A stretch of DNA of 63,630 bases, the filler included, from Basidiobolus ranarum (taxonomy: Eukaryota): NCBI GenBank assembly GCA_040143965.1. It is 15 parts of 15 records of this genome, joined end to end, with 100 filler letters (N's around TTAATTAATTAA, not from the genome) between each part and the next. Parts side by side here need not be neighbours in the genome. Positions count along the whole stretch, not along the records: positions 12,782 to 16,939 come from JASJQH010002092.1; 14 more parts are not named here. One strand, given 5' to 3'. The notes below the pieces were generated by a model. The model was not told the DNA's origin. It worked only from the letters and a program-made list of their open reading frames with translations, and did not search any database. A program made the translations under genes and the position numbers. Shown piece by piece: positions 1 to 63,630 of the stretch. Positions within the stretch are counted from its first letter, which is position 1, and each line of letters starts with the position of its first letter.

Positions 1-115
1 TTCCTTGTCCAGTCTTGTCTTGTCTTGTCTTGTGGTCTACACCCAAGTACTCTCCTGCCTTCTAGCCTCTTGTTGTTGTTCCCAGTCCTTGTCCAGTTCC
101 TTCTTGTGACACAGA

Positions 116-2213
116 TGAGTCATCAGAGGATTTACAAGGTATTTCCAGTAATGGATGGCCATTTTGATTTATTATATGGTGTTTCTGAGCAATATCAATA
201 CATCAGGTTTATCATCTGAACATTTCAATGCCTTTCAAAAAGCACTCGAAATCACTGTCAAGATTGGCTTCAAAGCAAAAGCCTGCTGGCACAAAAGGAA
301 AAAAACTAGCAAGAATGGAGGACTTCATTGATGAGCAGTCTAGCAATCCACTATCCACTTTGGAAGGCATTGACATGCGCAAAACTAACTCAGGTAATGA
401 TCAAGCATTGATCAATTTACCAGATGTGTTCCTTTCTAGCAATAGTGCAAGTGAAGAGATTGTAATCCTCCAATCATGTAGTAAATCAATTGTTGAGTAA
501 AGTTCCACAGAAACACCATCAACTACTTTACCAACTATTGAACAACCTTCTGCAGAAAATTTGAACAGAATTATTTCAATAAGGGAATGCAGGTAGAACA
601 TTGTGATTATATGTATGTGATGATAAGTAAAACCTACAAAGTTGCTATACTGGCCATGACAAGCAATAATGCCACAATATGGCAATTAATGCCACATTTG
701 GAAGCTACTAGTCAACAGCTAGAGAGTCACTCAACAATAATACAAGACCTTCAGAATGCTGTACTTGAGCTACAGCAACATGATGCTCCTTCCATGCATT
801 CTCTTACAGGATTTTAATCAGTCTCATACCATACATATGAATGTCCCCATGACAATCTGGCAGAGCAGAATATGTGCTGGAGCATTAAGCCTCCATAACA
901 ACCCAAAATTGCTTGGGCACACAAAAGTAAAAATCTCATAGCAAAACTGGCAAACTAAAAGACTCTGCATGTCAGAGTTGCCATCACTTGCTCTGATGTT
1001 GAGTGGTTTAACATTTTAGAAATTGTTTGGAATCTTGCCCAAAATTACCTTGACTTGAGCCAATTGTGGAACAACCACAAACCCAGTGTTGCTCTGAAGG
1101 TTCTTGACTTACTTCATGTCTCTTATCCTGGGTTTTGGCAAGCAAATGGCAATTCAGCTAGTATAGGCCTATTCATGGAACATCTCAGAAATGAATGTAA
1201 TTGTCAACTTGGAAAAGAAAGAAAAGCAGCTAAAGAAGTACTCAAGGAGCAGGAAGTTAGTATACCCAAGGGAAAAGCAAAGAAGCCAGTGAGTTCAGGC
1301 TCTACTGTTCCACTTACCAAATTCTTCATACTGTTATGAAAATCTGCATATCCAGAGTCAGATATACTGGCAAAATAGCTTAATACCACCATGGCATCAG
1401 GAACACCCGTTGGAAGAGTGCAAAATTTGGAAGTTTATCCAACACCTGGCACCTCTTAACCAGCCAAAGCACTGGTAAATAAAACTTGTGACTCTCCAAC
1501 CTCAACAGGTACTTTTCAAAGTGTTGAAATCAGCCCCAAAGTTAAAGGTATGCAAAAAGCTGCACAAACACTGCAAAGTGCCCTCAGTAGTGTCACACTA
1601 AAAGGACATATGAAAATAGTAAAAGAGCTTGAGGAGTATTTTCAAAAGTATGAAGGGAAAACACAGTGAAACATGCAGAAAGTGGCTTCAGAAGAACAAC
1701 ATTCAACTTGACAATTGGTCTGGTGTTGACCATGCAGATATCTGGGAAGAATGTAATACATAGCAGCACAATATTGCAGGGTATCTGCCAGATAGCTGGA
1801 AGAATGTTGATTCAGCATTGTTAATACCATGGTGGGCTTTGATGGAGATATTGATACAAGCTTGTGTTGGATATGAGCTAAACCTTGGGTATGAAGAACT
1901 CTATAAAAATATTCAGGATAATATATCATAGAAACTAGGAATTTTGAAGGTGACAAATTAGTGCTCAAGTGGTAAATGTGTAAAATTTGAGTTATGTTTT
2001 TTGCACATGTGTTGATCCACAGTTCTCTGAGATTGTAGCCAATCATGTGCAACTATTTTGCAAGATCTTCAAATTTCACTCCTGAAACTGAAAAAATTGA
2101 TTAAAATCCAATCTAACTTGATAATTTTATGATAGTAAGCAAATGGTTGATCCATGATTGATTAAAATTGTGATAGTTTTCTTACACTAACAACCATCAA
2201 ATTTCTGGCTGGG
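116..2213 (+). mobile_element. Degenerate dispersed repeat, probably a DNA transposon (CACTA-like) accessory-ORF region and end
   Basis: Broken reading frame; similar copies at 8524-8925 and 34100-35433; ends in a ...TTTCTG..GGG motif; CpG-depleted. The family assignment is weak. Confidence 0.55.
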
Positions 2214-3745
2214 GGAGAGATGAAGAAATGATATTAAAGGCTATTTCTTCTTGATGAGCAGTGGACATGAGAGTCATAAATGTTGTCTCATGTGTTACAG
2301 TGCCTGATGCTAGCAGCCTTCCATCAATTACTTCTGCAAGAACTGGGCTAGATTTCTTGATTGTTGAGATAGAGTGGGATTTGACAAACACACAGACAAT
2401 AATACAGGTGGAAGCACCTGAATCAAGAAGTGCAGTTGTTTTTATTGATTTGGCATTGGGTAGCTGCAGTGTAGGGGGAGCTTTAATGATGGGTATGACT
2501 GCAAAGATTCTGATGTATGGTGCAGAAACATCTTTGAAGGTGGTTAGCCCAACTGCATGCCAATTATTGCAGCTGGGTGCTGAAGTTTTCTGATGGTTGG
2601 GGAGAGTTCTCTTCTACTTGCAAATTGTTGAACTTAAATCCAGGATTCTTTTTTGGACAGTTGCTGGCTACATCTCCAGGAGCTCCACAATAGAGTCATA
2701 AATCCTCTTATTGGCATTGTTATATCTCCTCAGGGCTATGCTTTAAAACCAAGTTCCTTCAATTTGCATTGGGTCATCTGCTTGAGCTGTTTTTGTGTTT
2801 GATAGGAGGGAGATCTGAGAGTAGTTGGAGAGGGAGAGTAGAAAGGAGTTATATTTGCTGGTTGTTGTCTTTGAAACAACCAGTTGTCACATTTAACTGC
2901 CTGATAGATAGCAGTTTTGGCAAGTTCTAGCAAATTTATTTGGTAAGGAGATCTTTGGTTCAGGAGTTGGATTTGCAGATAGTTAAATGGAGCTGGGTTC
3001 TGTATTTGAGCAAGAGAAGCACAAAGTTCTTGACTTTCTTGTTAAAGCTGAGCAATGGCTTCCATGATATTTTCCATTGGGGGGCTGGTGTAGACATAAT
3101 ACTTACTATTCTGGGGGGAAGTTTTAAAACCACATGTTTCTCTATGAATGATAATCACAATACAATGTCCAACTTTCTGTTGAAGAAAAGATTGGTGCCT
3201 TGACAAATAATATGCTGGTATGAAGATCCTTTGATTTTTATCAAATACTGTAGCTTCTTTGAGGAAACACAACTGTGAACTCAACCAGTAGTGTCATGAC
3301 AGGGATGCACTTAGAACAACTATCCAAGAGTGGAAAGTACTGTTGTCTTAGCAGGGAAGCTTGGGAAAGAGGGGTAATGAGAAGGAAGCTGACCTTAGGG
3401 GTTTTAAGGTTGGAGAACAGGAATGCAGAGAGGTCTAAAGGCAAGTGTAAGTAATCTGATCAATCTCTCAGAATAAGTAACTAGGCAAGGACTGGAAACA
3501 GCTACAAAAGTTTAGAAAGCAGGAAGGTACTTGGGTGTAGACCACAAGGCAAGACAAGAGGAGACAGGGAAGAGACTTTGGCAAGAATCTTTATTAATTG
3601 CTGGTGTTGATCAGACAGAGGTCTGATCAAGGAAAACAGGGAGTTTCAATAGATATTGTAGGATGCAACATAATATAATAAACAGGGATGATACTGTGGC
3701 AAGCTCAAGTGTAGGGGTGTTGGGGACTACAAGGACCAATACACA
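2197..3745 (-). mobile_element. Ty3/Gypsy gag-protease remnant with LTR-like 5' region
   Basis: Minus strand reads ALLDSGASTC (retropepsin active site) followed by AEVIDGRLLASGTVTHET, with a degenerate zinc knuckle (YCGAPGDVASNCPK). The 3490-3570 segment matches 1-115 and 34039-34106 in reverse. Confidence 0.8.
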
Positions 3746-3746
3746 T

Positions 3747-4163
3747 TCCTAACAAAAATAAAATTGATTTGATCTGGATTGGATCCACCCTCTGAAATAG
3801 CAAAACAGTCAGAGAACCGTCACAATGTTGCTGGCTTGCATTCTGCCAGGGATTTTGATGGTGTGATGGTGGGTTCTTGACAGTATCTTAACAGTATTCA
3901 TACATGTTAAAATATTGATCCTCAAATTTGGCATGCATTATTCAATATGCAGCAATTTTTGCAAAAATATAATTTTTGAATGGCAAATTACTGGGTTTAC
4001 TGCTGTAGGAATTCAAATTAATATGCATGCCTTTATTTAGATATTTTAGGCCTTGTATTCCAGCCATAATGAGAATCAAAAAATACAAGAATCTTGTTGT
4101 GTTTAGTCTCTACATATGCACATATTTGACTGATTAGACATAACTCAACAACATCAATATGCT
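3747..4163 (-). mobile_element. CACTA/EnSpm terminus and subterminal region
   Basis: Starts CCTAACAAAAATAAAATTGATTTGATCTGGATTGGATCC, the same end that lies downstream of the Tnp2-type transposase relics elsewhere in the window. Confidence 0.8.
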
Positions 4164-4263
4164 NNNNNNNNNNNNNNNNNNNNNNNNNNNNNNNNNNNNN
4201 NNNNNNNTTAATTAATTAANNNNNNNNNNNNNNNNNNNNNNNNNNNNNNNNNNNNNNNNNNNN
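4164..4263. other. Artificial contig spacer (first of 14)
   Basis: 44 N + TTAATTAATTAA (stops in all six frames) + 44 N. Identical spacers start at 8424, 12682, 16940, 21193, 25443, 29691, 33939, 38187, 42433, 46679, 50922, 55162 and 59398. Contig lengths fall steadily from 4163 to 4133 bp. Confidence 0.99.
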
Positions 4264-4492
4264 GACAAATCCACCTAAATTGACTAGGACCTCTACAAGC
4301 ATTACCTGAAATAAAATTTTCATAAATTCAACAAACACTTCAATAAATAATAAAAAAAGAAATAATTTGTATTTCTCTTAACCTCTAATGTAGTGATGGA
4401 ATCCCATAATTTAAAGCATCAAGAAAATCTACCATCCGTAATATTGGCAATAATAATAGTCTTTACGTGCATGCTAGGTCAGTACTAGGTCG

Positions 4493-5574
4493 TCACCTCA
4501 ATCTATGATTTAGTAAATACATGTGCCGTAGTACCCTTTTGAGGTCAATGAACGCTGTGGATAGCTTTATGATGAATGATGCTCTATAGTGCTTGCTTTT
4601 TGCAACTTTAGAATCTTTGATTTGGATGGCCATTGCTTCAACATCATCTGGATTAAGTAAATAGTGACCACGCGTTGCAGTGAGAGCCATTACTCTTACA
4701 AATAGCTTCCTCCTCTGTCTGGTTTTTGTCAACATAAACTGTGTGACTGATGGAATCTTCGGCAATATTAATGATATTACGGCGTTTCGCTAGTTTGGTA
4801 AAAGGATATTATTTGTCCTGTAATTTCTTTGACTCTATTTCGTTTTCGACTTTTTCCTTGTAGGATTAGCTTTGGTGTATTGAAGAAAGATATTTGACCA
4901 ATGCTTTGCCTTTTCAAGATGCTTACCAGTACTATAGCTTTATTTTCCACCACTAGAAGAATCTGTTTCGCTTATATCATGTTCGCCAAAGCTACAGATT
5001 TCTTCACTACCTCCTCCATGCCCAATTGATTTGTAGCTTTTTCCGACCGATCCGTTATCATTGTTCATCTTATCCCTATATTTTAGCTTAATGTAGTCAC
5101 TAACACTCTCGTACCTATTTAATTTGTGGTGTTTGCTGGTATCTATACTATTATCGTAACCTTCTTTATCCTCTTTGTGCTTATCAGAACGATAGACATC
5201 TCTCCTTCCACTTTTACCGTTACATCCTTTGTATCCATCGGATGTATGATTAGCATCAATATCACTACTGTCGCTGTCACGATAGTATTTTTCACCGCCT
5301 TCTCTCAAGTCATGTTTTTTCTCAATACTGTCTTTTGATTCTTGGTAATTATCATGATTGAGACTAACATCATTAGTCTCATGTTGTGGATGGTTATCGG
5401 ACCTATACCAGCTCCATGGTACTTATAACTAGTATCCTGGTTGCGAGTGAAAAGAGTAATTCTTATTTTGCCTTGTAATTCCTGAATATTAAATTCTAAA
5501 TCGAAAAGGTTCCCAGTTTTACACTTCAACTGGTACACATTAGGGGAGAAGGACGGGCGCTTAGCATCAACCAT
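4493..5574 (-). pseudogene. Frameshifted ORF of unknown family with an Asp/Ser/Lys-rich low-complexity middle
   Basis: Three consecutive same-strand ORF pieces (5574-5305, 5308-4940, 4765-4493). No domain recognised. Confidence 0.35.
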
Positions 5575-6136
5575 TAGGGTTACGATAACTAATTGTGGTA
5601 TAGGGTTAGCTTATCCATCTTGCATATGAATACGTTACCTTAACAGTTAAATTGTTTCCTCCTACAATTACTATTATAATAACGAATCCGAACACGAGTC
5701 GATCGAAGTAACGTTATATCATCTGCTTCAGTCAATACTAACAAAAAAGTCCAATAGTAGAAGAAGCAATCTTAGATGTGACTAATGAAGTACCGTAATA
5801 AGTGTAAGCCACCTTCCTTTGGTGACATTGTCGATTGATTTGCTTGATTTATCCATATTATATTAATTTAACTCCAAATAGAAATTTTGTTCATATCTCT
5901 GATTGATAAATTTATGCTAATCATAATTATGGTAATCATCATTGTAACCATATCAATTCTGATTATTCCCAAGAATTCCTGATAATTAAGATCAGGTTTG
6001 CAACTATTTCGACTAAAACGCTCAAATTAGAAAGATATTTTACAGTTAATCAACAGATCGGTTAACTCATTTTGCACACTTTTTACTTAATTAATCCTGT
6101 TTTGGTTATTTGTTATTTGCTATTTGCTATTTGCTC

Positions 6137-6143
6137 TATAAAA
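6137..6143 (+). promoter_or_regulatory. Candidate TATA box of the PTR transporter
   Basis: TATAAAA about 95 bp upstream of the ATG. Confidence 0.45.
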
Positions 6144-6232
6144 GAACCATCATTGGCACGAATGAAATTTAGAACAACTTGTTTATATACTTCAAGTATT
6201 TAATCCCCTTGGCTTTCAATACATAGCCCACT

Positions 6233-7810
6233 ATGAGTGAAGAAAAAAAGATCCAGCAGGACACAGAGGTAGATTATGAAGTAGCGGATCAACCCTCGCC
6301 TGAAGACATTAAACTACGCGTAGCCGGAAAAGTTCCCATTGCTGCTTGGTTTATCATCATCACTGAATTATGTGAGCGCTTTGCGTTTTACGGAGCGTCT
6401 CTCCTATTCCAACCCTACATGCTAAAGATGCTGGGATTTAGCAAAGGTACCGCCACTGCCGTAAACAGAGGCTTCCAGTTCATGGCATATTTTACTACCA
6501 TTCTCGGTGCCATCATTGCTGACAGATACCTGGGAAAATTTAAAACTATCGTCATATTCTCGCTCTTTTACATGATCGGTTTGATCATCTTAGCTCTCAG
6601 TGCCCTTCCTACTTCCCTTGATGGAAGCTTTGGAGTGATCGGCTACATCCTTGCTCTATATGCATTCATTTCCTTTGGTACTGGTGGCATCAAATCCAAT
6701 GTTTCGTCTTTTGCTGCTGAGCAAATTAAAGAAGGCCTTTTTGCCACCAAAACTCCAGGCGTATATGTTGACTCACAACTAACAGTCGAGCGAATCTTTC
6801 GATTCTTCTACTGGGCCATCAACCTTGGTGCTTTGTTGGGCCAGTTTATCTGTCCAATTGTGGCCAACAACTATGGGTCTTACCCCCTCGCTTTCTCTCT
6901 CCCCGCCATCATGTTTGTATTGGGACTGGGTATCTTCATTTCAGCCAAGAGATTCTACTATGTTAAGCCTCCCTCCGGTACCGTGCTCTCCAAGACCTAC
7001 ACATGCATTAGATACGCACTTTCCCACCGCAAAGCGCCTCTAGACAATTCCAAAACCAATGGCCCTATTGAGCATTGGTTGGATTATGCCAAAGTAGATG
7101 GATTTGAGTGGAATGATGCCTTTGTGGAGGATCTAAAGAAAACTCTACGCGCATCCTTAGTATTCTTGTTCTATCCCTTCTACTGGGCCTTGTATTACAA
7201 TATGTCGGATAACTTCATCAACATGGGTCTTACTATGCAACGTCCCTCCTTCATCAGTGGACCTGAGCAGCTTAATCTTGTCAATAGTCTGGTCTTAGTG
7301 ATTGCTATCCCTATTTTTGATACAGTTATCTTCCCAATCTTGAGAAGAATGGGATGTCGTCTTGGCCCTATCACACGCATTACTATCGGTTTCACCATTG
7401 CCACTTTAGCCTTTGTCTTTGTTACTGTTCTTCAGTCACAAGTATATAAGACAGGGCCTTACTATAATTTCACGGATTTGAGCAACTTGCCTGCAGGACA
7501 AGAGCCAGTGAATGATATTTCCATCTGGTGGCAAATCATTCCATTCATTGGGATCTCCATTTCGGAGATTTTCGCTTCGGTTACTGGACTTGAGTTTGCA
7601 TTTAGACAAGCCGCACCTGAACTTAAATCCGTGGTTACCGCTTTGTTCTTGTTCACCAATTGTGGTGGCAGTTTGATCGGATTGATCTTGGCCATTTGGA
7701 GTAACGATCCAAACTTCGTATATGTATTTGGAATTCAAACAGGACTAATGGGAGTTATGACGGGGATATTCTATTTCTTGTTCAGAAAATATGACAACAT
7801 CGAGTGCTAG
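6233..7810 (+). CDS. PTR2: POT/PTR family proton-dependent di/tripeptide transporter, intronless, 525 aa
   Basis: ELCERFAFYG (ExxERFxYY motif), GAIIADRYLGKFKTI (PTR2_1), GTGGIKSNVS, FYWAINLGAL (PTR2_2) and about 12 hydrophobic segments. Confidence 0.96.
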   Translation: MSEEKKIQQDTEVDYEVADQPSPEDIKLRVAGKVPIAAWFIIITELCERFAFYGASLLFQPYMLKMLGFSKGTATAVNRGFQFMAYFTTILGAIIADRYLGKFKTIVIFSLFYMIGLIILALSALPTSLDGSFGVIGYILALYAFISFGTGGIKSNVSSFAAEQIKEGLFATKTPGVYVDSQLTVERIFRFFYWAINLGALLGQFICPIVANNYGSYPLAFSLPAIMFVLGLGIFISAKRFYYVKPPSGTVLSKTYTCIRYALSHRKAPLDNSKTNGPIEHWLDYAKVDGFEWNDAFVEDLKKTLRASLVFLFYPFYWALYYNMSDNFINMGLTMQRPSFISGPEQLNLVNSLVLVIAIPIFDTVIFPILRRMGCRLGPITRITIGFTIATLAFVFVTVLQSQVYKTGPYYNFTDLSNLPAGQEPVNDISIWWQIIPFIGISISEIFASVTGLEFAFRQAAPELKSVVTALFLFTNCGGSLIGLILAIWSNDPNFVYVFGIQTGLMGVMTGIFYFLFRKYDNIEC

Positions 7811-7880
7811 AAATAGTGCTAGAATCCTGCTCTCGTCTCTTATTATACATAGTATTTATGCTCAACCTTCATCCACTGTA

Positions 7881-7954
7881 TAAACCATTTGATAAAACCA
7901 TTTAATAAAACCATTAAACAAAACCATTAAACAAAACCATTAAACAAAACCATT
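7881..7954. repeat. Minisatellite, about 12-13 bp unit (AAAACCATTAAAC), about 6 copies
   Basis: Seen directly in the 3' flank of the PTR gene. Confidence 0.85.
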
Positions 7955-8523
7955 CTAATTCATCTAAATCAATTTGCGAATGCTACTACTGTCAGTTCAG
8001 ATCCGTCAATGTGATTTTTACTCTTTAATATCTACTTCCATTTTTCTACATATGAATCAGCATATGTTCCATTCTAGATTCCATGGTAGATTCAGTGTAA
8101 CCAACTAATCGTGACTTACTATTATGGTCGTCATATTTGGATAGGTAACAGTTTTTCCTATTGCCATGGACAGTGTGATATTGAGATTATAATATATATA
8201 TACTGACCCATTACATTACCTGTTAGTATAATATATATACTAGCCTATCACCATCACCATCACCATCACCATCTCTATCCCTATCCCTATCGCAACACCA
8301 ACTGCTTCATTCTCATGATTATCGCGTCTGGTCATTTGTATGTGGTAATGTTCGTTATGCTACTACAAAACCTTGTGTTCAAAGAAGTCATCAGCCTGTC
8401 CCATGAGCCAAACAAAGAAAGAANNNNNNNNNNNNNNNNNNNNNNNNNNNNNNNNNNNNNNNNNNNNTTAATTAATTAANNNNNNNNNNNNNNNNNNNNN
8501 NNNNNNNNNNNNNNNNNNNNNNN

Positions 8524-8925
8524 AGCTGGAAGAATGTTGATTCAGCAATGCTAATACAATGGTGGGCTTTGATGGAGATATTGACACAAACTTGTGTTGG
8601 GTATGAGCTAAACCTTGGGTATGAAGAACTCTATCAAAGTATTTGGGAGAATATATGAAAAAAACTAGAAATTTTGAAGATGAAAAATTAGCATTCCAGT
8701 GATAAATATGTAAAATTTAAGTTACATTTTTTGCACATGTGTTGATCCACAGTGTTCTGAGATTGTAGACAATCATGTTCAACTATTTTGCAAGATCTTG
8801 AAATTTCACTCCTGAAACAAAAAAATGATTAAAATGAAATCTAACTTGATGATTTTATAATGGTAAGTGAAGAGTCAATCCAAAGAGGATTAGAAATGGG
8901 AAAGTTTTCTTAAAATAATAATCCA
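8524..8925 (+). mobile_element. Second copy of the 116-2213 repeat family
   Basis: Closely similar to 1793-2200. Confidence 0.75.
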
Positions 8926-8929
8926 TTTA

Positions 8930-9433
8930 TGATCTGATATGAACTCCAGGTTTTGGATAAAGGTACTACAAATTCTGGCGTTGCATTGGCCACTTCAGCA
9001 GGCCAAATCTGGTCTGAGCAAGCCGCAGGAAAGCTACTTTTGTTACTGTTTTGGTTTGAATCACTTTGAATGATTGTAACAGGAGAACATTGATTTTTGC
9101 ATAATCTGAGATCATTTTGCTTGACTATTTTTCATTTTCAGTAAACAAAATATTCCTGGACTTAATTAGCTTGGAAACTTTTATGTCACAGAGTCTGTAG
9201 GCCTCACTTTGAGTACAATAACCCAGAAATATACATTTCTTACTTTTTGGATCAAATTTAGATCAAATTTTGGTCATAATTTTGCATAAGCAATGCTTCC
9301 TAAGATCCTCAAATGTTTTACATCAGGTTTAACTGCAAACCAAGCTTGATATGGTATAGAGTTAGACAGGCTTCTGGTAAAAGTCCTATTCTTCAAATAT
9401 ATTGCTGTAGTAACTGAATCAGCCCAAAAGTCC
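8930..9433 (-). mobile_element. Ty1/Copia integrase C-terminal remnant
   Basis: Minus strand reads KFDPKSKKCIFLGYCTQSEAYRL and FWADSVTTAIYLKNR. Confidence 0.85.
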
Positions 9434-9949
9434 TGTTATCTATGACTGCTTGGAGTAACTTTCGACAAGTGGAGTTGTGAATAGCTTTTGTGAGATAATT
9501 ATTTGTTGTCCAGAAATACAGCAAATATTAGCAACATTGGGAGTTGTTTGTTAATATTGTTAATATATTCTTATGGCATCAACTCACATAAGCAGATCTC
9601 AGGCAGACATAGCAACTGTGCAAAGATTTTGTAATTGGATAGGAGAAACTTTATTTCAGGCTTAAAGAAGCTAGATGCAATCTATGCTGGTATTCAATAA
9701 ATTCCTTGCTGCATCTTTTGTTGAAGTTTATTGTCATTATCATTTTTGTTATCTCTATCTTTGAACACCTAACAATTTCATATATGACATCTAAGTTAGT
9801 TCACATTACTTAGTCAATTGTCACTTAACTGCAAGTTGGAACATATATTATATATACATGTGAATAATGTGAGAATTAGCAATTCCATGTTGGAAATTTC
9901 AAAATTGTCCAAATTGCCCCAATTATAGCTCATTATACTCTCACAGGTG

Positions 9950-10660
9950 TTCTGCACACAACCCCAGTGTTAGTTTTCTGTATTTCCACCAAAAATTATA
10001 AATGCTATATTTCTGGACAATAAACAATTATCTCACAAAGCTATTCACAACTTCACTTTTCTAAAGTTCCTCCAAACAGCCTATATTTTCCCAATAATGA
10101 CAGTATCCCCTTCTTTAGTGATGGTGTGCAGACCTCATAGGGCCAGGTTTTTCTGGGTAGGCTCCATGAAACTCCTGGCAAAGATCCTTAAAATTGGAAA
10201 GATTTGTGGGTGGCTCCCATGATTGATCATTTGTTAAGCATCCCTTCCAGTCCACTAAATATTGCAATTTACATTGATAAATTCTGGAATCTAGAATTTT
10301 GCTAACTTCATATTTAGAGTGTTCATCTACTAGGATTGCTGGGGGTGCATCAATGGATTGGCCCTGGAAGGTGTCTTTGGCATGTGGCTCTAAGTGAGAC
10401 ACATGGGATACATTGTGGACTTTGAAATGGGTTGGAAGTTCAAGGCCAAAGGCTACTGAATTGATTTGCTTAATAATCTTAAAAGGCCCTAGTCTTTTAT
10501 GATCAAGTTTATCACAAGGTCTAGTGGTTTTGATATTTTTCCGGAGTAGCCAAACATAATCTCCTGGCTTGAGATCTGGGCTGGGCTTTCTTTTCTTATG
10601 AGCAAAGTTCTGGTATTGGGATTGAGCAAGCTCCAACTCAGATATTAATTGTTTATAGAT
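9950..10660 (-). mobile_element. Ty3/Gypsy chromovirus 3' end: integrase C-terminus, chromodomain, PPT and LTR start
   Basis: KLDHKRLGPFKI (GPY/F), YEVSKILDSR...YLVDWKG...SWEP (chromodomain), PPT AAGAAGGGGATAC, then TGTCA at 10102. The lower boundary is approximate. Confidence 0.9.
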
Positions 10661-12681
10661 CTCTATCAAAAATAAAATTGATTTGCTCTGGATTGGATCC
10701 ACCATCCAAAATAGCAAAACTGTCTGAGGTCTGTCACAATATTGGTGGCTTGCAGTCTGCCAGGGATTTTTATGGTATAACAATGGTTTCTTGACACTAT
10801 TTTTATGGTATTCATACATGTTTAAATATTGATCCTCAAATTTGGCATCTGTTATTCAATATCCGGCAATTTTTGCAAAAAAATAAATTTTGAATGGCAA
10901 ATTACCAGGTTTACTGCTGAAGGAATTTGAATTAATATGCATGCCTTGATTTAGATATTTTAGGCTTTGTATTCCAGCGGCAATGAGAATCAAAAATACA
11001 AGAATCTCATTGTGCTTAGTCTCTACATATGCACATACTTCACTTATTAGACATCACTCAACAACATTAATATGCTTTACCCAAAAACTAATGATGAGGA
11101 AAATAGCTAAACATCTGAAATTTTGAATGGCACCAACACTTGGCAAATAGTTGGCTCTTGTTACCATTCACAATGAGAATGAGCTCTTGGATTTGGACAA
11201 ATTTCCATAGAGAATTCAGCAAATATATCCCCAACTTGCAGTCAATAAATGTCATGCCACAAGTAGATGTGTTATTGCTTGAATAGATTACCCCATGCCT
11301 AAAACAATAATAGCACATATCTTGATCTATCTCACCAAGAAGTCTGTGTTGTGGCTTTCCTAAAAATACCATTGGATTATCACACAGGCTAATTAGTCTG
11401 ATGATAGTGGTACTTACTCTTTGTCCATGGATTGGGCTTTGTTGCTGTTATTGTGCTCAAACAATGCAGAAACCCATGAGCACATTGAAAAGAGACCTTT
11501 GTTGGCAGATTACTATACTCTGGAGTCTCCTTAACCCATTTCATTACATTGATCACTGATTTTGCCATTACATTGCTAATCAGATTAGCATGCACTAATA
11601 CTGACAATTTAACATAGAGGATCATTTCACCACAGGTGTGCTCTATTGGGAACTCCCAGAATGTATAGCAAGGGCCTATAATCTCTAAGCATTATGAAAG
11701 ATGCAGCAGGGAATGTATTGAATACCAGCATAAATTCAGTCTATTTTCTTTAAACCTGTAATAAAGTTTTCATATCCAATTACAAAATCTTCACAGAGTC
11801 ACTGTATCTGCCTGAAATCTGCCAATGTGAGTTGATGTCATAAGAATATTCTAACAATATCCACAAATAATGCACAATGTTGCCAATACTTATCAGGCAG
11901 ATATCTTTTCAAAATTCCACTTGAGTAAATACAAATCCAATACTTCCAGGATTTGCATTTGAACAAACACCTAGATGAGTGGGTAGTGATGGGAGTCCTG
12001 GTAAAATAAGATGGTAGCTTGATGTTTTCAAGCATCTTCCCAATTAATTCAAACTTTGATCCTTTCTCAAATGGCTCATTCATATTAAAATTTCCACTAT
12101 ATAGCTGGGTAAGTAGTATTGGAATGTTGTTAAATAGTAAAAGCATAGTACCAGATGGGAAGCTCTGGCTCCAGCTCATCCTCTGTGGCAATATAATCTT
12201 AGGTTTATGGCTACTACCAAGTTTGGCATTAAACTGACTATTTGGGGTATTGGTATCAGTGATCATGTTGAAATCTCACCAGGCTCTTAATGGTACAATA
12301 ATGAAGTTTAGTGTTGTATTTGCATAGTAGTAATGTGTATGCCTGTTAGAGTAAACTCCATTGATTTGACAAAATCTAGAGCAAGACAGTGCATTGTGCT
12401 GGCAAAAACCTCCAAGCTTACTGATGGCAGAAGTGTCACCAATACATACAATAATATTAGCTTTAATAAAATATTTACCCATCTGAACCCCATTAGATAA
12501 CCATTCAAATTCCGCAATCAAAGGCTCCAACAAGCAATCTATAAGCACTGGTGATTTAAGTCCAGATCTGATGGAGAGTCACAAAATATTATGACTCTTA
12601 TACTGTTCGGAAGGAGGAAGATTTAAGTTCATTAAAATTATTGGCCAACAAGCCTTTCCAATGATGATGTTGTTTAGTGAG
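10661..12681 (-). mobile_element. CACTA/EnSpm (Tnp2/Transposase_21-type) transposase pseudogene with terminus
   Basis: WPIILMNLNLPPS, LEPLIAEFEWL, GDTSAISKLGGF, FKCKSWKYW and GPCYTFWEFPIE; many stops; degenerate terminus at 10661. Confidence 0.85.
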
Positions 12682-12781
12682 NNNNNNNNNNNNNNNNNNN
12701 NNNNNNNNNNNNNNNNNNNNNNNNNTTAATTAATTAANNNNNNNNNNNNNNNNNNNNNNNNNNNNNNNNNNNNNNNNNNNN

Positions 12782-13301
12782 AAGGAGGTATGGCTGGAAG
12801 CTTTCTTTGGCTAGTATTTTTCTCAGTCCGACGCCTCTATTGGGCTCACGATACTTTTCATTTCCAACCGACCAGTTACCAAGTATTTATATAGTATTTG
12901 TGGTTTTGCTTTAACACCGACACACCTACACCATCTGTGTACATCATAACTCTAAACTTCATTCACTTACTTTTTCCTTGTGGTTTCATTGCCTTTGATG
13001 TGAGGTCAATTACGGCTCCTCATACTACTATTGTCGAGGCTTTCTGTTTGTCTGACTTGTAGTTATTGAGGAGTGACAAAGGAACCTCTTTGAAAAAGCC
13101 AACATTAATGAAATCCTCCAAAAGAAACGCAGAGTCAGGTTCCAGTTCATGAGTAAAGATGTACTTCAAAAAGGAAAACGTATGTGACATAAAGGTATGA
13201 ACGTTAGCTACAAGTAACCTGAATAGTGGAACATATTATGGCTTCCACCCAATACAAGCGATTGAGCTTTTGACTGCTATAATCTTTAGAGGTGGTTCCA
13301 T
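12782..13301 (-). pseudogene. Fanzor (eukaryotic TnpB-like nuclease) relic, internally deleted and cut by the contig end
   Basis: Hand translation from ATG 13301: MEPPLKIIAVKSSIACIGWKP*YVPLFRLLVANVHTFMSHTFSFLKYIFTHEL...FFKEVPLSLL...*GAVIDLTSKAMKPQGKSK*MKFRVMMYTDGVGVSVLKQN, then after a frameshift ILGNWSVGNEKYREPNRGVGLRKILAKESFQPYLL. These match Mucorales-type Fanzor1 motifs as I recall them. Confidence 0.8.
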
Positions 13302-14551
13302 AAGGCCAAGAGAGAAAGCGAATTGACTTCTTTTTTAGTTTACGGATAGAACAGTTTGTTTAGCAAATACTAGTGAGAGTGTGGTGGGTATATAATCAAA
13401 CCAGACTCTCTACAAATTCCAACTCATCCACTTTGAGGAAACAAACACATCATTACACACGTATATACATATTGCGACTATCTCCATAAATCTGCACTTG
13501 GGGTATTCTATTCGAGTAGATAGCCAGATATTGCGTCTATGGATCACATAGATGATCCCATTAACCATAAACCTTGACTGCCGGTGATAATTTCAGAGCA
13601 CTCAAATACTTCTCAAAAAATATCGTATCTAAACTTTTATTATCCATATAACAACAAAAACTTCTATAGTATGTGCTGTAAAGGATAGTAGAGGTCAAAA
13701 TATCAACCTTTGTTGTGTTTAATTCGATTATATCGGTAGCCTTAAGCGGAATCAAACAATGATTCACTAACCTGACTGCCGGTAAATGACTGGATCAAGA
13801 ATTATATGTATACGCTGTATGCTTAAGTTGAATGAATAGTTACAAAACTCTTCTAATTCCAACAGAAAAGATAGATCTTGCAGACTTGTAGTAATGTGGC
13901 AAACAATCATTTTACTGCCTGCTTCCTAATCACATGAATACCGTTTTCCAATATTTGTTATTAGCCTGTTATCATCCATGTCACGTGGTTAGAGCATTTC
14001 GTCTGAGCACTAAAACTTGGTGCATTGATAAATCCAATCAGTAACTGTAATCAGTGGGACGAATTATGCGTGAGTTTTGAACTAACGAGTTACACCATAG
14101 ACCTCCGTGTGGAGACAACCACTCGCCAGTACAACTCACTCAGTAAATACTATGAACAGTATCATGTATGGTGATGTTAGTATGTTACGTTTGGGGCTAC
14201 TTTGAACCTGTGCTGATTCAAGTAATAATCACACATTCTGTTTCCTCTTATCCAAAATGCGTTGAACATGTGATCGAAATCTCCAATTTTAGCTGGAAAA
14301 TATCACTAGTGTGTGCTGTAATAGGGTTAGAGTATCCAGTAACAAGATGTTAAAAGTGATACATTTACTTGGGAGGGAAAAATTCAAGTTCACTCCGAGT
14401 GGAGAGATGAGCAGTCAGTAGTTCGTCACAATCTTGCACGACGATTGACACTAATATTTTTGTGGCAAAGGAGTGGGATAAAACATATTCTATGACTGAC
14501 TTACTTTATCTCTTTTAGTAAGCAGCGTTTGTTCACAAGAAAGCAAGCAAT

Positions 14552-14558
14552 TATAAAT
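14552..14558 (+). promoter_or_regulatory. Candidate TATA box of the guanine deaminase gene
   Basis: TATAAAT 44 bp upstream of ATG 14596. Confidence 0.45.
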
Positions 14559-14595
14559 AGTGGTAGTCTCACTGTGCATTATCATCAGTCCAAAT

Positions 14596-15963
14596 ATGCA
14601 TCTTTACTCACTTGCTCTTATTTCTGCCGCCTTGATTGGCAATATCTCGGCCCAAAATGTGTTCTACGGCAGCTTTGTTCATTCGGTGAATGTAACCAAT
14701 CTGGAGTATGTTACCAATGGTGTTGTTGCCGTGGACAAGACTGGAAAGATAGTTCAAGTGAAGGCCAATGCAAGCGCAGCCCAAGCTAAGCAAATAGCTG
14801 CTAATTATGGTGTGAGCCTCTTTCCTTTGGGTAACCAAAAGTTTCTCATTCCTGGATTAATTGACACTCATATTCACGCTCCACAATATGTCTTTACTGG
14901 CTCTGGTATGGATCTCCAGTTACTTGACTGGCTCAACACGTACACATTTCCTCGTGAAGCTCGCTTTAATGACACAAATTATGCTAGGGATGCCTATAGC
15001 AAGGTAGTAGATCGTTTGGTTCGCGGTGGGACTACTGCAGCCAGTTACTATGCCACCATTCACTTAGAATCCTCGAAAATATTGGCAGATATTGTGGAGA
15101 AAAAAGGCCAACGTGCACTAGTCGGAAAAGTCAACATGGATCGAAACTCGCCAGATTTTTACATCGAAAACACTGCCCAGAGCCTGAAAGATACTGAGTC
15201 TTTCATCCAATATGTCTTGGGTAAAAACAATTCCCGTGTCATACCTATAGTTACTCCTCGGTTTGTCCCATCCTGTACTACTGAACTGATGAAGGGCCTT
15301 GGTAGTCTTGCTGCCAAATATAACCTTCCAATTCAATCCCATCTCGATGAGAACTTGGACGAAATTGCTTGGGTAAAATCGCTTCACCCAGATCAACCTG
15401 ACTACACTTCTGTATACGACGTCAATGGATTGCTAACAAATCGTACCATCATGGCTCATGTTGTTCACCCAACAGATGCAGAGCGTCAATTACTCAAAAA
15501 GCGTGGTGCAGGAATATCACATTGCCCAAATTCCAATTTCAACCTTCGTAGTGGTATCGCTAAGGTTCGTCAGATGCTGACTGAAGGCCAGAAAGTTGGT
15601 CTAGGCACCGATGTTGCAGGCGGTTATGGTACCTCTATCCTTAACACCATTCGTACAGGTTATTTCGCGGCAATTGCTCGTAGCTTGGACTACCCAGGCG
15701 ACAACTACCTAAAATTGGCGGAAATTTTCTACCTTGCCACTCTTGGCGGGGTCGCTTTACTTGGAATGAGGAATACTCTTGGAAACTTTGTGGTCGGTAA
15801 GCAATTTGACGCTTTGATTGTAGATCCTCTAGCCCACGAATCTCCCATTGATCTATTCTCTCATGATGATGTAAAGACCATATTCGAGAAATTTATCAAC
15901 AATGGGGATGACCGCAACATCATTGAAGTATTTGTTGATGGAAAATCTATTCATCGCATTTAA
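14596..15963 (+). CDS. GUD1: Guanine deaminase (amidohydrolase superfamily) with an N-terminal signal-peptide-like extension, 455 aa, intronless
   Basis: PGLIDTHIHAPQY, TPRFVPSCT, QSHLDEN, HCPNSN and GLGTDVAGG. The first in-frame ATG is 14596; the ORF-track start at 14560 is GTG. Confidence 0.95.
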   Translation: MHLYSLALISAALIGNISAQNVFYGSFVHSVNVTNLEYVTNGVVAVDKTGKIVQVKANASAAQAKQIAANYGVSLFPLGNQKFLIPGLIDTHIHAPQYVFTGSGMDLQLLDWLNTYTFPREARFNDTNYARDAYSKVVDRLVRGGTTAASYYATIHLESSKILADIVEKKGQRALVGKVNMDRNSPDFYIENTAQSLKDTESFIQYVLGKNNSRVIPIVTPRFVPSCTTELMKGLGSLAAKYNLPIQSHLDENLDEIAWVKSLHPDQPDYTSVYDVNGLLTNRTIMAHVVHPTDAERQLLKKRGAGISHCPNSNFNLRSGIAKVRQMLTEGQKVGLGTDVAGGYGTSILNTIRTGYFAAIARSLDYPGDNYLKLAEIFYLATLGGVALLGMRNTLGNFVVGKQFDALIVDPLAHESPIDLFSHDDVKTIFEKFINNGDDRNIIEVFVDGKSIHRI

Positions 15964-16542
15964 GGATTTTTATTAGATATCTTCATTCTCTCAATATTGA
16001 ACCTAGCTTACATCAATTACTACAGCTTAAGTTTCAAGATAAAAGCATCAGTGAATTGGACAGGGTGCGGGTGTTAGTCCAAATGAATTTGTGCAACGGT
16101 AACTGCTTTCCTGAACCAGCAATGCATTAAAGTTATACTAATAAGCATGTGTAGTATTCTAAATAAGAATTAGTATATTGATTGATCATGTAGCACAACT
16201 GATTTCGTGGTAGAGGTATTACTAACTGAGTAATTGCTTCCTGAGTATTGACCCTCACCAGTCTAGGCTGGGGATTGGGATTGAGTTGAACTGGCTAATA
16301 AAATGAGTTTGTAGCTTTGGATAGTTGTTCATTGCACTGAGGCTCTGTACAGGGAGCAAGTAATTCTGGTAACCCTGGGTTTAGTGTTACCATGTGTTTA
16401 GTTAATGTAGCATCAAGCAGATTGTCTTTATTAGGAAAGCATCCGATTCACCGGTGTATCTTGTGAAGAGAAAAGATATAAAAACGAAGAGAGCTACTTC
16501 CAATATACCATCAACCCACCATTTCTAAACAACCTAAGCATT

Positions 16543-16939
16543 ATGAAGAGCTGGTCCATTCTTATTTGTTTAACTTTTCTTCTTCAAGCGATACTGGTGA
16601 TTGCTAGCTCTAAGGATGTCAATTATGTGCCGCGCACAAACAGACCTCAAAGGAAAGTGAAAACCTCTCCCGTACAAGTGGTAACTTCTAGCAATGGAGA
16701 CGTACAAGCGATGCTCAATCTAGTTAACCAACAACGTCAACAAAGTGGCGCTGCTCCTCTCAAACTCGATGATCACTTGGTACAGGCAGCTCAGAAGCAT
16801 ACCGATTATCAAGCTCGTGTTGGACAAATGACTCACGATGAACCTGGAAGACCTTTAAGTACTCGAGTTACCGAAACTGGATTCAACTGGAGAACTATCG
16901 GAGAAAATGTAGCCCAGGGCTTTACTAGTATCGAGATGG
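16543..16939 (+). CDS. Secreted CAP/SCP (YkwD-like) protein, 3' truncated by the contig end
   Basis: Signal peptide MKSWSILICLTFLLQAILVIAS; MLNLVNQQRQQSGAAPL, AAQKHTDYQA, MTHD and GENVAQG; TATAAAA at 16477. Confidence 0.9.
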
Positions 16940-17040
16940 NNNNNNNNNNNNNNNNNNNNNNNNNNNNNNNNNNNNNNNNNNNNTTAATTAATTAANNNNN
17001 NNNNNNNNNNNNNNNNNNNNNNNNNNNNNNNNNNNNNNNA

Positions 17041-17684
17041 ATATTTCTCGAGTACCTCAAGATGAAATCCAGTGTTTCAAAGTCACTAAAAAGCTATTAT
17101 GGTAATAATGAAGATACGAATCCTTTGGAGTTAAATGCGGGAGTTCAGCATCTGGAAGGTCTTACTGAAGTAGAGTCGGTTACTAATGAAGAAGATAATA
17201 CTACTGATGTTGTTGTCGCAGGCGTTGCTACTGTTAGTTTTGCTGATGCTGATCCCGCTATTGCTCTTTCCCAAGCTAAGCGCAATTTCAAACTATTTGT
17301 TGATCGTGTTCGTGCTGTCCTTCAAGATGAACATACTTTTTCAAAACTTAATATGGACGAGAAGCAAAGATTGGATGCCGATTGTTTAAACAGCTCTGAA
17401 GAAACTTCCAAGAAAGAGTACGAATATCGCCGTGAAATGGTAGAAGAATTGGCAGACACCATTAAGTACAGACTGGCATTACCTTTCAGAAAATTAAAGT
17501 TCTCTAGCAAAATTAATAGACTACAATTTGACCAAGAATTAGTAAACAGTTTGAAGAGGAGATTCGGAGATGCTGTTTTAGTATTAGGCGACTGATCATC
17601 TGCGATGTGAAATCTCATGAGCCAATTAGAGGAAAAGGAATGCGACGTATGCTGCAAAAAGCAGGGTTCGAGGTTCTGTTTATT
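17041..17684 (+). pseudogene. Second Fanzor relic, with an Hsp70 C-terminal-lid-like insertion
   Basis: FLEYLKMKSSVSKSLKSYYGN...[insert]...LPFRKLKFSSKINRLQFDQELVNSLKRRFGDAVLVLGD*SS, then after a 1-nt frameshift DVKSHEPIRGKGMRRMLQKAGFEVLFI. TGA at 17593 replaces the Trp of G[DN]WS. Confidence 0.82.
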
Positions 17685-18559
17685 AGACAAAAGGTAAAGG
17701 TATCCAAAGACCAAAAACACCTAAATACGTGGTTTCTGTTTCCGGAATAGCTACAAGTGAGAAGAACTTGTAGTCCTAAATATTTAAGACAACTTGTTTG
17801 TTAATAAGTTTTCTTCGGGCACAAATAGAAATCGGAGTACCTTTCGTTTATACACCATCGCGGATACTTGAGAAATGAGTTTACGTTCTATCCAAGAAGA
17901 TCCTGAGCTGAGGTGACAATTTAAAATGGTTTAGTTTCAATATTCTTGTGCGTACATTTCTTTACTCAACAAGACTGATGCATACCGTTGGAGAGTTTTT
18001 TCCATGTATAACTTGAATGAAGACTCATCTGGGTTTGAAGCCAGAGCTACACCTGCTGTTATTAAGATTAAGAAGTTGGTTGTGTTTCCCATGACAGATA
18101 TCTCAAGCTACGTATTGTCAAACAGACGGCGACACTAATCTAGCAAGAGTAAATTGTCTCCTGAAATCAGGCAAACAATTACTTTAGACTAATATGGAAA
18201 TCCTCATCAATATGTGTAACAATGTCGATTGCTCAACGAAATAAACATCGTAGTTCAGAAATATCCTTACAAAATCAATGCTTATTAATGCCAAAGAGTC
18301 ATACAATGCCCCCAAATTCATAAAACAACCCCTCGGATCTCCCCAGTACACTAGTAGGAATATAGATTGAAAGGAAAAAAGATAATCGACATTCATGAAT
18401 ATTCTTTATAATTGCAGATTTTTCGTTCTAGACTTCAACCGACCTTCCTTTACACAGTCTACAGGTGCATATTACTTTTTGTTAATACAAGACTATATAT
18501 TAACAGTTATTTGATACTAATACATAATTAAAATTCAGCTTTAAATACAGTGTACGAGA

Positions 18560-19077
18560 ATGAATAATCTGCAACGTGTTTTTACCTTTGGCTTGTTGAA
18601 GCGTTCATTATATGCTTCTCGCAATTCAATCTCCATACAAAGATACTATTCATCTCAGATCAATGTTCAGTCTGAAATAGATAAAATCACCGAACTATTT
18701 TTTGAAGCAAGAGATGAGGTTGGTAGTCTCAAATTGATGGTCTTCTGTGCATTACTACGTATTTAGAAAAGAGTCTAATGTCGCATATTTGGCAAATAGT
18801 TAGAATACGCTACCGAGTCCAAGGGATCAGTCTACTATAACGACGAGAAAGCCGCTGCCCAAGCAGTTAGTACTACTCTTTCTCTTCACCTCCTTCTGTT
18901 TCTAACCTCATGAATTGAAATGTCTAGGCTGTAACTGATTGCTTAGATGCGTTTGATTCCTTGATCGAACGCCTTGACGACACGCAGAAATCTGATGTTC
19001 AGCGTAAGATTGGCTTGAAGATTCTTGAATTACGGTCTCAGCTTGATGCATTGACCCATGAAGAACTTCACGACTAA
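18560..19077 (+). CDS. Conserved uncharacterised mitochondrial protein (similar to plant/fungal 'embryogenesis-like' proteins), 3 exons
   Basis: Exons 18560-18718, 18800-18865 and 18928-19077 join in frame across GT-AG introns. Arg/Ser-rich presequence, then ELFFEARDELEYATESKGSVYYNDE...QRKIGLKILELRSQL. Confidence 0.8.
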
Positions 19078-19240
19078 ATCCACTGAAGTGCCACTCCACC
19101 ATATATTCTAAAGATGTTTTCGATGTAAAGATCCATATTTTATCATTAAATACGATAATTTTCAATAAACCTTTGTCCAACTACCATGTATATATTATAT
19201 TTCATGAAGCTTTTATTTTAAACACAACGGCGCAGCGGAA

Positions 19241-20139
19241 TCACAACAAACTCTGACCGCTTGGGTCCAAAACTTGCGAGAAATATTCTACTGGGAGTAT
19301 GCCATCTTTACCCTCGGATAAAATGACTCCGTTGGAGGATTTGAAGAACTGTATCTTATCCTGGAGGGCTTTCTTTAAATCCACGTAAATGAAAACGGTG
19401 CAGTTTCGCCTCATCCCACTGATTACTTTGTCCTCACCAAACAACCCACTTGCAAAATGAATATGATTACGTGACATTTTTGATAAACCAGTCTGGCCTA
19501 GATATTGAAGAGAGTGAGTGTCGATGGCGAGTGGGATAGTAAATGATTGATCTTACAAATTTGTTTCCACTTATCCAGATAAGTTCCATGTATAACATTG
19601 GGATATAACGCAGGATCCGTTATCTCCTCCAATTCCAAGCTTTGTATCTATATCGTGAAGTATTCGTCAGTTAATGCGCTCTGAAGTAACAAAAAAATTA
19701 CTCCAGCTACCTTGAGACTATGGCCCTGGTTAGCGCGTATCCACCACTTGTCTTTGTCATCCTTAATTAGAGTATATCGTTTCTTGTCGTTGTTGTCTAC
19801 AACCCTTTGAACATCTTGCAAAGAGTATTTTTGGAAGTTTGGGAGTTTAAGCTGTGGTTATGCAAATATTAGACAAAACGTGTCTGTATAATTGTTGAAG
19901 ATAAACACTTGAGATTTATCTACTTGAAATAGAAAATCTGTACTAACCAAGTCCTCAAGAGAAGCGTAACCATCTTCTCTCAAATTTAAACCGACTTTCT
20001 CTGCTCCATGTCGAAGTACAAAACTCAGACTTTTGGAGAGCTTTACATCCGGAGTGTCATTTTGACGACCTCCACCTCTACCTGAAGTTTGCTTTTTCCC
20101 CTCCGGATGATTTGTGTTGTCTGCCGACTTGGTAGACAT
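19241..20139 (-). CDS. TPT1: tRNA 2'-phosphotransferase (Tpt1/KptA), about 4 exons
   Basis: LSKSLSFVLRHGA, NDKKRY, IRANQGHS, HGT, RNHIHF, SGMR and NGVILS; GT-AG introns, the first at 19947-19852. Confidence 0.95.
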
Positions 20140-20653
20140 AAAAGCTAAAAACGTATGCTAACAATGGGAAATTGGGTTCAGAGTGAACTAAACAAAGACA
20201 TATAATGTTTCTGAATAAAATTCAATATTTATTTTACATCAGAAAATTACTACGTCGAGTATCATGATTTGGAACACTCCAATTTAGTGATTTTGTATAG
20301 TATGAAGATAACGCTATCTAATTAGAAAACGCTCATAACAAAGTCACAAAAAGTGGATTTGGAGGGCTCAAAGCGTTGCATGCAATTTTAACAAGCATCA
20401 CTTAGAAATTCAAATTACTTATTATATGCTTCACAAATAATTTGTATTTACAAATGCTAGAACGAATGAAGAGTCTTTCAGAACCATGAGGATTAAGAAA
20501 TGAGTGTGGATGCTGCTTTAATTGGTTACTTTTATCACAATAGCTTCTTAAAATGATAGTATTGCCAATGAAGTTGGATATGCAAGAGGAATAGAAGAGA
20601 GAAACAATGAGTATGAAAGTGTGGAAGAACCAACGGCACAAGAGGATGGATTC

Positions 20654-21070
20654 CTATTCCTTCTTGGGAGTTTCTCTGGGGGCTCTCAATCTCCAACCCT
20701 TCAGCTTTCTAGCACGGAGAGTGACTTGCTGCTGATGGGTTTCCTTACCATAATCGTCTAAGTTGGGCTTCGCTGGATATTTGAAATCGGTGCCCATTGT
20801 TACGATGGCTTTCTTCCAATCTTTATCACGAACTCTACGTCCAATACGGGGATCCATCTTCATTTTACCCTCATAGTTGACAGTACGAACATTCACCACA
20901 TCGATATTGTACACGTGGGATAGATAGTCTTTGATGTCTAGTTTGTTGGTCTTTGGAGGTACACGGAAAGCTACTTGGTTAGGAGGAAGGTTAGAGCGCA
21001 CCACCTTGAAAATTACGCTAGGAAAGAATATTTGCTTGTGGCCGAAGAGTTTTCTGCTGATGTTTGACAT
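20654..21070 (-). CDS. MRP20: Mitochondrial ribosomal protein uL23m
   Basis: VAFRVPPKTNKLDIKDYLSHVYNIDVVNVRTVN...WKKAIV; first in-frame ATG at 21070. Confidence 0.9.
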   Translation of the reverse strand: MSNISRKLFGHKQIFFPSVIFKVVRSNLPPNQVAFRVPPKTNKLDIKDYLSHVYNIDVVNVRTVNYEGKMKMDPRIGRRVRDKDWKKAIVTMGTDFKYPAKPNLDDYGKETHQQQVTLRARKLKGWRLRAPRETPKKE

Positions 21071-21292
21071 TGTTTCTAGGGGGTGACAATAATGAGGTGT
21101 ACAATGTAAGACGTTCCTTACAGTCAGGTCTATGGAGGGCAAGTTAACAACGATGTGGAGATGAGAAGTCGAATTGACTTGAAATGATAAAANNNNNNNN
21201 NNNNNNNNNNNNNNNNNNNNNNNNNNNNNNNNNNNNTTAATTAATTAANNNNNNNNNNNNNNNNNNNNNNNNNNNNNNNNNNNNNNNNNNNN

Positions 21293-23750
21293 TTGCCCTT
21301 TGAAAACTATATTTTTGCAAAAATTGCTGGATGTTGAATATGTTAAAGTATTTGGGAGCCTGTTGGAAGTGGTTTGGAGAATTAGAGGAATTGGTGGTTT
21401 TCACTTATTGATTTATTGAGTAGAAAGTTTACATTTACAGTTTGTCAAGATGTAAACAAACTAACGTGTAGAATATGTTAAGGAAGGTCCCAGGAGCATG
21501 TGTGCAAAGTTTGGTATTTCTAGCACAAGTTTGAAAAATCTATATATCTCAGAACTTTTAAGTTGGTAAAAATACTCTAAGTAAATTCTGATTGAGAATA
21601 ATTGAAAATATCTTAGTGAATTATAAGATAACTAAGTACTAAGCTATATATCACTATATAGGTGTTTAGGCAATGCTAATTTCAACAGAATAACGCATGC
21701 CAAATTTAAGGATCAATATCTTAACATGTATGAATACAATTAAGATACTGTCAAGAGACCACCATCACACCATCAAAATCCCTGACAGAATTCAAGCCAA
21801 CAATATTGTGATGGTTCTCTGAAGTTTTGCTATTTTGGAGGGTGGATCCAATCCGGATCAAATCAATTTTATTTTTGTTAGGGCAATAGTTTTAAATAAC
21901 TTAAATCTTCCTCCTTCCAAACGGTATAAGAGTCATATTTATTTTGATACAATCCATCATGTTGGGACCTAGTTCACCAGTGCCTATAGATAGCTTCTTG
22001 GAGCCTTTGATTGATGAATTTGAATGGTTATCTAATGTGGTTCAGATGGGGGATATTTTACTAAAGCTAATATCATCATATCTATTGGTGGTGCTCCTGC
22101 CATCAGTAAACTTGGAGGTTTTATGGGTGCAATGCACTATCTTCCTGTAGATTTTGTCAAATCAATGGAGGTTACTCTATCAGGCATATTTATTGCTACT
22201 ATCCAAGTACAAAACTAAACTTCAAATTTTTACCATGAAGAGCCCAGTCAAACTTTAACATGATTGCTAATATCAGCTCACCAAATATTCAGTCTAACAT
22301 CACACTGGGTATTAGCCATAAGCCTAATATCATATTGCTAAAGGGGATCAGCTGGAGCCAGAGCTATCTATTAGGCACTATTCACTTACTATTCAACAAC
22401 ATTCCATTACTACTTACTCAGCTATATAGAAAAAACTTTAACATGACGGAGTCATTCAAGATAGGATTAAAGTTTGAATCAACTGGGAAAATGCTTGAAA
22501 ATGTCAAGATACCATCATATTTTACCAGAACTCCCATCAACATCCACTCATCTAGGCATTTATTCAAATGCAAAGACTGGAAGTTTTGGATATGTACATA
22601 TTCAAGTGGAATCTTGAAAAGATATCTGCCTAATAAGTATTGGCAACATTGGGAGTTGTTTGTGGATGTTGTTAATATAATCTAATGGCATCAACTCACA
22701 TTGGCAGATCTCTGGCAGATACAGCAACTGTGTGAAGATTGTGTAATTGGATATGAAAAACTTTATTACAGGTTTAAAGACAATAGACTGAATTCATGCT
22801 GTTATTCAATATATTTCCTGCTGCATCTTTAACAATGCTTAGTGATTATAGGCCCTTGCTATACATTCTGGGAGTTCACAATAGAGTGCACCTGCAGTGA
22901 AATGATGCTCCATGTGAAATTGTCAGTATTACATATGCTAATCTGATTAACAATGTATCAGCAAAATCCACAATGGATGTAGTGTAATGGGTTGAGGAGA
23001 CTCCAGAGTATATAAACCTTCAAACAAAGGGCTCTTTTAATGTGCTCATGGGTTTTGGCATTGTTTGAGCATACTAACAGCAACAAAACCCAATTCATGA
23101 ACACAGAGTAAGTACCTCTATAATTTGGACTAAATTGTTTATGTGATAATCTGATGGTATTTCTAAGAAAGCTGGAAGGCAGACTTCTTTGTGAGATATA
23201 TCAAGAGAAGCAGTATTATTGTTTTAGCCATGGGGTAATCTATTTAAGAAATGACACATCCACTTGTAGTAGGACATTTGTGGACTGCAAGTTGGCGATA
23301 TTTTGGCTGAATTCTTTCCAGAAACTTGCCAAAATCCAAGAGCCTATTCTGATTGTGAATAGTAACAAGAGTCAGCTATTTGCCAAGTGTCAGTGCAATT
23401 CAAAATTTCATATGTTTAACAATTTTTCCACCATTAGTTTGCTGCTAAAGTATATTGCTGTTGTTGAGTTATGTCTGATGAGTCAAGTATGTACATATGT
23501 AGAGACTAAACACAACAAGATTCTTGTATTTTATGCTTCTCATTATGGCTGGAATACAAAGCCTAAAAGATCTAAATAAAGGCATACATATTAATTCAAA
23601 TTCCTACAACAGTAAACCCAGTAATTTGCCATTCAATAATTAGATTTTTGTAAAAATTGCTGGAAATTAAATAATGCATACCAAATGTGAGGATCAATAT
23701 GTTAACATGTATGAATACAATTAAAATACCATCAAAAGGCCACCAATATA
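21293..23750 (+). mobile_element. CACTA/EnSpm relics: a terminus at 21883 followed by a second transposase pseudogene
   Basis: Same family as 10661-12681 (LNNLNLPPS, FLEPLIDEFEWL, FKCKDWKFW). Confidence 0.85.
21341..21687 (-). mobile_element. Copia solo LTR (family A) inserted in CACTA sequence
   Basis: TGTT...AACA ends with a perfect 5-bp TSD GAATA on both sides; the empty site is visible in the copy near 30400. Confidence 0.92.
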
Positions 23751-24829
23751 GTTGTTTTAGGGTGTAAGCAGCAAGTATAACTGTAATATCCTAAGGGTTT
23801 TGTCAGGTGTCCAGAGGGTGCAATAACCATGGTTGATTAACTCTGGGATGTACTCTAATATGGGTATGTCTCTTGCCTCTTGGGTCTTTGTGAAAGGGAA
23901 TGAATCCTCTAGAAATGTCTAAGGACAGATAAACCACAATTCAATGTCCAGCTTTCTGTTGAATAATATGCTGGCACCTGACAAAAGAATATACTGGCTT
24001 CAATGTCCTTTGAGAAGGATCTGATAGAAAGGGTATATTCAATCAAAAACAACTATAAACTCAGCCAGCTGGCTCTTAAACAAGGATGCACTAGTAGTGA
24101 CCAATCCAAGGATATGAAAAGTTACTTGCCTATGCAGACAAAGCTAGGGAAAAAAATATAAAATATCAGAAATACAACACCTACCTGTCAATACTTCCTT
24201 TGAGCCAGTCAAGTCCTTGCTAGTCACACAGTAGCTTGTAACTGTCTCTAGTAGTCTCTCTTGAGCTTCCTCTTCAAAGGTGTTGTAAGTGGTGATGAAA
24301 ATAGGGGGTGATCACAAGTAATAATTGTTAGTTGAAATCCTGGATGATTTTTATTTGAAAAGATATGGCTCCTATTTATACTTTTCTGATGGTAGAAATG
24401 ATTACTAATGAGAATTTCCAGAAAGTAGCAGAGAATTCTATTGGAGGGGATCTAACATCATAAATCTTAAGATTAGTTATCCATGGAATGTTCTGGAAGG
24501 TTGTAGAATAATCTAGAAAGTCATGGAATATTCTAGTAAAATCAAATTTTGATTTGTTAAAGTTCAATCAAGCATCAGATATTCCAAAAATCTTGGGGAA
24601 TGTCATGGAAGATTGTAGAATTTTCCGGAAAATAATAGCACTAATGTGAGTTAATAATGATAAATCTCAAATAATTGGGGATAATACTAATGGTGTAATA
24701 TGATTAACTAGAAAATATAGGTAAGTCAAATATGGATAATAAAATAGAAATGGTGCAATAATAATGATATGGGCTTGGGGTGAAAATAAGTCAACTTGCC
24801 AATGGGTAGCAAAGCTACCTCACTACACC

Positions 24830-25442
24830 ATCTCACCATCAAAATCCCTGGCAGAATGCAAGCCACCAATATTGAGATGGTTCTCTGACAGTTTTGCAAT
24901 CCAGAGGGGTGGATCCAATCCAGATCAAAGTGATTTTATTTTTGTTAGGGCACAGAAGACTGTAAGGTCTGAACTGGATAAATATTTCAGCTAGCTGGTG
25001 AACCTGTAAGCTGGATTAGTAAGAAACCACAAATTGTTTCATCAGCAACTACATATGCAAAATATATGGCAAGCTCTATGGCTGTTCAAGAAGCTATATG
25101 GCTAAGAAGTCTGGTTCAGGAATTAGAATCCCTAACAAAAATAAAATCAATTTGATCTGGATTGGATCCACCCTCTGAAATAGCAAAACCATCAGAGAAC
25201 TGTCCCAATATTGCTGGCTTGCATTCTGCCAGGAATCTTAATGGTGTGATGGCAGTTTCTTGACAGTATCTTAACGGTATTCATACATGTTGAAATATTG
25301 ATCCTCAAGTTTGGCATGCGTAATTCAATAACCAGCAATTTTTGCAAAAATATAATTTTTGAATGGCAAATTACTGGGTTTACTGCTGTAGGAATTTGAA
25401 TTAATATGCATGCCTTTATTTAGATATTTTAGGCTTTGTATT
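24830..25442. mobile_element. Two back-to-back CACTA termini (ending 24950, starting 25130) around a short Copia RNase H fragment
   Basis: ...TTTTGTTAGGG and CCCTAACAAAA...; the sequence between reads VSWISKKPQIVSSATTYAKYMASSMAVQEAIWLRSLVQEL. Confidence 0.8.
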
Positions 25443-26005
25443 NNNNNNNNNNNNNNNNNNNNNNNNNNNNNNNNNNNNNNNNNNNNTTAATTAATTAANN
25501 NNNNNNNNNNNNNNNNNNNNNNNNNNNNNNNNNNNNNNNNNNAAAATAGTCAGGGTTTCTGGGTTTTTACCTTTGATACTTAGATATATCGAATTGCTTT
25601 CACCTTATATAAATATCTACACAACAATAAACTTTAAACATCTCAGATAACGATTCATACGTGTGCATAAATCAAATCACGGCATTCAGAGTCAGAGTCC
25701 AACAATCAATTTCCACCATCATAAGCCTAATTCCTCAATGCGAATGGATAATTATTCTGCTTAACTCTTAAACCAAATTACGTTCTGATCTGAATAAAGA
25801 AAAAAATTCTCTTTAGAAAGAAAAAAAAGTGTAAATCAAGACTAACATGAGTGATTGAATGCTAATTTTTTTTTCATATATAGCTTTCAAGTAATAGAAA
25901 GACTGGGTTTCGAAAAATTAATTAATTCTTTTTTTTTTGTGTATACATACCAGTCTTGTTTAGACTCTTTCTCACCAAACTCGTTATTTTATTTAAAGAA
26001 AAAGA

Positions 26006-27184
26006 ATGTTAAGAGCCATGTAAGATTACTATTCAATATCCAACCCTGTGTAGAAAAAACTAACCGTAACTATTTACAGTAAACCTAAGACCGCCCGTTC
26101 TAAGCGTGCTTTTGAGAAGCGTGAGCCTAAAGTTGTGGAGAACACCAAGACCGCTTTGTTCGTTCGTGGTAGTCAGACTAGTCAAATAGTTAATGATGCT
26201 TTAAATGATTTGGTAAGTCTCTTTTTCATCAACTCTTGTATATAGATATCGATAAATGCTGCTTTTATAACCATACTAACCACCGTCTCAATTATTTTAG
26301 TACTCTCTCAAAAAACCTGAGGCTGTTAACTTCACAAAGAAAAACAAAATTCATCCTTTCGACGATGAAACTAGTTTAGAATTCTTTAGTAAGAAGAACG
26401 ATGTTTCTTTGTTCGTCGTTGGAACTCACTCCAAGAAAAGACCTCACAATTTGATCTTGGGTAGAACTTTTGATAATCAAATTCTTGATATGATGGAGCT
26501 CGGCATAGAACGTGGTATTCCAATCAAAGCATTCAAGGTAAATGGTTTTGCAAAAATACAAAATTGATTTCCTTGTGTACTAATTCATAAATATAGTCTT
26601 CCAAGTGCGCTATCGGTATGAAGCCTTGTTTTGTATTTAACGGTGAAGTTTGGGATCAGCGTGAGGATTACTTGAAACTTAAGAATATACTTTTGGACTT
26701 TTATCACGGAACAACCGTCGACTCTGTCAATTTGGCCGGTTTAGAATATGTGATTTCTGTTACTGCTGGTCCACTTAAAGCTGATGGTACTCCCGGTACA
26801 GTCTACTTCCGTGTTTATACCATTCAAATGAAGAATTCTGGTCAACGCACACCTAGAGTTGAGCTCGAGGAGATGGGCCCATCATTGGATTTAACTTTCA
26901 GAAGATCCAAGTTCGCTCCTGAAGAAATCATGAGACAGGCTACCAAGGCTCCTAGAGAGATCAAGGTTAGTATAATTCTTTCCATCCCATTAACCTGCTA
27001 ACATACTAACATATTTCAATTACCACAGCCCAAGAAGGTTAAGAATGTTAAGCACGATGATATGGGTGACAAGTTCGGACGTATCCATCTTGGTAAGCAA
27101 GACTTCGAGAAGATTCAAACACGTAAGATGAAGGGTTTGAAGAAAAGAAAGGTCTCTGATGACGAAGAAGAGGATGAAGAGTAA
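26006..27184 (+). CDS. RPF2: Ribosome biogenesis protein Rpf2 (Brix domain), 5 exons
   Basis: MLRAIKPKTARSKRAFEKREPKVVEN, HPFDDETSLEFF, HSKKRPHNL, PRVELEEMGP and QTRKMKGLK; GT-AG introns with CTAAC/CTAAT branch sites. Confidence 0.95.
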
Positions 27185-27585
27185 TCCAAGTAGTAATTTT
27201 ACACTCCTTTAGGAATTGCATTTTCCATGTATTCACTCAGATTAAATTTTCTCCCCTTCTTCACACCTTTTATACATCACCTTTCCTTTGATAGTTGATT
27301 TTTTCGTATGTTATAAGCCAGTTGAATTATTGTACCCATTTTAAAATAGACAATGCTAGTAATAATAAAGAAAATGTGCCAAACACTGCGTTTTCTACTT
27401 AATGTCCATTTCCTTGAATGAATTGTTCTTGATTGTCCGATACAATACTAATAAATATTCACAACAACTTGGAAAAATCCAGTAAATAAAATTTTGAAAA
27501 ACAAGAATCTATGTTTTTAAAAAGAACTATGGCGGTTGTATTGTTGATGAGTAAAAGTAAACGAGAACTTTCAACACAGAATGGT

Positions 27586-28742
27586 TTAGATGGAGGTGGT
27601 GGATTCAGTGGACTTTGGGGTGGCCGGTTTGGTAGCTTCTTCGTATTCTAACAAGCGATCGATATCGGAGACTCTCCAGGCAAATGTACCATCGTTCCAT
27701 GCTTCAGTAAGTTTGTTCGCAGGCTCAAAATATTCCGTCTCGAATGACATAATGATGGAACGACGTGCCTTATCATCTACTAGGGTTTTATCCTTTTGCT
27801 CAAGTTGGAAATGCATGTCAGCATCTACTTCCACATCGACCTTGAAGCAAATTCCTTTATCACTTTCTTTGGAGATAAACTCGACATATTTTGCGAAAGA
27901 TTCACTCTCCAAACCTTTCTTATGATAAGCTAATGTGTAAGTACAAGTTTGACGTCTTACAAAGTTCTCCGTATCAGTTAATGCTTTTTTAGGGCCTTCA
28001 ATAACCCACACATCTTTCACAAAACCATCGTAGAGACGAATAAAATCAAGATTGACGGTAGCATTTTGCTTGGATAGATTTTCGAATTCTGAGACGTAAC
28101 GTTCGTACAATTTGGGGGTTAAGTTATTTTTTAACTGTGGTAAATTCTTATTACTTATATCACGACACACTTCTTTCGTGGCAAGTGCCGCTAAATAAAA
28201 TAGAAAGTTAACCAACTGAAGTCTCACTGATAAAATTTCACTTAGAAAATAACTTTACCTCCAATAAGAAATTGGTCCGGGAAATAGTCGGGAGAAGTGT
28301 AACTTTGTAGTTTAGAACCACAATGCCAGCGAGCAATGGGTGGTACGATATACTCGGCTAAAGGGAAATCCTTAACACGTGGGTGCATGTTGTATTCCGG
28401 GGTACTGATACGAGCTGGTTGATTACCATACAACCAAGCTGATATCCCATGAAAAAGAAAAGAAAAATATTCAACCAAGGGAAAATAAAAGTCACAAGTT
28501 AGACGCTTCAACAAAGTACTAGAAATTTAATATGAAAACATACGAAAGTTTACCGGCTCATCTTGAGTTTGACTGACTGTCGTTGGTTCTGGCTTTTCGG
28601 AGCCTTCCGCTGAGAAAAACCGTTTGGATAACTGAAATGGACTAAGCTTTGTAGTCGGACCTAGAATATAACTTTTGATAGCATGTTGATGGACATGGAC
28701 ACCACGACGTAAAATGTTCGTACGACTCATTGAACTCAACAT
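27586..28742 (-). CDS. Uncharacterised mitochondrial protein, possibly Tim44-like/MAIP1-like, with introns
   Basis: Presequence MLSSMSRTNILRR; three consecutive coding blocks separated by introns; YFPDQFLIG-AALA...VC..IS and a C-terminal WRVSDID motif. Confidence 0.6.
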
Positions 28743-29884
28743 TGAAAGTGGATAAGAATAGTAATAAGTAATAATACTGACAAGCTGAATATCTATGTCG
28801 TTATTGACTTTTTGTTCAGTAACGATGTATCTGAAAAATGATTACTGAGTTAGTGTCAGCTAATAATAGTAAATTTCGATGATGGAAAAATTGGCGTCAT
28901 CAAAAGCTAACTAATGCTCCCCAACTGTAATTTCGCTACTTTATCCCCAAATAGATTGTAACCGCCACGAGTAATAGCAAGATAATCAGCGAGCTAGTAA
29001 ATGTACCTAAATTTTCTACCTAATTGTTTCTATATCGCCGCATACTAGTAATCGTCACTTGGCAAGATTGTGAAGGTGAAGAAAGATAATGTAATCACAG
29101 TTCTTTCGAATCAAGACCTTACAGTGATCGATGAAAGATTTCAGTCAACACATTCAGTATAGCACAAGCATATTCTAAACCTGCGCTAATCAATCGTTGA
29201 AATCTTGCTTGGTCTGTTGTTGGGGTGAACATCATAAATATGATTATATCTGATTTTATTCTAATCAAGAGCCCGATTCATCAATTGAAATCAAGGTTAC
29301 AACCAGGTTGAGTTCTGGATTTGGTTAACTGGGTGGGAAACGATGGTTCATTAAACGTGACTTGCAAGGGCCGTGATATTAGCCAAGATATATTGAAACA
29401 CGAGAAGATTAGAAATGAGTATAATGTCATGTTCTGTTCACGTAATAATGTTTCAAATAAGCCTCAAAAATAGAATATAGATAGATTTATTCATTTGTAT
29501 GAATGAAAGAGAGAGCAAGTACAAGTGTCAAAGAAATCCGCTTGTTATCTGCACAGCAGTTTATTAATCTTATACGTATGGTGTATATCTACCACTTACG
29601 TAGTTTCTATTGATGCCAAATGTATTGAACACCAGCTCCGGAGTAGAAATTTCCATAAGATGTAGAGTAGACTCCACCTTGGCCATTAAANNNNNNNNNN
29701 NNNNNNNNNNNNNNNNNNNNNNNNNNNNNNNNNNTTAATTAATTAANNNNNNNNNNNNNNNNNNNNNNNNNNNNNNNNNNNNNNNNNNNNGGGCAGAAAT
29801 GAATAAAACTTCCTCCTTGGTTGAAACCTGATTTGCTTGTTCTGACTTCTCATTTTTGCTGTAATTTCTTGATTTGCAATCTTT

Positions 29885-30600
29885 TATCTATGGTATTTTT
29901 AGGAAATCTGCAAGACAGATTGCTTGGTGAGATAGATCAAGATATGGAGTATTATTGTTTTAGCCATGGGGTAATCTATTCCAGCAATGACACATCTACT
30001 TGAGGGAGCACATTTGTTGACTGCAAGATGGAGATATATTGGCTGAATTCTTGATGGAAATTTGCTAAAATCCAAGAGCTTATTCGCATTGTGAATGGTA
30101 ACAAGAGTCAGCTCTTTGCCAAGTGTCAGTACTATTCAAAATTAAAGATGTTTAGCAATTTTTCCAACATTAGTTTGCTGGTAAAGCATATTGATGTTGT
30201 TGAGTTTTGTCTAATCAGTCAAGTTTGTGCATATGTGGAGACTAAATACACAAGATTCTTGTATTTTTTGATTCTCATTATGACTGGAATACAAAGCCTA
30301 AAATATCTAAATAAAAGCATGCATATTAATACAAATTCCTACAGTGGTAAATCCAGTAGTTTGCCATTTGATAATTCAATTTTTGCTAAAGTTGCTGGAT
30401 ATTGAATAATGCATGCCAAATTTGAGGATCAATATTTTAACCTGTATGAATACTGTCAAAATACCATTAAGAAACCACTGTCGCACCATTAAAATCCCTG
30501 GCAGAATGCAAGCTACCAATATTGTGACAGTTCTCTGATGGTTTTGCTCTTTTGGAGCATGGATCTGATCTGAATCAAATTTATTTTATTTTTGTTAGGG
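29885..30600 (+). mobile_element. CACTA/EnSpm 3' region and terminus
   Basis: Similar to 23150-23750 and 10661-11372; ends TTTTGTTAGGG. Confidence 0.85.
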
Positions 30601-31163
30601 CTTGTGAAAGGCAAGGATAGCTTCTGGTGATCTCTTTGGCTCTTTTTCTTCTCCTGTAAGAAATCCCCAAAGAACCTTGTCTTTGAGCACCATTTGCATC
30701 TTGAACTTCCATAGGTGAAAGTCTTCACCATCAAACTTCTTGGTTGATGCAAAAATGTTGGTAATAGTACTGGTAGATATTTCTTTAACAGCTAGCTTAG
30801 GGTTCACGGCCTGATAAAAGTGTTTAGGGGATTAGGAAGTGTTTTAGACAAGTTTTGGATTTGTGAATAAGACACTTAAGTTTTATTGAATTGAATTTGT
30901 CCTATTTAAAGTTTAGTATGCAACAAGACTATTGGATGAGCTTAGAACATAATAAACATGCCTGTTAAGCATGGGTGAAAATTTGAGGTGATTTGGAGAA
31001 GATTTGAGAAAATAGTGAAAATTGGTAAAAGTGATCTAATTGATAAGTTGAACATTTAGAGCAATAAACACACATTTTTGAATGACAGAATTGAGTGCTA
31101 AATAATCAGAATATGAATAAACTAACCACTAAATAATGAGTTGCTATTTACCTGATATCAACC
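30601..31163 (-). mobile_element. Copia 5' LTR (family B, 30812-31163), PBS-like site and gag start
   Basis: KFDGEDFHLWKFKMQMVLKDKVLWG (Copia gag N-terminus); the LTR matches 62001-62350. Confidence 0.88.
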
Positions 31164-31779
31164 AATCATGCTTATCAATCCAGCCTGCAAATGTACTATC
31201 TGGTTCAATCTGTCAGTTATCATGGCAAGGTCCTATGACACTTGTTTGGACACTACAAGGACTCATATAATGTCTTGATCTCAGTTGGGCCCAATAGCTT
31301 CTGAAATTATGAAATACCAGCAGTTTTGGCACACAAGTGGCAAATCACTGCTCTCAATGATGGTTAAATCTGCAGTATATTAGTATTCATCAGGATTGTC
31401 TAGTTCATCCTTTTTAGATCAGCAAATTATTCATTCAATAATGTAAGCTTCTAATTGGGTGAAAATGTAAATGATTTGAGCCAGATTGAGCCAATATGGC
31501 TACACAAGCTTTTGATTGAGAGATATTTTTCATTTATATGCAGTGAAGTCACTTGTATCAATAGGCTCTCATATGCTTGTATTAACAGAGCATCATTGAT
31601 TCTTTTGATATATGATAATTTCAGGCTATTAGTGTCTCACAAAGACATAAGCATTTGTGATCCAACTAAAGCAATTTATGCTATACTTAACTGCAATCCA
31701 TTTTGATTACAAATGATGTGTTAAATAGTAAAGATAGGATAATGTAAGTATTAGCAAGAGCATTCAGCAATTGTCCAGG

Positions 31780-33020
31780 TTGGAAGCAGAACATGCCAAA
31801 TTGCTTCCATTATTTTTGCTGTCTCCTTGAGATTTCCAAAGAACTAACTTTGCTTCAGCCTCTGCCCTAGATTGGTTGGTTTGAACCTGCTGAAGTTCCT
31901 CTACCTCAGCCAGCTTGAGTTGTGGCTTGAGGTCAATGTGCAGTTGTATGTGTTGGCTTGTCTGGCCTAGTTTGTGGCTTGTTTGTTTCTACAGTCTCTT
32001 CTTCAGCTATGAAGCCTTCACTTGATGGGCCAGCCCACCATTGCTGTTAGCATGCAATTCTGTGCACTGATCCAGAATGTCTCACTTGAGGTTCATGCTT
32101 GATGGTTATTGATTCTGCAACCATAGTAGTAGCTTCATCTCTTTCAACTGGCCATTAATGTGGTTGCATTCCAGTATGTGTTGGAGCAAGTCATCTACCT
32201 TGAGGTATGTTTTTGACTGTTGTGGCTTCTTCAAGCACAGTAAGAGCTTCACTATCTCTCTCAAACACCTGTTGTCTTGGTCTTGTGCGGCATGCATTAT
32301 AACAAATTGCTGTCTAAGTAGTTTGCTTGCAGGTGTCACATCATCATCCAAAATAGTGGAAGGTGCAATAATTCTGGCAGTTGGCCTTTGTTGCTGTTAT
32401 ACTGTAGTATACATTAAGCTGGTATGTCTGTCTGGTGGCATGCTCCTGGTAGCTGAGTCTTGTTCAGAGGTAAAAAACTCACTGGCTGGTTTGGTTGAAT
32501 CAGGTAAATTGTGCACAATATTGCATGAGAATGCAGGCCATCCTCTTTGTGGTTCTTCATTGACTGCTTGCTTCTCATCAAAAATGAGAGAAACATCACA
32601 GACTCTTCCAAGCTGGCATTGCTGTCAATGTGTACTACTGGCTGTTGAACCAACTCATTGGGCTATTGCCCTTGTTGGAGAGGTTATCTCAATTCTGGTG
32701 GTGAGTTGTGTAGCTTTTTCCTGTGAAATTGATACCTTGTCCGGATTCTCTGCAATTTGTAATGATCTGGTATATCTGTGCAATGGTCTGGACTACTCCA
32801 ATTTGCCTTTGGGAATATCTTCTGATTCAGTATACTTTGCTGCTTTTTCTTTACATCTCTGTTGATCACTCTTGCCAAAGTGTCCTGAAATGTTGTTTTG
32901 AGTTCTGCAACCTCCATCAACAGTTGCTGCAAAGTCTTGTTGAGTAGTGGGTGACATCTATTAAGAATATCTTTGGCATCTGAAGTTGAGGCCACAATGG
33001 TTGCTTCCAGTCCATACAGG
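31780..33020 (-). pseudogene. Decayed CpG-depleted ORF, probably transposon-derived (coiled-coil plus Ser/Thr/Gln-rich)
   Basis: Successive broken minus-strand frames; no diagnostic motif recognised. Confidence 0.35.
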
Positions 33021-33024
33021 CATA

Positions 33025-33938
33025 TGATAAAAGTGTTTATGGGACTTGAAAGTCTTTTGGACAAGATTTGGATTTGTGAATAGCTACCTGAGTTTTGTTG
33101 TATTGAATATGTCCTATTTGCAGTTTACTATGAAATAGGACTATTGGACATGCATAGATCATAACAAACAAGCCTGTTAAACATGGGTGACAAGGTGATG
33201 TGATTAGCAGAAGTTTTGAGAAAAAAGTGAAAATTGGTAAAAGTGATCCAATTGATATTTATCAATAAGAGCACTAAACACATGTTTTTGAATGACAGAA
33301 TTGAGTGCTTAAAAATGAGAATATAAATAAACTAATCAATAAACAATCAGTTGCTATTTACCTAAATTTGACTTTGCCACTCAACTAACAATTTTGTATT
33401 TCTCTTAAACCTAACATATGCCTTCATGATTCAAATTGTGCTTTAGCTAAAGGTTTGATTAAGACATCAGCAATCATTTCTTCAGTAGGGCAATAGCAAA
33501 GTTCAATATTATCATTCCCTATTACTTCTCTAATGAAATGACACCTAATATCTATATGTTTTGATCTGGCATGAAATGGAGGGTTTTTCGCTAATGAAAT
33601 ACAACATTGATTATCTTCAAATACAGTAGTAGAACATTTTACATGTATCCTAAGTCTGAAAATAACTTCCCCAACCACATAGCTTCTTGTGTAGTAGCAG
33701 AGGCAGCCATATACTCAGCTTCTGTAGTGCAGAGTGCTATGATTGGTTGCTTCTTACTATTCCAAGTTATGGCTCCATTACCATAGAGAAAAGTGTACCC
33801 AGATGTTGATCTTCTATCATCAAGATTCTTCCCCAGTCTGCACCACTGTAGTGTTAAAAAATTTGTGATTCAAGTGGGGCAGAGTATTCCAGATCTAGAT
33901 CTACAGTTCCTCTCAAATGCTTGAATAGTCATTTTACT
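33025..33938 (-). mobile_element. Copia RNase H and 3' LTR (family B)
   Basis: FEDNQCCISLAKNPPFHARSKHIDIRCHFIRE; PPT-like TTGAGTGGCAA before the LTR (33025 to about 33373). Confidence 0.9.
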
Positions 33939-34099
33939 NNNNNNNNNNNNNNNNNNNNNNNNNNNNNNNNNNNNNNNNNNNNTTAATTAATTAANNNNNN
34001 NNNNNNNNNNNNNNNNNNNNNNNNNNNNNNNNNNNNNNCCAAGTACTCTCCTACCTTCTAGCCTCTTGTTGTTGTTTCCAGTCCTTGTCCAGTTCCTTA

Positions 34100-35433
34100 T
34101 TGTGACAAAGCCTACACAATGACCCATAATTGCTTGGGCACATGAAAGTAGAAATCTTATAGGAAAACCGGCAAACCAAAAGACTCTGAATGTCAGAGCT
34201 GCCATCACTTGCTCTGATTATGAGTGATTTGACATTTTGGAAACTGTGCAGAGTCTTGCCCAAAAGCACCTGGATTTGAGCTAATTGTGGGAAAACCAAA
34301 GACCAGGTGTTACTTTGAAGGTCTTAACTTATTTGATGTGGCTTATCCTAGGCTTTTGCAAGCAAATGGCAATTGAGCTAGTATAGGCCTATTCATTAAA
34401 CATCCCAAAATGTACACAATTATTGACTTGTAAAAGAAAGAAAAGCAGCTAAAGAAGTACTCAAGCAGCAGGAAGTTGGTAAACCCAAGGGAAAGCAAAG
34501 GAGCCAGTGAGTTTAGGCTTTATTCTCTCACTGACCAAATTCTTCACATAATTACAAAGATCTGCATTTCCAGAGTCAGATATACTGGCACAAAAGCTTA
34601 ATTTCACCATGGAGCCAGGTACACCAGTTGGAAGAGTGCTAAATTTGGATGTTTGTCCAAGACCTGGCATCTCTCAACTAGCCAAAACACCAGCAAATAA
34701 AACTCATGGCTCTCCAACCTCAACTGGTACTTTCGGACATTTTGAAATTAGCCCCAAACTTAAGGGCAGGCAAAAAGCCACACAAACACTGCAAAGCACC
34801 CTCAGCAGTGTTGCAGTACAAGGATGTACAAAAATAGTCAAAGTGCTTAAGGAGTATTTTCAAAAGCATGAAGGGAAAAACACAGTACAAGTATGCAGAA
34901 AGTTGATTCAGACAAGGAATATTCTAGTTGACATTCAGTCTGGTGTTGACCATGCAGATATCTGGGAAGAACTTAATACAGAGTGGCACAATATTGCAGG
35001 GTATCTGCCAGATAGCTGGCATAATGTTGATTCAGCAACATTAATACAATAGTGGGCTTTGCTGGAGATATTTATACAAACTTATGTTGGGTATGAGCTA
35101 AACCTTGGGTATGAAGAATTCTATAAAAATATTCAGGAGATTATATCAAAGAGACTAGTGATTTTGAAGGTGACAAATTAGTGTTCAAGTGGTAATTGTG
35201 CAAAATTTGAGTTATGTTTTTTGCACATGTGTTGATCCATAGTTCTCTGAGATTGTAGCCAATCATATGGTACTATTTGCAAGATCTTGAAATTTACTCC
35301 TGAAACTTGAAAGATTGATCAAAATCAAATCTAACTTGATGATTTTATGATGGTAAGCAAATGGTCAATCCTAAATGGATTAAAATTGTGATGGTATTCC
35401 TACAATAACAATCCTCAAATTTCTGTTTGAGGG
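34100..35433 (+). mobile_element. Third copy of the 116-2213 repeat family
   Basis: Colinear with about 900-2213; ends TTTCTGTTTGAGGG. Confidence 0.75.
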
Positions 35434-35444
35434 AAAAGGGATGA

Positions 35445-35684
35445 TGTAAGGATGATCAGGTGACCTTTCATGGATGGTCATGGCTGAAATATACTATCCT
35501 TGCAATGATATGATTGGTCAGGCTTAATAGAATGTTCCAAAGAACATTACTTTCATATAAGGTAACATGGAGGAACTAGCAAAAGATTGCCAAGAAAGGA
35601 TGGCACAGCAGATGTGATGTTATAATCTAATAATAGAAGAGTTCCATTTCCTGTGGATGAGTATTTCAAGATCAGAATCATGAC
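35445..35684. mobile_element. Short LTR-like repeat (TGTAA...TGACA)
   Basis: Its 3' half recurs at 55262-55366 in front of different flanking sequence. Confidence 0.55.
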
Positions 35685-36446
35685 ACAGAGTAAGTACCCC
35701 AATAATTTGGACCAATTTGTTTTTGTGATAATCCAATGGTACTTTTAGGAAAGCTGCAAGACAGACTTCTTGGTGAGATAGATTGAGATACACAGTACTC
35801 TCCTTTTAGCCATGGGTAATCAGTTCAAGTAATGGCACATCTACTTGTGGCAGGACATTTGTTTACTGCAAGTTTGGGATATTTTGGCTGAATTCTTTAT
35901 GGAAACTTGCCAAAATCCAAGAGCTCATTCTCATTGTGAATGGTACAAGAGTTGGCTATTTGCCAAGTGGCAGTGCTATTCAAAATCTCAGATGTTTAGT
36001 AATTTTTCCACCATTAGTTTGCTGGCAAAGCATGTTGATGTTGTTGAGTTATGTATGATTGGTCAAGTATGTGCATATGTGGAGACTAAACACAACAAGA
36101 TTAAGGTATTTTTTGATTTTCATTATGGCTGGAATACAAAGCCTAAAATATCTGAATAAGGGCGTGCATATTAATTTAAATTCTTGCAACAGCAAACCAA
36201 GTAATTTACCATTTGAAAATCAGTGTTTTGTGAGAATTGTTGGAAATCAAACAATGCATGTCAGATATTTAGGATAAATGTTTTACCAAGTATACAAACC
36301 ATCAAAGTATAATCAATAAGCTGCCATCTAAGCATCAAAATCCCTGGCAGAATGCAAGCCACCAATATTGTGATGTTCCTCTAATGGTCTTGCAATCCAG
36401 AAGGGTGGATCCAATCCAGATCAAATTGATTTTATTTTTGTTAGGG
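35685..36446 (+). mobile_element. CACTA/EnSpm 3' region and terminus
   Basis: Same family as the other CACTA relics; ends TTTTGTTAGGG at 36446. Confidence 0.85.
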
Positions 36447-38186
36447 TAGGTTGTTTCTTTGAATTCCAACAAGTAGCACCATTACAGCAAAGAAATCATC
36501 ATTCAGTTGTAGATCTGCTGTCTTCAATATCTCTTCCCCAATTTTCATCTGAATATCTGATCAGATAAAAGTTTTATCCTGTATATGTATATTTTGGGCA
36601 CAGATATACTGTACCTTTCATATATCTGAAAATTGACTTAACAGCTATGAATTGAGCAGATCCAAGAATTTGAAGATACTGGCATTTAACTCCTCCAGAA
36701 TGTGCAATATCAAGCCATGTTCCCACCATGGTTTGCAGCAGACTACCAACCATGGATTAGTAAGGAACTCTCTGGATTTCATTTGAATTCAAAAATGACT
36801 GATTTGAGCCATTTTTGGTCAAGTTTAGATTTATCTCCATTAGGGTAGATACTGGATCACATTCTTCTATTTTAAACTTTTTAAGTATTTCTTGGATGTA
36901 CTTTGACTGGCTCAAAGCTTTTTTTGGTGGTTCTATCTATCTTGGTTTTGATTCCAAGATAGTACATCAGTTCACCAAGATCAGTCATTTGGAATTTGGC
37001 AGATAAGTTGTATATGGTACTCTCCAAAGTCCAGAAGTCATTGGTTGCTCTAATAAGGTCATCTCTATATAGGCAATAAAACTGGGTTTGTCTCATCTGG
37101 CCTTAAGAAGCTACAATAGTCAGCATTACTCTTTTGAAATTTCAGTGTTTCCAAATGAGCAATCATCTTGCCATTCAAAGCTCTTGGAGATTGTTTTAGG
37201 CCATAGAGTGCTCTTGGCAGTCTGCAAACCTTTTTAGAGTTTTCTGGGTCTGCAATTTTATCTGGTTGGCCCATATAGATCTCTGCAGCAAGCTTGCCAT
37301 TCAAATAAGTAGTTTTAACATTCATTTGATGTATTACAAACTGATATTTAGCTGAAATTACTAAAATCAATCTAATGGAATTACACTTTGCTACAGGAGC
37401 AAAATTTTTGTGTAATCAATTCCTGGAGCTTGGGAATAGTCTTGTGCTACTAATCGAGCCTTTTACTTTATTTTATTGCCATTAGAGTTTAATTTAACTC
37501 TAAACACCTATTGGCAGCCAATTGATTTTCTATCAGCAGCTAAGTTAGTCAACATTTAAGTTTGATTATCAATCAATGCCTGGTACCCATCAGCCATTAC
37601 AGATCTCCAAAATTTTGTGCAAGGGCCATTCAGGTCCCCTTTTACACTCTGGGATCTGTGTGCTCAAGCTGTGCAGGTGAAGGCCCAATTTTGGTGCTCA
37701 TTGATATAGTACAGAGCTATTTCTGAACCTATTTAATCTCCTTTTTTTGGATAAAGTTAATTCAACTTCTGGCATTGTATTGGATACTTCAGTAGGCAGA
37801 ATTTTGATTGAGGGGTCCACAGGAATGCTGTTTTCTATATTGATTTGGTTTAATTCATTTTGAATGATTGGATCAGGAGAAAACTGATTTTGATCATCAT
37901 ATGATATCATTTTTGGTGAAAACTTCTCATTTTCATTTAACAAAACATCCCTCTACTTGAATAACTTTAAAATTTTGTATTTTAAAGTCTATAGGCCTTA
38001 GTTTGAGCACATTAACACAGAAATATGCATTTCTTACTTTTGGATCAAATTTAGACCAGGTTTTGGTCATGATTGTTGAAATTAGCATTTTCTAAGCACC
38101 TATATAGTCACATATAGCTTAGTACTTAGTTATCTTATTTTTCACCAGGACATCATCCATTACTGTCAATTGGAATTTACTTAGAA
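36447..38186 (-). mobile_element. Copia pol remnant (integrase end and RT), with a partial family-A LTR at 38074-38186
   Basis: HQMNVKTTYLNG, ALYGLKQSPRA, FQMTDLGEL and ARLVAQ. Confidence 0.9.
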
Positions 38187-38286
38187 NNNNNNNNNNNNNN
38201 NNNNNNNNNNNNNNNNNNNNNNNNNNNNNNTTAATTAATTAANNNNNNNNNNNNNNNNNNNNNNNNNNNNNNNNNNNNNNNNNNNN

Positions 38287-38768
38287 ATGAGTTTGTTAGG
38301 TTTGGAGGAGTAGTATGCCTCGATATAGAGGATAATGTTAATGGTGAGCAGTGAGAAATAATGGATAATGTAGCTGGAGAGGCCCAACGTTGTACAGTTA
38401 GTACTCAGCCCAAAAAACGATGGAATGTTGGCTAGAGCGTTGACCAGGAGTAGGAATGTCTGCAATAAGTTTAATTTGTAGATCATTGGGTTGTCGTGAA
38501 TCACTATTTTAATGGATCTATAAACATCTCTATAAGCAACAGGAAGAGAAACTGCGATTACGAAGAATCGGAGTTGGCTTTCAAAGTCAACATGGTATGC
38601 GAGGGAGGCTGACATAGTTTCTATGTTACGCGTTGTCAGAGATGGCTCCTGTTCTAAAGACGAGCTCAATACAACAAGAGCATAAGAGTGATTGAGAGAC
38701 GGAGACTGAATCCCCGACTCTATATATACTCTGTGTATCTGAGCCATTTTTTGAAGTCTCAAAATCAT
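38287..38768 (-). CDS. Putative multi-pass membrane protein, truncated by the contig end
   Basis: Open frame of about 160 codons with three hydrophobic segments; start codon uncertain. Confidence 0.5.
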
Positions 38769-40447
38769 CACTGTTGGTGCAACGTTCCAAGGTTCTAGCC
38801 TAACCCACCCTACTTTTGAAAAGATAAAGTCTTAAATTTCAACCGAAGTTTCATGTTAATCAGGCCAATATAATTCACTTAATTGATATTAGTAACGATC
38901 TCTCGATAAAGAACTCTAATTTCTGTCAAGTGGGCACTCCAAGTATATAAGGCAATCGATCAGCCATATAGAATATGACTTATATGACATGGAACATAAA
39001 ACAGTAGTCATTTGCATATGCGAGCCGTTCAGCACTAATCGGGGATTCTTTTGACAAAATGATGTGCAGAATCACGTCTCCACATATCATGACGCTCTGA
39101 TAAGAAATGTTGAAGTTTAGGCCATAAATTATATTTCTCATGGGCGTATGAACAGCACCAATAATTGGCTTCTTCATCTACCTGCGCGGCTTTAACGGGC
39201 AATTGTTTGGACTTTATTGCCACTTGCCGGCCTAATATATTCTCCTGAAAAACAGTAGTTTATTTTCTTGGATCTAGGTTCTAACACCATAATGTTTCAA
39301 AATCGGTTTTTTGCGCTCCCATTTACCCTCCAAAATGAGAGAACTCCTGGCCAGCATGCGTGATTTGGCTAAGTATGGCAAGAAATTAGGTCGAAAACAT
39401 ATACCGTAGAAATATGTTATCTTGAAACAGATACAGTTCCGACTCCAGTAGACATTTACACTTCACTCTATCCTTTCCATTCTTATGATCAGATTCAATT
39501 CTTTAGCTAAAAGCTGAGTCAGTGTAAACCGTTAACCGAGGTTGCACACGAATTACTCGGATTGATCTCGGCATAAGACAGTTTTTGTAGGACAAACGAC
39601 TTCTCGACAAACTGTATCTGAACAACAATAAAGGAGCCTGTTCGATTGGTTGGCATGATGAAATTTTTTCTTTCCGCTCGTATCATCTTTCACTTCAGTG
39701 CTCTAGGATTGGAATAAGTTACTCATAATGAATTACACAGCGTCGGATAGTGCAGCAGTGCACCTTTGAACTTACAATGCAAGGTACAAATCTTCACTAA
39801 GACCACCACTTGATTACAAATTACTTACAGACGCTTTGACCATATTTCACTGAAAGTCGAGATCGGACACTCCCAGTAGAGATGAAGTGACTTTCTGGCA
39901 TGTTAAGAATAAGATTCACTAAAATCACTCAGTTTGAAGTTAGAAATCCCATGATGTTTCGACTGCTATTCGCGATACATCACATACAAATTCTGCAGGC
40001 TACAAATGCATACTAAAAAGAGCCAAGGGGAATTTTGAGCCAACCAATATTTTTATGGTCAAACAAAAAGTAAACTCCAGTCATCTATACCGCTTGTTTG
40101 ACTGCGGTGTATTAGCTATGCTCTTTGAAATCTAATTCAACTATCAGTAATCTGGTTCGAGGCCATTCCGGTATATTCTATTCTCTATAGTATCTCGATT
40201 TTTTTGAAATTCGGAGAACCAATAAACAAAATTCAGGTAGTTTCGAGAATTGATACAACCAAGTCATGAATTTGTACTGTTGATGATTAACCTAGGTTTT
40301 CGTAAAACTTTGGGCCATCACAGCCATTGGTAATTCAGCTATTTGTTATCTCAGACTTTATAATATTACTTTTATTGGGAGTCGTTAGAATATTCATCAC
40401 TTTTGCAACTCATTTTATTCTTTTATCTCACGACGTAAAGAGATCAA

Positions 40448-42432
40448 ATGTACAATAACGGGGGCAATTATGGAAGTGGTCATCTGATGGGTGGCCTCAA
40501 TCCGCTTCAACTAACTTCCGGACCTACCAGTTCATCTTTTTGTAAATATGGATTATGAACTTTCTTTCATCCAAAGTTTATTTATTTACTTTCAACTTTT
40601 CTTCCAGCAAAACTTTCTTTCCTGAATTCAGCCGAACAAACGAAATTTGAGCAGTTATTTAGTCAACATGCTAGTTCCAATCAACAACTAACAGGTTTAT
40701 ATCAAAAATATATTCCTTTTTTTATACTATGAATATTGACCGTTTTATATGATAGGTGAAGCGGCTAGAGATATTTTTCTACGTTCAAAGCTTGATTCCG
40801 AAGTTCTTGCCCAAATCTGGTATTTTTAAATGGTTTATGGAATAGTTTTCAATATAGAAGTAAGAGTTAACTTTTTATTTTACTAGGTCTATGTCAGACA
40901 TCAACGCATCTGGTTCTTTATCTTTTCCTGAATTCGCTTTGGCTATGTACTTGATTAATATGAAACTCACTGGTCAAAATGTCCCAAGTCAGCTTCCAAA
41001 TAACCTACGTCAAGAGATTACCTCTGCTATGCAACCTAGTGCCAACTCTAACGTAGGTAATCCTGGTTACTACTCATCGGGACCGAGTATTCCGGGAGTA
41101 ACCACTCCTTTAGATGGCCCCATGAATGGGAAGAGCATGACTTCTCAAACTAGTGGACGTGGTGGATATCAAGCCAACAACTTAGGAAAATCACAATGGG
41201 CGGTAACCTCAGAAGAAAAAGCACAATTTGATCAAATTTTCAAGTCTCTTGATAACGCCCATTCCGGGTTTCTTTCGGGAGAGAAAGCCAAGCAAGTATT
41301 CACTGAGTCTGGTTTAAATAAATCAGATTTAGGGAAAATTTGGGGATTAGCAGATATTCATAATCAAGGAAAATTGAACTCAGACGAATTCGCCGTTGCT
41401 ATGCACTTGATTTATGCTAAATTGGCTGGTCAAGAAATTCCAAAAACTCTTCCAACTAACCTCGTACCCCCCTCTACGAAAGATTTATCTGATAGCGTAT
41501 CTAGTCTCAAGCAAATGCTCAAGACTAATTCTTCATTAAAAAGGAATGCTACCCTCTCAAGCCCAATTCTTGGAATTCCCACCTTGGATTTTGATTTAGA
41601 CTCTTCAAGTCGCTATTCCGAGAAGAAAGCTCTCAGTAGAGACGAGGATGTTGGATATGTTTCTGGTAATCGTAGAAAGATTGGAACTTCTCCCAAACCT
41701 TCTTCACCCAGCATAAGTTATAGTGAACGTCTTGCTAAATTTGATGCTCTTCGTAAGAAAATCAAAGGAAAACAAGCAGAACTTGATTCTATCTTGACCA
41801 ACCCAAGCGAGCCTTCTGTTACCTCTTCCTCTAACCAAGGAGCTGATCTTATTGATCTAAAAGACAAAATCAGAAATCTTCAGGATTCTATTTATGAGAT
41901 CTCGGTGACGTCTAATGATCTTCCACGAGGTGGGGTAAACCAAAACCCAGAAAACCAACGAGTAGAGCGCAAGCAATTGGAATCTGAGTTTAGTGAAATT
42001 ACCAAGGAACTCGCTGATCTAACGAAAAAGGCTCATACTTTAGACGAGAAACTGGCTAGCTCAAAGCTTGAGTTGTTTAAAGCATCCGATGCCAAGTTAT
42101 ACAAAACAGCTCCACCAAAGACCAATCTTGCGAATCTTTTCCCATTCAAGGCAGCTGGCTCTAGTGAAAGCCTTTCAGATGCAGATAGATTAAAGCAAAA
42201 AGCCGCAGAGATGCTCGCTCAAAGAATGCAAGCTTTAACCAAGAACAACGCTTCCTCCAATGATCCTTCCGCAATGGAAGCGAAGAAGCGTTTGGATACT
42301 GAGACCGAGAAAATTAATGCTGAAAAGAAAGGAAATGAAAAGCATCTCCGAGAAATAGAAGACTCCATTCATCACTTGCAAGAAGAAATCCGCGGCAGCA
42401 TCAGAAGAAGCAGTAATTCTATCGAACAATCT
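40448..42432 (+). CDS. PAN1: Pan1-like EH-domain endocytic scaffold, 3' truncated
   Basis: Short 5' exons separated by GT-AG introns; two EH domains (SGSLSFPEFALAMYL; IWGLADIHNQGKLNSDEFAVAMHL), EDVGYVS and coiled coils. Confidence 0.85.
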
Positions 42433-44723
42433 NNNNNNNNNNNNNNNNNNNNNNNNNNNNNNNNNNNNNNNNNNNNTTAATTAATTAANNNNNNNNNNNN
42501 NNNNNNNNNNNNNNNNNNNNNNNNNNNNNNNNTACATGATTAACCAAACGGCTGGGGAGTCCATAAACTCCTTGGTCATCGATAACCTAGAAGGTTTCCG
42601 AAGACCAGTGTGAAGCGGTAATTCTGCTTGAGTGACAGACATGTGTTTCGTGGTTTATACTTGTATTTAGTCGCAAAAAAGTTTATATTGAAATGCCCCG
42701 TTTTCTTGAGGTAGAAAGATCTATATATTGAACTAGGGAATACGAAGGTAGAGTATAGTTCGTAAGCAATCAGATAAAGCCGGCTGAATATTCACTCGTA
42801 AAAAAATGAGAGGTAAGGGTCCAAGCTTAACGAAGGCAAGACAATACTAACAAAAACTTAAAGAATGTCGTCTCAGGGCTGAGTTAGCTGAAGAGGCGGC
42901 GGTTGCTCTTATAATAAGTTAAATGTCGTAATATTTGAAGTAATAGAACCCATATTTACTTACCATAAATAGAATTGATCCTGTCATTATTGGCTCATTC
43001 ATTTGGCAAATTCTAATGAAGTTTATACCGTTTGTTCCCCTGAAATTTGGAAAGGTAAAAATGCACGAATTTAGTGCAGACTTAATTGAAAAGCCATATT
43101 TATTTCAATCGCAAGCGTTATCTTGCCTCTCCAACTTCAAATGATTGAAATTACTGAAATCGTCAGCAAGTTGAACGCCTTGGGCGGAGTTCAAGCGGTA
43201 GCTACTCCCATTGATCAAAGATAAATGGCTGAGCAGTACATTCATTGGATGGAAATACAAAAAAAACTCACCGAGATCCTTCGAATTGAATCCACTAGCG
43301 ATCCAAACCTCGAGATCAGGGTTCATGGATAACTCAGAAACACTGATTGCTCCAATTAGTGTGGAATCCACTCTAACACAACGCCAACTCCAAGATTTTT
43401 TGTTCGCTCAATCTCCGCCTATCATGATGACGACTGTGTCATTTCATTTTTGTTAGAGTTTTCTATCCTTTGGCCCTAAGGGTTAGGGCTACGCTTAGGG
43501 TTGAATCAACATTCCATCCCTCACGTTTCTGTCTCTCACGTAGCCCGATTGAACAACAAAAGTATGATCTTCTCAAATCCAGTTTACGCTTTTTGCTGTT
43601 TGCTTTATAATTGAATGGTTGATCTTGATCAGGGTCAGGGTACCCGACATAATAGTGAAACTAATACTAGGGTTGTTATCTAGGCGTTAGTTATGCATGT
43701 TATGGATGGGGAAGTTTACACTAAAGGGAACAAGCTTAATTCTGAAGAAAGAAAGGATCAAGGCGGAAAGAGTTGCCGATCACGGATGATTCCATTCCCA
43801 AACAAGTTCACTCGCTCCCTCACTCTCAAGAGCGCCACCGATTTTCTCGTCCATGAACGCGTGTTAATCGTAGATTAGATCCATTCTTACAGAAATGGGT
43901 GATTTCTGCATGAAAAGTAACGTTACCCCCAAGATGACATCAATATCCTTCAACGAAAGATCAAATCTCCAAATTTGTAACTTTAACTTCGGGGACTGGA
44001 GAATACAGTAGGTTACAATACAGTCGGTTAGCTAGGTGTCATTTCAGATATCGTAAGGTCATCGGAGATATTTGAACGAGGTTTGAGTATTTGAATGGGT
44101 GTAGAAAGGCGTAAGTTCCGAATAAATTAAAAAAGAAAAAAAGCCACCCAGATGGTACGATTGGTCCAGTAGATAAACTCACAACCAATGGCAATGACCA
44201 AGCTGCCAATACCGAGATATCGTGTCATGCTAAAACCTCAGGTGGTAACAGTGACGCGATATCAGTTGTATGGATAGAGAACTTGGGATGAGTGACTCGT
44301 AGTTAAGGCTAGTCTTTAGAACTGTCCCTAAACCTGATGCATATTCCTATCTCACTTTATCTAATCATTGTTTCGAACTTATTCTCTTTAAACTCCACGC
44401 ATCACATGACTGGAGCATTGTAGGAGCTGTTACAAATCATAGGGGCCGTTACAAATCACACGCCCAACTAATGCTTTCTTATCTGAGTTCATATCTACAG
44501 TTTGTGGGAATACCAGGTAAAACTATCAGGTAAAACCGTCAGCAGCATGTCAATTGTTAGGGCTATATTTGCATATGACGGACCTCAAATGAAACCACGA
44601 TTGTCAAAGATGCAAGAATGATGTGTTAGAGGTAAAGCATAGGTAGGTAGATACATAACATTGACTATATTGAGAAAATCATCAGATTTACGAAATATAT
44701 GGCTTAACTGGAGCAAGTTCTTT

Positions 44724-44888
44724 CTTCTATATGATCATGTCTTCTCTTCCCTCTATATGATTATGTCTTCTCTATATGATCATGTCTTCTCTTCCCTCTA
44801 TATGATTATGTCTTCTCTATATGATCATGTCTTCTTCTCTTCCCTCTATATAATCGTGTCTTCTCTTCCCTCTATATGATCATGTCTT
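44724..44888. repeat. Minisatellite built from TCTATATGAT(C/T)ATGTCTTC(TCTTCCC) units
   Basis: Six to seven alternating subunits of about 19 and 26 bp; explains the repetitive ORF 44661-44879. Confidence 0.9.
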
Positions 44889-45711
44889 CACTACATATCT
44901 TCGTATCACCTTCGTTTGCCCTAATACACACATCAAAGCACTAGTATCTAAATATACACTAGGGTATTCCAATGCTCAAATTATGCTGAGTACTTGTTAC
45001 ATAAACATTCTCTACCTGCATATTCTATTTTTACTTTTTTCACACCTGCACTTGAAGTCTAGTTTCCCGCGTCTCAAAAGCAAGATTGCCTGAGAATGTC
45101 TGCACTTATATCTGCCCAATAGTATGGCATCATTTGATCTTCACTTACATCTTATTCGATACGTCAGGCACGGTAATAAATTCTGTAGGCTATTACGATA
45201 TTCAACTAGTACGAAACTAGTAAGAAATTCAATACTCTTTGGATATTGTATAGTAAGTATGATTATTCTATAGGTGCGTTGATATTGCATAGTAAGTATG
45301 GTTGTTCTATGGGTGAAACATTGATCTCTATGCCTTCTAGAATCATTAGTCCTAAATCCATCACAAATCTCTCATAATAAATAATATACTTTACGTACTA
45401 AGATATAAGAGTTGAATATCAAACATTTACCAGATCATTGCCAGTGCATTGATATAGTAGATTTGGTATGTAAGTATGTGCAAAATAATACCGTTGCTGA
45501 TCTTTAATTGCCTAAGTTTGTTGCTAGTCAAAATCTGAACAATATTACTGAAATACTGCGAATGGAAATATTTCCCAACCTTGCCCAAACTACTTTTACT
45601 TTTTCCCTGGCTTTTTTTAGCACGCCATGATTACAACATTGGTGGTTTTTTTGCTTGAGCCCCATCCAAGTAAAAACACTGATATTGGGTTTATTAAAAA
45701 CCAGTAATGTT

Positions 45712-46350
45712 TATTGAAATTAGCATTATCTAAACATCTTATAGTAATATATAGCTTAGTATTTGATAATCCTACATTTCACTAAGATATCACCCATTAT
45801 TTTCCAGAGGAATTCACTTAGAATATTGACACTAACTTAGAAGTTCTCAGAGATATGGATTTTTCAAGCTTGTACTAGAAGCCCTGAGCTTTGCACATGT
45901 GTTCCTAGGACCTTTCTTAGTGCATTTTACATGTGTATTTGTTTACATCCTGACAAAACTATAAATATCAACTTTCAACTCAGTAAATCAATAAGTGAAA
46001 ACCACCAGTTTCCCTATTTCTCCAAACCACTTCCAACAGTGCTAGAGGCTCCAATCTGCACACACAGACTCCTTAGACCTTTCTTAATACACTCTACATG
46101 TTGGTTTGTTTACATCCTGATAAAAATACAAATGTCAACTTTCAACTCAATGAGTCAATAAGTGAAAATCACCAATTTCTCAGTTTCTCCAAATCACTAC
46201 CAACAGGCTGCTATAATACTTTGACAAGTTATGAGCCCCAAGCTTGCACTTTTAGTGATATCTACCTCTGAAATATCTGGCACTTTTTCCTCTTCTGAAA
46301 ATTTGGATGGAGCCAACTATGAAGTTAGGAAAATTGTAATGAAAATGTTG
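45712..46350 (+). mobile_element. Copia family-A LTR (internally duplicated), PBS and gag start
   Basis: The LTR ends ...TTGACA at 46226 and is followed by AGTTATGAGCCC, a variant of the copia half-tRNA-iMet PBS GGTTATGGGCCC. Confidence 0.85.
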
Positions 46351-46463
46351 GAGGATCTTCATGTAGTGGTTCATTAACCTGAGTTAAGGCATCTGATACA
46401 AGCTCATTATTTTTTTTCTGGCAAGGTTAATTGGAGTGTATTGGCTTATGGCAGCATTGGAAG

Positions 46464-46678
46464 TGTTGGATAATTAATCTTTATTCAACATCATAGTTAA
46501 CTTTAGTTATGATACATATATCAGAAACAGAAAGCAACGTATCTATAGCCCCTATATTCTAAATAGAAATATCTCTATATCTATATAACAAGTATGTCTT
46601 ATTACCCCCACTTATCTATTATATCTTATTACACAAAACTCCTGAATATCTCAAACAATTGATTTACTTTTCTACTAT
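46464..46678. mobile_element. LTR family C, partial
   Basis: TGTTGGATAATTAATC...; matches 53255-53567 and, in reverse, 46779-46984. Confidence 0.8.
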
Positions 46679-46778
46679 NNNNNNNNNNNNNNNNNNNNNN
46701 NNNNNNNNNNNNNNNNNNNNNNTTAATTAATTAANNNNNNNNNNNNNNNNNNNNNNNNNNNNNNNNNNNNNNNNNNNN

Positions 46779-47424
46779 TAAGTAAATCAATTGTTTGAGA
46801 TATTCAGGAGTTTGTGTAATAAGATATAATAGATAAGTGGGGGTAATAAGACACACTTGTTATATAGATATAGAGATATTCCTATTTACAATATAGGGGC
46901 TCTAGGTATGCTGCTTTCTGTTTCTGATATATGTATCATAACTAAAGTTAACTATGATGTTGAATAAAGATTAATTATCCAACACTTTTGTTCCATTGAA
47001 TTATTCAGAAGAAGGAAAAGTTCCATAAATTTGAGAAGTAGACATTACAGAGAGTGCAAGCTTGGGTCTCACAACCTGTTAAAGTATTTGGGAGCCTGTT
47101 GGAAGTGGTTTGGAGAATTAGAGGAATTGGTGGTTTTCACTTATGGATTTATTGAGTAGAAAGTTGACATTTATAGTTTTGTCAAGATGTAAGCAAACCA
47201 ACATGTAGAATGTGTTAAGGAAGGTCCCAGAAACATGTGTGCACAGTTTGGGGCTTCTAGCACAGGTTTGAAAAATCTATATATCTGAGAACTTCTAAGT
47301 TGGTGTCAATATTCTACCTAAATTCCTTATGAGAATAATGGATAATATCTTAGTGAATTATAAGATAACTAAATACTAAGCTATATATGACTATATAGGT
47401 GTTTAGGCAATGTTAATTTCAACA
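46779..47424 (-). mobile_element. Family-A LTR (47077-47424), PBS and gag start interrupted by a family-C LTR (46779-46984)
   Basis: Minus strand reads ...TTTAACA GGTTGTGAGACCC ... ATG TCT ACT TCT CAA. Confidence 0.85.
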
Positions 47425-50400
47425 CGGGTAGCATGAAAATTTGGGTCAAAGTTGTGAGACTGTTTGAGCCTGACCCAAAATTACAGATATTTAGATTAAA
47501 TGTTACTTGAGTCAACTTCCGGTATCAAGATATCTATGTTCTAAAAAATTTTGATAGAGCTTAACAAGCTTGAAATGAGTAAGGGTTAGAAAAATATTCA
47601 AATTCTCTCATATGTCGATTAATAATGAACTAAACTCTAATAGGAATGCCAGTCCAGTTAGTCAGTAATATTGAACCTTTCAATATAACATTGTAAAGCA
47701 TCTTTACCTCCACCACGAACAAACGCTCCAATTCGATCATTTAACTCTACTAAACAGTTCCACTGCTTATTTAGGTTAATTCTAACTTTGATATGAAGAT
47801 GCAACTAACAACAGAGCGAATACTCTTTGGTGTTAAATTCCATTAGTTAGCGGAATATAACTTTGCAGTAATATACATAAGTCACCCTTCTACACACCCT
47901 ACGGCTGTTGTCCAAAACTGATGCTCATAGATTAGAATTTACTCTGACTAAGCAATAGCGTAGGAAAGAGTGAGAAGCCTCCTTAGTTAGGCTTAATTGC
48001 ACCGCAGTCATGGCAACAAGGAGTTGTTTTATCTCTTGGGAATATCAATTTGCAATATAAAAACCACATATGCTGTCATCAGAACAGTTACGCAAATATA
48101 TCAAGAAGATTAAGTATGCTTGACTCTCTATAGTATCATTTACAGAAATCAAACGAGTCTGATGAAACCCTCACCAAGTTAGTGGTTTGTGAGCAGCTTT
48201 GTATCAGTCAGCGCTAGATTGTAGTTACATTGCTAGATATGCTCGTGGCCAATGGGAGATTGTCCCTGAGGAAAGAATGGTTAGAAGCGGAATAATCAGT
48301 TTACGAGCACTGATCAATAAGAACTGGAATTCTTATTGAGGTAGAGCATCTCCCCAAATGTGTGCGACAATTCCGTCCAAAATTGCCTTGATGACTTATC
48401 AACCGATCTGAGCGTACGTGTGGGGTCAAGTTCAGGGGAGCATTTCTTTGTTGACTAATCCCACTAACTTCTGGTGCCGAAACGAGGATCCCACGCCATC
48501 ACTGTTGAGCCTCAAATCCTGAAGAGTTGGCTCTGAATACTTCAGTTATGTCCAGCGGCTCAAGCTGTACCTAACACAGCAATTGCTTAAATTGAAATAA
48601 CTGGATAGGATGCTTCATTTACCCAAACTATGAGCTAATACGATGCCGTGTTTGGAAATCCACGACAAAAGTAAACATGTTGAGATCATGAATAGTGCCT
48701 AACTTAACTAGCCAAACCGGAGTCTGACCCCTCATGAGCGAATATCACCAGAAAAAGCTACGGTGGAGAATAGAATGTGTGAGATCGAGATCCATAAGAT
48801 TGCCATTTTGGCTACCCTATCGGTGGCAATAATTATCAAGTACTTATCAGAGCGCTGCCGGATGTCAGCACTGAAAACATAGTCTCCAAGCTAATCAGCA
48901 GCAAGAAAATTTTCACTCGGCGGTTGCTGATTTTGAATGGATGATATGCAGATTGTTAGACAATAGGATCAACTTATTTCGGCTGGTCCTGAGTGCTTGG
49001 ATAAAAAGCCAAATGACCAAAGAATTGGCTGCCAATAACCACAGGGGAAGCTCTTTGATTTGTTGGGATGAAACTTGATTTAAAATCACCTCGTGTAATG
49101 ACATAACATAGACTAAAATGAACTCTTGACTTGGTGATGCAGTGACATTTGCCTGCCAAATCTAAAGGTTGCTATTTGGGGATATCGAACAGCAAGCATA
49201 ATGATCGATCTCTGGTGTGTGGAAAGCTGCGTGGTGATTCTATTTATGAAATTAAATTTAACCCCCGATATGATATATCATCTTGTTGTGATCAGATATT
49301 GGTGCTTTGCCTCGTCCCACAGCATCTTTACTTGCTGGCATGTGTGCGCCAAGCTCAGCCGTCCTTCTTTGGCTGGATGTTGGAAAATATACCATTTACA
49401 TAGTGATATTTATAATACTAGTGACACTAACCACCGGCATTGTATTATGGTCACTCTTCTGAACTAAGAACTAATTAATCTGCATACATGAGATCTAGGA
49501 CAAATAGCAGTGGCTAGAACCAACCTGAACTTGGAAAGTAGAATTCATATCTGTGAATGCTAGAGAAGCATGCAGCAGGGATGTTTTTGGGAGTGCTTTC
49601 TATCGAGATTCAACTGATGCATCTGTTTTGCCCAGCCCTGCTTCGTCCTGTTTATTAAGAGTGTGTTTTCACTACATTGTCTTGATGTGTCTCGAAAAGA
49701 TGCTTACTCTTCCCCTACATCCTGTGCGGTTGTGGTTGGCAGTATAGTTCGTACTACTGGTACAAATCTTACTGAAATCCCCAAAAGCTTACCAGATCTA
49801 AACCATTTAAGGAAATAAGCACTTGGAATTAATAGACTATCGTTGATATACACGTATGTTGGCGGATGCATGTATCAATTGCCTGCTGCTCTACATACGT
49901 ATATATAAGATATATATACATTTGTAAATCATCCAATCCAATCTCTCAGACACTGGGATGATTACCTAAACATCATCTGACTCTTACAGGTTGTAGCACA
50001 ATAAGGAACTTACTTTATTTGAAACATCCAAGGGTACAACTTTCGAATAATAACGGACTTGTGGTCGGCTGTTTATTTTTCCGTCTACAGATTTGTCAAC
50101 ACTCCTTGGTCATTTGTGAAGCGGTTGTTTGGTCTTTTCCACAGAATCCATACGAGTGGACGCTTCAGCGTTGCCTAGCTCGCCTGATGAGTCTAGAACC
50201 TTTTGGTGCTCAATGATCAGTCACTAGATACCAACATTGTCCGAATCTAATAGGCACAGTTTGGAGACTGCCGTATTATCGTGCATTCCAATAAGCTGCC
50301 TAATGCGCGAGATAAAAAGGAAAAAAACACTATCAAAAAGAGAAGATTTTGGGGTAGGCAAGTTCAGGTATGATGAAGTGCCACCAATTGAGTGTTCGGC

Positions 50401-51741
50401 TGCCACTGCATCGATTTCTCCAGCACAGAAAATTATCGATCAAACGCAATGACTGCTTTTTCTGCTGTGTTCCAATTCACCTAAATCCTTAATTCGTATG
50501 GATTCCAGTGAATTTTCTGCTATCAGTAATGCATCCGAAGCAAATAACCATCAGTTTCAAGTGGATGACGGCATCATGTGAGGAGAGTAGCGTTACACCA
50601 CAGTGGTTTTTGTAGAGCTTATCACCTCAGACTGAGGCTATAGAGCATCAGATTTTACATTCTAGTGCGTTGAGCATGTATTAAGTAATAGCATCAAGAA
50701 TCATGTGCTCCTATGTGTAAATTAGCGAAAGAATGGACTAGACTTGTTTGGAAATTACTTCATTCAGGATTTGGGTGTATTTACTGCCGCACTTGGATCG
50801 TGGTGTCTGATGAGAGAACCTTGGAAGCGGCGTAATGTGTGAAGATGGCAAGTGCTTCTTCACTTGGAAAATGTGCAACTGTGTGTGATGATAGATTGGA
50901 AGGGGCCTCCCTATTCTCTCTNNNNNNNNNNNNNNNNNNNNNNNNNNNNNNNNNNNNNNNNNNNNTTAATTAATTAANNNNNNNNNNNNNNNNNNNNNNN
51001 NNNNNNNNNNNNNNNNNNNNNCATCCGTTTGGTGTAGCGTCGCGGGGGGGAGAAGGGAGGGGTGGGCAGTGGTGCCTAGTTCGGCCATGTTGTACACCAA
51101 GATGTTTGGGTTGGTGAGGCTTAATAAGGCCATATTGGAACTGGACGACTATTGAGTTAGTTTACATCACCTACCAATGCTGATCTTTTATTAATTCTTT
51201 GATATATATCACTCGGTGACCTATTAAATTGGAATAGCCATGATGAATAAGATCATCATTATAGTCAAGTAGTTTGATCTATACTTGCTGGAATCATGCG
51301 CAGTAAAATTTGAATCAGTAGCGTAGAGTGTGGCTCCAATGGTTGGAAGTTAGAAAGATGGGCATCAGGCAAAAGTGTCGCAATTGTATCGGAGTTGTAC
51401 ACGCACTACATATCAGATATAACTTAGTAAGTTGAGAGGGTTAGGTTTAGTTTTAAAGTCACAAATCAACACTGAGAAACTTTATTATTGCTTGAAACAA
51501 GGGATTTTATCCAGATATATTCTACAAGATGTTGATTTAAATGTGCTTTGTTGTATAGAGGAACACAGGTACCACTAAGCTCAGCATTTATACAAATGTC
51601 TATCTTCAAAGATAATGTTTGATAGTTTGAATCTAAGCATTGTTTTTTCGCACTATACTTATAGTACTGTTAGTCAATACTGTTTGTAATCATAAAAAAA
51701 GCATCGACTCAGTTTCAAGGAACTAATAGGGCCCTTTGAAA

Positions 51742-52070
51742 TGTTGAAATTAGCTTTAGCTAAACACCTACATAGTCATATATAGCTTAGTATCTAGTAA
51801 TCCTATATCGAACAATGATATCACCCATTATTTGATATTGGAATTTACTTGGTAGTTTGAAGATATATAGATGTTGATAACTTGTGCTAGAAGCTCCAAA
51901 CTTTGCACACATGCTTCTGGGACCTTTCTTAATATATTTTACATGTTAATTTGCTTACATCTTGACAAAACTGTAAGTGTCAACTGAAAACTCAATAAAT
52001 CAATAAGTGAAAACCACCATTTTCTCTAGTACTCCGAACCACTTCCAACAGGCTCCCAAATACTTTAACA
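51742..52070 (+). mobile_element. Copia solo LTR (family A)
   Basis: TGTTG...TAACA with a perfect TSD TGAAA. Confidence 0.92.
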
Positions 52071-52746
52071 TGAAATACACAGGAGTATGATGGTATTGAG
52101 AATTGTGTTTTAAGCTTGATAGACTGTTAAGCTATGGAGCTAGGTGAACTCAAGGTACCAAGAGTTGGAAATGTCTAGCCCGGCACAAAAATGGAGATTT
52201 TACCTGTTTTTGTTGGTCCATACACCATTATTATTTAGGAGATAATTGCAGTGATAACTTTGACTCTAATGGTCCATTTCCTGACTTAAGTATAAAGAAG
52301 AATGTTTTGATTAATATCTACTCATGAATATTGATAATCAATCAAAACATCTATTTTTGGCAAATCTCAGGAATAATGAAAAAAGACAACATATGTAACT
52401 TCATCCAAGACCCCCATAGACTTTTGCCTGCTTTTTAGTATGCTAGAGATACAATTCTTTGATGAATAATTTTATACAAATCACCCTCTTAGCTTTGGTC
52501 ATTTATTCCTGTTGAATCATCCTAGACACTTCCAATTTGTCAGAAATATATATATCATGGTGCACTTACTAATAAACAGTTTTATCCTCAATAACTAGCA
52601 GGATTGATCAAATCAACAGGGCTTTGCATTAAAGTTCATACTGTATGGAGAGTAAATATAATGTTAGGCCTAAACATATGTGACTTTTGCATGGTTTTGC
52701 TATAAAAGTGGTTAAACATCAACATACTTCCTTATTAGCTTCTTGT

Positions 52747-55161
52747 TGTTGAAATTAGCATTGCCTAAGCACCAATATAGTCATATATAGCTCAGTACTT
52801 AGTTAACTTATACTTCACTAAGATACTATCCATTATTCTCAATTGGCATTTACTTGGAATATTTACCAATTTAGAAGTTCTCAGATAAATAGATTTTTCA
52901 AACTTGATCTAGAAGTGCAAAACTTTGCACTAATGTTCCTGGGACCTTAGCACATTCTACACATTAGTTGTTTATATCTTAACAATACTATAAATGTCAA
53001 CTTTCTACTCAATAAATCAATAAGTGAAAACCACCAATTTCTCTAATTCTCCAAACCACTTCCAACAGGCTCCCAGATAATTTAACAATGTCTACTTCTC
53101 AAATTTTTGGAACTCTTCCCTCTTCCAAAAATTTGGATGTAACCAATTCTCAAATGTGGAAAATTAAAATGAAAATACTGCTGCAAGAAAAAAAAAATTG
53201 GGACACTATTGTAGGTCAAGAAAACAATGCAAAACTATCTGAAACCAAAGTTTTTGTTAGATAATTAATCTTTATTCAACATCTTAACTTTAGTCATGAT
53301 ACATATATCAGAAACAGAAAGCAATGTATCTATAGCCCATATATTCTAAATAGGAATATCTCTATATCTATATAACAAGTATGTCTTATTACCACCACTA
53401 ATCTATTTTATCTCATTACACAAACTCCTGAATATCTCAAACAATTGATTTACTTTTCTACTATGTAAGTCACCATATACTCTTGAGAATAAAGTAACTA
53501 AAATATACTATCATAAGTTGCTTCTAATACACAATATCTACCCCCATTTTGTCAAGATCCTCCAACAGCTTTACTCCAGGTGGAAAAAGAGCAAAGTGCC
53601 TTGAACATATGTGTCTTAATATTAAAGACAAATTTCTAATTCAATGTTCAAGGGCTGAGACTGCCAAGAAAGTATGGAAAGCCTTGAAAGACACATACCA
53701 AACATGTGCTGCTACCAATAAGATGTGTCTGAGAAGACAATATTCTCACTTAAAGATTAAGCTAGGTGAAGATACTAAATCATTAATTAATATAAACACT
53801 CTGAGAGTAGATGAATCAAAATGCATTGGAGTACCTACCACTGATCAGGATATTTTAGTTATAGTGATCAATAGCCTACCACATGAGTTTCAAAGCATAG
53901 AAATGGCTCTAGAATCAATACTGGATATATGAACTTAAATTAAGTATATGGCAGACACCTGGATGTAGATTTACACAAACTAGGATCTAATCAAAAGAAT
54001 GAAGAAAATGCTTTAATTGGCTATGGAAAACCTTCCTATAGAGGGCAAAAGCACTGTAAGAAGAAAAGTAACACATTCTGTATTACTGTAAAAGCATTGG
54101 CCTTATAAGCAAAGATTGCTTGAAAAGAATTGCAAAAGAAGAAAATATACTGAATCTGGAAATGTGGGTACAGCAGAAGAACACTTGTTCATATTTGCTC
54201 TATCTATTACCGCCAAAAAGGATTCTCAGACATAGTATTTTGATTCTGGAGCCTTGCAACATTTCATAAATGAAAAACAATGGTTTGTGAATTCTGCAGA
54301 AATCTCAATTAGAGAGGTTTTCATGGGAGATGACTCCACATTAGATGCCATTAGAATGGGAACAGTTCAAGTCAATTTAACTGGTGCTTCTGAAGAGAAA
54401 TTGTAGACTTTTAAGGATGTACTACATATTCCAGATATTGCCCAGAATTTAATATCTATATGCAAGGCCACCTAAGAAGGGCTAATATTCAATTTTGATA
54501 AGTCAGGATATATCATCATTGATCAAAATGGGAATTATTTAGCTTTGGGAGAAAAGGATCAGAGCCTATGCAGACTTATTGATAATCCAAAAGATTTAAA
54601 TCTAAATACAAGTTACTCCAATCAAGGAACTATTCAATTATAGCACAAGAGATTTGGCAACATTGGATTTGATTATTTGAGCAAAATGATCCAAAATTGC
54701 CTAATTTCTCAAATTCCAATTAACTCCCCAACCAAAATGAAACTTTTTGAGAGTGGAATATACAGAAAACTAGTTAGGCAACCATTCCAGAGCCATCTCA
54801 GAAGGACTAAGATTCAATTTTGATAAGTCAGGATAACCATCATTGTTAAAATGGCAATTGTTTATCTTTGGGTGGAAAGCATCAGATCTTATAGAAACTT
54901 ACATATAATCCAAGAGATGGATATGTAAAGTAAGTAATTCCACTCAAGAAATTATTCAATCATGGCATAAGAAATTTGGCCATATTGGTTTTGATTATTT
55001 GAACAAAGTGATCAAAGGTTACCTGATTTGAGGAATTTAAATTACCCCCTGACCAAAATGGAAATTTGTGAGGGTTGTATATATGGAAAACAAGCCAGGC
55101 AACTGTTCAAGAGCTCTGGTTTAAGCAAATCTGTCCAAAAATAGGATTTAATTCATTCAGA
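52747..55161 (+). mobile_element. Copia 5' LTR (52747-53087) and gag-protease-pre-integrase pseudogene, with a nested solo LTR C (53255-53567)
   Basis: MWKIKMKILL, AETAKKVWKALKDTY, FDSGA and WHKKFGHIG. The nested LTR is flanked by GTTTT/GCTTT (TSD with one mismatch). Confidence 0.9.
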
Positions 55162-55366
55162 NNNNNNNNNNNNNNNNNNNNNNNNNNNNNNNNNNNNNNN
55201 NNNNNTTAATTAATTAANNNNNNNNNNNNNNNNNNNNNNNNNNNNNNNNNNNNNNNNNNNNACCAGATTGCCAAGAAGGGATGGCACAGCAGATATGATG
55301 TCATAATCTAATAATAGAGGAGCTCTATTTGTAGTGGATCAGTATACCAAGATCAGAATCATGACA

Positions 55367-58300
55367 GTACTAAGGAGTGATAATGGTTGAGAATACTGCT
55401 CCAAAGACTTTGTCAGTTTTTGTTATAAACATGGAATTAAGTACAAAACTACTTTACCATCTAATCCACAGCAAAGTAAAGTTGCAGAATGAACAATAGG
55501 ACCATAGTGGAGATGTCAAGATCTTTGTTACATCTTCAGATGAAAAGCAGGTTATCAAACCAATATCAGATGGCTGATATGGGTGAATTAAGTTCCTTTC
55601 TTAGAATCCTAATCAAGAGAAAAAAACCTAATCAGAGAATCATGCTGAATCTGTCTAGATACATCATAGACATCCTGAAATGCTTGAACATGGAGAATAG
55701 CAAGGCTGTATCAAAACCAATGGATCTCAATGTGAGATTAATCAAAACTGCATCCAATTTGGCTCAAAATAATTCAAATCAAGGCCAGGAGTTTCCTAAG
55801 CAATCATTGGCAGGTGGTTTTATATACACAATGCTTGGAACACATCCAAATATTACTGTGACAGTGGGAACTATGAGGCAATATCTTGAAAATCCAGGTT
55901 GTGAGCACAGAACTGCAGTAGAACAAATATTCAGGTATTTGAGGAGAACTGTAGATCTACTTTAAGGCTATAGTGATGCAGACTGGGAAGAAACCTGGAT
56001 CGCATAAGATCAACAACTGGGTATACTTTTATCTTTGGGCATCAAGCCATAACTTGGAATAGCAAGAAGCAACCAACCATAGCACTTTCCACTACAGAAG
56101 CAGAGTATATGGCTGCATCCACTACCACAAGAGGCTGTGTTGTTAAGGACATTGTTTACAGACTTTGGATATATGCAAAAACATGCTAGCACTGTATTTG
56201 AAGATAATTTGAGTTTTATTTCTTTAGCTAAAAACCCTACATTATATATTAGAACAAAACATATAGGTATTAGGTATCATTTAATTAGTGAAGCAATAGA
56301 GAATGATATAATTGAGCTTATCTATTACCCTACCAAAAAAATAATTGCTAACATCTTAACCAAACCTTTAGCTGAAGCACAACTTGAATTATTAAGATAT
56401 AAGTCAGGTTTAAGAGAAATACCAAAAAATTTGTTGAGTGGGAATGCTGAAATTAGGTAAGTAGCAACTGCTTATTTAATAGTTAGTTTATTCATATTTT
56501 GAGTATTTAGCACTCCATTCTGCCATTCAAAGATGTGTCTTTACTGCTCCAATAGATAGAAATATCAATTAGATCACTTTTGCCAATTTTGGCTATTTTC
56601 TGACATGTTTTCCCAATCACCTCAAATTTAACTCATGCGTAACAGGCATTTGTGTTATGATCTAGGCATTTCCAATAGCCCTCATACATAGTAAACTAAG
56701 AACATGACTTATTCAAATCAATTAAACTTAAGTGTCTAATTCACAAATCCAAATCTTGTCCACAACACTTCCAATTAAATCAGAAGATCATGCAGCACCT
56801 AGAAGAACATCCAGAAGGAGGAATAAGCCATAGAACTGGTGGAGCACTTCCAATGAAAATGTCTATGCATATGCAGCATTCTGTGACAAGCCACAGGCTC
56901 CAGATCAACCTCTGGAGTTTCCAGTATTGCAATTATGGGAAAAAGCAATGTCTGATGCAACTTCAGCACTCCAGGACAATGAAACATATGTTTCAAGTCC
57001 TTGACCATCAGAAAGAAAGCCAATAGGTTGCAAATTGGTTTATAAAGTCAAAAATTAAGCTGATGGATCCATAGAGAGGCACAAAGCAAGAATAGTTGCA
57101 AAAGGTTATTTCCATAATCCAGGAGTTGATGTTGATGATACTATTGCCCCAGCAGCTAGTTTTAGCTGCAATAGATCAATCCTGGAGCTCTCAGCTGTCC
57201 ATGACCTTGAATGATATGAAATGGTTTTAAAAATAGCCTTGATGAATGGAATTCTGGAAGAAGAGATCTATTTGGAGCAACCTGATGGATTTGTTGACCA
57301 AAAACACCCTAATTAGGTGTAGAAACTGCCAATACTGCTATATGGACTCAAGCAAGTATCTAGGGTTTGGTGCAACAAGATAGATACCTATTTAGATCCA
57401 CTGAATTGCAAAAAAGCACAGCATATTACAGAATTTAAATTAAACCAACTGGAAAAAAGATCCACATCTTGGCACTATATATGAACAGCTTGATTGTAGC
57501 CACAAATGATTTAGAAGCATTTGATCAGACAAAAAGCAGCTTATAGAGCCAATTTCAGATTACTGATAGGGGTGAATTAAGTTATTTTCTGGAACCCATA
57601 TTAAGAGAGATAAACCCCACTAGAATATTAAACTGATTAAGTTTAGAAACATCCTAAACATTGTAAAATGCTTCAATGTGGAAAATATCAATCCTGTATC
57701 AACTCCAATGGATTCCAATGCAAGTTTAATTAAATTTCATCTGATTTGACTCAAAATGAGTCAAAGCAAGGCCAGAAATTCCATTAGCAATCCATGGCAG
57801 GTAGTTCAATAGATACAATGGTTGTAAGAGATAAAAGAGTTTGGGGGACTCAAAAGTGAATTGGACAAGATTTAGATTTTGTGAATTAGACAACTGGGTT
57901 TATCAAATTGAATAAGTCCTGTTTATAGTTTGGTATGAAATAGGACTATTAGACATGCTTAGACCATAACAAACATGCCTGTTCAGCCTGGGTCAAAATT
58001 TGAGGTGATTTGGACAGGTTTCATGTAAATAGAGAAAATTGGTAAAAGAGATCTAATTGATATATCCATCACTAAGAGCTATAAACCCATGTTTTGAATG
58101 GTAAAATTGAGTGCTACATAATCAAAATATGAATAAACTAACTACTCACTAGTTAGTTGCTATTTATCTAATTTCAACATTCCCACTTAACTAATTATTT
58201 TGTATTTCTCTTGAACCTAACTTATATCCTGATAACTCAAATTGTGCTTCAGCTCAATGTTTGGTTAAGATGTCTGCAATTATTTCTTCAGTAGGGCAAT

Positions 58301-59397
58301 AGACAGGCTCAATTATATCATTCCCTAATGTTTCTCTAATAAAATGATGCCTAATATCTATATATTTTGTTCTAGCATGAAATGTAGTATTTTTAGCTAA
58401 TGAAAAACAACTTGGATTATCTTCAAATACAGTAATAGCATGTCTTTACATGTATCCCAAGTCCGGAAATGACTTACTTAACCACATAGCTTCTTGTGTA
58501 GTAGGAGAGGCAGCAATATACTCTGCTTCTGTACTGGAAAGTACTATGGTTGGTTGCTTCTTACTATTCCTAGTTATGGCTCCATTGCCATAGAGAAAAG
58601 TGCACCCACTTGTTGATCTGCTATCAGCAAAAGTTCTTACCCAGTCTGCATCACTGTAGCATTCAAACTTTCATGTAGCAGGAGTGGCAGAGTATTCCAG
58701 AACTAGATCTACAGCTTCTCTCAAATACCCGAATATTTGTTTTACTGCAGTTTTGTTCTCAAATCCTGGATTGTTGGGATACTGGCTGACTGGTCCCACT
58801 GCCACAGCAATGTCTGGATAGGTTACAATCATTGTATATAAGAAACTTACTACCTACCATGGATTGAAAAGGGAATTCCTGGCCTCAATTTAAGTCATTT
58901 TGAACCAAATCAGATAGAATCTGATTAATTTTTCATTGGGATCCATTGGTGTTAATACAGGGTTGATATTCTCCATGTTGAAGCATAATAAGATGTGTAG
59001 GATGTATCTACACTGATTCAGCATGATTGTCTGATTGGGTGTATCTCTCTTGATTGGGATTCCGAGAAAGTATCTTGATTGACCCATATCAGACATCTGA
59101 AGTTGGTGTTGATAAGCTGCTTTTTGTCAGATGAAGTACTTCTAGATTATTTATAGCCACAAACAAGTCATCCACATATAGTGCTCTGGATAAGGATCCT
59201 ACTTCCCATTGCTTTGATGTAAAATAACATGACCTGCTGTGCATTTTTGGATTTCCAGGGATTTCAAACAGGTATGTCTTGTGGTACCATGCCCTGGGCT
59301 CTTGCTTAAGTCCATGTAGCAGTTCCCTGCAGCTTACAAACCATATCAGGATGTTTTGGTCAACAAATCCATCTGTTTACTCCAAATTGATCTCTTC
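55367..59397. mobile_element. Nest of Copia pol fragments (+ 55367-56460, + 56780-57825, - 58180-59397) with family-B LTRs (56445 to about 56775; 57829-58179)
   Basis: RT and RNase H motifs (MADMGEL, FEDN, KHIGIRYH, KARIVAKG); many stops. Confidence 0.9.
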
Positions 59398-59497
59398 NNN
59401 NNNNNNNNNNNNNNNNNNNNNNNNNNNNNNNNNNNNNNNNNTTAATTAATTAANNNNNNNNNNNNNNNNNNNNNNNNNNNNNNNNNNNNNNNNNNNN

Positions 59498-62400
59498 GTA
59501 TTCTTTCTCAAATCTAAATCTGAAGCCTTAGCTACATTCAAGCACTACAAAGCAATGGTAGGGAAAGAAGCTGCACCAGAAATTAGGGTACTAAGGAGTG
59601 ATGATGGTGGAGAATACTGCTTTAAGGACTTTCTTAGTTTTTGTTCTAAACAAGGTATTAAGCAACAAACTACAGTACTTTACTCTTCACAGCAAAATGG
59701 AGTTGCAGAATGTGCTAATAGGACCATGATGGAGATGGCAAGATCAATGTTACCTGATCAAAAGTTAAGATACCAATATTGGGTTGAATCTGTCTCCACT
59801 GCAGTCTGTATCAAAAACAGATGCCTAACAAGATTGCCACAAATTCTGCACCATTTGAAGCCCCACATGGATCAAAACCAAGTGTGGATCATTGCAGGAT
59901 CTTAGGTTGCACAGCATATTGCCTAATTTCAGCTCAAAATCACTCTAAATTGAATTGCAAAATCCAAAAATGCATATTTCTTGGTTACTGTGATGGATCT
60001 AAGGCCTATAGACTGTTTGATAGCAACAATCATAAGTTAATTAAGTGCAGATATGTGATTTCTGATGAAAAGCAAATTTTGAACCTCTAATGACAGTTCT
60101 TGATCCAGAAAACACAACCAGCACTATTCAGGCAATGTCTGACAAAGGTGCAGCTGTATCTGAGCCTTATTCAACCAAAATTGCAGTTCCAATCAATCAG
60201 AAGATGATTCAGGACTCAGAAGATCATCCAGAAGGAGATATATGACAGGAAGCTGGTGGAACATTTCCAATGATGATGTATATGCTTATCAGCATTCTGT
60301 GACAAGTCCCAGACTCCAGTTCAAGCTCTAGAGTGTCCAGAATCAAAATTATGGGAGAAGCAATGTCTGCTGAGTTGTCTTCAATTCATGTCAATAAAAC
60401 ATGGGTTTTAAGACCTCTACCATCAGGGAGAAAGCCAATTGGTGACAAATGGGTCTACCAAGTCAAAAACTAAGCTAATGGAATGATCAAAAGGTGTAAA
60501 GCAAGATAGGTTATTCCCAGAAACCAGGAGTCAATTTTGATGAAATCTTTGCTCCAGTAGCTAAGTTTAGCTCTATTGGATTAATCCTGGCACTCTCAGC
60601 CATCCATAGCCTTGATTCACATCAAATGCATGTAAAAATAGCCTTACTGAATGGAAATCTAGAAGAAGAGATCTATATGGAGCAACCAGATGGATTTGTT
60701 GACCCATAACATCCTGATATGGTCTGTAAACTGCAAAAATTGCCATATAGACTCAAGCTAGCACCTACAATATGGTACAACAAGAAATATACCTTTTTGA
60801 AGCCACTAGAATTCCAAAAATGGTCAGCAGATCACAGTATTTACATCAAAACAACCAGATAATGGATCCTATCTTGGCACTGTATGTGGATGACTTGATC
60901 ATAGCCACAACTGATCTAGAAGCACTTAATCAAATGAAAAGCAGCTTATCAAACCAATATCAGGTGACTGATATGGGTGAATTAAGTTATTTTCTTGAAA
61001 TCCAAATGAAGAGAGATAAACCCAATCAAAAAAACATGTTGATTCAGACTAAATACATCCTTGATATCCTAAAATGCTTCAATATGGAGATTAGCAAGCC
61101 TGTATCAACACTAATGGATCCCAATGTGAAATTAATCAAAATTTATCCAATTTGACCCAAAGTGACTCAAATTATAGCCAAGAGTTCCCTTATCTATCCA
61201 TGGTATGTAGTACAATCTATACAATGGTTGGAACATGTCCAGACATTGCTTTGGCAATAGGAAGTGTCAGCCAATGTCTCAAAAATCCAGGATCTGAGCA
61301 CAAAGCTGCAGCAAAGCAAATATTCAGGTATTCAAGAGGAACTGTAGATCTAGCTTTAAAATAATCTGCTACTCCTGATGCATAAAATTTTGTAGGCTAC
61401 AATGATGCAGATTTGGGAAGAAACCTTGATGCTAGAAGATCAACAACTGGGTACACTTATCTCTATGGGAATGAAGCCATAACTTGGAATAATAAGAAGC
61501 AACCAATCATGGGACTTTGCACTACAGTAGCAGAGTATATGACTACCACTGCTACTATACAAGCAGCTATGTGGTTAAGTAAGTTATTTACAGACTTAGG
61601 ATACAAGCAAAAATGTGCAATTACTATATTTGAAGATAATCAAAGTTGTATCTCATTAGCTAGAAACCGAACATTTCATGCTAGAGCAAAACATATGAAT
61701 ATTGGAATCATTTTGTTAGAGAGGCAATAGGGAATGAAATAATTGAACTTGTCTATTGCCCTACTAAAGAAATGATAGCTGGCATCTTAACCAAACCTTA
61801 AGTTAAAGCACAATTTGAATTATCAAGATGTAAGTTAGGTTTAAGAGAAATAGAAAAAAAGTTAGTTGAGTGGAAATGTTGAATTTAGGTGAATAGCAAT
61901 GCATAATTTAGTATATAGTGTATTCATATTCTGAATACAATCACCACAACCAGGGAATCTCAGGCAGAACAAAGTTATGATTTATGCATGATCATAAGTA
62001 TGTTGAAATTAGTTAAATAACAACTCAATATTTAGTAGCTTGTTAAATCATATTGTGGTTATTTAGCACTCTATTCTGCCCTTCAAAAAGTGTGTTTATT
62101 GCTCTAATTGATTGAAATATCAATTAGATCACTTTTACTCATTTTCACTATTTTCTCAAAAACCCTCCAAATCATCTGTAACTTTCACCCATGCTTAACA
62201 GGCATGTTTGCTATGATCTAAGCATGTCCAATTGTCCTCTTTCATAGTAAACTATAAGTAGGACATATGCAATTCAATCAAACTTAAGTGTCTAATTCAC
62301 AAATTCAAATCTGGTCTAAACACTTGCAAATCCCCTAAGCACTTTTATCAGTTAGCACTAATAGGGATCATCTATTTGTATCTGCTCTATTAGCAGCCAC

Positions 62401-63630
62401 TCAAGAAGACTCAGAAACATGGTACATTGATTCAGGAGCTTCTCAGCATATGTCTAACAAGAAAGATTAGTTTTCCAGCTTAAAACCAATCCAAACAAGG
62501 AAAGTCTACTTAGGTGATGACTATGCACTAGATGTAGATGGCTAGGGCACAGTTGTGCTTAATTTATACCACAATTCAGCTTTGCCATCTGCAAAATTGG
62601 ATGAAGTGCTTTATGTACCAAATGTAGCCAAGAATCTACTCTTAGTAAGCCAAGTAACAACTCAAGGACCAATTTTGTGTTCAGCAAGGCTGGATGCACT
62701 ACTGCATATCAGAATAATACCACATTATCTACTGGGATCAAAACTCAAAACATATACAAGCTATAAATCAACAAATTGCATTCCAAGAATGCAAACTTGG
62801 CCAAAAATGGTGAAGTAAGCTGTCAAACATGGCATAGAAGATTAGGCTACATTGGGGAACACAAACTGACCCAAATGATGCAATATCAGCTTGCTTCAGG
62901 CTTAGAAATTAAAAATATCTTTAAATTAGATCTGTATGAAGGTGACATATATGGACAACATCACAGACAGCCATTTTCAAGCTCTAGAGAGATCAAATCA
63001 ACTTATAATTTTGCCCTGATTCATTCTGAGCTATTTGGGTCCATGAAAAATGTCTTGCTAGGTGGGAACAGGCACTTTATAACCTTCATTGATAAACAAA
63101 ACAAGATACACTTGTGTATTCTTTCTCTAACCAACATCTGAAGCCTTAGCTGCATTCAAGCACTACAAAGCAATGATATAGAATGAATCAGCACTAAAAA
63201 TAAGATTACTAAGGAGTGATATTGTTGGAGAATGCTGTGCAAAAGACTTTGCTAGTTCTTGCTTTAAACATAGAGTTAAGCAACAAACTACTGTACCATA
63301 TACTCCACAGCAAAATGGAGTTGCAGAATCTGCTAATAGGACAATAGTGGAGATGGTGAGAGCAATGTTATATGATCAAAAGTTAGGTTACCAATATTGG
63401 GCTGAATCTGTCTCCACTGCAGTCTATATCAAGCACAGATGTCAAACAAGATTGCAACTAAATTCCACTCCATTTGAAGCCCTGTATGGCTGAACTTAAA
63501 AGCAGAAAATGCTTATTTCTTGGTTACTGTGAGGGATCTAAGGCCTATATACTGCTTGATACCAAAAATCAGAAGTTAATTACGTGCAGATATGTGATTT
63601 TTGATTAAAAAGCAAACTTTTCATCACAAA
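59498..63630 (+). mobile_element. Copia pol pseudogene (integrase-RT-RNase H, 59498-61875), family-B LTR (62001-62350) and a second protease-integrase fragment (62351-63630)
   Basis: LRSDDGGEY, QQNGVAE, LYVDDL, FEDNQSCI, WYIDSGASQHM and WHRRLG. Confidence 0.93.

Follow-up and report, generated by a model that had tools for sequence, protein, structure and literature searches.

On the minus strand of positions 12782-13301 of the window (the whole 63,630-nucleotide stretch of Basidiobolus ranarum DNA analyzed here, from assembly GCA_040143965.1) lies what is very probably a dead pseudogene fragment of a Parasitella/Mucorales-type Fanzor1 gene, left by an inserted copy that later decayed. Intact Fanzor1 proteins are TnpB-derived endonucleases that are guided by omega-RNA and borne on mobile elements, and their RuvC catalytic triad consists of an Asp in RuvC-I, a Glu in RuvC-II, and an Asp or Asn in RuvC-III. 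The fragment, referred to below as relic A, retains three coding blocks of such a gene, and a second and divergent Fanzor1 relic (relic B) was found on the next contig of the window.

Contigs and artificial linkers in the window

The window was split at its Ns into 15 short, unplaced contigs, which follow each other in decreasing order of length from 4163 down to 4133 bases. Between them, the pattern TTAATTAATTAA occurs 14 times (n = 14) at a spacing of ~4.25 kb, against a chance expectation of 0.03 (pattern count over the whole window), and each copy is bordered by N runs (4164-4263, 8424-8523, 12682-12781, 16940-17039, and onward). Since these linkers are artificial, gene neighborhood across any of them carries no meaning, and apparent neighborhoods in the window should be viewed with caution as products of contig concatenation. 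Relic A is located on contig 12782-16939, whose first base after the linker is position 12782.

Three blocks of relic A

The minus-strand frame of 12884-13334, read through with X at the stops, gave a translation (P0001) that carries blocks 1 and 2 of the relic. P0001 was used as the query for longer proteins and matched three of them, 462-626 aa in length (E 1.7e-40 to 1.3e-34), only one of which is named, an uncharacterized protein of Gilbertella persicaria (P0004, 626 aa). The homologs P0002, P0003 (593 aa, JGI), and P0004 were then compared with the window by tblastn, and the relic was also aligned by phmmer to the chain of Parasitella parasitica Fanzor1 (PpFz1, PDB 9cf0). The resulting features are as follows:

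12682-12781, no strand: artificial contig linker (N run, TTAATTAATTAA, N run), non-genomic, with an unrelated contig beyond it
12782-12886, minus strand: block 3, the 35 codons preceding the RuvC-II Glu motif (phmmer, 9cf0 chain 1129-1163, E 5.8e-6)
12887-12899, minus strand: deletion 2 junction, where the frame shifts (frame comparison; the gap lies between 9cf0 chain positions 852 and 1129)
12900-13028, minus strand: block 2, just upstream of RuvC-I (tblastn, homolog residues 303-345, 59-67% identity, E 1e-12 to 5e-11)
13029-13031, minus strand: deletion 1 junction, consisting of one ATA codon (alignment A1, gap columns 105-315; tblastn coordinates agree)
13032-13301, minus strand: block 1, the N-terminal 90 codons (tblastn with P0002-P0004, residues 1-90, 57-66% identity, E 1e-29 to 7e-25)

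The three blocks lie on a single strand and are collinear with the protein order, and their match to the homologs is far beyond chance. An earlier reading of this DNA, made from the sequence alone, had described three ordered minus-strand blocks within 12782-13301, and these were recovered by tblastn with E values of 1e-29, 1e-12, and 3e-5. Block 1 starts at a conserved Met (ATG at 13301-13299), is identical to P0156 at 74 of 90 positions (82%), and aligns to 9cf0 chain 512-591 with P0001 as the query; with the same query, block 2 aligns to about 811-852 of the chain, and 37 of its 43 residues are identical to those of P0164 as counted from the alignment. Block 3 is read in a separate minus-strand frame from blocks 1 and 2 (12886-12782), and its segment 12874-12782 corresponds to P0004 residues 499-529 with 52% identity (tblastn, E 3.5e-5). 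When the whole window was searched by tblastn with permissive settings, relic A and a second locus at 17482-17690 were the only loci detected, the remaining matches having E values of 0.6 or above.

The contig end at 12782 falls two codons short of the homologs' RuvC-II Glu motif, in agreement with the earlier placement of block 3 just before the catalytic Glu. Because that contig end directly follows an artificial linker, the 3' limit of the relic is not biological, and everything 3' of block 3 is absent as a result of the assembly limit, not of a deletion or of a property of the element. The extent proposed previously for the relic is thus correct in its block positions, while its lower limit marks a contig end and not an element boundary.

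Relationship to characterized Fanzor1 proteins

In phmmer comparison with PpFz1, significant E values were obtained with the relic A translation (1.2e-16 with P0001 and 5.8e-6 with block 3), and the relic is by this measure homologous to experimentally validated Fanzor1 proteins. The full-length homolog P0004 matched PpFz1 with an E value of 4.5e-140, the Spizellomyces punctatus Fanzor1 (8gkh) with 9.5e-39, and the Guillardia theta Fanzor1 (9cer) with 8.4e-7. The assignment to the Mucorales Fanzor1 type in the sequence-only reading was borne out. All three blocks of relic A align in the same order to PpFz1 (PDB 9cf0-9cf3), within the MBP fusion chain of those entries.

In P0003 and P0004, an Asp motif follows block 2, and a Glu motif and then a CxxC motif come right after block 3; P0004 also contains a late Asp motif. 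By the TnpB/Fanzor architecture we take these to be RuvC-I, RuvC-II, and the zinc finger, all retained in both proteins, and the late Asp motif of P0004 to be RuvC-III. The split RuvC triad is not found in relic A, where RuvC-I falls inside deletion 2 and the RuvC-II Glu and RuvC-III lie off the contig, and its ORF is interrupted by stop codons (13238-13236, 13022-13020, and 12965-12963) and by the frameshift at 12887-12899. PpFz1 is intact in comparison, whereas relic A is without RuvC-I and carries the stops and the frameshift; the counterparts of the RuvC-II, TNB, RuvC-III, and omega-RNA parts of PpFz1 are off the contig. In Fanzor1 the zinc-finger TNB domain sits between RuvC-II and RuvC-III, and the omega-RNA is encoded at or past the 3' end of the gene, beside the right end of the element. 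Judged from its sequence, relic A is a pseudogene from the PpFz1-type (Parasitella/Mucorales) Fanzor1 clade, i.e., a descendant and not a functional member of it.

The homology search that had been suggested as a check was positive with phmmer against 9cf0, but the Pfam scan of the relic A read-through translation and of block 3 assigned no family at an E limit of 10. The blank is explained by the shortness or the divergence of the pieces, which puts them out of reach of the TnpB/Cas12f models, and by the absence of the informative C-terminal domain. P0004 itself gave a weak Pfam hit to Cas12f1-like_TNB (E 0.0043) that is under the curated cut-off, and a precomputed tag, PF26935.1, is attached to the homolog matches although our local Pfam scan did not return it.

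PpFz1, the nearest relative with a solved structure, is an active omega-RNA-guided endonuclease for which cryo-EM structures, in vitro cleavage, and a 5'-ATN TAM are described in the original report (Cell 2024, PMC11423790). Since PpFz1 itself is characterized to this degree, the suggestion that the genome may hold an uncharacterized nuclease/omega-RNA system overstates the case.

Internal deletions, stop codons, and frameshift

Relic A has lost the greater part of its REC region, together with the catalytic Asp motif of RuvC-I, through two internal deletions, as is seen both in the tblastn coordinates and in the alignment gaps and as the sequence-only reading had proposed. Deletion 1 took away ~212 codons between homolog residues 90 and 303 (against PpFz1, ~220 residues are lacking between blocks 1 and 2) and deletion 2 took away ~153 codons relative to P0004 or ~276 relative to PpFz1 (chain 853-1128), sizes that were measured against relatives 57-66% identical to the relic, because the closest public relatives (68-82%) are all short fragments and a full-length reference of the same lineage is therefore lacking. 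Deletion 1 preserved the reading frame, which fits chance (one in three) and also fits a shortened derivative that was once coding. Deletion 2 spans the RuvC-I Asp motif, which in the homologs occupies columns 401-415 of alignment A1, inside the gap. The frame shifts after the last codon of block 2 (12902-12900), and block 3 resumes at 12886, possibly at 12898.

There are three in-frame stops. The first, TAA at 13238-13236 in block 1, is preceded by 21 codons and stands where the homologs have Q or R. The second, TGA at 13022-13020 in block 2, is aligned with W in all four homologs that cover the column, and the parenthesized W given for this codon in the earlier reading was correct. The third, TGA at 12965-12963, also in block 2, is aligned with R, S, D, or Q. 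A TAA at 12889-12887 is probably a fourth stop, in the frame of block 3. Introns in place of the stops were considered and ruled out, as the alignments cross the stops without a change of frame and the residues to either side are conserved; the stops lie within aligned columns and are therefore mutations, not intron boundaries. With three in-frame stops, a likely fourth, and one frameshift, the gene is dead.

A second Fanzor1 relic

The second locus detected by tblastn belongs to a divergent Fanzor1 copy at the edge of the next contig:

17041-17690, plus strand: relic B, beginning at the contig edge and extending from ~residue 460 as far as the block that precedes the RuvC-II Glu motif

Relic B was matched by tblastn with E values of 5e-7 and 3e-6 (P0002-P0004 as queries) and by phmmer to 9cf0 chain 963-985 and 1044-1132 (E 1.4e-6). 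Its frame shifts near 17595-17604; similarity continues as far as the block ahead of the Glu motif and disappears beyond it, and the C-terminal motifs were not found. Between two conserved anchors it has ~130 codons, compared to ~12 in P0003, and this insertion sits at the position of the FRI domain of PpFz1, with weak similarity inside the insertion. According to the authors of the PpFz1 work, the cyclophilin-binding FRI domain was found in Parasitella and Rhizopus only (PMC11423790). If the insertion of relic B is an FRI domain, its range would extend beyond these two genera.

Over the ~30 residues that both relics cover, comparison of the tblastn alignments shows strong differences between them, which indicates different lineages and not two ends of one copy. 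Relic A stands at contig end 12782 and relic B likewise begins at a contig end (17041), so that Fanzor copies evidently break this assembly. The presence of a second Fanzor1 relic means that there were once several copies in this genome, and it adds weight to the earlier proposal, plausible in itself, that a full-length Fanzor family exists or existed here, though no intact copy was seen in the window. At least two Fanzor1 lineages are, or once were, present in the genome, and the full assembly may contain an intact copy.

Relatives in public databases

In an exhaustive HMMER search with P0004, 1907 cluster representatives were matched with E values of 0.001 or below, of which 194 had values of 1e-30 or below, and among the 150 matches listed of the 1907 many are 200-400 aa in length; in public data the Fanzor1 family is large, and its members are often fragments. 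A search for proteins of a length similar to that of relic A gave 15 matches, the nearest of which are 68-82% identical over block 1 and are all fragments of 83-247 aa (P0155-P0164). The two named proteins nearest to relic A, P0156 and P0164, come from records labeled Basidiobolus ranarum, and the remaining named relatives are from Mucorales (Gilbertella, Rhizopus, Spinellus, and Parasitella). The family may have spread horizontally or may be shared through common ancestry, or the records may be mislabeled; any of these could account for the naming pattern. Identity of relic A to P0003, P0004, P0156, and P0164 amounts to 57-82% over block 1 and up to 37/43 over block 2, and the conserved start MEPPLKI is common to all of them.

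Origin of relic A

The history that best accounts for these observations, and the one we consider very probable, begins with a Fanzor1-bearing element that would have inserted ~1.25 kb upstream of an amidohydrolase gene and in the opposite orientation. Two internal deletions took out the bulk of the REC region along with the RuvC-I Asp motif, and three nonsense changes, one frameshift, and probably a fourth stop closed the frame. Under neutral decay the locus would make no nuclease and serve no present function, and relic A may be read as a record of past multi-copy Fanzor1 activity in this genome.

The sequence-only reading had likened the deletions to those of a non-autonomous derivative. 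Relic A would then belong to an internally deleted Fanzor family that kept both ends and the 3' omega-RNA and was moved, or used in trans, by an intact Fanzor1. Non-autonomous derivatives of DNA transposons are typically internally deleted with the 5' part of the element retained, which counts in favor of such a family, as do the in-frame deletion 1 and the presence of more than one Fanzor1 copy in the genome. In S. punctatus, moreover, protein-less ghost loci with working omega-RNAs are described in one study (PMC10432273). Nevertheless, we regard this explanation as unlikely, since neither copies that share a deletion nor terminal inverted repeats were observed within the 63 kb of genome (15 contigs) at hand. 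With blastn at E up to 1e-5, contig 12782-16939 matched none of the other 14 contigs, and it contains no inverted repeats of at least 16 nt; the deletion junctions of relic A were present in none of the 10 short homologs compared (of 15 found), and the internal gap of P0164 is a different one. Alignment of flanks, which had been proposed as a way to define the ends of the element, gave only chance-level matches between the flanks of relic A (13302-14556) and relic B (17691-21192), the best being 13 nt long (E 0.05), so that no transposon ends of relic A and no common termini were found by inverted-repeat search of the contig or by flank comparison. There were 0 Rfam matches in 12782-21192, and the four stops (the last a probable one) and the frameshift suit neutral decay.

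We think it quite improbable that relic A is a conserved, internally deleted Fanzor1 derivative whose unseen 3' end encodes a working omega-RNA used in trans by an intact Fanzor1. If this were true, the S. punctatus ghost loci would have an equivalent of Mucorales type, yet one with ORF pieces kept.

The decayed insertion proposed above also has to be weighed against an assembly artifact, in which a short-read assembler collapsed or jumped between repeated Fanzor pieces near the contig end and so created the internal deletions. Both relics are at contig ends and the contigs are short (about 4.2 kb), as such an error would have it, but the blocks bear nonsense mutations of their own and are distinct from every public copy, as expected for an old degenerate copy, the flank 13302-16939 has no second copy in the window, and no junction repeat able to drive a collapse is present; an artifact is accordingly very unlikely. 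Hardly any credence can be given to an exapted short gene, still coding, or a regulatory RNA of Fanzor origin: the start codon is conserved and similarity to the 5' leader implied by the N-terminal extension of P0155 seems, by our own reading of a weak match, to extend ~30 nt upstream, but the first stop comes after 21 codons and is followed by further stops and the frameshift, neither Pfam nor Rfam gave a match, and conservation of the truncated form was not found among the 15 matches of the similar-length protein search.

Comparison with Spizellomyces punctatus loci

In S. punctatus, Saito et al. 2023 (PMC10432273) report 42 loci that carry an Fz gene, full-length in only 19 of them, so that partial genes are common; they also report 134 ghost (Spu-1) loci that encode no protein but have working omega-RNAs. 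The partial and ghost loci described there resemble relic A in being decayed or shortened Fanzor1 derivatives scattered in a fungal genome. A ghost locus is defined by inverted repeats of 30 nt and an omega-RNA, both conserved, and is entirely without ORF, whereas relic A retains three ORF pieces. Partial Fanzor copies are already on record in that paper, and relic A is a real but ordinary pseudogene of a characterized family. It is a further decayed member of a transposon-borne nuclease family that occurs widely in fungi and whose structure and biochemistry have been characterized.

Genes and repeats around relic A

Upstream of the start of relic A there is no ORF of note in 13302-14556, and two ORFs follow on the same contig:

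14557-15963, plus strand: intact, single-exon amidohydrolase gene (Pfam Amidohydro_1, E 6.6e-61)
16435-16939, plus strand: secreted-protein-like ORF cut by the contig end (ORF call)

The amidohydrolase, ~1.25 kb from relic A and in the opposite orientation, is by its appearance a candidate guanine deaminase.

On the other side of the linker, contig 8524-12681 contains pieces of a Tnp2-type transposase-like ORF (12279-12578, minus strand; Pfam Transposase_21, E 0.0011, under the cut-off). A linkage of relic A to the Tnp2-like pieces (12279-12681) was considered and ruled out, as these belong to another contig across an artificial linker. Contig 8524-12681 is 83% identical to contig 21293-25442 over 1860 nt and shares shorter repeats with four other contigs, and it resembles a transposon present in several copies, with no relation to relic A.

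Mutual repeats of 70-96% identity are shared by 10 of the 15 contigs, namely 1-4163, 8524-12681, 21293-25442, 29791-33938, and 34039-38186 in the first part of the window and 42533-46678, 46779-50921, 51022-55161, 55262-59397, and 59498-63630 in the rest. Such repeats are not shared by contigs 4264-8423, 25543-29690, and 38287-42432 or by the two that carry the Fanzor relics, 12782-16939 and 17040-21192.

Follow-up and report, generated by a model that had tools for sequence, protein, structure and literature searches.

The gene at 14596..15963 (+ strand) of a 63,630-nucleotide stretch of Basidiobolus ranarum DNA (assembly GCA_040143965.1; the whole stretch is hereafter called the window) encodes a guanine deaminase paralogue that probably enters the secretory pathway, and the reading we favour, as somewhat better than even, is that the enzyme is exported and hydrolyses guanine outside the cell while a sister group of paralogues is cytosolic. 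To our knowledge, the characterised guanine deaminases are cytosolic and the enzyme is treated as a cytosolic housekeeping function. Entry into the secretory pathway of the group to which the new protein belongs, here clade A, is well supported by the comparison of protein sequences; where the protein ends up (medium, wall or vacuole) and its part in scavenging guanine are inferred.

The gene and its catalytic core

The coding sequence is complete and intronless as read from the sequence, running uninterrupted for 455 codons plus a TAA stop, and the protein begins with MHLYSLALISAALIGNISAQNVFYGSFVHS. An in-frame TAA at 14554-14556, 13 codons 5' of the ATG at 14596, lies inside a TATA-like box, TATAAATA (14552..14559, + strand; 36 nt 5' of the ATG), a match which at 37% G+C is unremarkable by itself. 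The next in-frame methionine, M105, is already past the HxH metal motif (H92/H94), so that M1 is the sole start giving a whole enzyme, barring an upstream exon. GATA sites, looked for as a sign of nitrogen regulation, show no enrichment in the upstream region (4 sites versus 2.7 +/- 1.6, a number reached in 31% of windows).

The assignment to guanine deaminase is clear from several comparisons. The protein covers positions 1-401 of 401 in TIGR02967, the guanine deaminase equivalog profile (EC 3.5.4.3), at 440.4 bits versus a cutoff of 375.4, and a Pfam scan returned Amidohydro_1 (E 6e-61) and Amidohydro_3, with no other domain. Human GDA (2uz9) is matched at E 1e-122 over query residues 20-452, yeast Gud1 (6oh9) at E 1e-98 and E. 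coli GuaD (6ohb) at E 7e-72. An AlphaFold2 model of the 455-residue protein has a mean pLDDT of 93.2 and a pTM of 0.91; in this model residues 20-455, the putative mature enzyme (14653..15960, + strand), form an amidohydrolase-fold guanine deaminase.

Across 45 aligned homologues, residues H92, H94, Q97, R222, F223, H249, E252, H288, C310 and D339 are invariant. By analogy with the amidohydrolase superfamily, H92, H94, H249, H288 and D339 are presumably the metal ligands and E252 the catalytic glutamate, and we take Q97 and R222-F223 (the PRF motif) to be in contact with the substrate. The metal-binding motif H92-I-H94 lies at 14869..14877, the HxxE motif H249-L-D-E252, holding a metal ligand and the catalytic glutamate, at 15340..15351, H288 at 15457..15459 with V289 next to it, and D339, the strand-8 aspartate, at 15610..15612 (all + strand). 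By sequence, the product is a canonical zinc-type amidohydrolase guanine deaminase in which the conserved catalytic and substrate-contacting residues have all been kept.

A change of substrate has to be weighed at this point, given that paralogues which change compartment often change substrate as well. The enzyme might be secreted and yet act on another heterocycle of the 2-amino-4-oxo type, for example folate, a pterin or guanine in an oxidised or modified form, with a role in the degradation of signals or pigments or in competition with other gut microbes. There is a precedent of this kind in Dictyostelium, where a folate deaminase of about 40 kDa (PMC4794234, citing Bernstein 1981) is both secreted and found at the cell surface, and strips the 2-amino group from a 2-amino-4-oxo ring; compared by its description only, it differs in its folate or pterin substrate and in its role, the shaping of a chemoattractant gradient (PMC4794234). 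Pterin deaminases are, moreover, among the members of the same superfamily (PMC13197243). However, the TIGR02967 scores of clade A (440-445 bits) can be taken as equally high as those of the leaderless sister group, clade B (452-457 bits), and Q97, R222, F223, H249, E252, H288 and D339 are unchanged; we regard a shifted substrate as improbable.

Human GDA (cypin), yeast Gud1 and E. coli GuaD share with the 14596..15963 protein the family, the fold and the metal-binding and catalytic residues, and they align with it over their full length, making it a member of their family. They begin only a few residues before the first strand and have many cysteines, whereas the Basidiobolus protein has a hydrophobic leader of 19 residues, two cysteines and a set of clade-specific sequons.

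The leader and the start of the protein

Residues 1-19, MHLYSLALISAALIGNISA (14596..14652, + strand), form a predicted cleavable signal peptide, for which cleavage would fall after A19 and leave Q20 as the mature N-terminus. The leader contains no D, E, K or R, and the mean Kyte-Doolittle hydropathy of residues 3-15 is 2.02. Small or uncharged residues are expected at -3 and -1 of a signal-peptide cleavage site; here an M-H n-region is followed by an h-region from L3 to G15 and a c-region of N-I-S-A, placing I at -3 and A at -1 (ISA/Q, the slash marking the predicted cut). This layout has the features of a Sec-type signal peptide: a short n-region, an uncharged h-region, a polar c-region, the residues at -3 and -1, and a position outside the fold. 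The last of these comes from the AlphaFold2 model, where residues 1-16 have a pLDDT below 50 and the first strand spans residues 19-32, so that the leader stands outside the fold with the predicted cleavage at the edge of it. A CAP-domain protein encoded in the same window, from 16543, has a leader of its own with a similar hydropathy (1.75).

Few members of the family have such an N-terminus. In a set of 299 proteins that begin with Met and are aligned as far as the first strand, the median number of residues before the fold is 7, and a hydrophobic uncharged leader is present in only 13, three of which are the 14596..15963 protein and its two full-length orthologues, P0002 (from B. meristosporus) and P0003 (from B. 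ranarum). These counts come from a simple hydrophobic-leader filter anchored on the alignment, which omitted 82 of 381 proteins as N-terminally incomplete or unaligned to the first strand. The leader pattern is kept in P0002 (MYLTSLAIISATLIGSISA, followed by Q) and in P0003 (MRFLSLALLSAALVASADA, followed by A), the starts of both being computational gene models. Leader identity to P0002 is 14/19, near the 81% found for the whole protein, and the residues around the predicted cut occupy the same alignment position throughout: ISA/Q in the 14596..15963 protein and P0002, ADA/A in P0003 and ANA/A in P0004. Three gene models of clade A are without the full leader, namely P0004 (starting MLSAALAASANA), P0005 (MPPPLEHV; 342 aa) and P0006 (MYYGSFVHP; 383 aa), of which the last two are plainly incomplete and the first is possibly truncated.

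These three models are among the observations that would fit a cytosolic enzyme with a non-functional leader, either because the mRNA starts elsewhere or includes an upstream exon, or because the N-terminal extension is tolerated or serves as a membrane tether. The start is known from DNA alone, and an exon could be joined just before the ATG, where a possible splice acceptor (CAG, 14586-14588) is located; in addition, the n-region has no Lys or Arg, only His2. Set against this are the conservation of the leader in P0002 and P0003, and the length of the h-region, which at about 13 residues is probably too short for a typical membrane anchor. A cytosolic location would also leave unexplained the replacement of all five variable cysteines and the conserved new sequons described below, and we consider it about as improbable as the change of substrate.

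The observation made in the first-pass annotation, of a guanine deaminase with a signal-peptide-like leader, is confirmed. Its start at 14596 (+ strand) was recovered when the 455-residue frame was read again from the sequence, the enzyme call was upheld by the TIGR02967 score and the match to human GDA, the metal-binding and catalytic motifs it had described as intact are invariant in the alignment, and the 19-residue hydrophobic leader it had placed before the first strand is as described, with its uncharged composition, hydropathy and ISA/Q site, in front of a fold which in the model begins at residue 19.

The opposite end of the protein was considered as a possible peroxisomal signal. The C-terminus is HRI in the 14596..15963 protein and P0006, HRL in P0002 and P0003 and HKL in P0004, with different endings in clade B, and these tripeptides resemble a weak PTS1; urate oxidase, at the next step of purine catabolism, is peroxisomal. 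His at -3 is not canonical in the PTS1 consensus. Against targeting of this kind, an N-terminal signal peptide would act first, during translation, and there is no extra tail at the C-terminus, whose residues align with the usual final strand of yeast Gud1 (...VYQI); the chance that these proteins are peroxisomal appears very slight.

Duplication, cysteine replacement and new sequons

The closest matches to the protein are P0002 from B. meristosporus (81% identity) and P0003 from B. ranarum (77%). Together with P0002-P0006 it constitutes clade A, the full-length members of which carry the leader. Clade B consists of P0007 and P0008 from B. meristosporus and P0009 from B. ranarum, which have short polar N-termini, lack a leader and are 54-57% identical to the 14596..15963 protein; a separate leaderless paralogue, which the first-pass annotation had proposed to look for, is thus found in both species. 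Phylogenetic analysis (maximum likelihood with a quick search, LG+G4, and SH-aLRT support only) recovered clades A and B as sister groups, with support values of 98 for A+B, 99 for A and 100 for B, and with A+B nested among fungi. A metagenomic sequence with a missing N-terminus, P0010, is sister to clade A in the tree; its contig was not found in a scan of metagenomes, in which the best locus was 44% identical to P0010, with 34-49% identity for the rest of those listed. Within the window, tblastn detected a single copy of guanine deaminase.

The position of the two sister clades inside the fungi indicates a lineage-specific duplication rather than gene transfer, and horizontal transfer as the origin of clade A was rejected on this ground. 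As read from the tree, clades A and B are the result of a duplication within the Basidiobolus lineage, followed by the apparent retargeting of A. Clade B is likewise guanine deaminase by its TIGR02967 scores and presumably represents the housekeeping cytosolic enzyme; its proteins are leaderless, contain 7-8 cysteines and have none of the sequons seen in clade A at positions 32, 125 and 282.

The difference in cysteine content is large. Proteins of clade A contain 1-2 cysteines versus 7-8 in clade B, and the 114 other homologues contain 4-18 (median 8), with none having three or fewer. At the variable cysteine columns 150, 160, 251, 289 and 322, all three clade B proteins have C, whereas all four aligned clade A proteins have S, S, D, V and A, respectively. 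Column 251 falls within the HxxE motif, where clade A has D and clade B has C, and V289, directly after H288, stands where 68% of the other aligned homologues have Cys. The two cysteines left in the 14596..15963 protein, C227 and C310, are the ones shared by 98-100% of the 41 other homologues in the alignment.

Sequons for N-glycosylation occur in the 14596..15963 protein as NVT32, NAS58, NDT125, NNS211 and NRT282, with a further one, NIS16, inside the leader. Their number, 6, does not stand out from the 0-7 (median 3) counted in 114 other homologues, and the leaderless P0009 likewise has 6; as it is not distinctive, it was rejected as evidence. Their positions are more informative. The sequon N32-V-T (14689..14697, + strand), located where strand 19-32 of the model ends, is present in three of four clade A proteins and in P0010 (as NKT), and is absent from all three clade B proteins and from 37 other aligned homologues; N125-D-T (14968..14976, + strand), at the end of helix 109-125 in the model, is present in four of four clade A proteins and again in none of the three clade B proteins or the 37 others. 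The third, N282-R-T (15439..15447, + strand), is found in 4/4 of clade A, 0/3 of clade B (which has DKT) and 6/37 of the others. In the AlphaFold2 model, positions 32, 125 and 282 all fall either in a loop or where a secondary-structure element ends. The sequons NVT, NDT, NNS and NRT named in the first-pass annotation are all found in the protein, and its use of them as an argument holds in part: the number is a weak argument and the positions are a better one, 32 and 125 being conserved and specific to the clade.

The leader, the replacement of cysteines and the sequons can be read as three signs, independent of one another, that clade A has adapted to the secretory pathway. Secretory targeting, as proposed in the first-pass annotation, gains support from the presence of the leader in P0002 and P0003, the leaderless sister proteins, the replacement of five out of five variable cysteines and the clade-specific sequons, all of which point to entry into the ER.

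Destination, relatives and setting

In the mechanism we propose, the leader would carry the nascent chain co-translationally into the ER and be cut off after A19, leaving Q20, and the protein would be N-glycosylated. It has no propeptide, C-terminal retention signal or hydrophobic tail, and because of this it would by default be delivered to the medium or the cell wall. Once exported, it would convert guanine to xanthine and ammonia, making available the nitrogen of a purine of very low solubility that is plentiful in arachnid cadavers and excreta as well as in the faeces and gut contents of amphibians and reptiles; the leaderless clade B copy would retain the ordinary cytosolic role. Fungi are able to import guanine directly via permeases, and an external guanase is therefore not obviously needed.

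Entry into the ER is no proof of release from the cell, and the evidence of the leader, cysteines and sequons would also fit an enzyme that enters the secretory pathway and is delivered to the vacuole or to the lumen of some other endomembrane compartment, where it would deaminate guanine from RNA turnover or from a purine store. Proteins with a leader and a GDA-like domain are found in the green alga Tetraselmis (P0282 and P0275), and algae store nitrogen as vacuolar guanine crystals and induce GDA on nitrogen starvation (PMC12541418). In Chlamydomonas, with its guanine vacuoles, the induced genes are GDA1 and GDA2; the main text of that report does not contain the terms "signal peptide" or "secretory" (PMC12541418). 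In the Basidiobolus protein, however, neither a propeptide nor a sorting motif separates the predicted cut from the fold, which begins at residue 19 in the model; our analysis gave no sign of guanine stores in Basidiobolus, and the algal proteins fall in another clade and score below the GDA cutoff (319 versus 375). A vacuolar destination is in our view unlikely, if less so than any of the alternatives considered above, and extracellular scavenging of guanine is a reasonable reading of the protein.

The algal proteins are part of a wider group. A survey of 1.84 billion representatives, followed by a second homologue search, revealed GDA-like proteins of ichthyosporeans and Tetraselmis that have an N-terminus resembling a signal peptide and form a clade of their own, the ichthyosporean members being P0261 (eukprot Awhi_evm1s13725), P0272 (Sphaeroforma arctica SARC_09733) and P0268-P0271. 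A second copy in S. arctica, P0037, lacks the leader and has 8 cysteines. Like clade A, these paralogues have a GDA-family domain after a signal-peptide-like N-terminus, and most have few cysteines (2-4); they differ from clade A in having 20-70 extra residues between leader and fold and in scoring 299-320 with TIGR02967 versus the cutoff of 375, which makes their substrate less certain. Their placement far from clade A (support 99) indicates an independent origin of the leader. A further leader-like start is seen in P0067 from Planoprotostelium, which scores above the TIGR02967 cutoff.

A functional likeness, and nothing closer, exists to the secreted adenosine deaminases ADGF/ADA2, which have a signal peptide and deaminate a purine outside the cell. 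Family and substrate differ, and the 14596..15963 protein is not a member: no adenosine/AMP deaminase domain was found in it by the Pfam scan, which returned Amidohydro_1 and Amidohydro_3 only.

The habitat of the fungus is circumstantially in agreement with the scavenging of guanine, which is the main nitrogenous waste of arachnids. Records of Basidiobolus come from fish, reptiles and amphibians, in which it occurs in gut and faeces, and from dead mites, collembola, centipedes and spiders (PMC7466969). A broader and more tentative proposal, which we would hold with less than even confidence, is that Basidiobolus exports a glycosylated guanase that mines solid guanine as a nitrogen source, both from dead mites and spiders and their excreta and from purine-rich matter in transit through the guts of reptiles and amphibians, and that this enzyme, together with the independently evolved paralogues of the green alga and of the ichthyosporeans, which live in guts, represents an overlooked class of secretory-pathway guanine deaminases acting in the medium or in crystal-holding vacuoles.

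In the literature searched, which had most subscription journals outside its scope, there was no exact-phrase match for a guanine deaminase or guanase described as secreted, secretory, extracellular or periplasmic, and a looser search gave nothing relevant among the matches listed. Publications on Basidiobolus and guanine included none on a secreted guanase by title or abstract. One report names guanine deaminase only as an entry in its M38 peptidase family table (PMC8778642).

If the enzyme is exported, an extracellular first step would be added to fungal purine catabolism, and there would be a concrete molecular link between Basidiobolus and guanine-rich niches, namely arachnid cadavers and the gut and faeces of herptiles. 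The pair of clades A and B would provide a clean natural case of a cytosolic enzyme refitted for the secretory pathway through the gain of a leader, the replacement of free cysteines and the gain of sequons. A naturally secreted guanase that tolerates glycosylation might also be of use in lowering the purine content of food.

The other genes in the window form no purine-utilisation cluster around the guanine deaminase gene, and a purine-catabolism cluster was rejected. They include, besides the CAP-domain protein, a POT/PTR2 transporter (6227-7810), and the window further contains a Ty3-type fragment, ribosomal L23, an EH-domain protein and copia-type fragments.

Leader-bearing guanine deaminase-like proteins outside Basidiobolus

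Guanine deaminase-like proteins whose N-termini resemble signal peptides are also found in ichthyosporeans and in the green alga Tetraselmis, where they fall into a separate clade (P0261, P0268-P0272, P0275 and P0282); its ichthyosporean members include Sphaeroforma arctica SARC_09733 and the eukprot entry Awhi_evm1s13725. In profile scoring these proteins do not reach the TIGR02967 guanine deaminase equivalog cutoff of 375 bits, most of them contain few cysteines (2-4), and S. arctica retains a leaderless copy (P0037) beside the leader-bearing one. By its place in the tree, this clade is of an origin independent of the Basidiobolus clade.

The protein P0067 of the amoebozoan Planoprotostelium fungivorum scores 446 bits, above the same cutoff, and contains 9 cysteines. 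Its N-terminus reads MIRQLRQALCLLFLVRFLAG, a possible signal peptide; it may be an artefact of the gene model.

Copies and C-termini of the Basidiobolus clade

Two further B. meristosporus members of the leader-bearing clade (clade A) are represented by short gene models, P0005 (342 aa) and P0006 (383 aa), in which the catalytic core is partly missing as modelled; these may be pseudogenes or mis-modelled genes. Counted along with P0002 and P0004, they would bring the clade-A loci of B. meristosporus to a suggested four.

The window protein (15952-15960) and P0002-P0004 and P0006 end in the tripeptide HRI, HRL or HKL, unlike the leaderless Basidiobolus paralogues of clade B, and these endings bear a loose likeness to the peroxisomal PTS1 tripeptide. 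The likeness is probably coincidental, because this C-terminal stretch falls on the final strand of yeast Gud1 in the alignment.

Surroundings of the gene in the window

The next gene downstream of the guanine deaminase gene (16543-16938, + strand) codes for a protein with a CAP (cysteine-rich secretory protein) domain (Pfam CAP, E 1e-7) and a hydrophobic leader of its own, MKSWSILICLTFLLQAILVIASS; the gene is broken by an N run and continues beyond it. Such runs (4164-4263, 8424-8523, 12682-12781 and onward) recur in pairs across the whole window, spaced ~4.25 kb, with 44 N each (28 runs, 1232 N in total), and look like masking, not biology. Another nitrogen-uptake gene, a POT/PTR2 peptide transporter with an unbroken 527-codon frame (6227-7810, + strand; E 6e-76), lies ~6.8 kb upstream of the guanine deaminase gene; the window holds no sign of co-regulation of the two. 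Retrotransposon fragments are found at 10115-10855 (- strand), 55480-55965 (+ strand) and 59450-59905 (+ strand), and comprise a Ty3-type integrase C-terminus with a chromodomain as well as copia-type reverse transcriptase and integrase pieces.
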